Origin: Candidatus Foliamicus sp.
GTDB taxonomy: Bacteria > Pseudomonadota > Gammaproteobacteria > Steroidobacterales > Foliamicaceae
DNA: 64,000 bases
Assembly (NCBI GenBank): GCA_965261845.1
Contig: OZ253475.1
Coordinates: forward strand, 3,238,152 to 3,302,151
Reading direction: 5' to 3'
In this document: positions 1-64,000 of the stretch, piece after piece
Layout: each line of letters opens with the position of its first letter
Position numbering within the stretch: the stretch's first letter is position 1
Translations under genes and position numbers: made by a program
The notes under the pieces: generated by a model
The model's database searches: none
Told to the model about the DNA's origin: nothing
The model's input: only the letters and a program-made list of their open reading frames with translations

Positions 1-3000
1 ACAGCGCTCACAATCGTAGTCAGCCCCAACAATCGCGGTAAGCACGTCTCCGTGCGCGGTTGATCGACCTGCAGCGGATTCGAATCGCGAGTACGCCCCC
101 CGCCCCCAAATGGAAATGGCTCCTTTGCCCGATTCGGACGCAGCGAGCCGGAAGCCGCTCCCGGAAAACAGATCCCGCAATGCCAAAAGGCCCGGAAGTG
201 CGGTATCCGTTGCTCCGAAGTGCGTTCCGCCAGCGCCTGTGTTCCATCGCGCACCCTTGGATTCGACTGCGTTGCTCGGCCCGCGGCCGAACTCGCTCGG
301 CCAAGCAGCCGGTTTTCCGCGCAGATGATCCTGCTCGCCGGATTCGAACACGAAAAGACCTTCGCTCAACAAGCGATGTCCAGCAATCGTAATTTCCCCG
401 CCGGGTACGCGTCCGTTGCGCCGATAGGCCTCAAACTGCTCTTCGACGGCTTTCACGATGTGATCTCCCGTAATGCGGCCAAGCCGGGCCAGCCAGTGCC
501 TGGAGGCCGTATCCTCGTCCCCGCCACCGCGGATCAAACCCACGGCCTGTGCGTCAACCAGCTGAACGCCAACCGGATTGCCGAGTTCCAGAGTGAAGAA
601 TTCCTCGGCTTCATTAAGTAAGTCGAGCAGCAAGGGAACGACGATCTCGGCTCGCGTCTGACCGGCCGGAATCGTCAGTGTCCCCGCGCTTGATCTGTAG
701 TCCGCTCCCGCCTGGGCCGTGCCGTCGCGAGTTGTGTAGTCCACCGTGACCGCTTGACCACTGTGTCCGCTCAGGGATATCTCGAACACCAATTTGCCGT
801 CCGACTCCGCGCCGGAAGCGTCCGCCACGGTCAGATCCGGCCGCGGTGCAACCGTATCTGTTACCGTCACTGCCACGAAAGGTAGCGGGACATCATCGTA
901 GCCACCCCCTGCCGCTTCATGCGTCAACACATGGACCTGGTCATCAGTATCGTCGTCCAATGCCGCTGTAACCCGCACTTTCTGGGCGGTCCGCCAGTTC
1001 GAGACGGTGAACGTCAGCGTAACCGGAGATACGTCGAGGATATTGCCGGTGTATCCGGACACGAGCACCTTAACTTCCTCAAAGGGTTGGGACGTAAGCA
1101 CCACTGTGTAGAGGCCTCCGCCAGGATCGGCTTCGGGCACCGTCAGTTCCGTGGGCGTGATTTCCACGCCGCGGGTATCGTCATCGGTGATTGTGAGCGT
1201 GACGTGTGATGGTTCCACGACACCGGTCAGCGACACCGATCCCGACACCGTTACGGTTTTGTCCGGCGCATCCTCGTCGTTGTCGATTGCGGTCACCGTT
1301 ACTTCGCCCGTGCTCTGCGTCGCGTTGGCCGCAAAACTCAGCACCGTCCCGCTCACCTCGAAGTCGCCCGCAGCGGCAGGCGCATCTGCGATGGCGGACA
1401 CGGTTACGCTGAACGATTCCTCCGAGGCCGGCGACACGCTGGCCGTAACCGTGCTCACGCCTCCGTTCTCATCAATCGTGTCCGGGGTCAGAACCAGCGT
1501 CACCACCGCCGGCTCAGGCGGCGGGGGCTCGTCGTCATCGATGATTGTGAGCGTGACGTGTGATGGTTCCACGACACCGGTCAGCGACACCGATCCCGAC
1601 ACCGTTACGGTCTTGTCCGGCGCATCCTCGTCGTTGTCGATTGCGGTCACCGTTACTTCGCCCGTGCTCTGAGTCGCGTTGGCCGCAAAACTCAGCACCG
1701 TCCCGCTCACCTCGAAGTCGCCCGCAGCCGCAGGCGCATCTGCGATGGCGGACACGGTTACGCTGAACGATTCCTCCGAGGCCGGCGACACGCTGGCCGT
1801 AACCACGCTCACGCCTCCGTTCTCATCAATCGTGTCCGGGGTCAGAACCAGCGTCACCACCGCCGACACAGGTGGCGGGGGCTCGTCGTCATCGTCGGTG
1901 ATGGTCAGCGTGCCGTGTGATGGTTCCACGACACCGGTCAGCGACACCGATCCCGACACCGTTACGGTTTTATCCGGCGCATCCTCGTCGTTGTCGATTG
2001 CGGTCACCGTTACTTCGCCCGTGCTCTGCGTCGCGTTGGCCGCAAAACTCAGCACCGTCCCGCTCACCTCGAAGTCGCCCGCAGCGGCAGGCGCATCTGC
2101 GATGGCGGACACGGTTACGCTGAACGGTTCCTCCGAGGCCGGCGACACGCTGGCCGTAACCACGCTCACGCCTCCGTTCTCATCAATCGTGTCCGGGGTC
2201 AGAACCAGCGTCACCACCGCCGGCTCAGGCGGCGGGGGCTCGTCGTCATCGATGATTGTGAGCGTGACGTGTGATGGTTCCACGACACCGGTCAGCGACA
2301 CCGATCCCGACACCGTTACGGTCTTGTCCGGCGCATCCTCGTCGTTGTCGATTGCGGTCACCGTTACTTCGCCCGTGCTCTGAGTCGCGTTGGCCGCAAA
2401 ACTCAGCACCGTCCCGCTCACCTCGAAGTCGCCCGCAGCCGCAGGCGCATCTGCGATGGCGGACACGGTTACGCTGAACGATTCCTCCGAGGCCGGCGAC
2501 ACGCTGGCCGTAACCACGCTCACGCCTCCGTTCTCATCAATCGTGTCCGGGGTCAGAACCAGCGTCACCACCGCCGACACAGGTGGCGGGGGCTCGTCGT
2601 CATCGTCGGTGATGGTCAGCGTGCCGTGTGATGGTTCCACGACACCGGTCAGCGACACCGATCCCGACACCGTTACGGTTTTATCCGGCGCATCCTCGTC
2701 GTTGTCGATTGCGGTCACCGTTACTTCGCCCGTGCTCTGCGTCGCGTTGGCCGCAAAACTCAGCACCGTCCCGCTCACCTCGAAGTCGCCCGCAGCGGCA
2801 GGCGCATCTGCGACGGCGGACACGGTTACGCTGAACGATTCCTCCGAGGCCGGCGACACGCTGGCCGTAACCGTGCTCACGCCTCCGTTCTCGTCAATCG
2901 TGTCCGGGGTCAGAACCAGCGTCACCACCGCCGACACAGGTGGCGGGGGCTCGTCGTCATCGTCGGTGATGGTCAGCGTGACGTGTGATGGGTCCGCGAC

Positions 3001-6000
3001 ACCGGTCAGCGACACCGATCCCGACACCGTTACGGTCTTGTCCGGCGCATCCTCGTCGTTGTCGATTGCGGTCACCGTTACTTCGCCCGTGCTCTGAGTC
3101 GCGTTGGCCGCAAAACTCAGCACCGTCCCGCTCACCTCGAAGTCGCCCGCAGCGGCAGGCGCATCTGCGATGGCGGACACGGTTACGCTGAACGATTCCT
3201 CCGAGGCCGGCGACACGCTGGCCGTAACCGTGCTCACGCCTCCGTTCTCATCAATCGTGTCCGGGGTCAGAACCAGCGTCACCACCGCCGACACAGGTGG
3301 CGGGGGCTCGTCGTCATCGGTAATCCTCAACGTCCTATCCGCGGGCGCCAGGATGCCGGTGGTTTCCGCGGCCGTCTCTTCCCAGGCTTCGAAGTCGTAA
3401 CCGGTGATTCTCCCGGACAGCGTCAAGGTCTTATGCGGTTCTTCCTCGTCGTTGTGGGTGGAGTAAATGAAAAGTATGCCCTCGCTCTCGCTTGCACCGG
3501 GTGCGAAGGGCAACATCCCCTGCGGGGGGAACGGGATAGACGAGAGTTCGTAGTCGTCCTCGTCCGCCGGCGCGAGCGGCGATACCGTTATATTTACGCA
3601 GAACTCTCCTTCCGCAGGCGGCGACACCGTTGCGGTCACTTCCGCTCTGGACTCCACATGGACTTCGAGAGTGCTTCCGCGGGCACGCTCCTTTATCTCC
3701 TCCGGGTTCAGATGCAGCACCACCTGTGAATTGGCCTCATCATCCACAATGGCAATAACTTGCTCTGCTCCAATATTAGTCCCATCGAGGGCTGCGCTAA
3801 TCAAAACGGTCTGGTCTACGTTGCCTTCGAACAGACCATCGTCCAGAGCCGTCACCAAAGTGTTGGCGGCCGATGCGAGCGCCGGGAGCACCAGTGTCTT
3901 TGAACCGATGGTGTAGTCATCGCTTTCCGTGGCCGTGCCCGCCAGGGTAAGGTCGATGGTCTGTTCCGTGGCAAAGGTAGGCCCCGACCCCGTGCTCACC
4001 GTGATCGTCGCTGTGCCGCCGTTCTCTGCTATCGACGCCTCGTCCACCGAAAAGACCAGCGTGGGCACGCCGTCATCGTCGGTGATGGTGAGCGTGTGCT
4101 GCGACCCGATGTCCACGGATGACCTGGAGGCACTGATCAATATGGTTTCATCCGCCTCCTGGATGATATCGTCCACACCCGTCACTGTGACCGTAACGCT
4201 GGATGCTTGCGCGCCCGAACCGGCCGGAAGCGCCAGTGTCTTTGAGCCGATGGTGTAGTCATCGCTTTCCGTGGCCGTGCCCGCCAGGGTAAGGTCGATG
4301 GTCTGTTCCGTGGCAAAGGTAGTACCCGTCCCCGTGCTCACCGTGATCGTCGCTGTGCCGCCGTTCTCTGCTATCGATGCCTCGTCCACCGAAAAGACCA
4401 GCGCGGGCACGCCGTCATCGTCGGTGATGGTGAGCGTGTGCTGCGACCCGATGTCCACGGATGACCTGGAGGCACTGATCAATATGGTTTCATCCGCCTC
4501 CTGGATGATATCGTCCACACCCGTCACTGTGACCGTAACGCTGGATGCTTGCGCGCCCGAACCGGCCGGAAGCGCCAGTGTCTTTGAGCCGATGGTGTAG
4601 TCATCGCTTTCCGTGGCCGTGCCCGCCAGGGTAAGGTCGATGGTCTGTTCCGTGGCAAAGGTAGTACCCGTCCCCGTGCTCACCGTGATGTTCGCTGTGC
4701 CGCCGTTCTCTGCTATCGATGCCTCGTCCACCGAAAAGACCAGCGCGGGCACGCCGTCATCGTCGGTGATGGTGAGCGTGTGCTGCGACCCGATGTCCAC
4801 GGATGACCTGGAGGCATTGATCAATATGGTTTCATCCGCCTCATGGATGAGATCGTCCACACCCGTCACTGTGACCGTAACGCTGGATGCTTGCGCGCCC
4901 GAACCGGCCGGAAGCGCCAGTGTCTTTGAGCCGATGGTGTAGTCATCGCTTTCCGTGGCCGTGCCCGCCAGGGTAAGGTCGATGGTCTGTTCCGTGGCAA
5001 AGGTAGTACCCGTCCCCGTGCTCACCGTGATGTTCGCTGTGCCGCCGTTCTCTGCTATCGATGCCTCGTCCACCGAAAAGACCAGCGCGGGCACGCCGTC
5101 ATCGTCGGTGATGGTGAGCGTGTGCTGCGACCCGATGTCCACGGATGACCTGGAGGCATTGATCAATATGGTTTCATCCGCCTCATGGATGAGATCGTCC
5201 ACACCCGTCACTGTGACCGTAACGCTGGATGCTTGCGCGCCCGAACCGGCCGGAAGCGCCAGTGTCTTTGAGCCGATGGTGTAGTCATCGCTTTCCGTGG
5301 CCGTGCCCGCCAGGGTAAGGTCGATGGTCTGTTCCGTGGCAAAGGTAGTACCCGTCCCCGTGCTCACCGTGATGTTCGCTGTGCCGCCGTTCTCTGCTAT
5401 CGATGCCTCGTCCACCGAAAAGACCAGCGCGGGCGCGTCGTCATCGTCGGTGATGGTGCCCATGGCGGTAGCATCGGAAAGAGTGGCCCCGCCCTGGGAA
5501 GGATTGCTCAACGTCACCGAAAAGACTTCGCTGTTTTCGTCGATCTTGTCCTGAAGTATCGGGACCGTGAAGGTCGTTGAAGTGCTGTTCGCGGTGATGG
5601 TGGCGATGCCGCTTGAGGCCGTGTAATCGGCGCCAGAAATTGCCGTGTCGCCCGTTTCCGTGGAGGTGGCGTAGTTCACGAACATGTCGGAGCTGATCGC
5701 CGGGTCCAATTCAATAGTAAACGTCGCGCTGCCCGCGGACTCAGACACGCTCACGTCCGCAATGCTGACGTTGGTCGTTTCCTCGCCCGAGGATACAACG
5801 ATCTTCATGGGTAGCGAGGCTCCGGCGGTGAATGGACTGCTACCGCCGAAATTGGTAGTGTCCGTCCACTTGTAGAAATATCTCACGGGATCATTGAAGA
5901 CAAACCGGTCGCCCTCGGAGAACGACAGTTCGAGGCTGCCTATTTGCAAAGTCCAGCCAGCGGCCGTTCCGCGGGAAGGAAGTGGGGATAGCGCAAATAC

Positions 6001-6303
6001 CACTTCTCCGGTATCCGCATTGTTGTGGACCTCGGTAACCGTGTACTCTATCTCTCGGAACGTGAATGTGGTGCTTGTGCTGGACCCGCCAGGGGTTGCG
6101 TGCGTGTTATAACCGACCAGAGTCTCACCACCGGCCCTCGAACTTTCCACCGTTACGGTGGATGACCAAATACAAGTTTGCGCCGACGCCGGAAGAGCAA
6201 GCGCGAAACTTCCAGAGCCGATGAGCAAAGTCACCGAGAGGCCCCGCAGTATATGGAAGAACCCGCCGGTCGAATTCCCGCAATTGAGCTTCCTGACCGA
6301 CAT
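1..6303 (-). CDS. Giant secreted Calx-beta/Ig-like repeat surface protein with probable C-terminal autotransporter beta-barrel; >2100 aa, 3' end outside the window
   Basis: Not in the ORF track because no stop occurs before the edge. ATG at 6303 gives MSVRKLNCGNSTGGFFHILRGLSVTLLIGSGSFALALPASA|QTC (signal peptide). The + strand shadow ORFs across 1151-6112 all imply the same minus frame, and the segments I translated (1-660, 2960-3720, 5890-6303) had no stops. Calx-beta motifs: VSIADVSVSESAGSATFTI...TITDDD and LTVADASGAESDG...VDYTTRDGTAQAGADY. The last residues, WGRGAYSRF...GDVLTAIVGADY, resemble the start of an autotransporter barrel. Confidence 0.9.
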   Translation of the reverse strand, partial: MSVRKLNCGNSTGGFFHILRGLSVTLLIGSGSFALALPASAQTCIWSSTVTVESSRAGGETLVGYNTHATPGGSSTSTTFTFREIEYTVTEVHNNADTGEVVFALSPLPSRGTAAGWTLQIGSLELSFSEGDRFVFNDPVRYFYKWTDTTNFGGSSPFTAGASLPMKIVVSSGEETTNVSIADVSVSESAGSATFTIELDPAISSDMFVNYATSTETGDTAISGADYTASSGIATITANSTSTTFTVPILQDKIDENSEVFSVTLSNPSQGGATLSDATAMGTITDDDDAPALVFSVDEASIAENGGTANITVSTGTGTTFATEQTIDLTLAGTATESDDYTIGSKTLALPAGSGAQASSVTVTVTGVDDLIHEADETILINASRSSVDIGSQHTLTITDDDGVPALVFSVDEASIAENGGTANITVSTGTGTTFATEQTIDLTLAGTATESDDYTIGSKTLALPAGSGAQASSVTVTVTGVDDLIHEADETILINASRSSVDIGSQHTLTITDDDGVPALVFSVDEASIAENGGTANITVSTGTGTTFATEQTIDLTLAGTATESDDYTIGSKTLALPAGSGAQASSVTVTVTGVDDIIQEADETILISASRSSVDIGSQHTLTITDDDGVPALVFSVDEASIAENGGTATITVSTGTGTTFATEQTIDLTLAGTATESDDYTIGSKTLALPAGSGAQASSVTVTVTGVDDIIQEADETILISASRSSVDIGSQHTLTITDDDGVPTLVFSVDEASIAENGGTATITVSTGSGPTFATEQTIDLTLAGTATESDDYTIGSKTLVLPALASAANTLVTALDDGLFEGNVDQTVLISAALDGTNIGAEQVIAIVDDEANSQVVLHLNPEEIKERARGSTLEVHVESRAEVTATVSPPAEGEFCVNITVSPLAPADEDDYELSSIPFPPQGMLPFAPGASESEGILFIYSTHNDEEEPHKTLTLSGRITGYDFEAWEETAAETTGILAPADRTLRITDDDEPPPPVSAVVTLVLTPDTIDENGGVSTVTASVSPASEESFSVTVSAIADAPAAAGDFEVSGTVLSFAANATQSTGEVTVTAIDNDEDAPDKTVTVSGSVSLTGVADPSHVTLTITDDDDEPPPPVSAVVTLVLTPDTIDENGGVSTVTASVSPASEESFSVTVSAVADAPAAAGDFEVSGTVLSFAANATQSTGEVTVTAIDNDEDAPDKTVTVSGSVSLTGVVEPSHGTLTITDDDDEPPPPVSAVVTLVLTPDTIDENGGVSVVTASVSPASEESFSVTVSAIADAPAAAGDFEVSGTVLSFAANATQSTGEVTVTAIDNDEDAPDKTVTVSGSVSLTGVVEPSHVTLTIIDDDEPPPPEPAVVTLVLTPDTIDENGGVSVVTASVSPASEEPFSVTVSAIADAPAAAGDFEVSGTVLSFAANATQSTGEVTVTAIDNDEDAPDKTVTVSGSVSLTGVVEPSHGTLTITDDDDEPPPPVSAVVTLVLTPDTIDENGGVSVVTASVSPASEESFSVTVSAIADAPAAAGDFEVSGTVLSFAANATQSTGEVTVTAIDNDEDAPDKTVTVSGSVSLTGVVEPSHVTLTIIDDDEPPPPEPAVVTLVLTPDTIDENGGVSTVTASVSPASEESFSVTVSAIADAPAAAGDFEVSGTVLSFAANATQSTGEVTVTAIDNDEDAPDKTVTVSGSVSLTGVVEPSHVTLTITDDDTRGVEITPTELTVPEADPGGGLYTVVLTSQPFEEVKVLVSGYTGNILDVSPVTLTFTVSNWRTAQKVRVTAALDDDTDDQVHVLTHEAAGGGYDDVPLPFVAVTVTDTVAPRPDLTVADASGAESDGKLVFEISLSGHSGQAVTVDYTTRDGTAQAGADYRSSAGTLTIPAGQTRAEIVVPLLLDLLNEAEEFFTLELGNPVGVQLVDAQAVGLIRGGGDEDTASRHWLARLGRITGDHIVKAVEEQFEAYRRNGRVPGGEITIAGHRLLSEGLFVFESGEQDHLRGKPAAWPSEFGRGPSNAVESKGARWNTGAGGTHFGATDTALPGLLALRDLFSGSGFRLAASESGKGAISIWGRGAYSRFESAAGRSTAHGDVLTAIVGADYDCERC
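1179..3320 (-). repeat. Intragenic tandem array A: six near-identical 354/357-bp units (118/119 aa, proline-rich linker)
   Basis: Equivalent positions at 1206, 1560, 1917, 2271, 2628, 2985 (spacings 354, 357, 354, 357, 357), all multiples of 3. Confidence 0.95.
3890..5458 (-). repeat. Intragenic tandem array B: about 4.6 near-identical 342-bp units (114 aa)
   Basis: Equivalent positions at 3929, 4271, 4613, 4955, 5297 (spacing 342). Confidence 0.95.
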
Positions 6304-6570
6304 GAAATCAAGCAGCGAGTTTGTGGCGCCTTTCAGCTTGCGGCCACGGTGACGATCCGGAACTGGGTTTGTAGCTGCGCCAAGCGAACGCACTTCTGAG
6401 CGCTTACGTCTCCCCTGGGGAACAAGATGAAACTTGTGCAAGGACTACCTTCCTTGTAGTGTTTGTTGCCCCCGCACCAGGCTGTCGCCGTTCCGGCGCT
6501 TGCCGTTCCAATTGCGACACCACCTTCGTTCATGATCAACGGAGAATCAATGGGGTCTACCCCTCAAGTT

Positions 6571-6581
6571 GGGGGGGGGGG
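6571..6581. repeat. G11 homopolymer in the divergent intergenic region
   Basis: Sequence ...caagtt GGGGGGGGGGG cacag... Confidence 0.85.
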
Positions 6582-6823
6582 CACAGCAGCTTGCAATTGT
6601 CGAATTAAGGTTGCCTCGACCCGTGCTCGTTCGGTAAGAACGGGAATCGATTCTTCAACGACCCGACCCATCCGAACTACGCTATTTCCGTCACCTGGCG
6701 CCTCCGGCTCATCGTGCCGGCAAATCAGCATGACGGGGTGCCTGTAAGGGTGCTTCAACCGTCTTTCAGGGCCGTGAGGACGCTTGCGGCTGCTCGCGCT
6801 CGCCGCCTACACTAGCCGGTCTG

Positions 6824-8398
6824 ATGTCAGATTTTGACGTAATCGTGATCGGCGGCGGGGTCAACGGCCTGGCCTGCGCCGCGACCCTGACGCGCGAGGG
6901 TTTGAGTTGCTGCGTGCTGGAACGCAACAGCTACGTGGGCGGCGGCGCGGTGACCCGCGAAGTGACGCTGCCTGGGTTTCGCCATGATCTGTACGGTTCC
7001 TCGCACGTCTGGATTCATTGCAACGCCGACTTCAAGGCTATTCAGCCGGAACTGGAGCGTTTCGGGCTGAAATACATCGAGCCTGAAGATCACATTACCG
7101 GGCATCCGGATCGCACCGGTGGTCCGGGCATCGTGGTGTACAAAAGCGTTGAGCGCACCTGCGAGTCGATTGCCGCGTACTCCGCCGCCGATGCCCGCCG
7201 TTACGCAGCGGTCTGTGCGGACTTTGAACAGATCCGCGAGGGTTTCATCAAGGCGTTTTTCTCGCCGCCCGGTCCGCCCAGCACCTTGCCGCGCGCTTTG
7301 GAGCAGAGCGTGGACGGATTGAGGCGTCTGCAGGAGTTCTCGATGTCGGCGCGCGCCTGGGTGGAGGCCAACTTCGAGAACGACTTCGTCCAGGCGATGA
7401 TGCTGAACTGGGCGCTGGCCCCGCAGATTCTTCCCGGCCAGGAGGGTGCCGGGCAGTCCTTCTACATCATGATCCCGGCGATCCATTACTACGGTCAGGC
7501 GATTCCCGAAGGCGGTAGCCAGCAGCTTCCGAAGGCGATGGCGGCATTTCTGGAGGGCAAGGGCAGCCGGGTAATGACTTCTTCCTCGGTGGATCAGATC
7601 GTGGTGGAGCACGGCCGTGCCTGTGGCGCGCGCCTGGAATCCGGCGAGACGCTGCGCGCCCGCCGGGCGGTCGTGTCGGCCCTGGAGCCGCGCCAGACGT
7701 TCTTGCGCATGCTCGATGCAGACCTGCTGGAGGAAGACTTTCTGGACATGGTTCGCGGCTATTCCTTCGGCAGAATCTCGGTATGCCGGGTGCACCTGGC
7801 TCTGAAAAAGCCTCCGCAATTCGTCAACGGCGAGAGCATGAGCCGCTGCGCGTTTCATCGCATGACCGACAGCATGCCGCAGTTGCTGAAGTTCTACGGC
7901 GAGCTGGCCATGGGACTGCCGCCGTCGGACCCGTTCCTCTGGTCGGCCTGCTGGACACTGCTGGATCCCACGCGTGCTCCCCACGGGCAGCACACCCTGA
8001 TATTTGATACCTTTGTTTCCAATTGGCTGACCGACGGGCGGACCTGGGGCGAGATCGGCGAGCAGTACGCGGAGAATGTGCTACTGCCGAAGCTTCGGCA
8101 GTACGCCCCCAATATCGGCGGGGACAACATACTCGGGCGGCATGTGGAAACCGGGGAAAGCCTGGAGAGCGCCAATCCATCGTTCGTGGAGGGAACCACC
8201 AACGGGGGCGAACGGATCGCTTCGCAACTGGGCTATTTCCGGCCGTTCCCCGGCTATGCGCACTATCGCTCGCCGGTGCCCGGCCTGTACATGACCGGGC
8301 CCCACTGTCATCCGGGCGGTGGCATTTCAGCCATGGGCACGATCACCGCGCGGGTGATGCTGGATGACTTCGGAATCCGGGAAGCGGATTTCTGGTAA
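6824..8398 (+). CDS. Phytoene dehydrogenase-family (COG1233/PYROXD2-like) FAD oxidoreductase
   Basis: N-terminal VIVIGGGVNGL...VLER...GG, TLPGFRHD, C-terminal GLYMTGPHCHPGGGISA; 524 aa. Confidence 0.85.
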   Translation: MSDFDVIVIGGGVNGLACAATLTREGLSCCVLERNSYVGGGAVTREVTLPGFRHDLYGSSHVWIHCNADFKAIQPELERFGLKYIEPEDHITGHPDRTGGPGIVVYKSVERTCESIAAYSAADARRYAAVCADFEQIREGFIKAFFSPPGPPSTLPRALEQSVDGLRRLQEFSMSARAWVEANFENDFVQAMMLNWALAPQILPGQEGAGQSFYIMIPAIHYYGQAIPEGGSQQLPKAMAAFLEGKGSRVMTSSSVDQIVVEHGRACGARLESGETLRARRAVVSALEPRQTFLRMLDADLLEEDFLDMVRGYSFGRISVCRVHLALKKPPQFVNGESMSRCAFHRMTDSMPQLLKFYGELAMGLPPSDPFLWSACWTLLDPTRAPHGQHTLIFDTFVSNWLTDGRTWGEIGEQYAENVLLPKLRQYAPNIGGDNILGRHVETGESLESANPSFVEGTTNGGERIASQLGYFRPFPGYAHYRSPVPGLYMTGPHCHPGGGISAMGTITARVMLDDFGIREADFW

Positions 8399-8418
8399 CA
8401 GAACCTTGAGGAATTGAG

Positions 8419-9570
8419 ATGAGCAAGATTGAGAAATACACCGGGATGGTGATACAGCCGCATGTGAAGGTCGCCGAAGACCGTGACGATATCAAGCGCA
8501 ACCTGGACCGGGCGCTGAACATGATCGACTTCGGCGTCGGCTATTTCTGGGAACTGCCGGTGAAACTTGTCGTGTTGCCCGAGTACTTCCTGCAGGGAGT
8601 GACGACGCCCGGCAAAGGCGAGCACGGCATCGAGAGCTTCATGAAGAAGGCGATCACCTTCGATGGTCCGGAGATGCGGATTCTCGGCGACAAGGCCCGC
8701 GAATACGGTCTCTACATTGCCGGTGGCGGCGTAGTGGAACAGGTGCCCGAGTTCCCGGATCGCTGGTTCAACGCGGCGTTCGTGATCGGACCCACGGGCA
8801 AAGTCATCCTGCGCTATCACAAGTGGCACGTCCCGGCCAATATCGGCCTGGGAAGCAGCCCCCACGACCTGCTGGACGCCTATCGCGAAGTGTTCGGCAC
8901 CGATATCGCCGACCTGTTTCCGGTGGTCGATACCGAGATCGGCAAGCTCGGCACCATGACCTGCCACGACGGCTGCACCCCGGAAGTGTCGCGGGCGCTG
9001 GGTTACAACGGCTGCGAGGTGCTGTGCCACCCTACGGCGCTGCAGGAAATAGAAGGCGTGAGCGAGCCCTGGGACTTCTGGACCTTCACCCGCCGGACCC
9101 GGGCGCACGACAACATGTGCTACCTGCTGGGATCCAATTGGGGCACGGTGGATTACGACTACTACCCCAAGGCGTTCTGCCCCGGAGGTTCGTTCATCAT
9201 CGACTACACCGGGATGATGCTGCGCCACGCCAACTATCCGCAGGAGCAGGTGATCGGCGCCACGATCGACGTCGAGGCGTTGCGCGAGCATCGCTCCCGC
9301 TGCGGCCACAATTGCTGGGTGGACTTGCGTACCGAAGGCTTCAAGCAGATCTACGAGAAGCCCATCTACCCGCCCAACCAGTTTCCGCCCGGCAAGCCGC
9401 CGCGCACGCTGGCCGACAAGATGGGGCCGCTGGATACCGTGTTCAAGGACCTCTACGGGCGCGGCCAGTTCATGCCGCCGGCCGGCATGACTGTGGAGGA
9501 CATGCCGAACCTGCATCGCAAGCGCGTGCGCGCCGCCCAGGACCGCGGCACGCTGAAGAAGAACGACTGA
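8419..9570 (+). CDS. Nitrilase/carbon-nitrogen hydrolase family amidase
   Basis: Catalytic E-K-C triad in LVVLPEYF, YHKWH, TCHDG; GAGG RBS; 383 aa. Confidence 0.9.
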   Translation: MSKIEKYTGMVIQPHVKVAEDRDDIKRNLDRALNMIDFGVGYFWELPVKLVVLPEYFLQGVTTPGKGEHGIESFMKKAITFDGPEMRILGDKAREYGLYIAGGGVVEQVPEFPDRWFNAAFVIGPTGKVILRYHKWHVPANIGLGSSPHDLLDAYREVFGTDIADLFPVVDTEIGKLGTMTCHDGCTPEVSRALGYNGCEVLCHPTALQEIEGVSEPWDFWTFTRRTRAHDNMCYLLGSNWGTVDYDYYPKAFCPGGSFIIDYTGMMLRHANYPQEQVIGATIDVEALREHRSRCGHNCWVDLRTEGFKQIYEKPIYPPNQFPPGKPPRTLADKMGPLDTVFKDLYGRGQFMPPAGMTVEDMPNLHRKRVRAAQDRGTLKKND

Positions 9571-9584
9571 CGGAGAGTAGCGGC

Positions 9585-9944
9585 ATGCGCGTAACCAGCG
9601 ACCTGGCCGATCTGGAAATCCAACTCGGGCGGATTACCCGCCAAGGCGATGAACTGGTGGTGGAGAGCGCCCCCGGAAGCAGCCTGGATGCCCGTATTCG
9701 CGTGGATGCCAGGGATGCGCGGACCATGCTGGGCAAGGTGCTGAGGTCCGGCGCTGTATGGGCGTTCCTGTTAAGGTTGCCGTTTGCGCGGCTGAAGGAC
9801 GCGGCGAGAGCGCGCCGGGAACGAGGGCGTCTCGCCCTCGGCGAAGGCGGCGACGCCTTCGCTCACGGAACCAAAGAAAAGGCCGGCGACAATCCAGCGT
9901 GGCGTGCGCGGCGCGAGAGCACCGGCCTCAACAAACCTTGGTAG
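9585..9944 (+). CDS. Small hypothetical protein (119 aa) with one hydrophobic segment
   Basis: GGAG RBS and ATG 14 nt after the amidase stop; MRVTSDLADLEIQLGRITRQGDELVVES...; fills the operon gap. Confidence 0.7.
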   Translation: MRVTSDLADLEIQLGRITRQGDELVVESAPGSSLDARIRVDARDARTMLGKVLRSGAVWAFLLRLPFARLKDAARARRERGRLALGEGGDAFAHGTKEKAGDNPAWRARRESTGLNKPW

Positions 9945-9974
9945 GCTATAGGGGCTAATCGGCGAGGAAGACTT

Positions 9975-10979
9975 ATGGCGAACATCATTGGTTTTGGCGA
10001 GATCATGCTGCGCTTGGCGACGCCGCGTGGCGAAGTACTCGACGGAACCCGGTCGCTGGACGTGGACTTCGGCGGCGCCGAGGCAAACACGATCATCGCG
10101 CTGGCCCGTTTGGGTCACGACACGGCGTTCCTGACCGGCCTGCCCGACAACGACTGGGGCCGGCGCTGCACGGCGATGCTGGCCGCCGCCGGAGTGCAAA
10201 GCAAGAGCGTGTTCCAGGATGGCGCTCGCATTGGGACCTACTTCCTTGAGACAGGCGCCGGTTTGCGCGGCGGCAGAGTGATCTACGACCGCAAGGATTC
10301 CGCGTTCGCCCGCTCAGAGTGGTCGGACGCCGATTGGCCACGACTGCTTGCCGGCATGGATTGGCTTCATTTGAGCGGTATCACGCCGGCACTTTCCCAG
10401 TCCGCGGCGAAAGCCTGCGAAGAAGCTGCCCAGGCCGCCCGCCGGGCCGGTTGCAAGGTCTCGTTCGACTGCAACTATCGTGAGGCGCTATGGACCGATT
10501 CCGCGCAGTTCGGCGCGGCTTGCCGCAGGATCGTGGCCTACGCGGACCTGGTGTTCTGCGGTTGCCGGGAGATTCGCTGGATACTCAACGAGGAGCGCCC
10601 CGAGGAAATCTCGCCGGACCCCGCGCATGGCTTCGGCATGCTTAAGGACGTGGCCCCGCACATGAACGTGCTGGCGGGCACCTTGCACGACCAGGGCGAG
10701 AGCGGGGCCCCCAAGCTCGGCGGATTCGCCACCAACGGCGAGCAGTCCGCCAAGCTGGATCCCCACGGCCTGGGCGAGGTCGTGGATCCCGTGGGCGGCG
10801 GCGACGCCTTCGCGGCCGGTATCCTGCATGGCCTGGCCGAAGGCTGGGGCGTGATCAGGGCCGCCGAGTTCGGACTCGCCGCGGCCTCGCTCAAGCACAC
10901 AATCCTGGGCGATCAGCTCCGCGCCACGCCCGCAGAAGTCATGCGCTACGCGGTAAACGGAGGCGCCGTTTCCCGCTGA
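9975..10979 (+). CDS. kdgK: PfkB-family sugar kinase, 2-keto-3-deoxygluconate kinase-like
   Basis: FGEIMLRL, GGAEAN, DCNYR, DPVGGGDAFAAG. Confidence 0.75.
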   Translation: MANIIGFGEIMLRLATPRGEVLDGTRSLDVDFGGAEANTIIALARLGHDTAFLTGLPDNDWGRRCTAMLAAAGVQSKSVFQDGARIGTYFLETGAGLRGGRVIYDRKDSAFARSEWSDADWPRLLAGMDWLHLSGITPALSQSAAKACEEAAQAARRAGCKVSFDCNYREALWTDSAQFGAACRRIVAYADLVFCGCREIRWILNEERPEEISPDPAHGFGMLKDVAPHMNVLAGTLHDQGESGAPKLGGFATNGEQSAKLDPHGLGEVVDPVGGGDAFAAGILHGLAEGWGVIRAAEFGLAAASLKHTILGDQLRATPAEVMRYAVNGGAVSR

Positions 10980-10987
10980 GGCGCCGT

Positions 10988-12490
10988 TCACTTCATCGTA
11001 GGCATCGAGAATTCGGGGTCGGCGGACGGCCCCGCGGGCCAGCGTGCCGTGACCGATTTCATGCGCGTATAGAACCGCACTCCGTCCGGGCCATGCATGT
11101 GCAGCGGGCCGAACAGGGATCGTTTCCAGCCACCGAAGCTGTGAAATGCCATCGGCACCGGGATCGGCACATTGACTCCAACCATTCCGACCTGTATCTC
11201 CTCGCAGAAACGGCGTGCGCTGTCGCCGTCACGCGTGAAGATAGCGGTGCCGTTGCCGTATTCATGCTCATTGATCAGGCGGACCGCTTCATCGCGGCTT
11301 TCTACGCGCACGACGCTGAGCACCGGTCCGAAAATTTCCTCCTCGTAGATGCGCATGCCGCGCTTTACGTGATCGAACAGCGTCGCGCCAACAAAGAAAC
11401 CGCGATTCTCCCCGGAATATTCAAAATTACGGCCATCCCGGAGAAGCGTGGCGCCTTCCTCAACACCGCTGTCGATGTATCCGCGTACCCTGGCTGCATG
11501 CTGCGCTGAAATCAGCGGTCCCATGTGGGCTTCGTGCTCAAGGCCGTAGCCCGGGCCCACCCGCAGCGAGTCGATCTCCTGCTCCAGTCGGCTGACGAGC
11601 CGGTCGGCCACATCATCCCCGACGCAGACTGCCACGGAAATCGCCATGCAGCGTTCGCCCGCCGAGCCATAGGCAGCGCCGATCAGCGAATGCACGACCT
11701 GGTCGGGGTCAGCGTCGGGCATGATGAGCATGTGATTCTTTGCGCCGCCCAGCGCCTGCACGCGTTTCTCGCATGCGCCCGCCGTTGCGTACACGTACTT
11801 CGCGACAGGGGTTGACCCCACGAAGCTGACGGCCTGGACACGTTCATCCGTCAGCAGAACGTCAACGGCGGCCTTGTCGCCGTTGACGATGTTAAGGACA
11901 CCATCCGGAAGGCCGGCCTGGGTGAGAAGTTCGGCCAGCCGCAACGTCACCGATGGGTCTTTCTCCGACGGTTTCATCACGAAGGTGTTGCCGCAGGCGA
12001 TGGCGACCGGAAACATCCACATGGGCACCATCGCCGGAAAATTGAACGGGCTGATCCCGGCGCAAACGCCAAGGGGTTGCATGAGGCTGTAGCCGTCCAC
12101 CCCCCGCCCCACGTTCAGGCTGTGCTCACCCTTGAGCAGATGCGGGATTCCCGTTGCAAACTCCACAACCTCGAGTCCGCGCGCCAGTTCGTTGCGCGCA
12201 TCGGAGAGCACCTTGCCGTGTTCCATCGTAATAAGTTCGGCCAGCTCCTGGCGATGTTCATCGACCAGCGCCTTGAAGGCGAACATCACCCGGGCCCGGT
12301 TCAGTGGCGTGACCGCCTTCCAGGACGCAAAGGCCTGCTGTGCCGCTGCAATTGCGGCCCGCGTCTCGTCGTCGCTCGAAAGCGCGACGTTGAGACGCTG
12401 CTCTCCAGTCGCCGGGTTGTAAACCGGTGCGACCCGCCCGGACGTGCTCGCGACGCATGCCCCCTGAACAAAGTTTCCAATCGTCTCCAT
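10988..12490 (-). CDS. mmsA: CoA-acylating (methyl)malonate-semialdehyde dehydrogenase
   Basis: AGISPFNFPAMVPMW, KPSEKDP, GGAKNH, GSAGERCMA, EEIFGPVL, VPIPVP. Start trimmed to METIGNF. Confidence 0.93.
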   Translation of the reverse strand: METIGNFVQGACVASTSGRVAPVYNPATGEQRLNVALSSDDETRAAIAAAQQAFASWKAVTPLNRARVMFAFKALVDEHRQELAELITMEHGKVLSDARNELARGLEVVEFATGIPHLLKGEHSLNVGRGVDGYSLMQPLGVCAGISPFNFPAMVPMWMFPVAIACGNTFVMKPSEKDPSVTLRLAELLTQAGLPDGVLNIVNGDKAAVDVLLTDERVQAVSFVGSTPVAKYVYATAGACEKRVQALGGAKNHMLIMPDADPDQVVHSLIGAAYGSAGERCMAISVAVCVGDDVADRLVSRLEQEIDSLRVGPGYGLEHEAHMGPLISAQHAARVRGYIDSGVEEGATLLRDGRNFEYSGENRGFFVGATLFDHVKRGMRIYEEEIFGPVLSVVRVESRDEAVRLINEHEYGNGTAIFTRDGDSARRFCEEIQVGMVGVNVPIPVPMAFHSFGGWKRSLFGPLHMHGPDGVRFYTRMKSVTARWPAGPSADPEFSMPTMK

Positions 12491-12518
12491 GATCCTGTAC
12501 CTGGTATGTACTAGCTTT

Positions 12519-12547
12519 ACTAGTGTGCCTGGTGTGCTGTCCCGCAA
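12519..12547 (-). mobile_element. Solo IS630-type terminal inverted repeat
   Basis: 12532-12547 GTGTGCTGTCCCGCAA is the exact reverse complement of 24501-24516 (end of the IS630 relic). 12519-12528 ACTAGTGTGC is the reverse complement of 24511-24520. A 9-bp imperfect duplication (CTAGTGTGC/CTGGTGTGC) separates the two matches. Confidence 0.75.
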
Positions 12548-15004
12548 TCAGCAGCGGATGCGGCTGCTTTTGGGGTCGTACATCGGGATTGAAGATACCT
12601 CGGCCGGTATGGGCTCGCCGGCCACTTCGATGCGGAAGCCCCCTTCAGCCGGGTCTGGCGCCTTGGCTGTATCGACGTAGCCGAGCCCGATGGCGCCGCC
12701 GAGCGTGTGGCCATAGGCGCCGGAGGTGACGTGACCGACCAGGGCGTCATCGCGCCAGATGGGTTCGTCGTGGTAGAGCAGGGGACGCGGGTCCAGCAGC
12801 CGGAACTGCAACAAGCGCTTCGGCGGCCCCGCAGCCTTTGCCTTCAGCAGCGCCTCGCGCCCGATGAACCCGCCCGGCTTGTCGAACTTCACGGCAAAGC
12901 TTAAGCCCGCTTCCAGCGGGGTGTCCTCGTCGGTGATGTCGTGGCCCCAATGACGATAGGCTTTTTCGATGCGCAGCGAATCCAGCGCGTGGTAGCCGGC
13001 ATGGGTCAGGCCGAACGGTGCGCCCGCGGCGACGATGGTGTCGTAGACGCCGGCCACAAACTCGGTGGGGATATAGAGTTCCCAGCCGAGTTCGCCGACG
13101 TAGGTAATCCGGGAGGCTCGCACCAAGGCGTAGCCAAGCTCGATTTCCCGGCTGTGGGCGAACGGAAAGGACTCGTGCGAGAGGCTGTTCGGAGTCAGGG
13201 ACTGCAGCAGCGGCCGGGCGTTCGGGCCCATGATCGAAATCACTCCCATGGCCGAAGTCACATTGGTCGGCACACAGTGGGCGTCGTCCGGAATGTGCCG
13301 TTGCAGCCAGTTGAAGTCCCGCACTTCGGTGGCCGCGGCGGTCACGATCAGGAAGCAATCTTCGGCCAGGCGGGTCACGGTGAGATCCGCTTCGATGCCG
13401 CCCCGCTCGTTCAGCCATTGGGTGTAGACGATGCGGCCGGGGCGCACGTCAACATCGTTTGCGCAGACGAAATTGAGCACCCGGGCGGCATCACCGCCCT
13501 TGAGCCGGAATTTGGCGAAAGAGGACAGGTCGAACAGACCTGCCTTCTCGCGCACCGCCCGGTGTTCCGATGCGGAATGTTCGAACCAATTCTGCCGCCC
13601 GTAGCTGTACTCGTAACTGGCCAGCGCCGGGTCCGGCGCGTACCAGTTGGGCCGCTCCCAGCCCGCAACCTCGCCGTGGCACGCTCCGATGGCTTGCAGG
13701 CGATCGTAGAGCGGCGATTTGCGAACTCCCCGAGCGGTGTCGTACTGACGATAGGGGTAGTGCGTGGCGTATAGGAGGCCGAGGCTCTCGGACACGCGTT
13801 CGCGCAGGTACTTCCGATTGCGTTGAAAGGGCTGATTGCGGCGCACATCCACTTCCCACAGGTCCGTCGGCGGGTGTCCGAGGCGAATCCACTCCGAAAT
13901 CACCTTGCCGATGCCGCCGGCGGACTGCAGGCCAATGGAATTGAGTCCCGCCGCCACAAAACAATTGTCGAGTTCGGGTGCCCGGCCGATGTGGTAGCGC
14001 ACGTCCGGCGTAAAACTCTCCGGGCCGCAGAAGAAATTGTGCAGCCCGGCGGATGCCAGCGCCGGTACGCGCGTCATGGCCTGCTCAAGGATGGGTTCGA
14101 AGTGCTCGAAACTGCCGGCGAGCTCGTCGAAACAGAAGTCCTGGGGGATGCCCTCTGTGGCCCAGGGGCGGGCCCGGGGTTCGAAGGCGCCGACCAGCAG
14201 CTTGCCCGCGTCATACTTGTAGTAGGTGCAGGCGTCGTAGTCACGCACCACCGGGAAGTTCGAATCCAGCCCCGCCACCGATTCGAACAGGGCGTAGTAG
14301 TGCTCGCAAGCATGCAGGGGCACGTTCACACCGACTGTCGCCGCCAGTTCCCGCGTCCACATACCGGCGCATAAAACCACGCAATCCGTGTCGATATCGC
14401 CTTGCCCGGTGGCCACGCCGGTTACGCTGCCGTGGCCTGTACGGATGGCCGTTGCCGGCAGGTTCTGAAAGATGCGCGCGCCGGCGGCGGTGGCGCCCCT
14501 GGCCAGCGCGTTGGTGATGTCAACCGCGTTGGCATAGCCGTCGGAAGGAATGTGGATGCCGCCGAGCAGATCCCCGGAATGCAGCAGGGGTACTCGTCTC
14601 TTGATGTCCTTGGGCGTGACCACCTCCACTTCCAGCCCGAATACCTTCGCCATCGACGCGCTGCGCTTGAGCTCCTCGAACCGCTCCTCGTTGGTGGCGA
14701 CGGAAAAGGAACCGCAGCGCCGGTAGCCGGTCGCCTGGCCGGTTTCCGCCTCCAGGCGCCGGTAGAGCGTGCTCGTGTAGCGCGCCAGCCGGGTCATGTT
14801 GATGGACGTGCGCAGCTGCCCGACCAGTCCCGCCGCGTGCCAGGTGGTGCCCGAAGTGAGCTGCCTGCGCTCCAGCAGCGTTACGTCGCGGACCCCATCC
14901 CGCGCCAGGTGATACGCTACCGAGCAGCCGATCACGCCGCCGCCGATCACGATCACGCTGGCGCTGCGCGGCAGGTCGTCAGAGCGGTCGGGCCGGGTCG
15001 TCAC
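12548..15004 (-). CDS. GcvT-family FAD/folate N-methyl dehydrogenase, sarcosine dehydrogenase-like
   Basis: VIGGGVIG, LTSGTTWHAAGLV (covalent-FAD His), GPESFTPD, GWERPNWY, C-terminal GcvT domain; 818 aa. Confidence 0.9.
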   Translation of the reverse strand: MTTRPDRSDDLPRSASVIVIGGGVIGCSVAYHLARDGVRDVTLLERRQLTSGTTWHAAGLVGQLRTSINMTRLARYTSTLYRRLEAETGQATGYRRCGSFSVATNEERFEELKRSASMAKVFGLEVEVVTPKDIKRRVPLLHSGDLLGGIHIPSDGYANAVDITNALARGATAAGARIFQNLPATAIRTGHGSVTGVATGQGDIDTDCVVLCAGMWTRELAATVGVNVPLHACEHYYALFESVAGLDSNFPVVRDYDACTYYKYDAGKLLVGAFEPRARPWATEGIPQDFCFDELAGSFEHFEPILEQAMTRVPALASAGLHNFFCGPESFTPDVRYHIGRAPELDNCFVAAGLNSIGLQSAGGIGKVISEWIRLGHPPTDLWEVDVRRNQPFQRNRKYLRERVSESLGLLYATHYPYRQYDTARGVRKSPLYDRLQAIGACHGEVAGWERPNWYAPDPALASYEYSYGRQNWFEHSASEHRAVREKAGLFDLSSFAKFRLKGGDAARVLNFVCANDVDVRPGRIVYTQWLNERGGIEADLTVTRLAEDCFLIVTAAATEVRDFNWLQRHIPDDAHCVPTNVTSAMGVISIMGPNARPLLQSLTPNSLSHESFPFAHSREIELGYALVRASRITYVGELGWELYIPTEFVAGVYDTIVAAGAPFGLTHAGYHALDSLRIEKAYRHWGHDITDEDTPLEAGLSFAVKFDKPGGFIGREALLKAKAAGPPKRLLQFRLLDPRPLLYHDEPIWRDDALVGHVTSGAYGHTLGGAIGLGYVDTAKAPDPAEGGFRIEVAGEPIPAEVSSIPMYDPKSSRIRC

Positions 15005-15010
15005 GAGCCG

Positions 15011-17425
15011 TCAGGCGCGTAAACGGACGTTGGCCGGGTCGTGCACGGGCTCATTCAGCAGCGTCGCCGGCCGCCGTTGCCCGAGCACTTCGACCGTCAA
15101 CGCCGTGCCGGAGTCGGCCAGGGACGGCGGCACGTAGCCGAAGCCGAGGCTCCGCCGGACAAAGTGGCCATAGCCGCCGGAGGTGGTCACCCCCACGCAC
15201 CGCTCACCGGCGAAGATCGGCTCCCCGCCCTGCACATCCGCATCGCCGGGGTCCAGGGTGAAGTAGATCAGTTGCAGCGTGCGGTCCCGCTGCTTGAGGG
15301 TCGCTTCCCGGCCGATGAAGTCGCCCTTGTCGAACTTGATGAAGCGCTCCATGGCCGCGTCGATCATGGTGACTTCGTTAGTCAGTTCCACACCCCAACT
15401 GCGATAGGCTTTTTCCAGTCGCAGGCTGTTGACCGCATAGAGGCCGAAATTGCGGATGCCGAATGTCGCTCCTGCCGCCACCAGCGCGTCATACAGCGCC
15501 TCCAGATGTTCAATGGCGGGGTGCAGTTCCCAGCCGAGTTCGCCCACGTAGTTCACTCGCAAGGCCCGCACCGGCATCCCGGCGATATCGATTTCCTTAG
15601 CCGTCAGCCAGCGAAAAGCGCTGCTGTCCAGGGGCGAATCCGTCACCTGGGCCAGCACTTCCCGGGCGCTCGGTCCGGCCAGCACCAGCACCCCCCGCCG
15701 GTCGGTGACATTGGCGACGCATGCCTGCTCCGCGGGGCGCCGGCCCTGTTGCAGGTAGTCCAGATCGCGCAGTTCGGCGCCGGCGGCGGAAAGCACGTAG
15801 AAGGTCTCATCGTCGAGGTGGGTGATGGTCAGTTCCGCGCCGATGCGCCCACCCTCGGAGAGCAGATGGGTGAGCGCCATACCGCCACCCGCCGGCACCC
15901 GGTTGGCGCAGAGTCGATTCAGCATGCTACGGGCATCGGGGCCCGTCACGTCGAACTTGGCGAATCCGGAGAGGTCCAGGATGCCGACCCGCTCGCGCAC
16001 GGCCAGGCACTCTTCGCGCACCAACTCGAACACGTTGTTGTGGCGAAAGCTGTATTGCTCCTCCCGGCCGTCGGGCGAGAACCACTTGGGCCGCTCCCAG
16101 CCAAAGGTATCGGTAAACACGCAGCCCTGGGCCTTGAGCTTGTCGTACAGGGGGCTCGTCCGGCATCGGCGGGCCGCCGGCAGTTCTTCCCCCGGAGGCG
16201 GCGTGGCGTAGGTCCTGGCGTAGTCCTGGCGGCCCCTGGCGCCCATGTAGCCAGCTTCGGCAAACACCCCGAAGCGGCGCGGATCGAACCCGGTCATGTT
16301 GATCTCGGAGTCGCCATGCAACATCCACTGGGCCAGGTACTTGCCGCAGCCGGCGCCCTGGGCAATGCCGAAGGACGAACCGCAGCAGAGCCAGAAATTG
16401 CGCAGCCCGGCCACCGGGCCGAGCAGTGGCAGACCGTCGGGGCTGTGGGAGATGGCGCCGTTGACGATGCGCTTGATGCCTGCTGGTTCGAAGATCGGCA
16501 TGCGCTCCATGGCGCGCTCCAGCCAGGGCATCAGCCGCTCGAGATCGTCCTCGAACAGTTCGCTGTCGGACTCCCAGGGCGGCAGTCCGCCCGGTTGCCA
16601 GGCTTCGCTTAAGCCCTCGGACTCATAGATGCCGATCAGGCCGGACTCCTGCTCCTGGCGCAGGTAGACGGAGGCATAGGGGTCGCGGGTCACGGGGAGT
16701 TCTTCACTTCTGCCGGCCAGTTCCGGCACCGGGCCTGAGACAAGATAGTGGTGCTGGATGTTGCAGATGGGAAGGTCCGCGCCTACCATCCCTGCGACTT
16801 GCCGGGCGAAGCAGCCGGCGGCATTGACCACGGTTTCGGCGATAACCGGCCCCTGTTGTGTCATCACTTTCCATTCGCCGCCCGGCAGGGCGTCAATGCC
16901 GGTCACTCGATTGTGCCGCATGATCCTCGCACCCAGGTCGCGCGCGCCCTTGGCCATTGCCTGGCAAAGCCCGAACGGGTCGGCATGACCGTCGTGGCGA
17001 GTCCAGGCGCCGGCCAGCACCCCTTCGGTTGAGACAAAGGGATTCAACTTGCCGATCTTTGCAACGTCGACGATCTCCATGTGGTAACCGACATTTGCAG
17101 CGATACCGCGCAGGTAGCGGAACCAGTCCAGATCCTGCTCGGTGAGGGCAAAGCGGACGCTGCCGCAGGCGTGCCAGGTGACCGACTGTCCGGTCAGTTG
17201 CTCCAGTTTCCGGTACAGGGAAATGCTGTACTCGTGGATCTTGGCGAGGTTGTAGTTACCGACCAGGTTGGGGCATTGACCGGCCGCGTGCCAGGTCGAG
17301 CCCGAAGTCAACTCGCCCTTCTCGATCAGCAGGACATCGCCGCACCCCTCGGCCGCCAGGTGGTAGAGCAAGCCGACGCCCATAATGCCGCCGCCGACAA
17401 TGACAATTCGAGCCTGTTTCTGCAT
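15011..17425 (-). CDS. GcvT-family FAD/folate N-methyl dehydrogenase, dimethylglycine dehydrogenase-like
   Basis: IVGGGIMG, LTSGSTWHAAG, SHSPDG, GWERPKWF, GcvT C-terminus. Start trimmed to MQKQARI (GGAG RBS). Confidence 0.9.
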   Translation of the reverse strand: MQKQARIVIVGGGIMGVGLLYHLAAEGCGDVLLIEKGELTSGSTWHAAGQCPNLVGNYNLAKIHEYSISLYRKLEQLTGQSVTWHACGSVRFALTEQDLDWFRYLRGIAANVGYHMEIVDVAKIGKLNPFVSTEGVLAGAWTRHDGHADPFGLCQAMAKGARDLGARIMRHNRVTGIDALPGGEWKVMTQQGPVIAETVVNAAGCFARQVAGMVGADLPICNIQHHYLVSGPVPELAGRSEELPVTRDPYASVYLRQEQESGLIGIYESEGLSEAWQPGGLPPWESDSELFEDDLERLMPWLERAMERMPIFEPAGIKRIVNGAISHSPDGLPLLGPVAGLRNFWLCCGSSFGIAQGAGCGKYLAQWMLHGDSEINMTGFDPRRFGVFAEAGYMGARGRQDYARTYATPPPGEELPAARRCRTSPLYDKLKAQGCVFTDTFGWERPKWFSPDGREEQYSFRHNNVFELVREECLAVRERVGILDLSGFAKFDVTGPDARSMLNRLCANRVPAGGGMALTHLLSEGGRIGAELTITHLDDETFYVLSAAGAELRDLDYLQQGRRPAEQACVANVTDRRGVLVLAGPSAREVLAQVTDSPLDSSAFRWLTAKEIDIAGMPVRALRVNYVGELGWELHPAIEHLEALYDALVAAGATFGIRNFGLYAVNSLRLEKAYRSWGVELTNEVTMIDAAMERFIKFDKGDFIGREATLKQRDRTLQLIYFTLDPGDADVQGGEPIFAGERCVGVTTSGGYGHFVRRSLGFGYVPPSLADSGTALTVEVLGQRRPATLLNEPVHDPANVRLRA

Positions 17426-17482
17426 GGCGTTCTCCGCGCTTGGATGGCCACCGCTCAAATTCTCAGGGAAGTTGGGGTCAAC

Positions 17483-17500
17483 TTGCAATATGGATTGCGA
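17483..17500. promoter_or_regulatory. Candidate operator palindrome TTGCAAT-N4-ATTGCGA upstream of the dehydrogenase pair
   Basis: AT-rich 7-4-7 dyad with one mismatch, about 60 bp upstream of the ATG at 17425. Confidence 0.35.
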
Positions 17501-17822
17501 TATCAGCCGGCGTTTCGGTAAACGGCGGGCGGCAGCAGGCGGTCACAGCGCCCATGTCAGCATCGCAATCTCGTTGGTCATCGAAAAGCGCTTTTTCCCA
17601 TTGCGGATGTCAATTCATGACTGCTAATATGCCGCTACGGGCCGCTGGATCGGCCGTGAGATGGAGCAGCCGGGCAGGAACGCGCGCCGGGCCGGTTCGG
17701 CCCGTAGCACAGCCGTTCGCCACAAGCGTCTGCCTGCCCCATAATCGCGACCCGACCGGATTCCCGCTCAGGAACTGCTGAACTTTTTAAGGCCGCAGTT
17801 TTGGTGGTTGGAGGTAGTTGGC

Positions 17823-18548
17823 ATGAACGACGACGTGGACGGCAAGGACATGGCTGCGGAGCAGCCGGACGATCTCGTCCTCTCTGAACTCGCCGACGAT
17901 GAACTGGTCGAGCAAATGCACGACGATCTGTACGACGGTCTCAGGGATGAAATCGTTGAAGCCACGGAGATTCTGCTGCAGCGGGGCTGGGCGCCGGAAA
18001 AGGTGCTGAGCGATGCCCTGGTGGGCGGAATGCAGATCGTCGGTGTCGACTTTCGCGACGGCATCCTGTTCGTGCCGGAGGTGCTGCTGGCGGCCAACGC
18101 CATGAAGGGCGGCATGGCCGTGCTACGGCCGTTGCTGGCGGAGACGGGCGCGAAGCCGGTCGGCAAGATGGTGATCGGTACGGTCAAGGGCGACATTCAC
18201 GACATCGGCAAGAACCTGGTGGGCATGATGATGGAGGGCGCCGGTTATGAGGTGATCGATATCGGCATCAACAACAGCGTTGAAAGCTACCTGGAAGCGC
18301 TGCACAAACACCGCCCGGACATTCTCGGCATGTCGGCCCTGCTGACCACCACCATGCCGTACATGAAGGTGGTCATCGACGAACTGGTGGCGCTATCCAT
18401 CCGCGAAGACTACATTGTGCTGGTCGGCGGCGCGCCCCTGAACGAGGAATTCGGCATGGCGGTGGGCGCGGACGCCTATTGCCGCGATGCCGCCACCGCG
18501 GTGGACACCGCCGCCCTCCTGATGCGCAAGAGGCACAACGACAGATGA
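17823..18548 (+). CDS. Stand-alone corrinoid (B12-binding) methyl-carrier protein
   Basis: Cap domain FVPEVLLAANAM; B12 motif GTVKGDIHDIGKNLV...GMSALLTTTM...VGGAP; GGAGG RBS. Confidence 0.95.
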   Translation: MNDDVDGKDMAAEQPDDLVLSELADDELVEQMHDDLYDGLRDEIVEATEILLQRGWAPEKVLSDALVGGMQIVGVDFRDGILFVPEVLLAANAMKGGMAVLRPLLAETGAKPVGKMVIGTVKGDIHDIGKNLVGMMMEGAGYEVIDIGINNSVESYLEALHKHRPDILGMSALLTTTMPYMKVVIDELVALSIREDYIVLVGGAPLNEEFGMAVGADAYCRDAATAVDTAALLMRKRHNDR

Positions 18549-19210
18549 CACGGGACTCTGCGGACGGGATAGGGGCCCGCCGAGGGGACGCGGGCGAGGC
18601 GCAACTGCCGATGAAACGGGATCCGGTGCTGGTGATCGCGTGCGGCGCTCTCGGCCGGGAGTTGCATGCGATTCGGCACGCCAACGGCTGGAACCACCTT
18701 CGCATCCGTTGCCTGGATCCGCAATTGCACATTCGCCCGGAGCAGATCGCGCCCCGGCTGCGCGCGGAGATCAAGCGCGCGAGCGGGCAGTACCACCGCA
18801 TCTTCATCGGTTATGCGGATTGCGGCAGCTATGGCGAGATCGACCGGGTGCTGGAGGACTATCCCGGGGTGGAGCGCCTGCCGGGCCTGCACTGCTATGA
18901 GTTGTTCGCCAGCCCCGAGGTCTTCCAACGCCTGGCCGATGAAGAGCCGGGCACCTTCTACCTCACCGATTTCCTGGTGCGCTTCTTTGACCGGCTAGTC
19001 GTGCAGACGCTGCAACTTGACCGCCATCCTGAACTGTCTGAGGCCTTCTTCGGCAACTACCGGCGCGTGGTCTATCTGTCCCAGACCCGGAACGCGGAAC
19101 TGCTCGCCGCGGCCCGGGCGGCCGCGGCCCGCCTGGGCCTTGAATTTGCCCACCTTCACACCGGCTACCGCGGTTTGCAAGACCGTGTCGCCCGGACGGC
19201 CGCAGGCTGA
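18545..19210 (+). CDS. DUF1638-like protein (accessory to corrinoid methyltransfer)
   Basis: VIACGALGRE, LHIRPEQI, YADCGSYG, HCYELF, TFYLTDFLVR. ATGA overlap with the upstream gene; alternative start 18611. Confidence 0.8.
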   Translation: MTRDSADGIGARRGDAGEAQLPMKRDPVLVIACGALGRELHAIRHANGWNHLRIRCLDPQLHIRPEQIAPRLRAEIKRASGQYHRIFIGYADCGSYGEIDRVLEDYPGVERLPGLHCYELFASPEVFQRLADEEPGTFYLTDFLVRFFDRLVVQTLQLDRHPELSEAFFGNYRRVVYLSQTRNAELLAAARAAAARLGLEFAHLHTGYRGLQDRVARTAAG

Positions 19211-19214
19211 CGCC

Positions 19215-19526
19215 ATGGACGCGATCCTGCTGAGGTGGCGTGATATCCCCTCACAGGTTATCGTCAGGCAGGGCAGAAGGCGCGCAAGGGCGCGGTTGAG
19301 CGGGCGCTTTCAGAACGCCATCGATCGCGCCGCCATGCGGGCGAAGAAGCGTAGCGCCGATGCCTACATCGATGAATGGGCGCGGGAGCCGATCAAGCCT
19401 GGGGCGGATGATGCGGCGGCGGATTTGCAGGTGGTCGCGGACCGGCTTGCGGCCCGGTTCGAAACGCGTTATTCGGACGAACGTCTGCTGGCGCTCATTC
19501 GCAATCACGGCTTGGCGGAGGATTGA
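19215..19526 (+). CDS. Small 'virulence factor' family protein of corrinoid/folate clusters
   Basis: WRDIPSQV...LSGRFQNAIDRAAM...DAYIDEW motif. Confidence 0.75.
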   Translation: MDAILLRWRDIPSQVIVRQGRRRARARLSGRFQNAIDRAAMRAKKRSADAYIDEWAREPIKPGADDAAADLQVVADRLAARFETRYSDERLLALIRNHGLAED

Positions 19527-19562
19527 AGGGATGTGCCGGATGCGTCTGTTGGTGGCCGAGGC

Positions 19563-20459
19563 ATGACGGACACGGTAATCGCTTCCCATCGCCGGGAGGT
19601 GGCGATCGGTTTCGATCGGCCCTTTGTGATCATAGGCGAGCGCATCAACCCCACCGGGCGCAAGATTCTGGCGGCGGAAATGAAGGCGGGAGACTACCAC
19701 CGCGTGGCCGCGGACGCGGTCGCCCAGGTAGAGGCCGGCGCCCACATGCTGGATGTGAACGCCGGAATTCCGCTGGCGGACGAACCCGCCATTCTGGCCG
19801 AGGCCATCAAGCTGGTGCAGTCGGTAACCGATGTACCCCTGTGCATCGATTCCTCCATCGTCGCTGCGCTGGAATCCGGCCTGGCGGCCTATCGCGGCAA
19901 GGCGCTGGTCAACTCGGTCACGGGCGAAGAGGACAGGCTGGAAACGGTGCTGCCGCTGGTAGCCCGGCACGGCGCCGCGGTGGTGGCCATTTCCAACGAC
20001 GAAACCGGCATCTCCGAGGATCCGGACGTGCGCTTTGAAGTGGCCAGGAAGATCGTCGAACGAGCTCAGGACCACGGCATTTCCCGCAGCGACGTTGTGG
20101 TCGATCCGCTGGTTATGCCGATCGGCGCGATCAACTCCGCCGGCCGGCAGGTCATGCACCTGGTCAGCCGATTGCGCAGGGAACTGAAGGTCAATACCAC
20201 CTGCGGTGCGTCCAATGTGAGTTTCGGCCTGCCCAATCGAAACGGTATCAACAGCGCATTTCTCACCATGGCGATCGGAGCCGGCATGACTTCCGCGATC
20301 ACCAACCCGCTGCACAGTGAGGTCCTGCAGGCGGTCCTTGGCGCCGATGTCATGATGGGCAAGGATCCCAATTGCGCGCGCTGGATCGGCAAGTACCGCG
20401 AACCCGGTGCGCCAGCGGGGGCCCGAGGGAACCGGCGGGGCCGCCGCCGCCGCGGCTGA
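19563..20459 (+). CDS. Pterin-binding methyltetrahydrofolate:corrinoid methyltransferase
   Basis: IIGERINPTGRK, LDVNAG, LCIDSS, LVNSVTGE, VVDPLVMP, GASNVSFGLPNR. Alternative start 19533. Confidence 0.93.
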   Translation: MTDTVIASHRREVAIGFDRPFVIIGERINPTGRKILAAEMKAGDYHRVAADAVAQVEAGAHMLDVNAGIPLADEPAILAEAIKLVQSVTDVPLCIDSSIVAALESGLAAYRGKALVNSVTGEEDRLETVLPLVARHGAAVVAISNDETGISEDPDVRFEVARKIVERAQDHGISRSDVVVDPLVMPIGAINSAGRQVMHLVSRLRRELKVNTTCGASNVSFGLPNRNGINSAFLTMAIGAGMTSAITNPLHSEVLQAVLGADVMMGKDPNCARWIGKYREPGAPAGARGNRRGRRRRG

Positions 20460-20479
20460 CCCCGGGGCTTGTACAGGTC

Positions 20480-22498
20480 TTGGCAGACAAAACCAAACGC
20501 CGGGCCCGGGTAGTTTTCACTCCGTCGGGACAGCGCGGCCAGTTTCCGCTCGGCACAACGGTGCTGCAAGCGGCCCAGGAGCTTGGCGTGGACATCGCCT
20601 CCATCTGCGGTGGCCGCGGACTCTGCGGGCGTTGCCGCGTAGTTTGCAGCGAAGGCGACTTTCCCAAGCACGGCATCGTTTCCAAGTCGGAGCACCTTTC
20701 GCCGTCCGGCGCCGTCGAGGCCCGCTATGCGGAACGCAACCTGCCGCTGGCGCCCGGCCACCGCTTGAGTTGCCAAGCCGGCATTCAGGGGGATCTGCTG
20801 ATCGACGTGCCGCCGGAAAGTCAGATTCACCGCCAGGTTGTGCGCAAGGCCGCCGACTCCCGGCCGATCCGCCTGGACCCGGTGGTCCGTCTCTACCTGG
20901 TGGAGGTGGCGCCCGCGGATATGCGGGGCTCGGGCAGCGACCTGACGCGCCTGCTCGACGCGTTGCAGGAGCAGTGGAGTCTGCGCCCGGCATTTCCGAG
21001 GGCGTTGCTGGCCCACCTGCAAGGCATATTGCGGGCCGGCAAGTGGACGGTCACGGTCGCCATCCACCAGGATTCGGAAATACTGGCCATCTGGCCAAGC
21101 TTCAAGCAATCCATCTACGGTCTGGCGATAGACGTTGGCTCAACCACTATAGCCGCCCATCTATGCGACCTGAACAGCGGCGACGTGCTTTGTTCGAACG
21201 GCATGATGAATCCCCAGATCCGCTTTGGCGAGGATCTGATGAGCCGGGTCTCCTACGTCATGATGCACCCGAAGGGCAGCGGTGAACTGACCAGGGAGGT
21301 GCGCAAAGCCGTCAATGAACTCGTGGCCACAACCGCATCGGAAGCCGGCGTGGATCCACAGGACATCCTCGGCCTCACGTTCGTGGGCAACCCGATCATG
21401 CATCATCTGCTGCTCGGCATCAGCCCGGTGGAACTGGGCGGGGCGCCGTTCGCGCTGGCGGTGGACGAGGCTGTCCAATTGGCAGCCCGCGACCTTGGTC
21501 TTGAGGTCAATCCGGGCGCCGTAGCCTATGTGCTGCCCTGTATCGCCGGACATGTGGGCGCCGATACCGCCGGCGTCTTGCTTTGCGAGCAACCCCACCG
21601 TAGCGGGGCAGTGAGTCTGCTGGTGGACATCGGTACCAATGCGGAAATCGTGCTTGGCAACGACCAGCGCTTGCTGGCCTGCTCAAGTCCCACCGGACCG
21701 GCCTTCGAGGGCGCCCAGGTCAGTGCCGGCCAGCGCGCTGCGCCCGGCGCCATAGAACGGGTACGTATCGATCCGGTCACCCTGGAGACCCGGATTCGCG
21801 TGATCGGCTCCGACATCTGGTCGGACCAGCCGGGTTTCAGCGACGCGCTGCCGGATCAGGGCGTCACCGGCATTTGCGGGTCCGGGATCATCGAAGCGGT
21901 GGCGGAGATGTGGCTGGCGGGCATCCTCACCAGCGACGGTGTGATCGACGGCGGGCAAGCGAGCCGCTCGCCTCGCCTGATTCGTGATGGCCGCACCTTC
22001 TCCTTCTCCATCCATGGAGAACGGGTCACGGTCACGCAGACCGATGTGCGCCAGATTCAACTCGCCAAGGCTGCCCTTTATGCCGGCATCAGGCTGCTGA
22101 TGGATCGGCTCGGGGTGACCTCGGTGGATCGAATACGCCTGGCCGGCGCCTTCGGCAGTCATATCGATGTGCGCTACGCCATGGCGCTGGGCATGATTCC
22201 GGACTGCCCGCTGGATGCGGTTTCCGCGGCCGGTAACGCGGCCGGGCACGGGGCCAGGATCGCCCTGCTGAACCGGGCCTCCCGGCGCGAGATCGAGTCC
22301 GTGGTCAAGCGCGTAGAGAAAGTGGAGACGGCCATCGAACCGAAATTCCAGGCTTACTTTGTCGATGCCATGGCGATACCGCATGGCACGGACGCTTTTG
22401 CGGGCCTGGCCGGCATCTTCCCCGATCGGGTCGCGCGCCCCGCTATGGCCGGACCGGAGCGGCCCGCCCGGCGCCGGGGCCGTCGCTCAAGACACTAG
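20480..22498 (+). CDS. ASKHA-domain reductive activator of corrinoid proteins (RACo/RamA-like) with N-terminal 2Fe-2S ferredoxin
   Basis: CGGRGLCGRC...RLSCQ; AIDVGSTT; NPQIRFGEDLMSR; VDIGTNAEI; GPAFEG; GICGSG; LAGAFG. TTG start at 20480 inferred. Confidence 0.92.
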   Translation: MADKTKRRARVVFTPSGQRGQFPLGTTVLQAAQELGVDIASICGGRGLCGRCRVVCSEGDFPKHGIVSKSEHLSPSGAVEARYAERNLPLAPGHRLSCQAGIQGDLLIDVPPESQIHRQVVRKAADSRPIRLDPVVRLYLVEVAPADMRGSGSDLTRLLDALQEQWSLRPAFPRALLAHLQGILRAGKWTVTVAIHQDSEILAIWPSFKQSIYGLAIDVGSTTIAAHLCDLNSGDVLCSNGMMNPQIRFGEDLMSRVSYVMMHPKGSGELTREVRKAVNELVATTASEAGVDPQDILGLTFVGNPIMHHLLLGISPVELGGAPFALAVDEAVQLAARDLGLEVNPGAVAYVLPCIAGHVGADTAGVLLCEQPHRSGAVSLLVDIGTNAEIVLGNDQRLLACSSPTGPAFEGAQVSAGQRAAPGAIERVRIDPVTLETRIRVIGSDIWSDQPGFSDALPDQGVTGICGSGIIEAVAEMWLAGILTSDGVIDGGQASRSPRLIRDGRTFSFSIHGERVTVTQTDVRQIQLAKAALYAGIRLLMDRLGVTSVDRIRLAGAFGSHIDVRYAMALGMIPDCPLDAVSAAGNAAGHGARIALLNRASRREIESVVKRVEKVETAIEPKFQAYFVDAMAIPHGTDAFAGLAGIFPDRVARPAMAGPERPARRRGRRSRH

Positions 22499-22563
22499 CT
22501 GCTTCGACATCTAAAGAGCTATGCTTTCAGCGTCTTTCAACTCGTTTTCCAGGGAGAGCAGCC

Positions 22564-24105
22564 ATGCCTCGACGAGCAGGTGGTAGAAGGGCGCGAGTGG
22601 CGGAGCGCGCAGCGCCCCTTGCCGAAGCGATCAAACCGGTTCGGCCGGGGCATACCGGAGGCCAATACCGGCCCTTGTCCGCTGCCGGCGTTGCGGCCAT
22701 CGCGGACAACGCCTTGAAGATTCTCGACCGAGTGGGATTCGCCGACGCCACCCCTCACTGCATCGAAACCTGCACGGCGGCCGGCGCCGTGCTCGGCGAG
22801 GACGGGCGCTTGCGCATGCCGGGAAGTCTGGTCGAGCGGACCCTTCAGCAAGCCCGGCGAAATCTGGTTCTGCACGGTCAGGATCCGCGCAGAGACCTGG
22901 ATTTGAGCGGCGCCAGAGTGCACTTCTCCACCGCCGGCGCGGCGGTCATGGTCGCTGACACGGAGCAAGGAGTCTATCGGGATTCCAAGGCGCAAGACCT
23001 GTACGACATGGCGCGTATCGCCGACAGCAGCGAGCACATTCACATGTTCCAGCGCACCTGCGTCCCTCGGGACATTGCCGACAACTATGCAATGGACATC
23101 AATACCCTCTACTGCTCGGTGATGGGCACCAGCAAGCACGTCGGTTCAAGTTGGACGCTACCCCAGCACGTGGAGAAGAGCCTTGAGATGCTGCATCTCA
23201 TCGCCGGCGGCGAGGCCGAGTGGCGGGCGCGTCCCTTCGTCAGTCAGTCCAACTGCTTTGTGGTCCCGCCGATGAAGTTCGCCACCGATGCGCTTGAGTG
23301 CCTGCGGGTAGCAGTGCAGGGCGGCATGCCGGTACTGCTGTTATCGGCGGGCCAGGCCGGCGCGACGACCCCCGCCTATCTGGCCGGGGCGGTTTCTCAA
23401 GCCTGGGCGGAGTGCCTCGGCGGGCTGGTCTATGTCAACGCGATCAAGCCCGGCGCACCGGCGATTCTCGGCTGCTGGCCGTTCGTTTCGGATCTGCGCA
23501 CCGGGGCGATGAGCGGCGGCTCCCCGGAGCAGGGCCTGCTGTCCGCCGCCTGCGCCCAGCTCGGCAACCATTTCAACCTTCCCTTCGGCACCGCCTGCGG
23601 CATGAGCGACGCCAAGTTTCCGGACTTTCAGGCCGGCGCGGAACGTGCTGCAACGGTGCTGTCCGCTGCCTTGTCCGGGGCGAACATCGTTTATGAATCG
23701 GCCGGCATGTACGCCAGCCTGTTGGGCACATGCCCGGAGAGCCTGTTGCTGGACAACGACATCCTTGGCGCCGTCGGGCGCGTTACGCGGGGGATCGAAG
23801 TCAACTCCGATACGCTGAGCTTCGCCGAGATCGAACAGATCTGCGCCAGCGGCGAAGGGCATTACCTGGGTTCGGGCAGCACCCTGCAGGTGATGCAAAG
23901 CGAGTACATTTATCCGGACTTCAGCGACCGCACCAGCCCGAACGTCTGGGAGGAACAAGGCAGGCCGGTGCTGCTGCATCGGGCCGTCGAAAAAACCCGG
24001 GAAATTCTCGCTCATCGGGCGCCGCGTCACGTCAGCGACGAAATCGACGCCCGCGTGCGGTCCGAGTTCCCGATCTTTCTCTCCCGGGCAGCCATGGGGC
24101 GATGA
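22564..24105 (+). CDS. Trimethylamine methyltransferase (MttB) superfamily, non-pyrrolysine, glycine betaine methyltransferase (MtgB)-like
   Basis: YRPLS, DLRTGAMSGGSPE, CGMSDAKFPDFQAGAE, GANIVYESAG, LLDND; uninterrupted 513-aa ORF. Confidence 0.92.
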   Translation: MPRRAGGRRARVAERAAPLAEAIKPVRPGHTGGQYRPLSAAGVAAIADNALKILDRVGFADATPHCIETCTAAGAVLGEDGRLRMPGSLVERTLQQARRNLVLHGQDPRRDLDLSGARVHFSTAGAAVMVADTEQGVYRDSKAQDLYDMARIADSSEHIHMFQRTCVPRDIADNYAMDINTLYCSVMGTSKHVGSSWTLPQHVEKSLEMLHLIAGGEAEWRARPFVSQSNCFVVPPMKFATDALECLRVAVQGGMPVLLLSAGQAGATTPAYLAGAVSQAWAECLGGLVYVNAIKPGAPAILGCWPFVSDLRTGAMSGGSPEQGLLSAACAQLGNHFNLPFGTACGMSDAKFPDFQAGAERAATVLSAALSGANIVYESAGMYASLLGTCPESLLLDNDILGAVGRVTRGIEVNSDTLSFAEIEQICASGEGHYLGSGSTLQVMQSEYIYPDFSDRTSPNVWEEQGRPVLLHRAVEKTREILAHRAPRHVSDEIDARVRSEFPIFLSRAAMGR

Positions 24106-24187
24106 CCGGCGGCGGTATGGATGCCAATAGCACTCTCGCAAGCGCATCGGGCGCATCGGAGTAGAACTGGATATTGACGCGAGTTGC

Positions 24188-24519
24188 CATGCGGTAGTGC
24201 AGTGCGTCGACGAAAGAAGCCGGATCCAGGCGCTTGAATGCACTCAGCCCACGCTGCCGATGGGACTGGGCTGCGTCGAAGGCGTCACCCACGACTACCT
24301 CCGGCATGGAGCCGCCACCTTGTTCGCGGCCTTGAACGTCGCCAGCGGGCCAACCGCCGCGGCTCCTTCTCCTCGGTCAAGCAACTTACCGGCAAAATCG
24401 ACCGCTTCATCAACGATTACAACTCCAAGATCCACCCCTTCGTCTGGACCGCCACCGCTGATTCCATCCTCGCTAAAGTGGACAGATTAAGTAAACTTAT
24501 TTGCGGGACAGCACACTAG
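24188..24519 (+). pseudogene. Internally deleted IS630-family transposase relic with right terminal repeat
   Basis: Frame 1 reads HAVVQCVDERSRIQALECTQPTLPMGLG...THDYLRHGAATLFAALNVASG. It switches frame at about 24350 to RGSFSSVKQL...PFVWTATADSILAK...ICGTAH*, ending in GGGACAGCACAC-TA-G. Confidence 0.9.
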
Positions 24520-24555
24520 TTTGTCGGTGAATATCATGTCCTACTCTAAATTCCT

Positions 24556-25707
24556 TTAATCGTCTGGTTCATCGGAGTCATCCAGTTGGGCCAAACGTCT
24601 GAGGAACGCTGTTTTGCTGTGGTGCCGGGCGCGGAGCGCGTTCACGCGTTCGGAAAAGTCAACCAGATCGCCGTCTTCCTCCGCCAGGTCCCGAAGGTCG
24701 AAAATCAACCTCGCCGCGCGGTCATAGCTGGTGTGGACGCGCTTGTCGATCTCGGCCTCGATTTCCCGCCACACGCTTGGTCCGCGCCGCCTCAGGTAGT
24801 CGAGAAGAGCCCGGCGCAATTGTTCGTCCCGGCGCTTCTGCTCTAGCCGTTCCTCCTCCCGGCGTTTGGCTTCGGCGGCTTCTCGCGCCTTGCCGATCTC
24901 CTCCGCGCGCGCAAGCAATTCAGCCACCGCGCGGCGCTCCGGCCGCGCTTTCGCGGACACGGCGTCTCTCACCCGCTTTTGAACTTCCGCCACTACGTGA
25001 GGATCGCCTTCGGCGAGCCGCTGGAGCAGCAATGCCTTTTCGGTTTCGGGAATCGCCGTGACGGTGGCGCGGACGGCTTTGGGCGACGGTTGCCCTGCTG
25101 CGGAATTGGCCGGCGTTGCAGCGGCTGCTTCGACAAGATCGGCGCCCAGCTCCAGGAACTCGGCCAACGCTTCGAGCCCGCCGGACAGCGGGCCGATACC
25201 CGGAAGCGGTTCCTTTTCGTCGTCCGGCACGCGCCCGGTCTCTACTCCCCAGAGCCAAAGCATGTAGGCCATCCGCATGTCGCCCGCCAGTAATTCACCT
25301 CGCAGCGGCGCCAGAGCCGCCATCCACCCGGCGCCGTCGTCCCAGTCCTCATACTCTGTTGGCTCGATTTCGCAAAATACGTCAAGAATCAGGTTTTCTT
25401 CCGAGTCGATAATGTCCGCAATCCCGGAACCGCGCAGGACACTTTCAAGCCGGCCGCGGCCGATCAGCCGTTTCGGGATGCGGATCATCAGTCTGCGCCC
25501 GCTCCCGTAGCCCACGTAAACGTGCGCGTCGAACCAGCGCCGCATGAGTTCATTGGGGTCGCCCTTGAAGTCGCCCCAATCATAGTGAACGGTCAGGCTC
25601 GTGCGCGTGATTCGCGCCCGCGTCGAGAGTTTCCCAAGCGCCTTCCTGTCCGCCTCGTCAAGCGGGCGGTCGATCGCCTGAAATTCGTAGTATTGGTATT
25701 CGTCCAA
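24556..25707 (-). CDS. Conserved hypothetical protein (EYQYYEF-AIDRPL N-terminus, charged coiled-coil, basic C-terminus)
   Basis: 383-aa ORF with normal codon use; TTG start with GGGGGA upstream. Confidence 0.8.
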   Translation of the reverse strand: MDEYQYYEFQAIDRPLDEADRKALGKLSTRARITRTSLTVHYDWGDFKGDPNELMRRWFDAHVYVGYGSGRRLMIRIPKRLIGRGRLESVLRGSGIADIIDSEENLILDVFCEIEPTEYEDWDDGAGWMAALAPLRGELLAGDMRMAYMLWLWGVETGRVPDDEKEPLPGIGPLSGGLEALAEFLELGADLVEAAAATPANSAAGQPSPKAVRATVTAIPETEKALLLQRLAEGDPHVVAEVQKRVRDAVSAKARPERRAVAELLARAEEIGKAREAAEAKRREEERLEQKRRDEQLRRALLDYLRRRGPSVWREIEAEIDKRVHTSYDRAARLIFDLRDLAEEDGDLVDFSERVNALRARHHSKTAFLRRLAQLDDSDEPDD

Positions 25708-25936
25708 CGGCTTGTTTCCCCCATGATCGGCCCCCGCAGGACACGGCCATTCGCTATCCTGCGGTTGCTTTGACCTGCGTATGGCGCCGGCTGGCCGCTA
25801 CTGAAGTTCGGGTGACAACCGCCGTTCGCCGCGCGCAGGCCCTCGAATTGCGAGTGATCTTGCCACCCATGGGGCCGGGCTCGAGCAAGAAACGCGGAGC
25901 CGCTTGCTGTTTTCGCAAGGGCGGGGAGGGTGGCGG

Positions 25937-25983
25937 TTGACAAATTGCTGTCGATGTGACTATGGTCGTGACCATAGTATGAT
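25937..25983 (+). promoter_or_regulatory. Sigma70-like promoter with overlapping operator palindrome for the toxin-antitoxin operon
   Basis: TTGACA 25937-25942, 18 bp, TATGGT. Perfect 9-bp inverted repeat ACTATGGTC-GT-GACCATAGT at 25959-25978. Confidence 0.7.
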
Positions 25984-26053
25984 TGGCGGCGTCTGAGCGA
26001 ACCGGGACAGGGTAATGGACACACGTACGCATAAGCCGGCTGGCGGGCCCAGG

Positions 26054-26299
26054 ATGATCAAGGCATCCGAGTTCAAGGCCAAGTGCCTCAAACTTATGGA
26101 CGAAGTGGCCGAGAGCGGCGAAGAGATCGTCATCACCAAGAACGGGCGGCCCGTTTCACGGTTGACGCCCTATCGCGGCCAGCCTCAGCTGACCTTCGGG
26201 CGCAACCGCGACAATATCCGCACCCTCGGCGACATCGTTGAGCCGATGCCCGCGGAATGGTTTGAGGATAGCGGCGATTCCGGGGAGAATCTGTTTTGA
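26054..26299 (+). CDS. Phd/YefM-family antitoxin
   Basis: IKASEFKAKCLKLMDEV...IVITKNGRPV. Alternative start 26015. Confidence 0.92.
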   Translation: MIKASEFKAKCLKLMDEVAESGEEIVITKNGRPVSRLTPYRGQPQLTFGRNRDNIRTLGDIVEPMPAEWFEDSGDSGENLF

Positions 26300-26694
26300 T
26301 GCTTCTGGACACGCATGTTCTGCTGTGGCATGAGCAAGGCGACAGGAGGTTGGGGCCGGAGACTCGCCGTGCCGTCGAACGCGCGCTTCCGGAGAGCGGG
26401 CTTGCGATTTCGGCCATATCGTTTTGGGAAATCGGCATGCGAATCCAGAAAGGCCAGCTGGAGTTCCTCCTTGACCTGGACGCCTGGCGCCGCGAACTTT
26501 TGGATCAGGGATTGGTCGAGATCCCCGCCGATGGCGTGATTGCGGCCCGCGCCGGCCTTCTCGCTGACATGCATGGCGACCCTGCCGACCGCCTGATCGT
26601 CGCCACCGCTTTACAAGGGCGCCGGCTGGTTACGGCGGACCGGCGCATTCTGGAATGGCCCGGTCGGTTAAGCCGCTTGAATGCTACCGAGTGA
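26299..26694 (+). CDS. vapC: PIN-domain (VapC) toxin
   Basis: LLDTHVLLW, SAISFWEI, HGDPADRLIVATA, LVTAD; TGATG overlap with the antitoxin. Confidence 0.92.
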   Translation: MLLDTHVLLWHEQGDRRLGPETRRAVERALPESGLAISAISFWEIGMRIQKGQLEFLLDLDAWRRELLDQGLVEIPADGVIAARAGLLADMHGDPADRLIVATALQGRRLVTADRRILEWPGRLSRLNATE

Positions 26695-26741
26695 GCGCCC
26701 GCGAACGGCGGCCACTTCGTAAAACCTATCCCGTAGCGGGC

Positions 26742-27953
26742 TTACCAGTGCCAGAGGGTTCCGTCTTCGAGGCGGTTGACGGGTAGCGAGGCGGGACGGT
26801 AGGGGTACTTGGCGGCCAGTTTCTCGTTGATGTCCACGCCATGGCCGGGAGTTTCGCCGGGGTGCAGGTAGCCTTCATTGAAGCGCCACGCGCGCGGGAA
26901 CACGGCGTCGGTTTCTTCGCTGTGGCGCATGTACTCCTGAATGCCGAAGTTTGAAACGGACAGGTCGAAGTGGAGCGCGGCGCCCATGCTTACAGGCGAG
27001 AGATCGGTGGCGCCGTGGCAGCCGGTGCGGACCTGGTAGAGGGCTGCCAGCGCGGCGATCTGGCGCAGGTGGGTGATGCCGCCGGCGTGGGTGACGGTGC
27101 AGCGGATGTAGTCGATTAGCTGATTCTGGATCAGGTCCTTGCAGTCCCAGATGGAGTTGAAGACTTCGCCCACGGCCAGCGGCGTGGTGGTGTGGGTGCG
27201 GATCAGCTTGAAGGATTGCTGGTTTTCTGCCGGCGTGGGGTCCTCCATCCAGAACAGCGCGTGCGGCTCCAGCGCCTTGCCCAGGCGTCCGGCCTCGATC
27301 GGCGTGAGGCGATGATGCACATCGTGCAGCAGGTGGGGCGTAAATCCGTATTGTTCGCGCAGCGTGGCGAACAACTCAGGCACGGAGTTCAGGTATTTCT
27401 CCGACGACCAGGTGTTTTCCTCCGGCAGCGCGGACGACGCCGGTTCGTAGTACATCTTGTCCTTGCTCACGCCGTAGGTTCCGGCCAGTCCCGGAACGCC
27501 GCACTGGGCGCGCACGGCCTTGTAGCCGAGTTCCAGGTAGCGGCCCACCTCATCCACGGTGGCGGATACATCGGCGCCGTTGGCATGCCCGTAACACAGC
27601 ACCGCTTCGCGGCTCTGCCCGCCCAGCAACTGGTACAAAGGCATACCGGCGGCCTTGGCCTTGATGTCCCACAAGGCGGTGTCCACGGCGCCGATCGCGG
27701 TCATGGTCACCGGTCCGCGCCGCCAGTAGGCCCCGCGGTACAGGTACTGCCAGGTGTCCTCGATACGGTGCGCATCGCGCCCGACCAAGGTCGGGATCAG
27801 GTGATCGGTCAGATAGCTCGCCACGGCCAGTTCGCGCCCGTTCAGCGTGGCGTCGCCTACGCCGTGCAGGCCGTCGTCGGTCATGATCTTGAGCGTTACG
27901 AAGTTGCGCCCCGGGCTGGACACGATCACGCGTGCTTCGGTGATGCGGGACAT
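26742..27953 (-). CDS. manD: D-mannonate dehydratase (ManD/RspA, enolase superfamily)
   Basis: [74 protein letters not shown]. Confidence 0.93.
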
Positions 27954-29443
27954 CAGTCCATCCTCGCCATGATCGACTTGGTTTCCATGTAGATCTGCAG
28001 GCCTTCCAGTCCGTGCTCGCGGCCCCAGCCGGATTGCTTGTAGCCGCCGATGGGCATGGCCAGTTCGGGGATGCCGTGCGAGTTGATCCAGACGATGCCG
28101 GACTCGAGGCGTTCCGCTACTTCATGGCCTCGCGCCAGGTCGCGGGTCCAGACGCTGGCGGCCAGTCCGTAGCGGCTGCGGTTGGCGTGGCGAACGGCTT
28201 CATCGCAGGTGTCGAAAGGCGCTACGGTCACCACCGGCCCGAAGATCTCCTCTAGGGTGATGCGCATGTCTTCGCCGGCCCCGGCAAACACCGTCGGCGC
28301 ATAGAAATATCCGTCCCCGCCAATCGGTTCTCCGCCTGTCACGAGTCGCGCGCCCTCGCTCACGCCCGATTGCACCAGTTCATCCACCGATTCGCGGTGC
28401 GAAGCGCTGATGAGCGGTCCCATTTGCGAATCCGGATCGAGTCCGGAGCCCAGCCTGAGTCCGCGAGCGGCCTCCACCAAGCCATCCAGCACTTCCTGGT
28501 AGACAGCCCGTTGGGCATACACTCGCGATCCCGCGACGCACACCTGGCCGGCGTTTGCGAATATGGCGTCGGCTGCGCCGGCAATCGCGCGCGGCAAGTC
28601 GGCATCAGCGAAGATCAACACCGGCGACTTCCCGCCCAGCTCCAGGGACAGGCGCTTCAAGTTCCCGCGTGCGTCCGCCAGCAGTTGCTTGCCGACTTCG
28701 GTGGAACCGGTGAAGGCCACCTTGTTTACATCGGGGTGAAGCGCCAGCTGACGGCCCAGCTTCCCGCCCGAACCGGCCAGTACGCTTACCACCCCTGCGG
28801 GTACGCCCGCTTCCAGCAATAGTCTGCCCAGATAAAGCGCCGTAAGCGGCGTAAGCCCCGCGGGCTTGAGTACGCAGCTGCAACCGGCCGCCAGCGCCGG
28901 CGCCAGTTTCCAGGCGGCCATCACCAGCGGGCCGTTCCAGGGCACGATCTGCGCCACCACGCCCACGGGCTCGTGCCGAATCAGACCCTGGAAACGCTGG
29001 CCCGGCACGGACGGATCAAAGGTCGCGCCCGGAAGCTTGGTGCACCAGCCGGCGTAATAGCGGAACGTTTCGGCCGTGTGCGCCACTTCGCCGTGGAGAG
29101 CGGCGGCGTATAGCTTGCCCCCGTTGAGCGTTTCCAACTCGGCCAATATCCGTGCGTCGCGTTCGATCAGCTCCGCCACTCGCAGCAGCACGCGCTGCCT
29201 CTGCGCGGGGGTTTGCCCGTTCCAGCGCTGGTCGTTGAAGGAGGCCCGCGCAGCTTTCAGGGCGTCGTCCACTTGCCCCGACGCCGCGGGCGCAACCCCT
29301 GCAATGACCTTGCCGTTGGCGGGATTGATGATGTGTGCTGCTTCGCCGCCTTCACCTCGCGACCAGTGTTCGCCCACCAGCACATGCTGTTCGCCGGCAA
29401 GAAATTCTTGCGTGGCTTGTGAAATCTTGTGGCTGGAACTCAT
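27953..29443 (-). CDS. NAD-dependent aldehyde dehydrogenase (aromatic/phenylacetaldehyde-like)
   Basis: [49 protein letters not shown]. Confidence 0.92.
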
Positions 29444-29476
29444 GTCCAAAGTAACGGGCGCGGACTCAAACCGGAA

Positions 29477-30814
29477 CTATACGCCGTCATCGGCCAAGCC
29501 ACGGATACGCGGTTCCAGATCAGCCGGCGCTACGTACGCATAACTTCTGCCGTCGGACCGCTTGCGCTCCAGGAGACCACACTTCGCCAGCTCCAGAAGG
29601 TCGCTGCGGGCGGTGCCGTTTGCGACGTTATGGCTGGTGCGGTGGGAGCGTACGGTGTAGCGCGTTGAGGGATGTTTGAGGGCGTGGGCCAGCAGGGCCA
29701 GCTGTCTGTGGTTGAAGCTTGTCGAGTGCGTGAGCATGTTCTCGACCGCCTCACACTGCTCTGTTTTCTCGGCGATGTATTGTTCCACCCCATTGATGGC
29801 GCGCAGCAGCAGCACAGCCTGATGCGCGAGGAAGTAGGTCAGGTCGGCGCCGTCGGTCTCGGTATGCAGAAAAGAGCGGGCGTAACGGGTGGGCGCGTAT
29901 GCCATGTGCCAGCTTATGGAGATGAACTCAAACAGGCGGTAGTTGGAGCGAAGTGCGGACCAGTAGAACAGGGCGCGGGCGGTTCGCCCATTGCCGTCGG
30001 CGAAAGGGTGGTCGTACGCCAGCCAGAAATGCAGCGCGATGGCGCGAACAATGGGATGTATGAAAGCCTGGTCTTCATCTTCCTGGTTGGCGAAGCGGAT
30101 CATCCGCTGCACACGTACCGGCAGCTCCTTCGCCGCGGGTGGCCGATGCAGAACTTTTCCGCCGGTGACATCGGACACATGAACCCGCTCGTCTCCGGGC
30201 TGCTGGAGGCGGCCCGCATTCGCCGGATCGTCCAGCGTTTCCCTGGTAACCATGGCGTGCAGTTCCAGCAGACCGTCCCGCGAGAGCGGCTGGTCCGCCA
30301 TGTGACGAACGGATTGCATCGCCCGATAGTTGTTGGCGATCATCCGCTCGCTGTGATCCCTGGGCCGGCGCCCGGAACGGAGCATTTCCACGCCATCCGC
30401 CTGAGTGGTGGAAGCCCCCTCAAGGCGGCTGGATGCGATCGCTTCATGGATGAGCGAGTTGATAATGAATCGATCCTGTTCATCGGGCAGCTTGGCCGCT
30501 TTCAACCCGCTCATCCGGCTGTCAATGCGATGCAGCGCCTCCAGCGCGAGGTCGGGAAGCATGAATACGAACGGGCGCCCGTTCAAGTCGGCAAGGGGCA
30601 GGGTGCGGTATTGGCTGCTGCGGGCCAGCTTTATCGCCAGCCACCATTGTTCGTTGCTGAGGCCTCCGGGCGCCGGGCGATGGCGCAACTCGTCCCAATG
30701 CAAATAGCGGCCCCTGATGGTTGGGGACTTCCAGGACTGCAGGATGCTTGCCAGGTTGTCCGAATGCCGCGGCAGCAGGGTGGCGACAGGTTCCGGCGCA
30801 AGTGGCGGCTTCAT
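29477..30814 (-). CDS. Fic-domain protein with internal inhibitory motif and C-terminal HTH-like region
   Basis: HPFADGNGRTAR catalytic motif; SSRLEG matches (S/T)xxxE(G/N). Confidence 0.92.
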   Translation of the reverse strand: MKPPLAPEPVATLLPRHSDNLASILQSWKSPTIRGRYLHWDELRHRPAPGGLSNEQWWLAIKLARSSQYRTLPLADLNGRPFVFMLPDLALEALHRIDSRMSGLKAAKLPDEQDRFIINSLIHEAIASSRLEGASTTQADGVEMLRSGRRPRDHSERMIANNYRAMQSVRHMADQPLSRDGLLELHAMVTRETLDDPANAGRLQQPGDERVHVSDVTGGKVLHRPPAAKELPVRVQRMIRFANQEDEDQAFIHPIVRAIALHFWLAYDHPFADGNGRTARALFYWSALRSNYRLFEFISISWHMAYAPTRYARSFLHTETDGADLTYFLAHQAVLLLRAINGVEQYIAEKTEQCEAVENMLTHSTSFNHRQLALLAHALKHPSTRYTVRSHRTSHNVANGTARSDLLELAKCGLLERKRSDGRSYAYVAPADLEPRIRGLADDGV

Positions 30815-30903
30815 GGCTACCTTCAATACTTGCCAGTTATGCGAAAACTGACAAGTATTGTGCGTTAGCTGTCAAAATATGTCAATATCAACAATAATAA
30901 CAT

Positions 30904-30933
30904 ATCAGGATTGATTCTTGTCAATCTCCTGAT
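30904..30933. terminator. Hairpin just downstream of ilvC, possible terminator
   Basis: ATCAGGA-TTGA...TCAA-tc-TCCTGAT, followed on the minus strand by an AT-rich run. Confidence 0.4.
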
Positions 30934-30949
30934 CGAGATTCGGGCTGGA

Positions 30950-31936
30950 TTAGTCTTTTGGCAGCCAGTTCATCATCTTGCGCAGGTTGGCGCCCACGGC
31001 CTCGATCGGATGCGAGGCGCTCCTGGCGCGCAGTTCGTGCAAGCGGGGCTCGCCGTTCTCGAACTCTTCGATCCATTCGCGAGCGAAGGCGCCGGATTGG
31101 ATGTCGTTCAGCACTTCCTTCATGGCCTTGCGGGCGGCCTCGCCCACAACCTTGGGGCCGCGTGAGTAGTTGCCGTATTCCGCCGTGTCGCTAATCGAAT
31201 AGTTCATGCGTTTCAATCCGCCCTCGTAGTACAGGTCCACGATCAGCTTGAGTTCGTGCAGCACTTCGAAGTACGCCAGTTCTGGCGGATAGCCTGCTTC
31301 CACCAGGGTCTCGAAGCCGGCCTTGATCAGTTCCTCCGAACCTCCGCAAAGCACGGCCTGCTCGCCGAACAGGTCGGTCTCGGTCTCGTCCTTGAAGTTG
31401 GTCTCGATAACTCCGGCGCGGATGCCGCCAATGGCGTCGGCGTAGCTCAGCGCAAGGTCCAGCGCGCCGCCGGTGGCGTCCTGGTGTACCGCGGCCAGGC
31501 ACGGCACGCCTGCCCCCTGCAGATACATCCGGCGCACCAAGTGCCCCGGGCTTTTCGGCGCCACCATGAACACGTCCACATCGGCAGGCGGCTTGATCTG
31601 GCCGTAGAGCACGCTGAAGCCATGACTTACGGCCAAGGCCTGGCCGGCCTTCAGGTTGGGCGCTACGGCCGATTCGTAAACGCGCCGATGGTGCTGATCG
31701 GGTACCAGGACCATGACCACGTCGCCCCAGGCGGCGGCCGCGTCCATGTCGAGCACGCTCAAGCCTTGGGAAGTTGCCTTTTCGAGCGATGCCGAGCCGT
31801 CGCGCAGCCCCACCACGACCTGAACGCCGCTCTCCTTCAGGTTTAATGCGTGCGCATGCCCCTGGCTTCCATAGCCCAGCACCGCCACCTTGCGGCCGCG
31901 AATGATGGACAAGTCGGCTTCGTAATGAATCTTCAT
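30950..31936 (-). CDS. ilvC: Ketol-acid reductoisomerase (short class I)
   Basis: [48 protein letters not shown]. Start trimmed to MKIHYEAD. Confidence 0.97.
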
Positions 31937-32036
31937 ATCGGTTCCCTTGCTGAATGTCGGAATCCTGGACCCCCGGCGGGCTTGGGGCACAGGAGTGTTC
32001 GCAACGGTCTCGCTACGCTGAGCCCAGGGAACGACG

Positions 32037-32088
32037 CTGGGCACGAGGGCTTCCAGCCCTCGGAGGACAGGATGTCCTCCCTCCCAGG
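32037..32088. repeat. REP-like palindromic element, diverged copy
   Basis: CTGGG-cac-GAGGGC-ttcca-GCCCTC-g-GAGGAC-aggat-GTCCTC-cct-CCCAG; same architecture as 39476-39530 and 50171-50229. Confidence 0.8.
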
Positions 32089-32092
32089 GAGC

Positions 32093-32701
32093 CTAGCGGC
32101 CTTTTCCATGCAAGTCCTCGCCGCGGATGGGCTGCGCCGCTCTTTGCATGGCGACGCGTCCGGAGCGCGCGACCTCCTCTATCCCGTGCCGCCTCATCAG
32201 GTTGACGAAGGCGTCCACTTTCTTGGAGGGGCCGACAATTTCCAGGGCCAGAATGTCCGCTGTTACGTCCACCACCCGGCCGCGAAATATCTCGTTGATC
32301 TGCAGAACCTCGGATCGTTGGTCGCCGCGGCAGCGCACCTTGATCATGCACAGTTCCCGCTCGACGAAATCGGTTCCGGTGACGTCATAAACCTCGATCG
32401 TGTCCACCAGCCGGTTGAGCTGGCGCAGAATCTGCGAGATTACGCGGTCGTTGCCACGCGTGACGATGCACATGCGGGAAATCGTCGGATCGTCGGTCAC
32501 GCCCACGGTCACGCTGTGCAGGTTGAATCCGCGGGCGGAGAACATGTTCACTACCCGGATCAGCGCGCCCATGGAGTTTTCCACCAGCACGTTGATGATG
32601 TGCTGGTGGTCCTTCGAAGGCGCGCCCGGCTCCACGGGCTCGCCCGCGGCCCGCTTGCGGATCAGCTGCTGCGGCGTGAGGGTTATGGAGGCGTCGTTCA
32701 T
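32093..32701 (-). CDS. ilvN: Acetolactate synthase small subunit with N-terminal extension
   Basis: HIINVLVENSMGALIRVVNMFSARGFNLHSVTVG, VERELCMIKV, EVARSGRVAM. Confidence 0.95.
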   Translation of the reverse strand: MNDASITLTPQQLIRKRAAGEPVEPGAPSKDHQHIINVLVENSMGALIRVVNMFSARGFNLHSVTVGVTDDPTISRMCIVTRGNDRVISQILRQLNRLVDTIEVYDVTGTDFVERELCMIKVRCRGDQRSEVLQINEIFRGRVVDVTADILALEIVGPSKKVDAFVNLMRRHGIEEVARSGRVAMQRAAQPIRGEDLHGKGR

Positions 32702-34491
32702 ACGAAAGTCTCGGGCGCGTGCCGCGAAGTGATCATTTCATCCGAAGACTTGCCGGCCGGGACCATGGGGAAAACCATCTCTTCCTTGACCACCCGGAAT
32801 TCCATTACCACGGGACGGTCGTTGATCGCCCAGGCTTTCTCAATGATGTCGTCGACCTCGGCCGGGCTATCCGCGCGGAAAGCCGCGCAACGGCTGGCGC
32901 GCGCAAGCATCACGAAGTCGGGATTGGTATCGGTGAGATCAGTGTGACTGAAGCGGTTCTCATGAAACAGCTCCTGCCACTGGCGCACCATGCCCAAGAA
33001 GTTGTTGTTCATGATCACGATCTTCAGCGGCACGCCGTGGGCCGCGGCCACCCCCAGTTCCTGGGCGTTCATCATGAATCCGCCGTCGCCGTTGATGGAG
33101 ATCACCGTCTTGTCGATCCCGTAGGCACGCAAACCCATTCCTGCGCCCAGCGCGGCGGGCAGCGAGAAGCCCATGGTTCCCAGGCCGCCCGAGGTGATGT
33201 GCGAGCGCGGCTGGGTGTATTTCAGATACTGCGCGGCCCACATCTGGTTCTGGCCCACGTCGGTTACCACCACCGCATTGCCGCCGCTTTTGGCTCGCAA
33301 CCGTTCCAACACGAACTGCGGGCGCAAATCGCCGTCTTCCACATAGCTCAGGGGGCATTCATCCCGCCAATCCTGAATCCTGTTGAGCCAACGCTTGACC
33401 TTCTTCGGCCGCAGCAACGGGAGCAGCCTCTCCAGCACCGATCTCACATCGGCATTGAAGGCAAGGTCTGCATAGATGTTCTTGGAAATGCAGGACTGGT
33501 CGATCTCGATATGAATGATCGACGCGTGCGGCGCCCAGCCATCCACCAGTCCGGTGACCCGGTCATCGAAGCGGGCGCCCGCGGCGATGATGAGGTCGGC
33601 GTGCTGCACCGCTTGATTGGCCCACCAGGTGCCGTGCATTCCAAGCATTCCCAGCGACAGCGGGTCATCTTCCGGGAATGCGCCAAGGCCATGCAGGCTG
33701 GTGGTTACCGGAATTTTGAGATGGCGGGCCATTTCGGTCAGCACTTCCGCGGCGTTGGAGTTGATCGTTCCGCCCCCCACGTACAGCAGCGGGCGCTGTG
33801 AAGACTCGATCATCCGCACCGCGCGGCGCAGGCGAATGTCGTCGCACTGGTCGGGAACCGAGTAACCGCGCATGCGGATCTCATCGTAGTACTGGAACAC
33901 GCCTTCGGCCATCAGAACGTCCTTGGGCATGTCCACCACGACCGGCCCCGGGCGTCCGGTCCGGGCGAGGTGATAGGCCTCGTGCACGATGCGCGGGATG
34001 TCGTCGGGCGAGCGCACCAGGTAGTTGTGCTTGGTGATGCTGCGGGTTACGCCCAGCGTGTCGCATTCCTGGAAGGCGTCGTTGCCGATCAGCGGCATAG
34101 GCACCTGACCGGTGAACACCACGATGGGTACCGAGTCCATGAAGGCGTCGGCGATTCCGGTTACGGTGTTGGTTGCCCCGGGGCCGCTGGTCACCAGCAC
34201 GGTACCGACCCGGCCGGTGGCCTTGGCGTAGCCTTCGGCGGCATGCGTGCCGCCCTGCTCATGGCGCACCAGTACATGCTTGAAGTTGGGCTTCACGCGC
34301 GCCATTTCGTCATACACGTGAATTACCGCGCCGCCGGGATGTCCGAAGACAACCCGCGCATCCTCCGCTTCCAGCGCGTGGAGAAAAATTTCCGCGCCCG
34401 ACATCTTCTTGCCGATGTATTGCTGCACGGCGGCCTTGCCGCGCAGGCGCTGCGGCGATTCCGCCACCGCTGCGGTGCTGGCGCTAGGCAT
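32698..34491 (-). CDS. ilvB: Acetolactate synthase large subunit
   Basis: [58 protein letters not shown]. Confidence 0.97.
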
Positions 34492-36241
34492 GGGTCAGTT
34501 CCTCTTGCGGACGTTTGGAAGCAGAGCGCGCCTTTTCCTCGTTCGGATTCCCGCTTGCGCGGGAATGACGGGGCACGCGCAAAATGGCGCCGGTGGAAGC
34601 GCTGGTCACGAAGTGCGTGTAACGCTCCAGCCAGCCGCCCTTTATTTTCGGTCGAAACGCCGTGAGACGCTCGCGGCGGCGGTCGAGTTCCTCGCCATCC
34701 ACGTCCAGGTCCACGCGGCGTTGTTCCAGATCGATGACGATTCGATCACCCTGTTCCAGCAACGCGATGGGCCCGCCGGCTGCCGCCTCGGGAGAAATGT
34801 GGCCAATCGATAGACCGCGCGTGGCGCCGGAGAACCGCCCGTCGGTGAGCAGAGCCGCGGAAGTGTCCAGTCCCATGCCCGCTATCGCCGATGTGGGCTG
34901 CAGCATTTCCGGCATACCCGGTCCGCCGCGCGGACCCTCGTAGCGAATCACCACGACGTCGCCTTCGAGGACTTCGCCGGCCATTATTCCGGTTACTGCT
35001 TCGTCCTGCGATTCGTAGATGCGCGCGCGTCCCTCGAAGCAATGCATGTGCGGCGCGACTGCGCCGACCTTGATGATCGCTCCCTCCGGCGCCAGGGAAC
35101 CGAACAGCACGCACAGGCCCCCGGTGTCGCGAAACGCAGTGCTGCGATCGCGAATTACCGACCGGTTGCGCACTTTGGCGTCCTTGAGTTGCTCGCGCAG
35201 ATTGCCGGCCACCGTGGGGCGATCCGAGTTAAGCAGACCTGCGGCCTCGAGTTCCTTGAGTATCGCCTGCACGCCGCCCGCCTGTTCCACGTCCTCCATG
35301 TGAACGTCCGGAGTGGCGGGTGAAACCTTGCAGATATAGGGCACGCGGTCGGACATCCGGTTGATCCTGTCCAGGTCGTACGGCACCTCCGCTTCGTGAG
35401 TGGCCGCCAGGAGGTGCAACACCGTGTTGGTGGACCCACCCATCGCCATGTCCAGCGCAAATCCGTCGTCAAAGGCCTCGGCGGTGAGGATGTCACGGGG
35501 TTTCAGATCCTGTTTGACCAACGCGACGATCCGCTCGCCGGCCTTGCGCACCAGTTTCTCGCGCCTGGGGTCGACGGCCAGGATGGAGCCGTTGCCGGGA
35601 AGCGCCAGGCCCAGGGCCTCCATCAGGCAGTTCATGGAGTTGGCGGTGAACATTCCGGAACAGGAACCGCAGGTAGGACAGCTCAGCGCCTCCAGTTCGG
35701 CGATATCCGAATCACTCATTTCCCCGGTCTGATGACGGCCCACGGCCTCGAACACGCTGGCCAGGTCCACTTTCTGGCCACCGGGCAGCTTCCCGGCTTT
35801 CATCGGACCGCCGGACACGAAGATCGTTGGGATGTTGATTCTCAGCGCTCCCATCAGCATGCCGGGAACGATCTTGTCGCAGTTGGAAATGCACACCAGG
35901 CCGTCGAGGCGATGGGCCTCGGCCATAGTCTCTACCGAGTCGGCAATCAACTCGCGCGAAGGCAAGGAGTAGCGCATGCCGATATGGCCCATGGCGATGC
36001 CGTCGTCTACGCCGATGGTGTTGAACTCGAAGGGCAGGCCGCCGGCATCGCGTACCGCGTCGCGAGCGGTCGCGCCAAGTTTTTGCAGGTGTACGTGGCC
36101 GGGAATCAGCTCCACAAAGGAATTGCAGATGCCGATAAAGGGACGCTCGAAGTCCTCGTCTTCGCGCACCACGCCGGTGGCGCGCAGCAGGGACCGGTGT
36201 GGCGCTCTTTCGATGCCACGCTTTATCGTGTCGCTTCTCAT
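34484..36241 (-). CDS. ilvD: Dihydroxy-acid dehydratase
   Basis: Start trimmed to [23 protein letters not shown]; [50 protein letters not shown]. Confidence 0.97.
34545..34570. repeat. dRS3/RPE-like short palindromic element inside the ilvD 3' end
   Basis: ATTCCC-GCTTGCGC-GGGAAT at 34547-34566, within GGATTCCCGCTTGCGCGGGAATGACG. Confidence 0.75.
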
Positions 36242-36377
36242 TCTTCCAGGCCTGGGTTTACCTGCGCCGGCGCAAGGCGCCAGCCAAGCAAAACATCTTA
36301 CATCAGCTACCTTTCGGTTGAGTAATTGATGAAAGGGCGTAACATCCCTCGAATACCTCGACATCGCAAGCTTTTGC

Positions 36378-37685
36378 ATGGCTGATCGAATCGATACAGG
36401 CTCGACTTCATTTCGCTTTGTACTGGTAGGCGCTCTCACCCTTGCGTCGCTGATTCCCTTGGGCCTGGTCAGTTGCGTTGCCTCGGATCGTAGCGCCAAC
36501 TATGAAAGCGCGGTAAACAATATCGGGATGTCCTGGGGCAAGGAGCAACAAATCAGCGGCCCTGTCATCCTGATTCCGCTCGAAATCAAAAAGGAAGAAA
36601 ACGCCGCCTTCGTTGCGGTGATGCCCAAGACGCTCCAACTGCGTATGGCGGCAAGCCACCAAGTCCGGCAAAGAGGAATTTTCGAAGTGCCGGTCTTCGA
36701 GATCGAAGCAGTCGCCAGCGGGTCATTTCCCGCGGTGGATCTCGACTCCCTGGAACAACGCTACGGCCCCCTGCGAGCGGGTCAAGCGGCTATTTCGGTG
36801 GGTATTGCGGATACCCGCGGCATTCGCAGCGCCGATCTCAGATGGGGCGGCAAGAAAATGGATCTCATCACCCTGCCCAATGGGCCGTTCGGTAGTGGAA
36901 TCTCTGCTCCACTTGGCCGTTCCCTGGGCAACGTCGTCGAAATCGACATGAATGGCAGCGACTTTGAGGTGGATTTGAGTCTACGAGGCACCCGCCGTTT
37001 CTCGGTGGTGGCCAACGGTGACACTTCCAACATCACAATGGAGTCAACCTGGCCCCATCCGAGTTTTACGGGGCGGTTCTTGCCCGACGAGCGGGAAGTG
37101 GGGCCGGATGGCTTTACCGCTTCCTATACCGTGAGCGGGCTGGCCCGCGGATTTCCGAGCATTTTTCGAGTCTCCGCATCCAAGCGCAACAACGACTTCG
37201 CCAGCGAGAGTCTGGGATTTGAAGTGTTTGAACCCGTGAACCTGTACAGCTCGGTGCAGCGCAGCGTGAAGTACGGCATCCTGTTCGTGGCCCTGACTCT
37301 GGTCGGTCTGCTGTGCCTGGAACTCTCTACCGGCATCCGCTTCCATTTCGTTCAGTACGCCGTGACCATCATTGCGCTGGCGATGTTCTTCATGACCCTG
37401 CTGGCGCTGGCCGAATACATCGGGTTCACGCCCAGTTACCTCCTGTCCGCTGCGTTGCTCACGGGCATGATCACCTGGTATGCGAACGGGACCATCAGGA
37501 AGCGCCGTCTGACCGCCATGGTAGCCACGATGCTGGCGGCGCTGTACGCGGTGATGTACCTGTTGCTGCGCCTGGAGTCGTATTCCCTGCTGGTGGGAAC
37601 GGCTGTACTGTTGCTTACGCTCGCGATACTCATGCGCACGACTCGGCGACTCACCCCTGTGGCCGAGGGCGACGGCAAGGACTGA
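36378..37685 (+). CDS. creD: Inner-membrane protein CreD
   Basis: [26 protein letters not shown]-like [22 protein letters not shown]-terminal TM bundle. Confidence 0.88.
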
Positions 37686-37757
37686 CCGAGGGCCGCATGC
37701 ACTCTCTCACGCGGTGCCCGGGAAACGCCTTCCATTGAAGTTGCATTGGGGAATGCC

Positions 37758-38618
37758 ATGAGAAAAACTCTTACGCTGGCCTTGCTGGGACCGCTGCTGC
37801 TGGCGTGGACCGCCGAAGCCGGGGCGCAGGACTGGAGCAAGGAATACGAGACCACCAGGATTTCCGAGCGCCTCTACACGTTCTGGCGCCGCGGTGTGCG
37901 AAACATCTTCGTGGTTACGGACGAGGGCGTTATTGCAACCGACCCGATCAGCCCGGAAACCGCCGCCGTTTACCGGGCGGAGATTGCCAAGGTCACGGAT
38001 CAGCCGGTGCGCTACGTGATCTACAGCCACGAGCACTGGGACCATGTGCTGGGCGGGCAGATTTTCAAGGACGAGGGCGCCGAATTCATCAGCCACGAGA
38101 ATTGCGTGAAGTTCTTCTTCCGCAATCCTCACCCCGACCTTGTGATTCCGGATCGGACAGTGTCCGGCAATACCTCTTTCAGCCTGGGCGGCGAGTCTTT
38201 CAATCTCATGTACCTGGGAGAGAACCATGGCGACTGTCTGCTGGTATTCGAGTTTCCCGAGGAGCGCGCAATCTATCTGGCCGATCTGGCCACCGACGGG
38301 TTCGTTGGCCTCGGTACGCTGCCTGATTACGACATCGTGGATTACCTGCGTTCCATGCGCGAGATTGAAGCAATGGACTTTGACCTGATGATCGGCGCGC
38401 ATGGTCCGGCGCGCGCGGGCAAGGACGCGGTCGTGATTCGGCGTCGCTGGATTGAAACGATCCGCGACGCGGTCGGCCGTGAACTCGAGGCCGGCACGCC
38501 GGTCCCGGAAATCGCCGCCAGGCTGGATTTTCCCGAATTCGCGCACCTGCGCGGCTACAGGGAACAGTTGCCCGCGTACGTGGTGCGCATGGCCCAATTT
38601 CACGCTATGGGCTGGTAG
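37758..38618 (+). CDS. Secreted metallo-beta-lactamase-fold hydrolase
   Basis: Signal peptide; YSHEHWDH; NHG; ADL; GAHG. Confidence 0.88.
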   Translation: MRKTLTLALLGPLLLAWTAEAGAQDWSKEYETTRISERLYTFWRRGVRNIFVVTDEGVIATDPISPETAAVYRAEIAKVTDQPVRYVIYSHEHWDHVLGGQIFKDEGAEFISHENCVKFFFRNPHPDLVIPDRTVSGNTSFSLGGESFNLMYLGENHGDCLLVFEFPEERAIYLADLATDGFVGLGTLPDYDIVDYLRSMREIEAMDFDLMIGAHGPARAGKDAVVIRRRWIETIRDAVGRELEAGTPVPEIAARLDFPEFAHLRGYREQLPAYVVRMAQFHAMGW

Positions 38619-38637
38619 CGGGGCCAGGCGGGCCGAC

Positions 38638-39453
38638 GTGCCCGAGCTGCCCGAAGTAGAAACCACCCGGCGCGGAATCCGCCCGGTCCTTGCCGGCGCG
38701 CTGGTCCGGCAGGTTGTGGTTCGCGAGCGGCGTCTACGCTGGCCCATCCCCCCGATAATCGAGCGCAACCTGGCCGGCGCGCGGGTGCTGGATGTACGCC
38801 GCCGGGCGAAATACCTGCTGTTCGACAGCGAGCGCGGCACGGCCATCGCTCACCTCGGCATGTCCGGCAGTTTCTCGTTGGTTGCCGCCAACCGGGAGCC
38901 GGGTCCACACGATCACTACGACTTGGTGCTCAGCGGTGGGAAGGCCTTGCGCTTTACCGATCCGCGCAAGTTCGGTTGCCTGCTCTGGGCGGGATCGGAT
39001 CCACTGCGGCACAAGCTACTGGCTGGCCTCGGGCCCGAACCGCTGGGCGCCGATTTCGACGGCGCCTGGCTCAAGAAGTGTTCCAAGGCTCGCCGGCTGG
39101 CCGTCAAGTCATTTCTGATGACAGCCTCCGTGGTTGCGGGCGTGGGCAATATTTATGCCAGCGAAGCGCTGTTTCGCGCCGGGATTCATCCGCGCCGCGC
39201 CGCCGGGCGTATCGCCCTGAGCAGGTACCAGGGTTTGGCCGCTGCCATTCGCGACGTGCTGAGTGAAGCCATAGAAGCTGGTGGCACCACCCTGCGCGAC
39301 TTTGCGGATGCCCGAGGGCGTCCGGGCTATTTCGCCCAGCACCTGGACGTGTATGACCGGGCAGGGCAGGAATGCCGCCGCTGCGGAGTTGAGATTCGTA
39401 GAGAAGTTATCGGCCAGCGGGCAAGCTATTACTGCGCGGCCTGCCAGAGGTAG
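38638..39453 (+). CDS. mutM: Formamidopyrimidine-DNA glycosylase
   Basis: GTG start, (M)PELPEVETT, RRAKYLL, HLGMSG, GVGNIYASE, C-terminal zinc finger; 271 aa. Confidence 0.97.
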   Translation: MPELPEVETTRRGIRPVLAGALVRQVVVRERRLRWPIPPIIERNLAGARVLDVRRRAKYLLFDSERGTAIAHLGMSGSFSLVAANREPGPHDHYDLVLSGGKALRFTDPRKFGCLLWAGSDPLRHKLLAGLGPEPLGADFDGAWLKKCSKARRLAVKSFLMTASVVAGVGNIYASEALFRAGIHPRRAAGRIALSRYQGLAAAIRDVLSEAIEAGGTTLRDFADARGRPGYFAQHLDVYDRAGQECRRCGVEIRREVIGQRASYYCAACQR

Positions 39454-39455
39454 CG

Positions 39456-39550
39456 CCCGGGAACCAGGGCTTCCTCCTGGGAACGAGGGCGTCCCGCCCT
39501 CGTGGAGGGCGGGACGCCCTCGTTCCCAGGGGAGATGCCCTCCTTCCCAG
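39456..39550. repeat. Compound REP-like cluster between convergent mutM and ggt
   Basis: Perfect 26-bp arms with 3-nt loop at 39476-39530, flanked by degenerate half-elements at 39456-39474 and 39532-39550. Confidence 0.9.
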
Positions 39551-39557
39551 TGGGGAT

Positions 39558-41282
39558 TTACTCCCGCACGTCGGCGCCGCCGTTGCGCCGGGGATCGCTG
39601 GCCGCCGTCACGGTTCCATCCGCGTAGTCGAAGGTAATCGCCTGCATGTTGCCCCACGGCCGCGGCGACTCGCGAAGGCTGTGGCCCATCTCGGCGAGAG
39701 CTTCCTGCAAATCGGCATCCAGCGCGCCTGACTCGAAGGAAATCGAGTCGGGTATGTACTGATGATGGATGCGTGGCGCGCCCACGATTCCGGAAGCGTC
39801 GGCGCCGTCAATCCAGCGCAGGGCGCCCAGTAATACCATGGTTACGATGCGGCTGCCGCCGGGTGTGCCCAGGATCGCGAGCCCGCGCTCCGATTCCAGG
39901 AACGTGGGCGTCATGCTGGACAGCATGCGCTTGCCGGGTTCGATGCCGTTGGCATGCGAATGTACCAATCCAAACACGTTGGGCGACCCGGACCTGACCG
40001 AGAAGTCGTCCATCTCATTGTTGAGTATCACTCCTGAGCCGGCGGCCACGAAGCCGGACCCGAACAGGGTATTGATGGTTTGCGTTACCGCAGCGCGATT
40101 GCCGTCCTTGTCCATGACCGAGAAGTGACTTGTGTCGGTTCCAAGAGGCCTCTGGCTGACCGGCCCCGGCAGCATATCGCTGGCCGTGGCGCGGTCCATG
40201 CGAACGCTGGCCAGCAATCCGTCCGCGTACCAGGGGTGAATCAAGCGTTCTATCGGAACAGATACGAAGTCCGAATCGCCCAGATACTCGGCTCGATCGC
40301 GATAGGCGCGCCGAATCGCTTCCACCAGCAGGTGGGTGCGGGCAGGCTCATCGAGTTGGGCGAATCCCCGGTGTCCGAGCATGTTGAAAACCTGCGCCAG
40401 GCCCACGCCGCCGGCCGAGGGAGGTGGTGCGGTGGTCACGTGAACCTTGCCGTACTGAAAGCGAATCGGTTGCCGTTCGACTACGCGATAGGCTGACAGA
40501 TCATCCACGCTCCAGATGCCTCCTGCGCGCCGTACTTCCTCCACCATGCGTTCGGCTTCGCGGCCTGAATAGAAGCTGTCGGGACCCTCTTCCGCCAGGC
40601 GTTCCAGGGTGGCTGCCAAGTCCGGCTGCCGGATCAGCTCTCCCAGCTCAGGCGGCTCCCCTGACGGCATGAATACGGCCAGAAACGCCTTCGAGGGCGA
40701 GCCTCGCGATGCGAATCCCCGCAACCGCCGAATTGTGCCTTCGTCCACTTCAACGCCTTCCTTCGCAAGCCGTATAGCCGGCTGGAGGCTTTGGGCAAGC
40801 GGCAGGCGCCCGAATTTCTCTGCTACGTGAGCGAGCCCGGCGGGCAGCCCGGGGATACCTGCCGCAAGTGCTCCGGACAGTGAAGCTTGCCGAATGGGTT
40901 CGCCGTCCTCATCCAGGTACATATCCCGGGTGGCTTCGCCGGGAGCCGTTTCGCGGGCGTCCACGAATACTTCGTATCCGTCGCTGGCCCGGTGCAGCAG
41001 AAAGAAGCCTCCGCCGCCCATGCCGGAGCTGTGCGGCTCCGCTACCGAAAGGGCGGCGCTGACCGCGACCGTTGCGTCGAAGGCGTTACCCCCCTGGGCA
41101 AGTATTTCAAAGCCCGCCTCGGTGGCCGCGGGATGCGCGCTGGCAATGGCAGCCCGACCGGGGACGGGCGAAGCGGGGGATTGGGCGCCTTGCGATCCCG
41201 CGATAGCGATCGAAGCGCTTGCTATCCACAAGAAAACCGCCGGCCCGATTTTTCGGCCGGCGTGTCCAAGAACAAGACTCAT
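39558..41282 (-). CDS. ggt: Gamma-glutamyltransferase
   Basis: GGNAFDA, SGMGGGGF, DARETAP, TSHFSV (nucleophile Thr), LNNEMDDF, LSSMTPT, GTPGGSRI. Confidence 0.96.
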   Translation of the reverse strand: MSLVLGHAGRKIGPAVFLWIASASIAIAGSQGAQSPASPVPGRAAIASAHPAATEAGFEILAQGGNAFDATVAVSAALSVAEPHSSGMGGGGFFLLHRASDGYEVFVDARETAPGEATRDMYLDEDGEPIRQASLSGALAAGIPGLPAGLAHVAEKFGRLPLAQSLQPAIRLAKEGVEVDEGTIRRLRGFASRGSPSKAFLAVFMPSGEPPELGELIRQPDLAATLERLAEEGPDSFYSGREAERMVEEVRRAGGIWSVDDLSAYRVVERQPIRFQYGKVHVTTAPPPSAGGVGLAQVFNMLGHRGFAQLDEPARTHLLVEAIRRAYRDRAEYLGDSDFVSVPIERLIHPWYADGLLASVRMDRATASDMLPGPVSQRPLGTDTSHFSVMDKDGNRAAVTQTINTLFGSGFVAAGSGVILNNEMDDFSVRSGSPNVFGLVHSHANGIEPGKRMLSSMTPTFLESERGLAILGTPGGSRIVTMVLLGALRWIDGADASGIVGAPRIHHQYIPDSISFESGALDADLQEALAEMGHSLRESPRPWGNMQAITFDYADGTVTAASDPRRNGGADVRE

Positions 41283-41770
41283 TACAGATGCTCCTTGAGC
41301 GCAGATACCACTGTTGGATGTACAAAACTCGATACGTTGCCGCCCATGCCTGCGATTTCCCGCACCAGGGATGAGGAGACGTGGGCGTTTTCTTCCGAAG
41401 GCGTCAGGTAGACTGTCTCGATTGAAGGGTCCAGGCGGCGGTTCATTCCCGCCAGTTGAAATTCGTGCTCAAAGTCGCTGACCGCACGCAGTCCGCGCAG
41501 AATCGCGTGCAGCCCGTGGCTGCGCGCGTAGACCACGGTCAAGCCGCTGTAGCCATCCACTCGCGCCTCGGGCACATCGGCCAATGCCTCGCGCGCCAGG
41601 CGGATTCGCGTGTCCAGGTCAAACAGTGGTGACTTGGACGGACTGGCGGCTACGGCCACCACCACTTCGCCGAACAAATTCGCGGCGCGGCGCACCAGGT
41701 CGCAATGACCATTGGTGATCGGGTCAAAGGTGCCGGGATACATGATCCCGCGCTTTGTTTGTGGGTTCAT
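41282..41770 (-). CDS. coaD: Phosphopantetheine adenylyltransferase
   Basis: YPGTFDPITNGH, RGLRAVSDFEHE, SSSLVREI. Start trimmed to MNPQ. Confidence 0.97.
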   Translation of the reverse strand: MNPQTKRGIMYPGTFDPITNGHCDLVRRAANLFGEVVVAVAASPSKSPLFDLDTRIRLAREALADVPEARVDGYSGLTVVYARSHGLHAILRGLRAVSDFEHEFQLAGMNRRLDPSIETVYLTPSEENAHVSSSLVREIAGMGGNVSSFVHPTVVSALKEHL

Positions 41771-42345
41771 TCTGTTCGGCTCCGGCCAACCAGCATTATC
41801 CGTACGTCTCCAATCACCGATTCGCGCAATACACCCAGATTCGCGGGTAACTGCGGCATTGGCTCGTGCTGGTGCGATTCCAGGTACAGGCGGCAATTGT
41901 CGGCAAGCCACCCGTTGACGGCAAGAAGTGTACAGCAGCGCGCGATCAAGCCACTCTCAAACGGCGGGTCCAGGAACACGATATCCATGGGCGCATGTCC
42001 TCCCCTGTCGGCTTTTCCAAGCCACTGACGGGCGTTGGCCCGCTCGACCGCGCCGTTTATGTCCCACTCGGCAAGGACATGGCGGAGCATCGTTACCGGT
42101 TCCCGGCGTGACTCCACGAATACGCACTCGGAAGCTCCGCGCGACAACGCTTCCACTCCCAATGCGCCGGCGCCGGCGAAAAGATCCAGGCAGCGTGCCT
42201 TATGCACGAAGGGCGCAAGCCAATTGAACAGGGTTTCGCGGGCCCGCGCCGGTGTCGGCCGCACGCCCGCGGGGACTGCCAGCATGCGTCCGCGCAGGCT
42301 TCCGCCGGCAATGCGCACCCGGCCGTTTCGTTTACTCGCTGGCAT
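41767..42345 (-). CDS. rsmD: 16S rRNA m2G966 methyltransferase
   Basis: VRIAGGSLRGR, RPTPARARETLFNWL, LDLFAGAGALG, FLDPPF. Confidence 0.95.
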   Translation of the reverse strand: MPASKRNGRVRIAGGSLRGRMLAVPAGVRPTPARARETLFNWLAPFVHKARCLDLFAGAGALGVEALSRGASECVFVESRREPVTMLRHVLAEWDINGAVERANARQWLGKADRGGHAPMDIVFLDPPFESGLIARCCTLLAVNGWLADNCRLYLESHQHEPMPQLPANLGVLRESVIGDVRIMLVGRSRTE

Positions 42346-42441
42346 GGCGCGAGAGTATCATTTCGCGGGCTGCGCCTTTTCAAAGGGGGCGCTTGGGAAG
42401 CGCAGAAGCAATACGTACTGCGGGAAACGACACTCGATTCC

Positions 42442-43110
42442 ATGATTCGCCTTGAGCAATTGACCATGCGCTACCGGGGTGGGGCGGAAGCGTTGTCGGA
42501 AGTTAGCCTGAGCGTCGAGTCAGGAGAATTCGCCTATGTGACGGGACCGTCCGGGGCTGGCAAGACCACCCTGGTGAAGCTGCTGGCGGCGATTGAGCGG
42601 CCGACCCGGGGTCAGGTCTTCGTGCTGGGACGAAACGTCGGGCGCCTGGGCCCAAGGTCGGTTTGTCAGCACCGGCGCAACATCGGAATCGTTTTCCAGA
42701 ACAACCTGCTGCTGGACGACCGAAGCGCTTTTGAGAATGTAGCCTTGCCGCTGCATATTGCCGGTCTTGGCCCCCGCGAAGTGCGGCGCCGCACCGAGGC
42801 TGCGCTTGATGCCGTGGGGCTACTCGGCAGTACCCGGAAGGCCCCCCGCTTGCTTTCGCAAGGGGAGCAGCAACGTCTGGGCATCGCCAGGGCGGTCGTC
42901 ACCCGGCCGCAGCTGCTGCTCGCCGATGAGCCCACCGGTAACCTGGACCCGGAGTTGTCGCGTGAGGTCATGGAATTGTTTCGGCGCATGGCGGGTTACG
43001 GCGTTACGGCCCTGGTGGCCACCCATGACGTCGCCCTGATCGAGTCTCTGCCGGCTCGGCGCATCAGCCTGCTGGACGGGCGAATCGAATCGGATATTTC
43101 GCCGCCATGA
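42442..43110 (+). CDS. ftsE: Cell-division ABC ATPase
   Basis: GPSGAGKT, LSQGEQQR, LLADEPTGNLD; 222 aa; coupled to ftsX. Confidence 0.93.
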   Translation: MIRLEQLTMRYRGGAEALSEVSLSVESGEFAYVTGPSGAGKTTLVKLLAAIERPTRGQVFVLGRNVGRLGPRSVCQHRRNIGIVFQNNLLLDDRSAFENVALPLHIAGLGPREVRRRTEAALDAVGLLGSTRKAPRLLSQGEQQRLGIARAVVTRPQLLLADEPTGNLDPELSREVMELFRRMAGYGVTALVATHDVALIESLPARRISLLDGRIESDISPP

Positions 43111-44018
43111 AGCCTGTTCTCCATTTAAGGCGCCATCTCACCTGCTGCCAATCGGAATTCGTGCGGCTGGTCCGGCAGCCACTGGGCAGCCTGATGACGG
43201 TGGCTGCAATCGGACTGGCCCTGGCTTTGCCGGCGGGCCTGAGCACGGCCCTGGGCAACGTTGAGGGTTTGGCCGCGGCCTGGGGCGAAGCGCGTTCGTT
43301 TTCAGCATATTTGAAGCCCGAGGTAGGCATTGCCGGCGCCGAGCAATTGGCGGAAGATCTTGAGCGCGACACGGGAGTCGGATCAGTGCGGCGAATCAGT
43401 CCCCGGGAAGCCCTTGCGATCCTCGAGGGGCGGGGTGAATTCCCCGGCGCGACCGAGACCCTGGATGACAATCCACTGCCCTGGACTCTTGTAGTCACAC
43501 CGGCCCCCACCGCCGCGGACAATGACTTTCTGGCGTTGCAGGAGACCGTGTCCACCCTGGACCAAGTAGACCAGGTTCGAGCCGACACCCAATGGCTGCA
43601 GCGCATGAGCGCAATGCTCGCACTTGCCGGCCAGGCCCTGTTGCTGGTCATGGTGATGATTCTGGTCGCGCTGATCGTCGTCATCGGCAATACGGTTCGC
43701 CTGGAGATACAAAGGCAGCGCGATGCCATAGAGGTACTGTCGCTTCTCGGCGCCAGCCGCGGCTACATGCGTCGCCCCTACCTGTACCAGGGGTTCTGGT
43801 ACGGGCTTGGCGGCGGTGTGGTGGCGGTCGTACTTGTGCGCCTCGGCATGTGGGCTCTGGGCGATTCGTTTGCAGAGCTGGTGACGCTCTATGACAGCGG
43901 CCGCGCTCTCCAAGGCGCGCGCTGGGAACAGGAACTGCTGACTCTGGGTTTGGGCGCAGCGATCGGGTGGCTCGGCGCCTGGCGGGCTGTCGCCGGCCAG
44001 CTACGCACACTGGACTAG
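43107..44018 (+). CDS. ftsX: Cell-division permease
   Basis: PLGSLMTVAAIGLALALP, NPLP, IGNTVRLEI, LLGASRGYMRRPYLYQG. Confidence 0.93.
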   Translation: MKPVLHLRRHLTCCQSEFVRLVRQPLGSLMTVAAIGLALALPAGLSTALGNVEGLAAAWGEARSFSAYLKPEVGIAGAEQLAEDLERDTGVGSVRRISPREALAILEGRGEFPGATETLDDNPLPWTLVVTPAPTAADNDFLALQETVSTLDQVDQVRADTQWLQRMSAMLALAGQALLLVMVMILVALIVVIGNTVRLEIQRQRDAIEVLSLLGASRGYMRRPYLYQGFWYGLGGGVVAVVLVRLGMWALGDSFAELVTLYDSGRALQGARWEQELLTLGLGAAIGWLGAWRAVAGQLRTLD

Positions 44019-44057
44019 CCGGAATTTCGCTCTACGGCCGGAACAAAACGCTAACGC

Positions 44058-44990
44058 CTAACTGTCGGGCAGTTTGGGCAGATCGGGCTTGGTCAGGCGC
44101 ACGAACAGTTCTTCCAGGCGATTGGTCTTGTGGCGGATGCTGGACACCCGTATCCCGGCAGCGCTCAGGAGCTCGAAGAAATCATTGAGGCTGCGCTCCG
44201 CGGCCACCTCCACTTCCATTTCATCGCGGCTACGCCAGTGCACCTGAAAGCCGGCGAATTTCTGGCCCGGTTTTGCCGGCTCTTGTAGCGAAATAACGAA
44301 GTGCTGTTCCGGCAATTGCCGCAGCACCCGCTCCATGCGGTCCTCCACCACAATCTCACCGTGATCCAGGATCGCAATGCGGCGGCACAGGTTTTCCGCT
44401 TCTTCCAGGTAGTGAGTGGTCAGGATGATTGTCACGCCGCTCTCGTTGATCTCGCGCAACAAGTGCCACATTGAACGCCGGATCTCGATGTCCACGCCTG
44501 CGGTGGGCTCATCCAGAATCAGCAGCCTGGGCTCGTGAACGAGTGCGCGGGCGATCATCAGGCGCCGCTTCATCCCGCCGGACAGCGTCCGGGCGAGCAT
44601 GTCGCGCTGGTCCCAAAGGCGAACCGCCCTGAGGCACTTCTCGGCGTTGCGGCGAGCCTGGCGTGGCGTCAAACCGAAGTATCCCGCCTGGTGCATGAGT
44701 GTGGGCAGAAGCTTCTCGAACATGTTGAGGTTCACTTCCTGAGGTGTCACCCCGATGCATTTCTTCACCGCGCCCCAGTCGCGATCGAGGTCGTGGCCGA
44801 ATACCTTCACCTTGCCGGCGGTCTTGTTAACCAGGGTGGTGATGATTCCTATGGCAGTGGTCTTGCCGGCGCCATTGGGGCCGAGCAGAGCGTAGAATTC
44901 GCCTTCCCGCACCGTCAGATCAATGCCCTTGAGCGCCTGCACGCCATTGGGGTAGACCTTGGACAGTCCTTTGAGTGAAAGTGCGTCCAC
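44058..44990 (-). CDS. ABC-2 type exporter ATP-binding subunit (YadG-like)
   Basis: GPNGAGKTT, LSGGMKRRLMIARAL, LDEPTAGVD, TTHYLEEAE, NRLEELF. Confidence 0.93.
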   Translation of the reverse strand: MDALSLKGLSKVYPNGVQALKGIDLTVREGEFYALLGPNGAGKTTAIGIITTLVNKTAGKVKVFGHDLDRDWGAVKKCIGVTPQEVNLNMFEKLLPTLMHQAGYFGLTPRQARRNAEKCLRAVRLWDQRDMLARTLSGGMKRRLMIARALVHEPRLLILDEPTAGVDIEIRRSMWHLLREINESGVTIILTTHYLEEAENLCRRIAILDHGEIVVEDRMERVLRQLPEQHFVISLQEPAKPGQKFAGFQVHWRSRDEMEVEVAAERSLNDFFELLSAAGIRVSSIRHKTNRLEELFVRLTKPDLPKLPDS

Positions 44991-45082
44991 AGGTTCGAAT
45001 TGTGCAGTGCGCGCTCCCCAAAGGAAAGTAGGCGCGGCCGCAACGCCATGGCCCCACAGTTGGAAATACCTGCGGAACAGTA

Positions 45083-45137
45083 TTGACAGTCACGGATTTC
45101 GTTTCATAATATGCGCCCCATAGTGCTTTTATGAGCA
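45083..45137 (+). promoter_or_regulatory. arg operon promoter with possible ARG box
   Basis: TTGACA 45083-45088, 16 bp, CATAAT 45105-45110. TGCTTTTATGAGCA (45124-45137) matches the TGMAT-W4-ATKCA core at 11/14 positions. Confidence 0.5.
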
Positions 45138-45141
45138 TGTT

Positions 45142-45600
45142 ATGCCTAACAACAACAGCAATATGGCCCGCCGCCACGAGCTCATAGCGGACCTCATCCG
45201 CGGGCAAGCCGTGGGCAGCCAGGCTCAACTGAGCGAACTGCTGTCCGAGCGCGGAATTCGGGTTACCCAATCGTGCATCAGCCGCGACCTGTCCCTGCTG
45301 GGCGCGGTCAAGCGTGGTCGGGCCTACACCGTTGCCCATACCGATATTTCCGAGGATGATCGGCAAGTATTTGCCGCCTATGCCCGTGATCTGTCGCACG
45401 CGGGGCCGAACCTGGCCATAGTGCGTACGGCCACCGGGGCCGCCCAGCGCATTGCGCTGTTTCTCGACCGTTGCGGCTGGCCTGAGGTCCTGGCCACCGT
45501 GGCCGGAGACGACACGATATTCGTGGCTACCAGGAATCGGGCCGAACAGCGCATCCTGTTGGCGCGTCTGCGCCGCACGATGGCCGAAGCTCCCTTCTGA
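45142..45600 (+). CDS. argR: Arginine repressor
   Basis: TQSCISRDL, VRTATGAA, ATVAGDDTIFV. Confidence 0.95.
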   Translation: MPNNNSNMARRHELIADLIRGQAVGSQAQLSELLSERGIRVTQSCISRDLSLLGAVKRGRAYTVAHTDISEDDRQVFAAYARDLSHAGPNLAIVRTATGAAQRIALFLDRCGWPEVLATVAGDDTIFVATRNRAEQRILLARLRRTMAEAPF

Positions 45601-45625
45601 ACTGCAAACAGGCGTTTAGAGAACT

Positions 45626-46852
45626 ATGAGCACTACACCCATCGTGCTGGCCTTTTCCGGCGGACTGGACACTTCTTTCTGTGTTCCCTGGCTGAGCGAG
45701 GAGTATCAGCGCCCGGTTGTGACGCTTACGGTCAACACCGGGGGCATAGACGCGGCGCAGGCGGCGGCGCTTGAGCAGCGCGCCCGGGCGCTTGGCGCCG
45801 AGCGCCATCTGCTGGTTGAAGCCCGTCCGCAGTTCTTCGATGAGGTCATTCGTTACCTGATCGCCGGCAACGTGCGCCGCGGGCATGGCTATCCATTGTG
45901 CGTGGGCGCCGAGCGCGGCATTCAGGCGCGGCTCCTGGCTCTGACTGCGCGGGAATTGGGCAGCGATACGGTAGCGCACGGTTGTACCGCCGCGGGCAAT
46001 GATCAGTTTCGGTTTGAGATGGCCATGCGTACCCTGGCGCCCGAAATCACCGTGTTGGCGCCGGTCCGCGACGAGTCCTTTCAACGCCGGCAACAGATCG
46101 AATACTTAAAGCAGCACAACGCCCCGGCGCTTCCTGCGAGCGGCGATTACTCGATCAATCGGGGCCTTTGGGGCGTGACCATCGGGGGCAAGGAGACGCT
46201 GACCTCCTCCGAGTCGATCCCGGAATCCGCTTGGGTGCTCTCCGCCGGTGCGCTGACTAATCCACTGCCGCAAGAGTCACACGAACTGGAGTTTGCAGCG
46301 GGTGTACCAGTGCGCTGGGACGGCGAAAGCATGTCGCCGGTTGAATTGATCGAAACCCTGGAGGAGGCCGGAGCACGCTTCGGCATCGGGCGCGGCATTC
46401 ACCTGGGCGACACCATCCTGGGCGCAAAGGGCCGGGTGGCCTACGAAGCCCCTGGCGCGGAAATTCTGATCAATGCTCACCGCGAATTGGAAAAACTCAC
46501 CCTGGGCGCGGGGCAATTGAGGGTGAAGGACAGCTTGGCGGCCATCTACGGCGACCTGGTGCACGAGGGCAAGCATTTGGATCCCGTATGCCGCGATATC
46601 GAAGCCTTCTTCGACAGCTCGCAATCCCGGGTGACGGGTCGTGTGCGCCTGTTGCTCAGGCCGGGGAGTGTGTGGGTACGTGGCGTGGAATCGCGCTACT
46701 CCCTGCTCGCGGCCACCAGCGGAGTGTACGGAGAGAGCGCCGGCGAATGGACGCCGCGCGACGCCCTTGGCGCTGCCCGGGTCATGGCTCTTCCGGGAAT
46801 GCTGCACAGCCGGGTGGCCGATGCCGAGAGCCGGGAGAACAACGATGCGTAG
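45626..46852 (+). CDS. argG: Argininosuccinate synthase
   Basis: VLAFSGGLDTS, AHGCTAAGNDQFRFE, YSINRGLWG, RVAYEAPG. Confidence 0.96.
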   Translation: MSTTPIVLAFSGGLDTSFCVPWLSEEYQRPVVTLTVNTGGIDAAQAAALEQRARALGAERHLLVEARPQFFDEVIRYLIAGNVRRGHGYPLCVGAERGIQARLLALTARELGSDTVAHGCTAAGNDQFRFEMAMRTLAPEITVLAPVRDESFQRRQQIEYLKQHNAPALPASGDYSINRGLWGVTIGGKETLTSSESIPESAWVLSAGALTNPLPQESHELEFAAGVPVRWDGESMSPVELIETLEEAGARFGIGRGIHLGDTILGAKGRVAYEAPGAEILINAHRELEKLTLGAGQLRVKDSLAAIYGDLVHEGKHLDPVCRDIEAFFDSSQSRVTGRVRLLLRPGSVWVRGVESRYSLLAATSGVYGESAGEWTPRDALGAARVMALPGMLHSRVADAESRENNDA

Positions 46853-47906
46853 CGTGATTGTCGACAAGCTGTCCTCGGTGGCGACCGGTCTGGATCTCGG
46901 TCGCGAGATTCGGGTGGGAGACAACATTCCCAGCGAGGAAGGAGTGATCGTGGCGGCGCAAGTACTTAACGAGAAGTCGTCCTATAACCGGCTGGAATTG
47001 GCCAGCGGGCGAATGGCCCGGGTACGCAAGGGCGACGTGGTTGTGGGCGCCCTGGGGCACCGCAAGGCCTTGTTCGGGTACTCGGGGCATCTGCCGGAAT
47101 CGGTCAAGCCCGGCGACCTGCTGCAACTGCTGAATATCGGCGGCGTGCTGGGTGTGTGCGATTCAATAAACGCCAACATGGGACGGCCCTTCGATACTCG
47201 TGTCCTGGGCGTTGTGCTGGAATTTCCCTTCCTGGGAGAACGTGTGGGCGTGCCGGCACGGGTAGGTGACGAATCGCTGAACATCGGGGAAAGCGGCGAG
47301 CTGAATCTTGGCGGCGTTCCGGTTGTAGCCCTGGCCGGTACCTGCATGAACTCCGGCAAGACCGCGGCGGCCTGCGCGATCATCGGACGGTTACGGCACG
47401 AGGGCTACGTGGTGGACGCCTTCAAGGCCACCGGTGTGTCTCTGCGCCGGGATATCCTGGCGATGGAGGACGCAGGCGCCCGCAATACCGCCATCTTTAC
47501 CGACTTCGGCGTGGTCAGTACCGCGCCGGAGAATGCGCCGGCCCTGGTTCGCGCCATGCTCCGCCGAATGGCCTCGGCCGGCCCCGATGTGATCCTGTTC
47601 GAATTGGGGGACGGTATTCTCGGTGCGTACGGAGTAGAAGCAATCCTGGCTGATGCAGGAATACGCTCCTCTCTTACCTGCCTGCTGCTGTGCGCCAGCG
47701 ACCCGGTGGCGGCCTGGGGCGGGGTGCGCCTGCTCAAGGAACAGTATGGGATCGAGGTCGCCGCGGTAACCGGGCCGGCCACCGACAACCAGGTCGGTCT
47801 GGACATACTGGCCCAGCGCATCGGCGTACCGGGCTACAACGCCATCACCCATGGCGCGGAACTCGGCGAGTTCGTTGCCGGCAATGTTTCCCTGAGCCGG
47901 TCATGA
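46845..47906 (+). CDS. DUF1611/DgcN-related P-loop protein embedded in the arg operon; candidate N-acylglutamate synthase
   Basis: GDVVVGALGHR N-domain; AGTCMNSGKT; KATG; DAGA..FTDFG..ST; ELGDG. 8-nt overlap with argG and ATGA overlap with argC; 353 aa. Confidence 0.8.
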   Translation: MRSVIVDKLSSVATGLDLGREIRVGDNIPSEEGVIVAAQVLNEKSSYNRLELASGRMARVRKGDVVVGALGHRKALFGYSGHLPESVKPGDLLQLLNIGGVLGVCDSINANMGRPFDTRVLGVVLEFPFLGERVGVPARVGDESLNIGESGELNLGGVPVVALAGTCMNSGKTAAACAIIGRLRHEGYVVDAFKATGVSLRRDILAMEDAGARNTAIFTDFGVVSTAPENAPALVRAMLRRMASAGPDVILFELGDGILGAYGVEAILADAGIRSSLTCLLLCASDPVAAWGGVRLLKEQYGIEVAAVTGPATDNQVGLDILAQRIGVPGYNAITHGAELGEFVAGNVSLSRS

Positions 47907-48952
47907 GCATTCCGGCAGTAGTTCTGGGGGCATCAGGCTATGTAGCCGGAGAACTGCTGCGTATCCTTGCCGGCCACCCGGAATTCCAGGTGGCCGCGGC
48001 AATTTCCCGGAGTAACGCCGGCGCGGCGGTCGAATCGGTTTTTCCCAACCTGACCGGCGTCCGGCCGAAGCTATGCTTTCGTCCACTGGCCGAATTGGGA
48101 GACGCACTCAAGGAACCGTGCGCAATATTCTCCTGCGCCCCCCACGGGGCGAGCGCCGGTCTTGTGGCCCTGGCGCTCAAGCTGGCCGACTCGAATGGCA
48201 GCGCTGTTCGGATCGTGGACGCCTCGGCGGATTTTCGATTTGCCAGCGCAGCCGCATACGAACAGGTGTACGGCGCAAGCCACGGCGCTCCCGAATTGCT
48301 GCCGCTGTTTTCCTGCGCGCTACCCGAACATCGGGCTGCGGCGGATACACCGCATATCGGCCACCCGGGCTGTTTCGCCAGCGCAATGCTGTTGGCGTCG
48401 GTGCCGCTGATGCGCTCGGGGCTGATAGACGGGCCCTTGTTCACCAGCGGCGTGACCGGCAGCACCGGCGCCGGTAAGCAGCCGCTTCAAACCACCCATC
48501 ATCCGGTTCGCCATTCCAATATGTTTGCTTACCGGCCCTTGCGCCATCGCCACGCACCGGAGGTCGAGGCAGTTTGCGAGGCGGTGAGCGGCGCGCGTCC
48601 GCAACTCCGGTTCGTACCCCATTCCGGGCCGTTCGCGCGCGGCATCCACCTGACCATGCAAGCCGCGCTCAAGCCGGAGGCGGACGAACGCAAGGTGCGT
48701 GCGGCCTTTGCCGATGCCTACCTGGAATCGCCGTTCGTGCACGTGATAGACAGCCCGCCCAGGTTGAAGGACGTTGTCGGCGGAAATCATGCTCATCTTG
48801 CGATTACCGTCCGCGATGGTTCGGTGGCGGTCTTCGTGGTGCTGGACAACCTGGTCAAGGGTGCGGCAGGCGGGGCGGTGCAATGGATGAACCGCCTGTA
48901 CGGCCTTGAAGAAACCGCCGGCCTTGCCGCGGCAGGTCCGGCATGGACATGA
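47903..48952 (+). CDS. argC: N-acetyl-gamma-glutamyl-phosphate reductase
   Basis: GASGYVAGELLRIL, HPGCF, GSTGAG, HRHAPE, PFARGI, DNLVKGAAGGA. Confidence 0.96.
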   Translation: MSIPAVVLGASGYVAGELLRILAGHPEFQVAAAISRSNAGAAVESVFPNLTGVRPKLCFRPLAELGDALKEPCAIFSCAPHGASAGLVALALKLADSNGSAVRIVDASADFRFASAAAYEQVYGASHGAPELLPLFSCALPEHRAAADTPHIGHPGCFASAMLLASVPLMRSGLIDGPLFTSGVTGSTGAGKQPLQTTHHPVRHSNMFAYRPLRHRHAPEVEAVCEAVSGARPQLRFVPHSGPFARGIHLTMQAALKPEADERKVRAAFADAYLESPFVHVIDSPPRLKDVVGGNHAHLAITVRDGSVAVFVVLDNLVKGAAGGAVQWMNRLYGLEETAGLAAAGPAWT

Positions 48953-50280
48953 ACGGACAACCTTCCATGCGGCCCGGCGGCGATGTGCGCAGTGCGGAAG
49001 CGGCTCACCTGGCGCAGGTCTACGCCCAGTTTCCGTTCGAAATCGTTTCCGGGCAGGGCGCATACCTGAATTGTGCCGACGGACGCAGGCTGCTCGATAT
49101 GTACGGCGGTCATGCTGTGTGCGCCCTGGGCTACGGCCACCCGCGGCTGCTGGAAGCCTTGCAGCGACAGGCCGGCAAGCTGTTCTTCGCCAGCAATGCG
49201 GCAGCACTGCGAGTGCGCGCCCGGGCGGCCGACAAGCTGGCGGAATTTGCGCCGCCGGGACTGAACCGGGTCTTCTTTGTGAATTCCGGCGCGGAGGCCA
49301 ATGAGAACGCGCTTCGGCTGGCCTGCCGGCTGACTGGACGCGCGCATGTGGTGGCCCTGGAGCATGGCTTTCACGGACGCACCGCAGCAGCCGCATCGGT
49401 GACCTGGGGCGCACGGGAGAGCTGGTATGGCTTTCCGAAGACGCCCGTGGACGTGACATTCGCGCCCCGCAATGACCCCGCCGCTGCGGCAGCGCTGATC
49501 ACCGGGGAGACCGCAGCCGTGATCGTCGAACCCATACAGGGGCTGGCGGGCGCTTTTCCGCTGGACGACGGGTACCTTCAGGCGCTGCGAGCTGCCTGCG
49601 ACCAAAACGGTGCTTTTCTGATCGCCGATGAGGTGCAATGCGGCATGGGCCGTAGCGGCCTGCCCTTCGCTATCTCGCATTCGGGCGTGGTCCCGGACAT
49701 GATCACCACCGCAAAGGCGCTGGGCGCGGGCTTTCCCTGCGGCGCGCTGCTGCTGCGGGAGGATTGCGCCGCGCAACTGAGCATGGGCGATCTCGGCACC
49801 ACCTTTGGGGGTGGTCCGCTGGCCTGCGCCGTGATCGAAGCGGTGCTGGACGTGATGCGCGAAGAGCAGCTTCCCGAACAGGCCGCCGAGCGTGAACGGC
49901 AAATCCGCGCCAGCTGTTTGCTGGGTCCGGTAGAAGCGATACAGGGTCGGGGACTCCTGCTGGGTCTCAAGTGCAAAGGCGGCGCGCGCCAAGTCCGCGA
50001 CGACCTGCTTGAGGCCGACATACTTACCGGCGCCAGCGCCGCTCCGGAATGGCTGCGGCTGATGCCTCCGCTTAATCTGCGCGAGAGCGAAGCGGCGGAA
50101 CTCGCCTCAGCGCTGCAGCAACTCCCTGGGAGTAGTCACAGCGACCATGCTGCGCTGACGCGTAAGGAACCCCCTGGGAACGAGGGCGTCCCGCCCTCGA
50201 CGAGGGCGGGACGCCCTCGTTCCCAGGGGCAGCCCGCAACCAAGTCTGATATTCAACTCAAGGAACAATCCAGTGAGTGA
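48949..50280 (+). CDS. argD: Acetylornithine aminotransferase with ~50-aa C-terminal extension
   Basis: NSGAEANE, FHGRT, EPIQG, DEVQCGMGR, AKALG, GTTFGGGP. Confidence 0.93.
   Translation: MNGQPSMRPGGDVRSAEAAHLAQVYAQFPFEIVSGQGAYLNCADGRRLLDMYGGHAVCALGYGHPRLLEALQRQAGKLFFASNAAALRVRARAADKLAEFAPPGLNRVFFVNSGAEANENALRLACRLTGRAHVVALEHGFHGRTAAAASVTWGARESWYGFPKTPVDVTFAPRNDPAAAAALITGETAAVIVEPIQGLAGAFPLDDGYLQALRAACDQNGAFLIADEVQCGMGRSGLPFAISHSGVVPDMITTAKALGAGFPCGALLLREDCAAQLSMGDLGTTFGGGPLACAVIEAVLDVMREEQLPEQAAERERQIRASCLLGPVEAIQGRGLLLGLKCKGGARQVRDDLLEADILTGASAAPEWLRLMPPLNLRESEAAELASALQQLPGSSHSDHAALTRKEPPGNEGVPPSTRAGRPRSQGQPATKSDIQLKEQSSE
50171..50229. repeat. REP-like perfect palindrome inside the argD 3' extension
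   Basis: 29-bp arm CCCCTGGGAACGAGGGCGTCCCGCCCTCG, 1-nt spacer, exact reverse-complement arm. Confidence 0.95.
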
Positions 50281-51289
50281 CATCCAACGATTCGACGATC
50301 TGGCGGATTTTTCGCCGGAACAGATAGCAGCGCTGCTGGCCCTGGCCAGCCGCCTGGAAAAACGCCCCGAGCCGGAGGCCCTCAAGGGCAAGGTCCTTTC
50401 GCTATTGTTTCTCAACCCGTCGCTCCGGACCCTGGCTTCCTTCCAGGCGTCGATGACTCGCCTGGGCGGCGGCGCCTTCGTGATTTCTCCGGAGATGTCC
50501 ATCCACGGCCTGGAGACCCGCCCCGGAATCGTCATGGACGGCGCGGCGGCCGAGCATGTCAAGGAGGCGGTCCCGGTAATCGCCTCATACGGAGACGCCC
50601 TGGGCCTGCGTGCCTTCGCTGAACGGCGCAACCTTGTGGAGGACCTGGAAGACCGCGAGTATCGCAGTCTTGCGGAACTGGTATCCACGCCCTTGATCAA
50701 CATGGAATCGGCGATCAATCATCCCTGTCAGAGCCTGGCGGACTGGAAGACCATGGATGACTTGAATACGCCGGCGTCCGGCGGGAAGTTCGTATTGAGC
50801 TGGGCCTATCATCCCCTGGCCCTGCCGCTGGCGGTGCCGGCCGCTACGCTGCAGATGGCGGCGATGCGGGGAATGGACGTCACCGTGGTGCGGCCGAACG
50901 GCTTCGAATTGCCTGCGCTGGTCATGGACAAGGCCCGCAAGCTGGCGCAGCGGTCCGGCGGCTCGGTAAGGGAGACGGACGATCGAGCCGAGGGATTCGA
51001 CGGAGCGCATGTGCTGTATGCCAAGTCCTGGAGTTCGACTCTCCATTATGGCGACAAGCATGCGGACTATCAGTTGCGCAATGGGCATGAGGACTGGTGC
51101 ATCGACGAGGATTGGTTCGCGCCGGCTGAATCGGACTGCAAGTTCATGCATTGCCTGCCGGTGCGCCGCAACGTGGTGGTAAGCGAAGCGGTACTGGACG
51201 GCCCGCGCAGCGTCGTCGTGGCCGAGGCCCGCAATCGAATGTGGGTGCAGATGGCCGTTCTCTACGCCATGCTGGGGCCGGGACTGTGA
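50273..51289 (+). CDS. argF: N-acyl(acetyl/succinyl)ornithine carbamoyltransferase (ArgF'-type)
   Basis: FLNPSLRT (not STRT), MDG...EH, HPCQ, SWAYHP, HCLPVRRNV, EARNR. Confidence 0.92.
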   Translation: MSDIQRFDDLADFSPEQIAALLALASRLEKRPEPEALKGKVLSLLFLNPSLRTLASFQASMTRLGGGAFVISPEMSIHGLETRPGIVMDGAAAEHVKEAVPVIASYGDALGLRAFAERRNLVEDLEDREYRSLAELVSTPLINMESAINHPCQSLADWKTMDDLNTPASGGKFVLSWAYHPLALPLAVPAATLQMAAMRGMDVTVVRPNGFELPALVMDKARKLAQRSGGSVRETDDRAEGFDGAHVLYAKSWSSTLHYGDKHADYQLRNGHEDWCIDEDWFAPAESDCKFMHCLPVRRNVVVSEAVLDGPRSVVVAEARNRMWVQMAVLYAMLGPGL

Positions 51290-52221
51290 ACCGGGCGCGG
51301 ACCACCGGCACCGGATTCCGGGCGCTGCGGGCCGCGGCCCCGTACTTGCGCCTGTACCGCGGCCGCGTGTTCGTGGTGAAGCTGGGCGGCGAGGTCCTGA
51401 GCCGGGCCAGCCGTATCGAGGCGCTGGTGGAGCAGGCGGGGGTGTTGCAGGCGCTCGGCGTGCGGGTCGTGATCGTGCACGGCGGCGGACCGCAATCCAC
51501 TGAATTGACCCAACGCCTGAAGCACCAGGCGCGCATGGTGGCCGGCCGCCGGGTAACCGGTCCGGACGATCTGAAAGTGGCCTCGTACGTACTCAACGGG
51601 GCGGTGAACACCCAGCTTCTGGCCGCTTGCCGGGCCTGTGGCATTCCCGCCGTTGGCGTTTCAGGCGTGGACGCCGGCCTGGTCACGGCCCGGCGCCGTC
51701 CACCGGTCAAAATGGAAGGCGCCGGTGAAGAACCGGTGGATTTCGGCTTCGTCGGCGATATTGAGCGGGTCGACCCGGCGGTGCTCAATGTGTTGCTGGA
51801 TCGGGGCATGCTGCCGGTTGTGAGTCCGCTGTCCGCAGACTCCGAGGGAGGGCTTCTGAATATCAACGCCGATACCGTGGCTGCTTCGCTGGCGGTTGCG
51901 ATCAAGGCCGAGAAACTGGTCCTTACGATGGCTGCTCCAGGCATTCTTGGCGACCGTTCCGACCCTTCCACCTTGTTGTCGTACCTTGACCTGTCGGGCC
52001 TGCAACGTTTGCGCGATGAAAGCGCGTTGGCCGACGGCATGTTGCCGAAGGCGACGGCAATTCAATCGGCCATAGAGGGCGGCGTCCCACGCGTTCACCT
52101 GGTATCCGGCAGTACCCAGGACGGCCTGCTGCGAGAGGCGTTTACCAATGAGGGCTGCGGGACCCTGGTGGTGCGCAGCATCGACGCGCTTTCCGCGGCG
52201 GAGCAGAAGGCGGCGAAGTAA
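51286..52221 (+). CDS. argB: Acetylglutamate kinase
   Basis: VVKLGG, VHGGGPQ, GRRVT, NINADTVA, GMLPK. GTGA overlap with argF. No fused GNAT domain. Confidence 0.94.
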   Translation: MNRARTTGTGFRALRAAAPYLRLYRGRVFVVKLGGEVLSRASRIEALVEQAGVLQALGVRVVIVHGGGPQSTELTQRLKHQARMVAGRRVTGPDDLKVASYVLNGAVNTQLLAACRACGIPAVGVSGVDAGLVTARRRPPVKMEGAGEEPVDFGFVGDIERVDPAVLNVLLDRGMLPVVSPLSADSEGGLLNINADTVAASLAVAIKAEKLVLTMAAPGILGDRSDPSTLLSYLDLSGLQRLRDESALADGMLPKATAIQSAIEGGVPRVHLVSGSTQDGLLREAFTNEGCGTLVVRSIDALSAAEQKAAK

Positions 52222-53414
52222 TGACCCGCTTGTGGGACAAGGGCGAGAAGCTGGACGAAACGGTCCTGCGCTACACCGCGGGAGAGGATCATCTTCTCGA
52301 CCGCCGGCTGGTGGCGTACGATGTTCGAGCGTCAATTGCTCACGCCGAAATGCTGCACGCCGCAGACTACCTGACCGATCGGGATTACGCCGCCATCGTC
52401 AGGGGGCTCAACGAACTGGCTGCCGAGCATGCCTCCGGCGACTGGGCCATTTCCATTGAGGACGAGGACGTGCATACGGCCCTGGAGCGGCGCCTTGTAG
52501 CCCGGATCGGGGAAGCGGGCCAGCGTGTCCATCTGGGCCGCTCGCGCAACGACCAGGTTTTGGCGGCGCTGCGGCTGTATCTCAAAGACGCGGCAGACCA
52601 GTTGCGGCAGGCCGCCGGAGAAGTAGCGGAACTACTCGACGAATTGGATCATCGCCAGGGTGAGTTGCCGTTGCCCGGTTACACGCATATGCAACAGGCC
52701 ATGCCCAGCAGCGTCGGCTTGTGGGCGCGCGGATTTGCCGCGGAATTTCGCGACGACGTTCAAGGATTTGCGAGCGCGGTGCGGCGCATGGACCGCAATC
52801 CGCTCGGCAGCGCGGCTGGCTTCGGCACACCGGGGTTGAATATCGACCGGGAACGAACCGGCAGGAATCTCGGCTTCGCCGAAGTGCAGGAGCCGGTCAC
52901 CTCGGTGCAGTTGTCACGCGGCAAGGCCGAAGCCGGGCTGGTGTTTGAATGCGCCCTGCTGGTCCAGGACCTGGGCCGGCTGGCCAGCGACCTGCTGTTG
53001 TTCTATACCCAGGAGTTTGCGCTGGTGCACCTGGCTCCCGAGGTCAATACCGGCTCTTCGATCATGCCGCAGAAGCGCAATCCCGACGCGCTCGAACTGG
53101 TTCGCGCTGCCGGCGCCACCATGCAGGCCTGTCTCTTCGAGGTGCTGGGCATTCCGGCGTCACTGCCTTCCGGTTATCAGCGCGACGTCCAGCGAATCAA
53201 GGCGCCGCTGTTCCGGGCAATCGATCTGGCTGGGGAAAGTTGCGCGGTGATTTGCCGTATAGTGCGCGCCTTGCGCTTCAATCCGGAACGCTGCAAGCAG
53301 TTGACGTCAGCTCAGGGCTTGCGTGCCGCCGAGCAGGCCAATCGGCTGGTTGTGGAGCAGGGCCTGAGTTTCCGCGACGCGTACAGGCGAGTGGCGGAGT
53401 ACCCCAAAGAGTGA
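52221..53414 (+). CDS. argH: Argininosuccinate lyase (short, 397 aa)
   Basis: HLGRSRNDQV, PGYTHMQQAMP, NPLGSAAG, GSSIMPQKRNPD. Confidence 0.94.
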   Translation: MTRLWDKGEKLDETVLRYTAGEDHLLDRRLVAYDVRASIAHAEMLHAADYLTDRDYAAIVRGLNELAAEHASGDWAISIEDEDVHTALERRLVARIGEAGQRVHLGRSRNDQVLAALRLYLKDAADQLRQAAGEVAELLDELDHRQGELPLPGYTHMQQAMPSSVGLWARGFAAEFRDDVQGFASAVRRMDRNPLGSAAGFGTPGLNIDRERTGRNLGFAEVQEPVTSVQLSRGKAEAGLVFECALLVQDLGRLASDLLLFYTQEFALVHLAPEVNTGSSIMPQKRNPDALELVRAAGATMQACLFEVLGIPASLPSGYQRDVQRIKAPLFRAIDLAGESCAVICRIVRALRFNPERCKQLTSAQGLRAAEQANRLVVEQGLSFRDAYRRVAEYPKE

Positions 53415-53866
53415 CCGAGCGGATATGGCATCCCAAGGCGTTCAATCGCCCCGAGCAGCTGAACGCCTTGGAAGAGAACCGAATGCTGGGGCATCTGGGC
53501 GTTGAGGTCGTCGAAATCGGCGACGACTATCTGCGTGCCCGCATGCCGGTGGACCATCGCACCCAGCAGCCCTTCGGCTTGCTGCACGGCGGGGCATCGG
53601 CAGTGTTGGCGGAGTCAGTCGGCAGCTGGTCTTCGTACCTGTGCACTGCGCCCGGCGAGTACCAGGTCCTTGGCCTGGAAATCAACCTAAGCCACCTGCG
53701 CCCTGCGCGCTCGGGTTATGTATACGGCACCGCGCGCCCAGTGCGATTGGGGAGCGTCGTGCATGTGTGGGATATTCGCATCACCGACGAAGCGGATCAG
53801 TTGTTGAGTATTTCCCGGTTGGCCACATCAGTTCGAGCAATCAAACACGCGAAACAGGATGCGTGA
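53411..53866 (+). CDS. Hotdog-fold thioesterase (YdiI/PaaI family)
   Basis: MPVDHRTQQPFGLLHGGASAVLAES, GLEINLSHLR; GTGA overlap with argH. Confidence 0.92.
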   Translation: MTERIWHPKAFNRPEQLNALEENRMLGHLGVEVVEIGDDYLRARMPVDHRTQQPFGLLHGGASAVLAESVGSWSSYLCTAPGEYQVLGLEINLSHLRPARSGYVYGTARPVRLGSVVHVWDIRITDEADQLLSISRLATSVRAIKHAKQDA

Positions 53867-53899
53867 TATTCTTGCGTCCGCAATTCCTGGGAGAAATAC

Positions 53900-54232
53900 G
53901 TGAAGAAACTACTACTTGCAATCGGATTTGCGCTTGCCCTGGGCGCCTGCGCCGCTCAGCAGAACGCTCTGCAATCATCCGCCACGCCCGCTGCCGAACA
54001 GCAAGCCGCGCCCCAGGAAAAAGCCGCCGCCACCCGCGACAGGAATGACGAGGATTATGTGACTTCCCTGGAGCGCCGGGACGTCACGGGATCGCGCATC
54101 AATCGCGTGCGCCGTACGGGAGAGGTCGGCGAGGACACGACCGCGGGCAAGCGTGTGGAGACCTTGTCCCGGGAAGAAATCGAGATGATGAATCAACGAA
54201 CCCGCGGGCCCATAATCAGCGGCGAAGAGTAG
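53900..54232 (+). CDS. Hypothetical lipoprotein
   Basis: MKKLLLAIGFALALGAC lipobox; VTGSRI motif. Confidence 0.8.
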   Translation: MKKLLLAIGFALALGACAAQQNALQSSATPAAEQQAAPQEKAAATRDRNDEDYVTSLERRDVTGSRINRVRRTGEVGEDTTAGKRVETLSREEIEMMNQRTRGPIISGEE

Positions 54233-54265
54233 CCCGGGGATATTTCCGGCTACCCGCTAGCAGAA

Positions 54266-55051
54266 TCAATCGGGCGCAGGTTCGCGTTTCTTGATCATGA
54301 TGCGCGCCATCAGGATGCCGATCTCGTAGAGCAGGTACATCGGCACCGCCAGCAGGGTTTGCGAGATCATATCGGGCGGAGTCAACAGCATGCCCATAGT
54401 GAAAGCGCCCAGGAGAATGTAAGGCCTCTTCTTGCCCAGTGAATCCGGGCTGACAATGCCCGCCCCCACCAGCATCAGGATTGCGATGGGCACTTCAAAG
54501 GCGATCCCGAAGGTAAAGAAAAGCACCACCACAAAATCCAGATATTCGCCGATATCGGTCATCATGGCCACACCTTCGGGAGTATTGGTGGCGAAAAACT
54601 TGAACATCAGCGGGAACACCACGAAGTAGGCAAACGCCGCGCCTGCATAGAACAGGAAAATACTGGACAGCACCAGCGGAAGCGCTGCCTTTTTCTCGCG
54701 TTTGTACAGTCCCGGCGCTACAAATGCCCAGGCCTGATAAATAACGACCGGCATGGCGGCGAACAGGGCTACGAAGAAGGCCGTCTTGAACGGAGTGAGA
54801 AACGGCGACGCCACCCGAATGGCAATCATGGTGGAACCTTCGGGAAGCTGGCTCTTTAAGGGGTCCGCCACCATCGTGAAAACCTTTCCAGCGAACGGTA
54901 CCAGGCCGACAAAGATCACCAGGACTGCGCAGGCCGCCTTCATCAGGCGGGAGCGCAGTTCAACCAGGTGGGAAAGCAGGCTGGATTCCTCCAGTTCCTC
55001 CTTTCCTTCCTGTTCGGGTTTGTTATTCACTCGGCTTGTCTTGTTCGTCAC
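54266..55051 (-). CDS. tatC: Twin-arginine translocase subunit C
   Basis: SHLVELRSRL, YQAWAFVAPGLYKREK, FGIAFEVP, LTPPDMISQ. Confidence 0.97.
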   Translation of the reverse strand: MTNKTSRVNNKPEQEGKEELEESSLLSHLVELRSRLMKAACAVLVIFVGLVPFAGKVFTMVADPLKSQLPEGSTMIAIRVASPFLTPFKTAFFVALFAAMPVVIYQAWAFVAPGLYKREKKAALPLVLSSIFLFYAGAAFAYFVVFPLMFKFFATNTPEGVAMMTDIGEYLDFVVVLFFTFGIAFEVPIAILMLVGAGIVSPDSLGKKRPYILLGAFTMGMLLTPPDMISQTLLAVPMYLLYEIGILMARIMIKKREPAPD

Positions 55052-55373
55052 CGTCCGTGGCCGGCGTTACGGTTTCGTCGCTTTCGGCATCCCTCTTGTC
55101 GCTTTCGGCATCCTTCTTGTCGCTGCCCTCCCGCTGATGCTTGGTATTGGCGTTGGTGCTTGCGGGCTTGGCCGGCCGGCGGGTGGAGAAAGGTCTTGGG
55201 TCGTCGAGGTCGACTTCCTGCCGGAGTTGATACATCAGCGTGCGCGACATGCGCCGCGCCTGTCCCACCCAGCGCCCCAACTGCGCCGCCACTTTCGGCA
55301 GGCGCTTGGGACCCAGGATGAGCAGCCCCATAAGGGCCAGAAGAACCAGTTCCAGAAAGCCGACGTCAAACAT
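55023..55373 (-). CDS. tatB: Twin-arginine translocase subunit B
   Basis: MFDVGFLELVLLALMGLLILGPKRLP. Confidence 0.96.
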   Translation of the reverse strand: MFDVGFLELVLLALMGLLILGPKRLPKVAAQLGRWVGQARRMSRTLMYQLRQEVDLDDPRPFSTRRPAKPASTNANTKHQREGSDKKDAESDKRDAESDETVTPATDGDEQDKPSE

Positions 55374-55485
55374 GCAAGCTTCGTGTTCCGCTCACGCTAA
55401 AGCACAGATCTTGCCGGGACAGGTCACTCGATGAGGGCGCAACTTCGCCCCGGCGCCGGCCCATCAAATGCAAGTACAGCGAGAG

Positions 55486-55728
55486 TCAGGCCTTGGGTGC
55501 GTCCTTTTCCTTTGCCTTCGCGCCCGTTTCGGTTTCGCTGAATTCGGCGTCTGCGCGGGCCAACTTATCCGGATCGGCCTTGTCCGGATCGGACACTGCC
55601 TTGCGAAACCCCTTGATCGCCGCACCCAGGTCGGGACCCAGGCTCTTGATCCGCGAGGTCCCGAATACAACCAATGCGAGCAGCAGTACTACAAGGAGCT
55701 GCCAGCCGCTGATTCCGCCAAGTCCCAT
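55486..55728 (-). CDS. tatA: Twin-arginine translocase subunit A
   Basis: ISGWQLLVVLLLALVVFGTSRIKSLGPDLGAAIKGFRKA. Confidence 0.96.
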   Translation of the reverse strand: MGLGGISGWQLLVVLLLALVVFGTSRIKSLGPDLGAAIKGFRKAVSDPDKADPDKLARADAEFSETETGAKAKEKDAPKA

Positions 55729-55825
55729 TATGTCGTCCTCTTTGCGCTTTGTCGTTGCCCGCCGGCTCTCCCGATTGGCTTATCGGTCATATTAGAAGTC
55801 CGGCGGTAACGCCTAATCATACCTC

Positions 55826-56275
55826 TTATGGCCTCGGACGGGCTTGAAGAAGGATGGTCACCGGCCCCGAGTTGACCAGCTCCACGTCCATGTTTGCCCC
55901 GTACACCCCTGTTTCCACGTGTAGTCCCAAAGCCCTTGCTTCCGCCACTAATCGATCGAACAGCCGCCTGCCTTCCTCGGGGGAAGCCGCTCTTGAGAAT
56001 CCGGGCCGGGTCCCCTTCCGGGTATCCGCAGCCAGCGTGAACTGGGACACCAGCAACAACTCACCGCTGATTTGCTTCAGGCTCAAATTCATCCGCCCAT
56101 CCGCATCAGGGAACACACGGTAGTTCACGATCCGCTCCGCCAGCCGCCTTGCCTGTTCGTCGCCATCGTCCCGTTCCACGGCTGCAAGAACCAGCAAGCC
56201 GCGGCTGATCTGACCGGCTGCCTCGCCGTCGACGCTGACCCGCGCCCGGTTGACACGTTGCAGAAGGCCGATCAT
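55826..56275 (-). CDS. dtd: D-aminoacyl-tRNA deacylase
   Basis: LLQRV, SQFTL, GRRP-like GTRPGF, FGA-like YGANM, VNSGPVT. Confidence 0.96.
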   Translation of the reverse strand: MIGLLQRVNRARVSVDGEAAGQISRGLLVLAAVERDDGDEQARRLAERIVNYRVFPDADGRMNLSLKQISGELLLVSQFTLAADTRKGTRPGFSRAASPEEGRRLFDRLVAEARALGLHVETGVYGANMDVELVNSGPVTILLQARPRP

Positions 56276-56348
56276 GAATCAGCGGACTGGTGGTGCGCAA
56301 AGCATGCTGGCGTAGGTATAGTATTCGCCCACTCAGAGGGGATTTCTT

Positions 56349-58235
56349 ATGCCGCAATTAACGGTCAAGGCGATAGTAACCGGTGTCCTGCTGTCGATTA
56401 TTCTTTCCTGGGCCAACGCCTATATCGGACTGTTCGCCGGCCTTACGGTTTCGGCCTCCATCCCCGCCGCGGTAATGTCGATGGCGGTGCTGCGTATGTT
56501 CAAGCGTAGCAACATCCTGGAGCACAACATCGTGCAAACCGCGGCTTCGGCGGGTGAATCGCTGGCTGCCGGCGTGATCTTCACCCTGCCGGCACTGCTG
56601 ATGCTCAACTACTGGAACGTGTTCGATTACTGGTGGGTAAGCGTGATCGCCGGCGTGGGCGGGCTCCTCGGTGTGCTGTATACGATCCCTCTCAGGCATT
56701 CCCTGATCGTTTCCGAGAACCTTGCTTTTCCGGAAGGTCAGGCTACCGCCCAAGTGCTCAAGGCCGGTCAGGAGGGCGGTGGCGAGGTTCGCTTCCTGGC
56801 CCTGGGCGCCGGAGTCGGCGCGCTCCTCAAGTTGTGCGAGACGGGTTTCAAGATCTGGGAAGGAACTGCGCAGGCAGCCACACGCATTGCGGGCGACAGC
56901 ATTGCGTATATAGGCTCGAACCTTTCGCCCGCATTGATTGGCGTCGGCTACATCGTGGGCATAAACATCGCTGTCCTGGTGCTGATGGGCGGCATGTTTT
57001 CGTGGAACGTCGCCCTGCCGATCTTTGGCGCCTTCTACCTCGAGAATTACCCTGAACTGGCCGCCGAGGTCTCGGTAATGTCCGCGGCGGACGCGGCTTT
57101 CACAATCTGGAGCCAACAGATTCGCTACCTGGGCGTCGGCGCAATGATCGTGGGCGGTCTGTGGGCGATTGTTTCGCTGCGCGGCTCGTTGGTCGACGCT
57201 TTCCGGCGTGGCTTCGGTAATTCCGGGGATGGCCCGTCATTGGCGGAGACGGACCGCGATACGCCGATGCGATTCGTCTTGATCGGCATTGCGTGCATGG
57301 CGGTTCTCATGTGGGTCATCTACTACAACGTGGTCGGCAGCGTGGGCATTTCCCTGGCCATGACCCTTCTGATGGCCACAACGGGCTTCCTGTTTTCCGC
57401 GGTGGCCGCATATATGGCCGGCCTGGTGGGATCCTCCAACAATCCCGTCTCGGGGGTCACCATCGCCACCATACTTTTTTCTTCGCTGCTGATGCTCTGG
57501 CTGGTGGGTGCAGACGAGGCAAACGCGCCGGCCGCCGTCATCATGATCGGCGCCGTGGTGTGCTGCGCCGCGGCGATCGGCGGCGACAACATGCAGGACT
57601 TAAAGGCCGGGCGCATCGTGGGCTCCACGCCTTACAAGCAGCAGTTCATGCAGGTGATCGGCGTGGTGTCGGCCACCTTTTTCCTGGCGCCGGTCCTGAA
57701 CCTGATGCTTGAAGCATACGGGATCGGACCCGCAACCCCCGAGCGTCCCGATTCGCTGCTGGCGCCGCAGGCGACCCTGATGGCGTCGGTTGCCAAGGGC
57801 GTCCTGGGCGGGGAACTGCCCTGGGGCATGATTGGAATTGGCGCCATAGTGGGCGTGGCGATAATCACCTGCGACGAGGTGCTGAAGGCCCGTAAGGCCG
57901 TCTTTCGCATGCCGATACTGGCCGTGGCGGTTGGAATCTACCTTCCGGTGGAGTTGGCAGTTCCCATTTTCATAGGCGGGCTGTTGTCATACATGGCGAA
58001 GCGGGCGAGAGGCGGCGATGCCGCACGCACCGGGTCGCTGCTTGCCGCAGGCCTGATCACCGGCGAAGCCCTGATCGGGATCGGGATTGCCGTGCCGATC
58101 GTGTTAAGCGAGGACAAGGACGTGCTCAAGCTTCCGTTTTCCGCCGGCACCTGGCTCGGCCTGCTGGCGGTTGCAGTCGCGGCGGTTCTGCTCTATCGTG
58201 CCGGCGCGCGCAAGGATGCCGCCGGCGCAAGCTGA
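56349..58235 (+). CDS. OPT-family oligopeptide transporter
   Basis: GLTVSASIPAAV, QTAASAGES, FPEG, SSNNPVSG, QDLKAG, APQATLM. Confidence 0.94.
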   Translation: MPQLTVKAIVTGVLLSIILSWANAYIGLFAGLTVSASIPAAVMSMAVLRMFKRSNILEHNIVQTAASAGESLAAGVIFTLPALLMLNYWNVFDYWWVSVIAGVGGLLGVLYTIPLRHSLIVSENLAFPEGQATAQVLKAGQEGGGEVRFLALGAGVGALLKLCETGFKIWEGTAQAATRIAGDSIAYIGSNLSPALIGVGYIVGINIAVLVLMGGMFSWNVALPIFGAFYLENYPELAAEVSVMSAADAAFTIWSQQIRYLGVGAMIVGGLWAIVSLRGSLVDAFRRGFGNSGDGPSLAETDRDTPMRFVLIGIACMAVLMWVIYYNVVGSVGISLAMTLLMATTGFLFSAVAAYMAGLVGSSNNPVSGVTIATILFSSLLMLWLVGADEANAPAAVIMIGAVVCCAAAIGGDNMQDLKAGRIVGSTPYKQQFMQVIGVVSATFFLAPVLNLMLEAYGIGPATPERPDSLLAPQATLMASVAKGVLGGELPWGMIGIGAIVGVAIITCDEVLKARKAVFRMPILAVAVGIYLPVELAVPIFIGGLLSYMAKRARGGDAARTGSLLAAGLITGEALIGIGIAVPIVLSEDKDVLKLPFSAGTWLGLLAVAVAAVLLYRAGARKDAAGAS

Positions 58236-58270
58236 CAAATTAACCCCTTTTTCCTGACTGGAGGAATTTC

Positions 58271-58567
58271 ATGTCCCATTACCTGGTCGCGGTGTGCCAT
58301 ATCACCAACTTCAACGACAACATGAAGAAGTACGCTCAGCTCTCCGCCGAGCTTGTGGCGAAGAACGGCGGCGAGTACGTCATACGAGGCCCGGCGGAAG
58401 AAGAAATGGAAGGCGACAAGCTGGCGGGTTGCTACCTGATCGTCAGCCGCTTCCCGACCCGCGAACAACTCGACGGCTTCTGGAAAGGCGACGAATATCG
58501 CAACAACGTGCGCCCGCTGCGCGCCGGCACCGGAAAATACGACATCGCGATTTACCCGTCCGCCTGA
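58271..58567 (+). CDS. DUF1330-family protein
   Basis: GGEYVIRG, EGD, IVSRFPT..FW..DEY...R; GGAGG RBS. Confidence 0.85.
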   Translation: MSHYLVAVCHITNFNDNMKKYAQLSAELVAKNGGEYVIRGPAEEEMEGDKLAGCYLIVSRFPTREQLDGFWKGDEYRNNVRPLRAGTGKYDIAIYPSA

Positions 58568-58636
58568 CACGGAAGACCCGCTGCCGCCAGGCCGGAGCTG
58601 CGTCGTGTTCGGCCGGCAGGCGACTGACCGCGCCGG

Positions 58637-59437
58637 TTATCCAGGCCGGCGTGTCCTGGATTTCCAATAGGTCGTGAGCAATATTGCCCCCAGGGCGGCG
58701 GCGACCCACGGTTGATACAGCAATTGAACGGGCCAGAGGACAAAGGGAAAATAGAGCGGAAGTATTGGCCAGGTCATCCCGACGAAGCCCATGATTCCAA
58801 AGCGGCCGATAATTTCGAAGAATGTGGATAAAGCGGCCAGAGACACAAAGGTAGCGATGACACCCGTGCGCCACACTCCGCATGCGAGGGTAGCGACTCC
58901 TCCCAGGAAAAATGCGGGTATCAGGAAAACGCCCGGTAATATCAGCGCGGACTGAGCAACTCCGTCATGCGCTTCCTTGTCAGGGAAGTCCAGCAACAAG
59001 CCACCCCAGCAGTAGGCGCCTACCAGTAGACTAATCACGCCGGCAGCCAATCCGATGTTCTTTCTCGCTTCCGGAAGCCAGGCCGGGACTTGCCGGTGGT
59101 CGCCCGAACTCCTGGCTCGCAGATAGGTACGAAACAGGCCCGCCCCGATCCCGAGTGCCGTCACGATAGTCGCGACTACGAAAGCAATTCTCCAGTCCGG
59201 CGGCAAAGTTCTGCGCACAACGGCCATAACTCCAATGCACAGAAACAAGAACAACGAGAGTCCGGCCAATCGGAAGGATTTATGGGAAAATGCCACCAAT
59301 GTTCCCCAAAAAAGGATCAGCCCATATGCAAACAATTCCACTCGGCCCCATTGCCAATACTCACGAAGCAGTGGCACCGTGGCGAGCAGGCTGATTACGC
59401 CGATCGCCAGTCCAAGCCGGGGCGTTGAGTCTGTCAT
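58637..59437 (-). CDS. Hypothetical multi-pass membrane protein
   Basis: About 8 hydrophobic segments; start trimmed to MTDSTPRLG; appears less GC-rich than neighbours. Confidence 0.65.
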   Translation of the reverse strand: MTDSTPRLGLAIGVISLLATVPLLREYWQWGRVELFAYGLILFWGTLVAFSHKSFRLAGLSLFLFLCIGVMAVVRRTLPPDWRIAFVVATIVTALGIGAGLFRTYLRARSSGDHRQVPAWLPEARKNIGLAAGVISLLVGAYCWGGLLLDFPDKEAHDGVAQSALILPGVFLIPAFFLGGVATLACGVWRTGVIATFVSLAALSTFFEIIGRFGIMGFVGMTWPILPLYFPFVLWPVQLLYQPWVAAALGAILLTTYWKSRTRRPG

Positions 59438-59462
59438 AAGCTGATACTCATGCTGGCCTCCG

Positions 59463-59912
59463 CTAGGACGGATCGTCATTTCCAGCGCTTGTCCGCCCGC
59501 CACCGGCGGACATGAAACGTGCCTGGGCGGTGGCGGCAAGCGCGCCGTTGTCCTCGCGAAAGGCCCTGCCTTCCATTTCCATCATGCGGCCGCGGCGGCG
59601 CACCAGACGGCCTTCGAGCCTCAACCCGACACCCATCGGCACGGCATTGCGGTAGCGCACCTCGCAGCGCGCGGTGTGGGCGCGGAGACCCTGCAGAAAA
59701 CTCCAGTTGGCCATTACATCGTCGAGCAGCGAGTAGAGGATTCCTCCGTGCAGCATGTCGCTGTAGCCCACGTGCGTGGGCCCCGGTTTGAACTCCGCGC
59801 GGCAGACCTGCGCGCCGTCCTCTTCTTCCAGCCGGAAACGCACCCTTAACCCGCCGGGATTGGAGGGTCCGCAGACAAAGCAATGGTTGGCCGGATCCCA
59901 CAGTTCGCTGAT
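59463..59912 (-). CDS. PaaI-family thioesterase with apparent non-canonical ATC start
   Basis: In-frame NHCFVCGPSNPGGL lies upstream of the called GTG (59843); also LHGGILYSLLDD. GGAG sits 7 nt before ATC-AGC-GAA-CTG-TGG. Confidence 0.8.
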   Translation of the reverse strand: MSELWDPANHCFVCGPSNPGGLRVRFRLEEEDGAQVCRAEFKPGPTHVGYSDMLHGGILYSLLDDVMANWSFLQGLRAHTARCEVRYRNAVPMGVGLRLEGRLVRRRGRMMEMEGRAFREDNGALAATAQARFMSAGGGRTSAGNDDPS

Positions 59913-59974
59913 GAATTTTCTCCGTTGCTAGGGCATGATAGGAACTACTTCGGAATGATATGCGGGCTTGAGCG

Positions 59975-60409
59975 ATGACTTACGATCCGGGCAATATCTT
60001 TGCGCGCATCCTCGCGGGCGAGGCCAGATCGCACCGGGTTCTAGAGGATGAACACGCGCTGGCGATCATGGACGTCATGCCTCGCTGCGATGGTCACACG
60101 CTGATTCTTCCGAAGGCGCCGTCGGTCGATTTTCTCAACCTGCCGACCGATTCCATCGCGGGTGTGTTTGCCGCCACGCAACGGGTGGCCAGGGCTGTCA
60201 AAGAGGCTTTTGCGGCGGATGGAATTCAAATCAGTCTGCGCAACGGCTCGGCTGCCGGCCAGGTTGTTTTCCACATGCATATTCATGTCATGGCCTGTCA
60301 TCAGGGGCTGCCTCTCAAACCGCCGGGGCATGCACTCGCGGACGATGAGGTTCTCGCCGGACACGCCCGACTCATTCGCGAGTCGCTGTCGCGACAGACG
60401 CACGGATAG
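59975..60409 (+). CDS. HIT-family hydrolase
   Basis: [26 protein letters not shown]. Confidence 0.95.
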
Positions 60410-60420
60410 CCGAAGGATCC

Positions 60421-61575
60421 ATGTCGACGAGCCACCTGAATTGGCCGTTCTTCGAGGAACGCCACCGCGAGCGGGAACAGCGGCTGGATTCCTGGTGTCG
60501 CCGGCAATCCTGGGGCCATGAGCCGTCTGGTGACGAACTGGATGACTCTTGCCGCGATATCGCCGCAAGCCTGGGTGCGGCCGGATTCTTGCGACTAGCA
60601 GTTCCAAGGCCCTACGGAGACGACGCCACGCTTGATGCGCGCAGCCTTTGCCTGATGCGCGAAACGCTGGCCCGCCATGAACCGCTGGCGGATTTCGTCT
60701 ACGCCATGCAAGTGCTCGGCAGCGCGCCCATCAGTTTGTTCGGACGCAAGGAACAAAAGGAGGCCTGGTTGAAGGACGTGGCAGCGGGCCGAATGATTGC
60801 CGCCTTCGCCTTATCGGAGAAGGAGGCGGGCTCGGACGTCGCGGCGATGTCCATGCGCGCGGAACAGAGCGGAGACGACTACCTACTGAACGGCGGAAAA
60901 GCCTGGATATCCAACGCCGGCGTTGCGGATTTCTACGTGGTTTTTGCCCGCACCGGCGAGGGCAAGCGCGGCGTAAGCGCATTTGTTGTGCCTGCCGGAA
61001 CGCCGGGCCTTAAGGTGAGTGAACGCACAGCGGTTATCGCCGCTCATCCTCTGGGCAGTCTGACTCTCACCAACTGCAGGATTTCCGGCGACTGCATACT
61101 CGGCTCGCCCGGCGACGGGATGCGGATCGCGCTGGGAACCCTGGATCTGTGCCGCTCGACGGTCGGCGCGGCGGCGCTGGGCATGGCCCGGCGAGCCTAT
61201 GCCGAGGCTCTTGCGAGAGCGCGCAGCCGACGCTTGTTCGGCGCAACGCTGGGTGACCTGCAGCTTACCCAGGCGGCGCTGGCCGATATGGCTACCTCTC
61301 TTGATGCTTCGGCGTTGCTGGTTTACCGGGCGGCCTGGACCAGGGATGCGGGACAGAAGCGCATTACCCGGGAAGCGTCAATGGCCAAGCTGTTCGCCAC
61401 CGAGCACGCGCAAAAGGTGATTGATCGCGCGGTGCAGCTATTCGGCGGCGAAGGCGTTCGCTCCGGGTCGGTGGTGGAACGCCTTTACCGGGAAATCCGC
61501 GCGCTGAGGATTTACGAGGGCGCCAGCGAGGTTCAGCAGCTGCTGATCGCGCGCCACGAGCTGCGCGAAGACTGA
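60421..61575 (+). CDS. Acyl-CoA dehydrogenase
   Basis: [47 protein letters not shown]. Confidence 0.95.
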
Positions 61576-61602
61576 GCGGCTTTCCATAGTGTTAACACGA
61601 CA

Positions 61603-62484
61603 CTAGTTGGGCTGGCCTGCTTCCGTGGCGCAACGAAAGCCAAGGTTGTTCAGGCCCGAGTCGGGCGGTGTCATCATCCTCGCTGCCACCCGGTATCCCC
61701 GGCAGTAGTTCTCGCTGCACAGCCAGCTTCCGCCGCGATGAACTTTTTGCGTTCCGGTATTCGGGCCCTGGGGGTTTTCCTTGGGAGAGCGCTCAAAGTA
61801 GTCGGGAGCGTACCAATCATTTACCCACTCCCACACGTTTCCGCTAATGTCGTAGAGGCCGTAGCCATTCGGCGGAAACTGCTTTACCGGCGAGTGCACT
61901 GCATAGCCGTCAAGGGCCTGATCTTCAATCGGAAACTCGCCTTGCCATATATTCGCCTGGTGCACGCCATCCGGAGTCAGCTCGTCTCCCCAGGCATACC
62001 GGGCGTTCTTCAATCCTCCGCGGGCGGCGTATTCGAACTCGGCCTCCGTGGGCAGCCGGGCCTTACGCCACTCGCAATAGGAAACGGCGTCTTCCCATGA
62101 CAGATGGACTACCGGAAAGTCTTCCATTTCTTCATGCGAAGAGCCCGGGCCGAAAGGCTGACGCCAGTCGGCGCCATCGCTCTTGGTCCAGCCGCTCCTT
62201 GCGGGATCGAACACGCCGGACCAACCAAGCCGTTCCGATTCGGTGACGTAGCCGGTCGAGTCCGCAAACTCGGCATACTGAGCATTCGTTACCTCGTGGG
62301 CGTCCAGGCGGAAGGAACTCACGATGACCCGGTGTGCGGGGCCTTCAAAGGGCTCGCCGTGATCGGTGCCCATGGTGAATTCCCCTCCGCCGATCAGCAG
62401 CATCCCATCCGCGTGGGAACCAGGTTCCGACGCGCAGCCGAGGAGAGCCCATCCCGCCAGTCCTGCTATAAGCACCTTGCGCAT
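61603..62484 (-). CDS. Formylglycine-generating enzyme (FGE/SUMF1) family lipoprotein
   Basis: GGEFTMG, HEVTNAQY, RLPTEAEFEYAARG, NGYGLYDISGNVWEW, RGGSWLCSENYCRGYRVAAR (both catalytic Cys); LLGC lipobox. Confidence 0.92.
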   Translation of the reverse strand: MRKVLIAGLAGWALLGCASEPGSHADGMLLIGGGEFTMGTDHGEPFEGPAHRVIVSSFRLDAHEVTNAQYAEFADSTGYVTESERLGWSGVFDPARSGWTKSDGADWRQPFGPGSSHEEMEDFPVVHLSWEDAVSYCEWRKARLPTEAEFEYAARGGLKNARYAWGDELTPDGVHQANIWQGEFPIEDQALDGYAVHSPVKQFPPNGYGLYDISGNVWEWVNDWYAPDYFERSPKENPQGPNTGTQKVHRGGSWLCSENYCRGYRVAARMMTPPDSGLNNLGFRCATEAGQPN

Positions 62485-62579
62485 AAACTGCATTATAGGA
62501 AGGTGGGTAATCGCATCGCTCTTGAGAGCTTGGACACGGACGGGGCGAGATGGCATTTCGGCCAAGGATATTCAGGATA

Positions 62580-64000
62580 GTGAAACCAGGTATTCGACTA
62601 CTGCTCGCAAGCGCGCTTGCGGTGTTGCCGCCGGCGCTTGCGGCGGGAGCGGCCTCCGCAAGCGGTTCTCCTGCACAAACTCCGTTAGAGGGCCGGATGG
62701 CCGAAAGCACGGTCGCGGAAATCGTTGTGACGGCCAAACGACGGGCATCCGGCGCTGAGGCCGTGGCGCGCAGCCTGAGCGTGCTCGCATCGGGCAGCAT
62801 TGGGCTCGCGGTTGGCGATACGCACATTCAAGAGGCGCTGGCGCGGGTTCCCGGCGTGAACCTGCAGCGCGGCAGCGGGCAGGAATACCTTCCGGCGTTG
62901 CGTTCCCCGGTCCTCACCGGCGCCGGCGCCTGCGGCGCCTTGCTCACGGCTGAAGACGGGATTCCCGTCACTTCTCCGGGCTTCTGCAACATCAACGAAT
63001 TGTTCTTTGCTCATCACGAGGCGGCCTCCCGGATTGAAGTGTTGCGCGGTCCCGGAACGGCGGTCTATGGCGGCAATGCCCTGCACGGTGTCGTTAACGT
63101 GATCACGGCGCGTCCGGGGCCGGCTTCAACAGCCGCCCTGGAACTGGGTCCCCATGGCTTTTCGCGCTTGCGCTTGAAATTGCTGGATGAAACGAGCGCC
63201 GGCTTGAGATTGACCGGAGTTCGCGACGGGGGCTTTCGGGACGATTCAGGCTTCCGGCAACTCAAGCTGAACGGCTTTCGTACCTGGAGCAGCGGAACCC
63301 GAACCTGGACCGCGGCTTTGGCCTTGAGCGGGCTGGACCAGGACACGGCGGGCTACATCACCGGGCTGAACAGCTACCGCGACACTAAAACGGCACGCTC
63401 CAATTCGGAACCAGAGGCGTTTCGCAAGGCAGTCAACCTGCGCGCCTTTACGCGCCTTGAATACGATCCTGGAGAAAACCTTGCGCTGGTCGTTACGCCG
63501 TATGCGCGCTATTCGCGCATGCGGTTTCGAATGCATTTTCTTCCCGGCGATCCGTTTGAGAGCAACCGGCATCATGGTCTGGGTGTGCAATCGGCCGCCT
63601 ACCTTGACGCCGGGTCCGGGCAATTGGTCGCAGGCCTCGACGTGGAGTATGCGCGCGGCAAGCTTCGGCAATGGCAGGATGGACCGGCTTCAGGCAGTGC
63701 GTTCGTGCGTGAAGTATTCCCGTGGGGTGGTCACTACGATTACCAGGTGAGCGCGGGGTGGATCGCTCCCTTTGCGCACTTCGATCTGCCTCTCGGTGAT
63801 GCCTGGACGGCAAGCTTTGGCGGCCGCTATGAACGCGTGCGTTACGACTACCAAACGCAATTGCCCCCCGGGCGAACACGCGATGACTTGAGTTCCTGCG
63901 GTTTCGGGGGCTGCCGCTACAGTCGGCCTGGCGACCGGGCCGATTCGTTCGGGACCTTCTCGCCGAAGGTCAGCCTGATGTGGCGGCCCGCACCGGGCCG
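62580..64000 (+). CDS. TonB-dependent receptor, 3' end outside the window
   Basis: Not in the ORF track (no stop). GTG start MKPGIRLLLASALAV..., EIVVTAKR, RIEVLRGPGTAVYGGNALHGVVNVIT, and FSPKVSLMWRP at the window edge. Confidence 0.92.
   Translation, partial: MKPGIRLLLASALAVLPPALAAGAASASGSPAQTPLEGRMAESTVAEIVVTAKRRASGAEAVARSLSVLASGSIGLAVGDTHIQEALARVPGVNLQRGSGQEYLPALRSPVLTGAGACGALLTAEDGIPVTSPGFCNINELFFAHHEAASRIEVLRGPGTAVYGGNALHGVVNVITARPGPASTAALELGPHGFSRLRLKLLDETSAGLRLTGVRDGGFRDDSGFRQLKLNGFRTWSSGTRTWTAALALSGLDQDTAGYITGLNSYRDTKTARSNSEPEAFRKAVNLRAFTRLEYDPGENLALVVTPYARYSRMRFRMHFLPGDPFESNRHHGLGVQSAAYLDAGSGQLVAGLDVEYARGKLRQWQDGPASGSAFVREVFPWGGHYDYQVSAGWIAPFAHFDLPLGDAWTASFGGRYERVRYDYQTQLPPGRTRDDLSSCGFGGCRYSRPGDRADSFGTFSPKVSLMWRPAPG

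Follow-up and report, generated by a model that had tools for sequence, protein, structure and literature searches.

The question raised by this locus is whether a gammaproteobacterium assembles arginine through N-succinylated rather than N-acetylated intermediates, and which gene product would then take the first step. The window, a stretch of 64,000 nucleotides, contains a complete and translationally coupled arginine-biosynthesis operon with the gene order argR-argG-X-argC-argD-argF'-argB-argH-thioesterase, all on the forward strand (Table 1). Gene X shares 8 nt at its start with the end of argG, and its stop codon overlaps the argC ATG; the GTG start of argB, set from public gene calls and the junction sequence, overlaps the argF' stop (GTGA), and the junction sequence shows the same GTGA coupling between argH and the thioesterase gene. 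Pfam Arg_repressor and Arg_repressor_C are recorded on the public gene call identical to ArgR. ArgD belongs to a family, TIGR00707, that covers both acetylornithine and succinylornithine transaminases, and is extended at its C-terminus by a tail of about 45 aa. ArgB is a kinase domain without a GNAT fusion, and among the operon proteins as a whole no GNAT, ArgA or ArgJ domain was found with NCBIfam, Pfam or public gene calls.

Table 1. Features of the arginine operon and of the ArgF' and X sites discussed in the text (positions in the window)
Feature	Position	Strand	Basis or remark
argR, arginine repressor, 152 aa	45142..45600	+	NCBIfam arginine repressor families E 3e-29, below curated cut-offs
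argG, argininosuccinate synthase, 408 aa	45626..46852	+	TIGR00032 280.6 bits, cut-off 268.2
gene X, conserved hypothetical protein, 353 aa, putative N-acyl (succinyl) glutamate synthase	46845..47906	+	context, fold
Walker A / P-loop GTCMNSGKT of X, residues 165-173	47337..47363	+	aligns with BioD P-loop GTDTEVGKT
argC	47903..48952	+	TIGR01850 283 bits, cut-off 233.6
argD, N-acylornithine aminotransferase, 445 aa	48943..50280	+	TIGR00707 E 4e-100; Pfam Aminotran_3
argF', knotted N-acylornithine carbamoyltransferase, 338 aa, SOTCase-type signature	50273..51289	+	PDB matches, NF003384, three-way alignment
His78 codon, position of 80s-loop Trp (Xc W77 / Bf W75)	50504..50506	+	alignment
motif MDGAAAEH of ArgF'	50534..50557	+	Ala93 codon 50549-50551, acetyl/succinyl switch position (Xc Glu92 / Bf Pro90)
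Leu182 codon, position of Bf Arg178 (succinyl anchor) and Xc Lys182	50816..50818	+	alignment
Pro185 codon, second discriminator (Xc Asn185 / Bf Pro181)	50825..50827	+	in proline-rich loop HPLALPLAVP
Val302 codon, third discriminator (Xc Lys302 / Bf Ile282)	51176..51178	+	alignment
argB, N-acylglutamate kinase, 311 aa	51286..52221	+	TIGR00761 201 bits, cut-off 151
argH, argininosuccinate lyase, 397 aa	52221..53414	+	TIGR00838 304.6 bits, cut-off 279.5
hotdog-fold (4HBT, PaaI/MenI/EntH-like) thioesterase, 151 aa	53411..53866	+	TIGR00369 124 bits, cut-off 36.6; Pfam 4HBT

This context is kept over 80 related loci, in all of which X lies directly upstream of argC, down to minimal versions such as X-argC-argB and argR-X-argC-argD-argB; the scan recovered relatives of at least 63% identity, and Steroidobacter denitrificans is not among them. 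The gene content of these loci was established by tblastn and clustering, longest-ORF calls being unreliable there (GC-rich sequence, antisense ORFs). Among these loci, the thioesterase gene comes after argH in the 7 closest and in 5 that are Steroidobacteraceae-like.

As judged by its sequence, ArgF' is a knotted N-acylornithine transcarbamylase. Pfam OTCace_N and OTCace both match it, and the motifs defined for such enzymes (PMC4581275) are present as S50-L-R52-T53, H150-P-C-Q153 and H-C294-L295-P. Its loop HPLALPLAVP aligns with the counterparts in the Xanthomonas campestris AOTCase (Xc) and the Bacteroides fragilis SOTCase (Bf), and the 120s region has no deletion relative to either. Residues binding CP and the ornithine moiety are kept as well (SxRT, HPxQ, HxLP, E145, K251, R298). 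The best PDB matches by phmmer are variants of the Xc enzyme (E 1e-64), the single best being 3L02, a chain of the Xc E92A mutant, while the Bf enzyme follows at E 4e-46; the corresponding HMMER scores are about 220 and 160 bits. Identity amounts to 37.5% to Xc and 32.3% to Bf, so that carrying the specificity rule of these enzymes over to ArgF' is an extrapolation.

The original prediction had placed an alanine at the acetyl/succinyl switch of this enzyme, two residues before a histidine, and both translation and gapless alignment bear this out. The stretch ATGGACGGCGCGGCGGCCGAGCAT at 50534-50557 (+) encodes MDGAAAEH, residues 88-95 of the 338-aa ORF at 50273..51289, in which Ala93 stands two residues N-terminal of His95. 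In the phmmer match to the Xc AOTCase, ArgF' residues 4-144 align without a gap, with “mdgAAAeh” lying over “mdgdtEeh” (the numbering of the PDB chain is native + 20), and a MAFFT alignment, in which the Bf sequence was checked against PDB 1JS1, equates Xc Glu92, ArgF' Ala93 and Bf Pro90; Ala rather than Glu thus occupies the switch in both. The motifs given in the original prediction for the two reference enzymes, DGDTEEH (Xc) and DGDKPEH (Bf), agree with the PDB sequences, and the segment C-terminal of the switch, EAVPVIASYGD, is indeed nearer to Bf (EAIPVMGCYCD) than to Xc (EVARVLGRYVD). An ambiguous register arising from the three-alanine run was considered and ruled out, since the flanks MDG and EH do not vary and the alignment is gapless. 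All 121 homologues at 73-99% identity carry Ala93, as do all 56 ArgF' sequences in the set made up of the query and 55 from related operons, whereas the nearby position 91 varies (A/V/M/T/I/E/Q/P), which argues that Ala93 is not there by chance.

Specificity in this family is read from three positions rather than one. According to the 2015 review by the discoverers of these enzymes, Glu92, Asn185 and Lys302 (Xc numbering) mark AOTCases, and A/S/P/V/Q, P and V/I/E at the same positions mark SOTCases (PMC4581275). ArgF' carries Ala93, Pro185 and Val302, each within the SOTCase set, and has the AOTCase residue at none of the three. Pro185 is present in 121/121 close homologues and in 55/56 sequences from related operons, with a truncated ORF as the single exception; position 302 is Val in 121/121 close homologues and V, A or E among the related loci. 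Taken together, the 56 sequences, query included, read A/P/V in 37 cases, A/P/A in 15 and A/P/E in 1, with 3 truncated ORFs. Glu92 keeps the succinyl group out of the Xanthomonas enzyme, and the claim that a small residue in its place switches the enzyme to succinylornithine corresponds to the conversion of AOTCase into SOTCase by E92A/P/S/V (Shi 2007, as cited by the preprint 10.1101/2024.10.14.618325). Ala93, Pro185 and Val302 suggest that ArgF' prefers N-succinylornithine.

Two further substrate-site positions distinguish ArgF' from both of the solved enzymes. The 80s-loop Trp, which contributes to second-substrate binding in each of them (PMC4581275), is absent from the window ArgF' in the alignment and replaced by His78; His is found here in 121/121 close homologues and in 50/56 related-operon sequences, the other 6/56 having Trp. 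The succinyl anchors of the Bf enzyme, His176, Arg178 and Arg278, correspond to His180, Leu182 and Arg298, so that only the middle one is changed. Position 182 is variable within the clade (K41/L29/M25/R19), and with Arg or Lys in many relatives and Lys in AOTCase it is not discriminating. These substitutions, Trp to His78 and Arg/Lys to Leu182, as read from the alignment, are an addition to what the preprint discussed below reports.

Compared as a whole with the Bf SOTCase (1JS1, 2FG6, 2FG7, 2G7M), ArgF' shares the knot and the proline-rich loop HPxxLPxAVP, a small switch residue (Pro90 in Bf), a Pro (181/185) and an aliphatic residue (282/302) at the other two discriminators (Bf/ArgF' numbering), the conserved pairs His176/His180, Arg278/Arg298, Glu142/Glu145 and Lys236/Lys251, the EA(I/V)PV segment and location of the gene in an arginine cluster. 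It differs in having Ala instead of Pro at the switch, Leu182 instead of Arg178 and His78 instead of Trp75, and in belonging to a gammaproteobacterium rather than a member of Bacteroidota; moreover, the first enzyme of the Bacteroides pathway is the GNAT-type BT3761, whereas in the window operon it is presumably X. The Xc AOTCase is the best-scoring solved relative and has the same catalytic motifs, but the wild type combines Glu92, Asn185 and Lys302 where ArgF' has Ala, Pro and Val.

A succinyl route in this group has already been proposed. Appendix 2 of a bioRxiv preprint (GapMind 2026, 10.1101/2024.10.14.618325) predicts N-succinylated intermediates for Steroidobacter and its relatives and assigns a hypothetical protein of the cluster as an alternative N-succinylglutamate synthase; its homologues never co-occur with ArgA homologues, A/P/S/V occupies position 92 in 90% of 70 neighbouring ArgF' proteins, and argE candidates lie beside some homologues. 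The supplements of the preprint list neither the cluster protein nor Woeseia. The Steroidobacter protein, ACG33_RS14135, is a hypothetical protein inside a gammaproteobacterial argR/G/C/D/F'/B/H cluster, as X is, and the same function is predicted for both. X homologues of 64-66% identity occupy the same cluster in Steroidobacteraceae genomes, and through these loci X is taken to be its probable equivalent. The idea is thereby supported but not new: calling such a pathway unusual in a proteobacterium is right as far as textbook knowledge goes, although the pathway had been proposed for this same gammaproteobacterial group.

Gene X has no Pfam or NCBIfam assignment and belongs to a family of more than 7000 homologues (1412 representatives of 50%-identity clusters), every one of them unnamed. 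The family includes fusions of X to an ArgB-type kinase (4 contigs) and to ArgC. An AF2 model built from a diverse alignment of 51 sequences (pLDDT 95.7) combines an all-beta N-terminal domain with a BioD-like P-loop C-terminal domain; an earlier model from 31 close homologues (pLDDT 77) had a poor N-domain and gave generic Foldseek matches to SRP, HypB and BioD. Across the 51 sequences, down to 27% identity, G171 and K172 of the P-loop are invariant and T173 nearly so, and in the family K172/T173, K194 and E253-L-G-D-G are likewise invariant or nearly so.

The best structural and profile matches of X are ATP- or GTP-using P-loop proteins, and its sequence has no detectable relation to any characterised acyltransferase. 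The top Foldseek match to the model is BioD (E 2.6e-6), which is also the best PDB match of the sequence profile (E 2e-4; hhalign E 6e-5). BioD (1DAE, 1DTS, 3FGN) and X have in common a P-loop of the form GT-x4-GKT, a Lys following strand 2 and an E-x-G-x-G acidic strand, and BioD K15/T16, K37 and E115 align with X K172/T173, K194 and E253. The match is limited to the C-terminal domain of X (about 195 residues, 16-24% identity); X differs in its extra beta-domain of about 125 residues and in its genomic context. In BioD, ATP phosphorylates the N-carboxyl oxygen, and attack by the amine follows, so that an amide-type bond is formed.

The other fold relative to be considered is DUF1611/DgcN, which shares the BioD-like P-loop C-terminal domain and, in action or by proposal, the amino group of glutamate as target; X would act on L-Glu, with a succinyl donor. 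The two differ in their N-domains: in DUF1611 this has a Rossmann-like fold, whereas in X it is predicted to be almost wholly beta-strand. The DUF1611 structure 2OBN reaches E 6.4e-5 and a query TM of 0.40, ranking 24th behind BioD and SRP GTPases, and DgcN (7XRJ) is not among the best 50 Foldseek matches with either X model. Pfam DUF1611 (PF07755) does not match the window X at E <= 0.1, two distant family members reach only 18.4 and 20 bits against DUF1611_C (cut-off 25) and over the P-loop part only, and the X-family profile retrieves no DUF1611 chain from the PDB up to E = 10. The preprint reports a fold match to 7XRJ at E 1.4e-7, using another model (10.1101/2024.10.14.618325). In the present comparison the likeness of X to the ATP-dependent dethiobiotin synthetase is at least equal to its likeness to DUF1611, and the role of X as a succinyltransferase, put forward in the original prediction, is putative, drawing on gene context and on a weak fold resemblance no better than that to BioD. 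It is intriguing to speculate, although this seems unlikely, that X is a BioD-like ATP-dependent ligase, not a CoA-dependent acyltransferase, and that it uses free succinate, or else some other small carboxylate, to acylate L-glutamate on its amino group.

Release of the acyl group would call for a gene elsewhere. No ArgE/DapE-type (M20) deacylase was found in 30 further ORFs of the window or among the annotated conserved neighbours of related operons, the neighbours in this survey being PolA, TANGO2, an alpha/beta hydrolase, NUDIX, ABC-2, TamAB and LysE.

Considered together, the three SOTCase-type residues and the independent preprint support the suggestion that the operon may run on N-succinyl intermediates. 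It is probable that it works in this way rather than through N-acetylated compounds, with X making N-succinylglutamate. X probably makes the first pathway intermediate, which would be N-succinyl-L-glutamate; ArgB, ArgC and ArgD, identified as genes, would take it to N-succinylornithine if their acyl specificity is as proposed; ArgF', given its predicted preference, would carbamoylate this to N-succinylcitrulline; a desuccinylase encoded elsewhere would free citrulline; and ArgG and ArgH would complete arginine synthesis.

Of the other readings, the least probable is the one that current annotation pipelines give: it is very unlikely that ArgF' is an ordinary N-acetylornithine carbamoyltransferase in an operon working on N-acetylated intermediates, with N-acetylglutamate supplied by X or by an enzyme encoded elsewhere. 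The database names agree with it, as ArgF' scores 332 bits against NF003384, the NCBIfam model for N-acetylornithine carbamoyltransferase (cut-off 288), and its homologues in public records are so named; the higher HMMER score to Xc than to Bf points the same way, as does the description of DgcN, the closest characterised relative of the DUF1611 fold, as an acetyltransferase (10.1101/2024.10.14.618325). Yet Glu92, Asn185 and Lys302 are all missing, and Glu92 to Ala alone is reported, in the preprint's account, to abolish the acetyl preference of the Xanthomonas enzyme. As ArgF' passes NF003384 despite lacking the AOTCase residues, this model does not separate the two activities, so that the names in the records would represent transitive annotation, and the acetylornithine name given to ArgF' by NCBIfam is probably a misannotation. 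An acyl group other than acetyl and succinyl (for example another short dicarboxyl), attached by X through ATP-dependent BioD-like chemistry and accommodated by an adapted ArgF', would suit the BioD catalytic layout kept by X (P-loop GKT, Lys194 for Lys37, Glu253 for Glu115), the leading position of BioD among its profile and fold matches, and the acyl-side His78 and Leu182, which resemble neither characterised enzyme, position 182 being variable in the clade besides. This appears quite unlikely: the three-residue signature is the exact published SOTCase pattern, most relatives have Arg or Lys at 182 like Bf, and there is no positive sign of a different acyl group.

Somewhat more weight, though still short of being likely, attaches to the possibility that ArgF' is succinyl-specific while X serves as an accessory protein that depends on nucleotides, as a regulator or as the enzyme for some other missing step, the acyltransferase being encoded elsewhere. 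The fold matches of X to generic SIMIBI NTPases (SRP GTPases, HypB, MipZ) are compatible with this, as are its lack of a Pfam or NCBIfam family and the fact that the deacylase step is likewise without an assigned gene. Against it stand the constant adjacency of X to argC and argB, even in minimal X-argC-argB clusters, its fusions to ArgB and to ArgC, and the mutual exclusion with ArgA homologues and the argE candidates near some X homologues noted in the preprint (10.1101/2024.10.14.618325); a P-loop fold is, in addition, unlikely for an amidohydrolase.

The N-succinyl arginine pathway has, to our knowledge, been shown biochemically only in Bacteroides so far. If the succinyl reading of this operon is true, arginine would be made through N-succinylated intermediates in a large and environmentally abundant gammaproteobacterial group comprising Steroidobacterales- and Woeseiaceae-like lineages and sponge-associated MAGs, and a curated model whose cut-off the ArgF' proteins of these bacteria pass would be giving them, systematically, the wrong name “N-acetylornithine carbamoyltransferase”. 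Glutamate is known to be committed to arginine by acetyl transfer (GNAT/ArgJ) or by carrier ligation (LysW/ArgX); were X an ATP-dependent ligase, it would represent a third, unrelated way. The operon points to two enzymes still to be assigned, the candidate first enzyme X, whose family consists of thousands of “hypothetical proteins” without a Pfam model, and the desuccinylase, and solving both would close a gap that pathway prediction now has in many uncultured bacteria.

The stretch 50534-50557 of the window, ATGGACGGCGCGGCGGCCGAGCAT, translates as MDGAAAEH, residues 88-95 of the 338-aa product of argF', a transcarbamylase matched by both Pfam OTCace_N and OTCace. Its nearest solved structures in a HMMER search of the PDB are chains of the acetyl enzyme of Xanthomonas campestris, AOTCase (E ~1e-64), followed by those of the succinyl enzyme of Bacteroides fragilis, SOTCase (E 4e-46). 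The alignment to the former is gapless over query residues 4-144 and sets 'mdgAAAeh' over 'mdgdtEeh', and the top match, 3L02, is a chain with Ala at the switch position. The original prediction, that ArgF' carries Ala at this position, holds in a three-protein alignment (B. fragilis sequence taken from the PDB), in which X. campestris Glu92, ArgF' Ala93 and B. fragilis Pro90 coincide, with no Glu there in ArgF'. The motifs that it quoted, DGDTEEH and DGDKPEH, agree with the PDB sequences, and the EAVPV segment after the switch does resemble the Bacteroides type.

According to the group that discovered both enzymes, AOTCases are marked by Glu92, Asn185 and Lys302 (Xanthomonas numbering), and SOTCases by A/S/P/V/Q at 92, P at 185 and V/I/E at 302 (PMC4581275). 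At these positions ArgF' aligns Ala93, Pro185 and Val302, and thus carries the full succinyl-type signature; its catalytic and ornithine-moiety residues are intact (SxRT, HPxQ, HxLP, Glu145, Lys251, Arg298). All three distinguishing residues are invariant in 121 ArgF' homologues (73-99% identity), while position 91 varies. Among 56 sequences from related operons, the query included, the combination is A/P/V in 37, A/P/A in 15 and A/P/E in one, the other three being truncated ORFs. Judged by this conservation, the signature is under selection.

ArgF' is about equidistant from the two solved enzymes (37.5% identity to X. campestris and 32.3% to B. fragilis, which share 35.5%), and at two substrate-site positions it deviates from both. 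The 80s-loop Trp described as involved in binding of the second substrate (PMC4581275), W77 in X. campestris and W75 in B. fragilis, is His78 in ArgF', invariant in the close clade, with Trp instead in 6/56 related-operon sequences. B. fragilis Arg178, named among three succinyl anchors (PMC4581275), is replaced by Leu182; since members of the clade have K, L, M or R there and the acetyl enzyme has Lys, the position is non-discriminating. Transfer of the switch rule to ArgF' is, owing to these differences, an extrapolation, and they leave room for a changed acyl pocket.

The argF' gene lies within a nine-gene operon, nearly all adjacent genes of which overlap, start to stop. None of the nine encodes a GNAT/ArgA, ArgJ or ArgE, ArgB is a kinase alone, and no M20-type deacylase was found among the other window ORFs scanned. 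The hotdog-fold thioesterase (4HBT, PaaI/MenI/EntH-like) is placed in the operon because its GTG start overlaps the argH stop; the same gene comes after argH in 5 Steroidobacteraceae-like loci and the 7 closest ones, and is absent from the remaining related operons. ArgD bears a ~45-aa low-complexity Pro/Ser-rich C-terminal tail past the aminotransferase domain, which terminates within the argF' start; public gene calls, which begin ArgD slightly further in (437 aa), retain the tail.

Elsewhere in the window, a minus-strand ORF of >2148 codons runs past the left window end and holds two near-perfect tandem arrays (period 357, 6 copies, 96% matches; period 342, 4.6 copies, 98% matches). Its product resembles a giant protein of the surface or adhesin type, built of repeats; identical 109-aa plus-strand ORFs at 3929-5284 were rejected as genes, being antisense artefacts of the repeats. 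A methyl-group metabolism cluster comprises two DAO+GCV_T genes (dimethylglycine/sarcosine dehydrogenase-like), a corrinoid (B12-binding) protein, DUF1638, a RACo-type reductive activator and an MttB-family methyltransferase, whose uninterrupted frame contains an Rfam PYLIS_3 match barely over threshold (40 vs 38 bits). A Fic-domain (adenylyltransferase-like) protein is also encoded, and a gamma-glutamyltranspeptidase gene precedes the arginine operon by ~4 kb, in a neighbourhood kept in the closest genomes.

Features of the arginine operon and of other parts of the window
Feature	Window coordinates	Strand
Repetitive ORF	1-6444	-
Repeat array, period 357	1184-3319	
Repeat array, period 342	3881-5458	
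Methyl-group metabolism cluster	12548-24105	
MttB-family methyltransferase	22564-24105	
PYLIS_3 match	23602-23701	
Fic-domain protein	29477-30826	-
Gamma-glutamyltranspeptidase	39558-41282	-
argR	45142-45600	
argG	45626-46852	
X	46845-47906	
argC	47903-48952	
argD	48943-50280	+
argF'	50273-51289	+
argB	51286-52221	
argH	52221-53414	
Hotdog thioesterase	53411-53866	+

A scan of species-representative genomes for homologues of X, the conserved hypothetical gene between argG and argC, at ≥63% identity yielded 80 loci, in every one of which X stands directly upstream of argC. About 55 keep the same operon order, and the remainder are reduced to argR-X-argC-argD-argB or X-argC-argB. Most of these loci come from unclassified Gammaproteobacteria MAGs; 8 records are titled Steroidobacteraceae, and several are sponge-associated bins. 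Loci L008-L015 (e.g., L012, OZ244873.1), titled Gemmatimonadetes or Longimicrobiales, carry an X 74% identical to that of the window in an argR-X-argC-argD-argB cluster, with no argG, argF' or argH nearby, reflecting either mislabelled bins or lateral transfer. In 28 related loci a divergent Abhydrolase_2 gene (alpha/beta-hydrolase, phospholipase/carboxylesterase type) lies just upstream of argR (e.g., 7567-8241, minus strand, in locus L016); the window lacks this gene, which is at best a weak candidate for a missing hydrolytic step.

The X protein (353 aa) matches no Pfam or NCBIfam family; its >7000 homologues (E ≤ 1e-3, 90%-clustered collection) are all unnamed or 'hypothetical', with 1412 representatives in a 50%-clustered library. 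A confident AlphaFold model (pLDDT 95.7, pTM 0.92), for which a diverse alignment was used, comprises an almost all-beta N-terminal domain (~residues 1-126), a linker and a P-loop alpha/beta domain (~residues 159-353) with GTCMNSGKT. Foldseek matches in the PDB are confined to the C-terminal domain, led by dethiobiotin synthetase, BioD (E 2.6e-6), then SRP GTPases and HypB, with 2OBN, a protein of the DUF1611 family of the D-glutamate N-acetyltransferase DgcN, at rank 24 (E 6.4e-5, TM 0.40). With the X-family sequence profile, too, BioD is the best PDB match (E 2e-4), and DUF1611 chains are missing from the matches up to E = 10; sub-threshold DUF1611_C matches occur in two distant family members. 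Comparison with E. coli BioD by hhalign (E 6e-5) pairs the P-loops, Lys194 with Lys37 and Glu253 with Glu115, and these elements of X are invariant or nearly so family-wide. The modelled C-terminal P-loop fold is BioD-like. Two natural fusion proteins occur in the family (P0352, P0301), joining X to an ArgB-type amino-acid kinase (626 aa, 4 contigs, JGI name 'acetylglutamate kinase') and to ArgC (687 aa, 1 contig).

Exactly this situation is covered by the GapMind 2026 preprint of Price and colleagues (bioRxiv 10.1101/2024.10.14.618325, main text and Appendix 2). It describes Steroidobacter denitrificans as able to grow in minimal medium although it lacks any ArgA. The arginine cluster of this species includes the hypothetical protein ACG33_RS14135, whose homologues are nearly always in arginine operons and never occur together with ArgA homologues, and whose predicted structure is weakly like the D-glutamate acetyltransferase 7XRJ; position 92 is A/P/S/V in 90% of 70 adjoining ArgF' proteins. 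The preprint predicts that the intermediates are succinylated and that the hypothetical protein is an alternative synthase of N-succinylglutamate. From Steroidobacteraceae loci in which the same cluster contains X (64-66% identity), we infer that X is the orthologue of ACG33_RS14135. In Bacteroidetes, the earlier GapMind paper documented a succinyl pathway with a GNAT-type first enzyme and an M20-type desuccinylase, the B. fragilis ArgB being an N-succinylglutamate kinase (PMC7311316).

The succinyl reading is therefore not new, as the preprint made the same prediction for this gene-cluster type. Added here are the three-residue check across the clade with the His78 and Leu182 deviations, the evidence that X is tied to DgcN no more strongly than to BioD, and the X-ArgB and X-ArgC fusions. 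A further addition concerns annotation: the nearest public entries to ArgF', from Woeseiaceae and Gammaproteobacteria MAGs, are all named 'N-acetylornithine carbamoyltransferase', and ArgF' passes the curated NCBIfam model NF003384 (332 bits vs a cut-off of 288). This pipeline label is probably wrong, and the NF003384 misannotation is likely systematic.

The N-succinyl reading of ArgF' and its operon is supported by every available sequence test of the distinguishing residues. A preference of ArgF' for N-succinylornithine is fairly probable, and the whole operon would therefore run on succinylated intermediates. The odds lean slightly towards X making N-succinylglutamate; analogy with DgcN suggests succinyl-CoA as its donor, and the better-supported resemblance to BioD would allow ATP plus free succinate.
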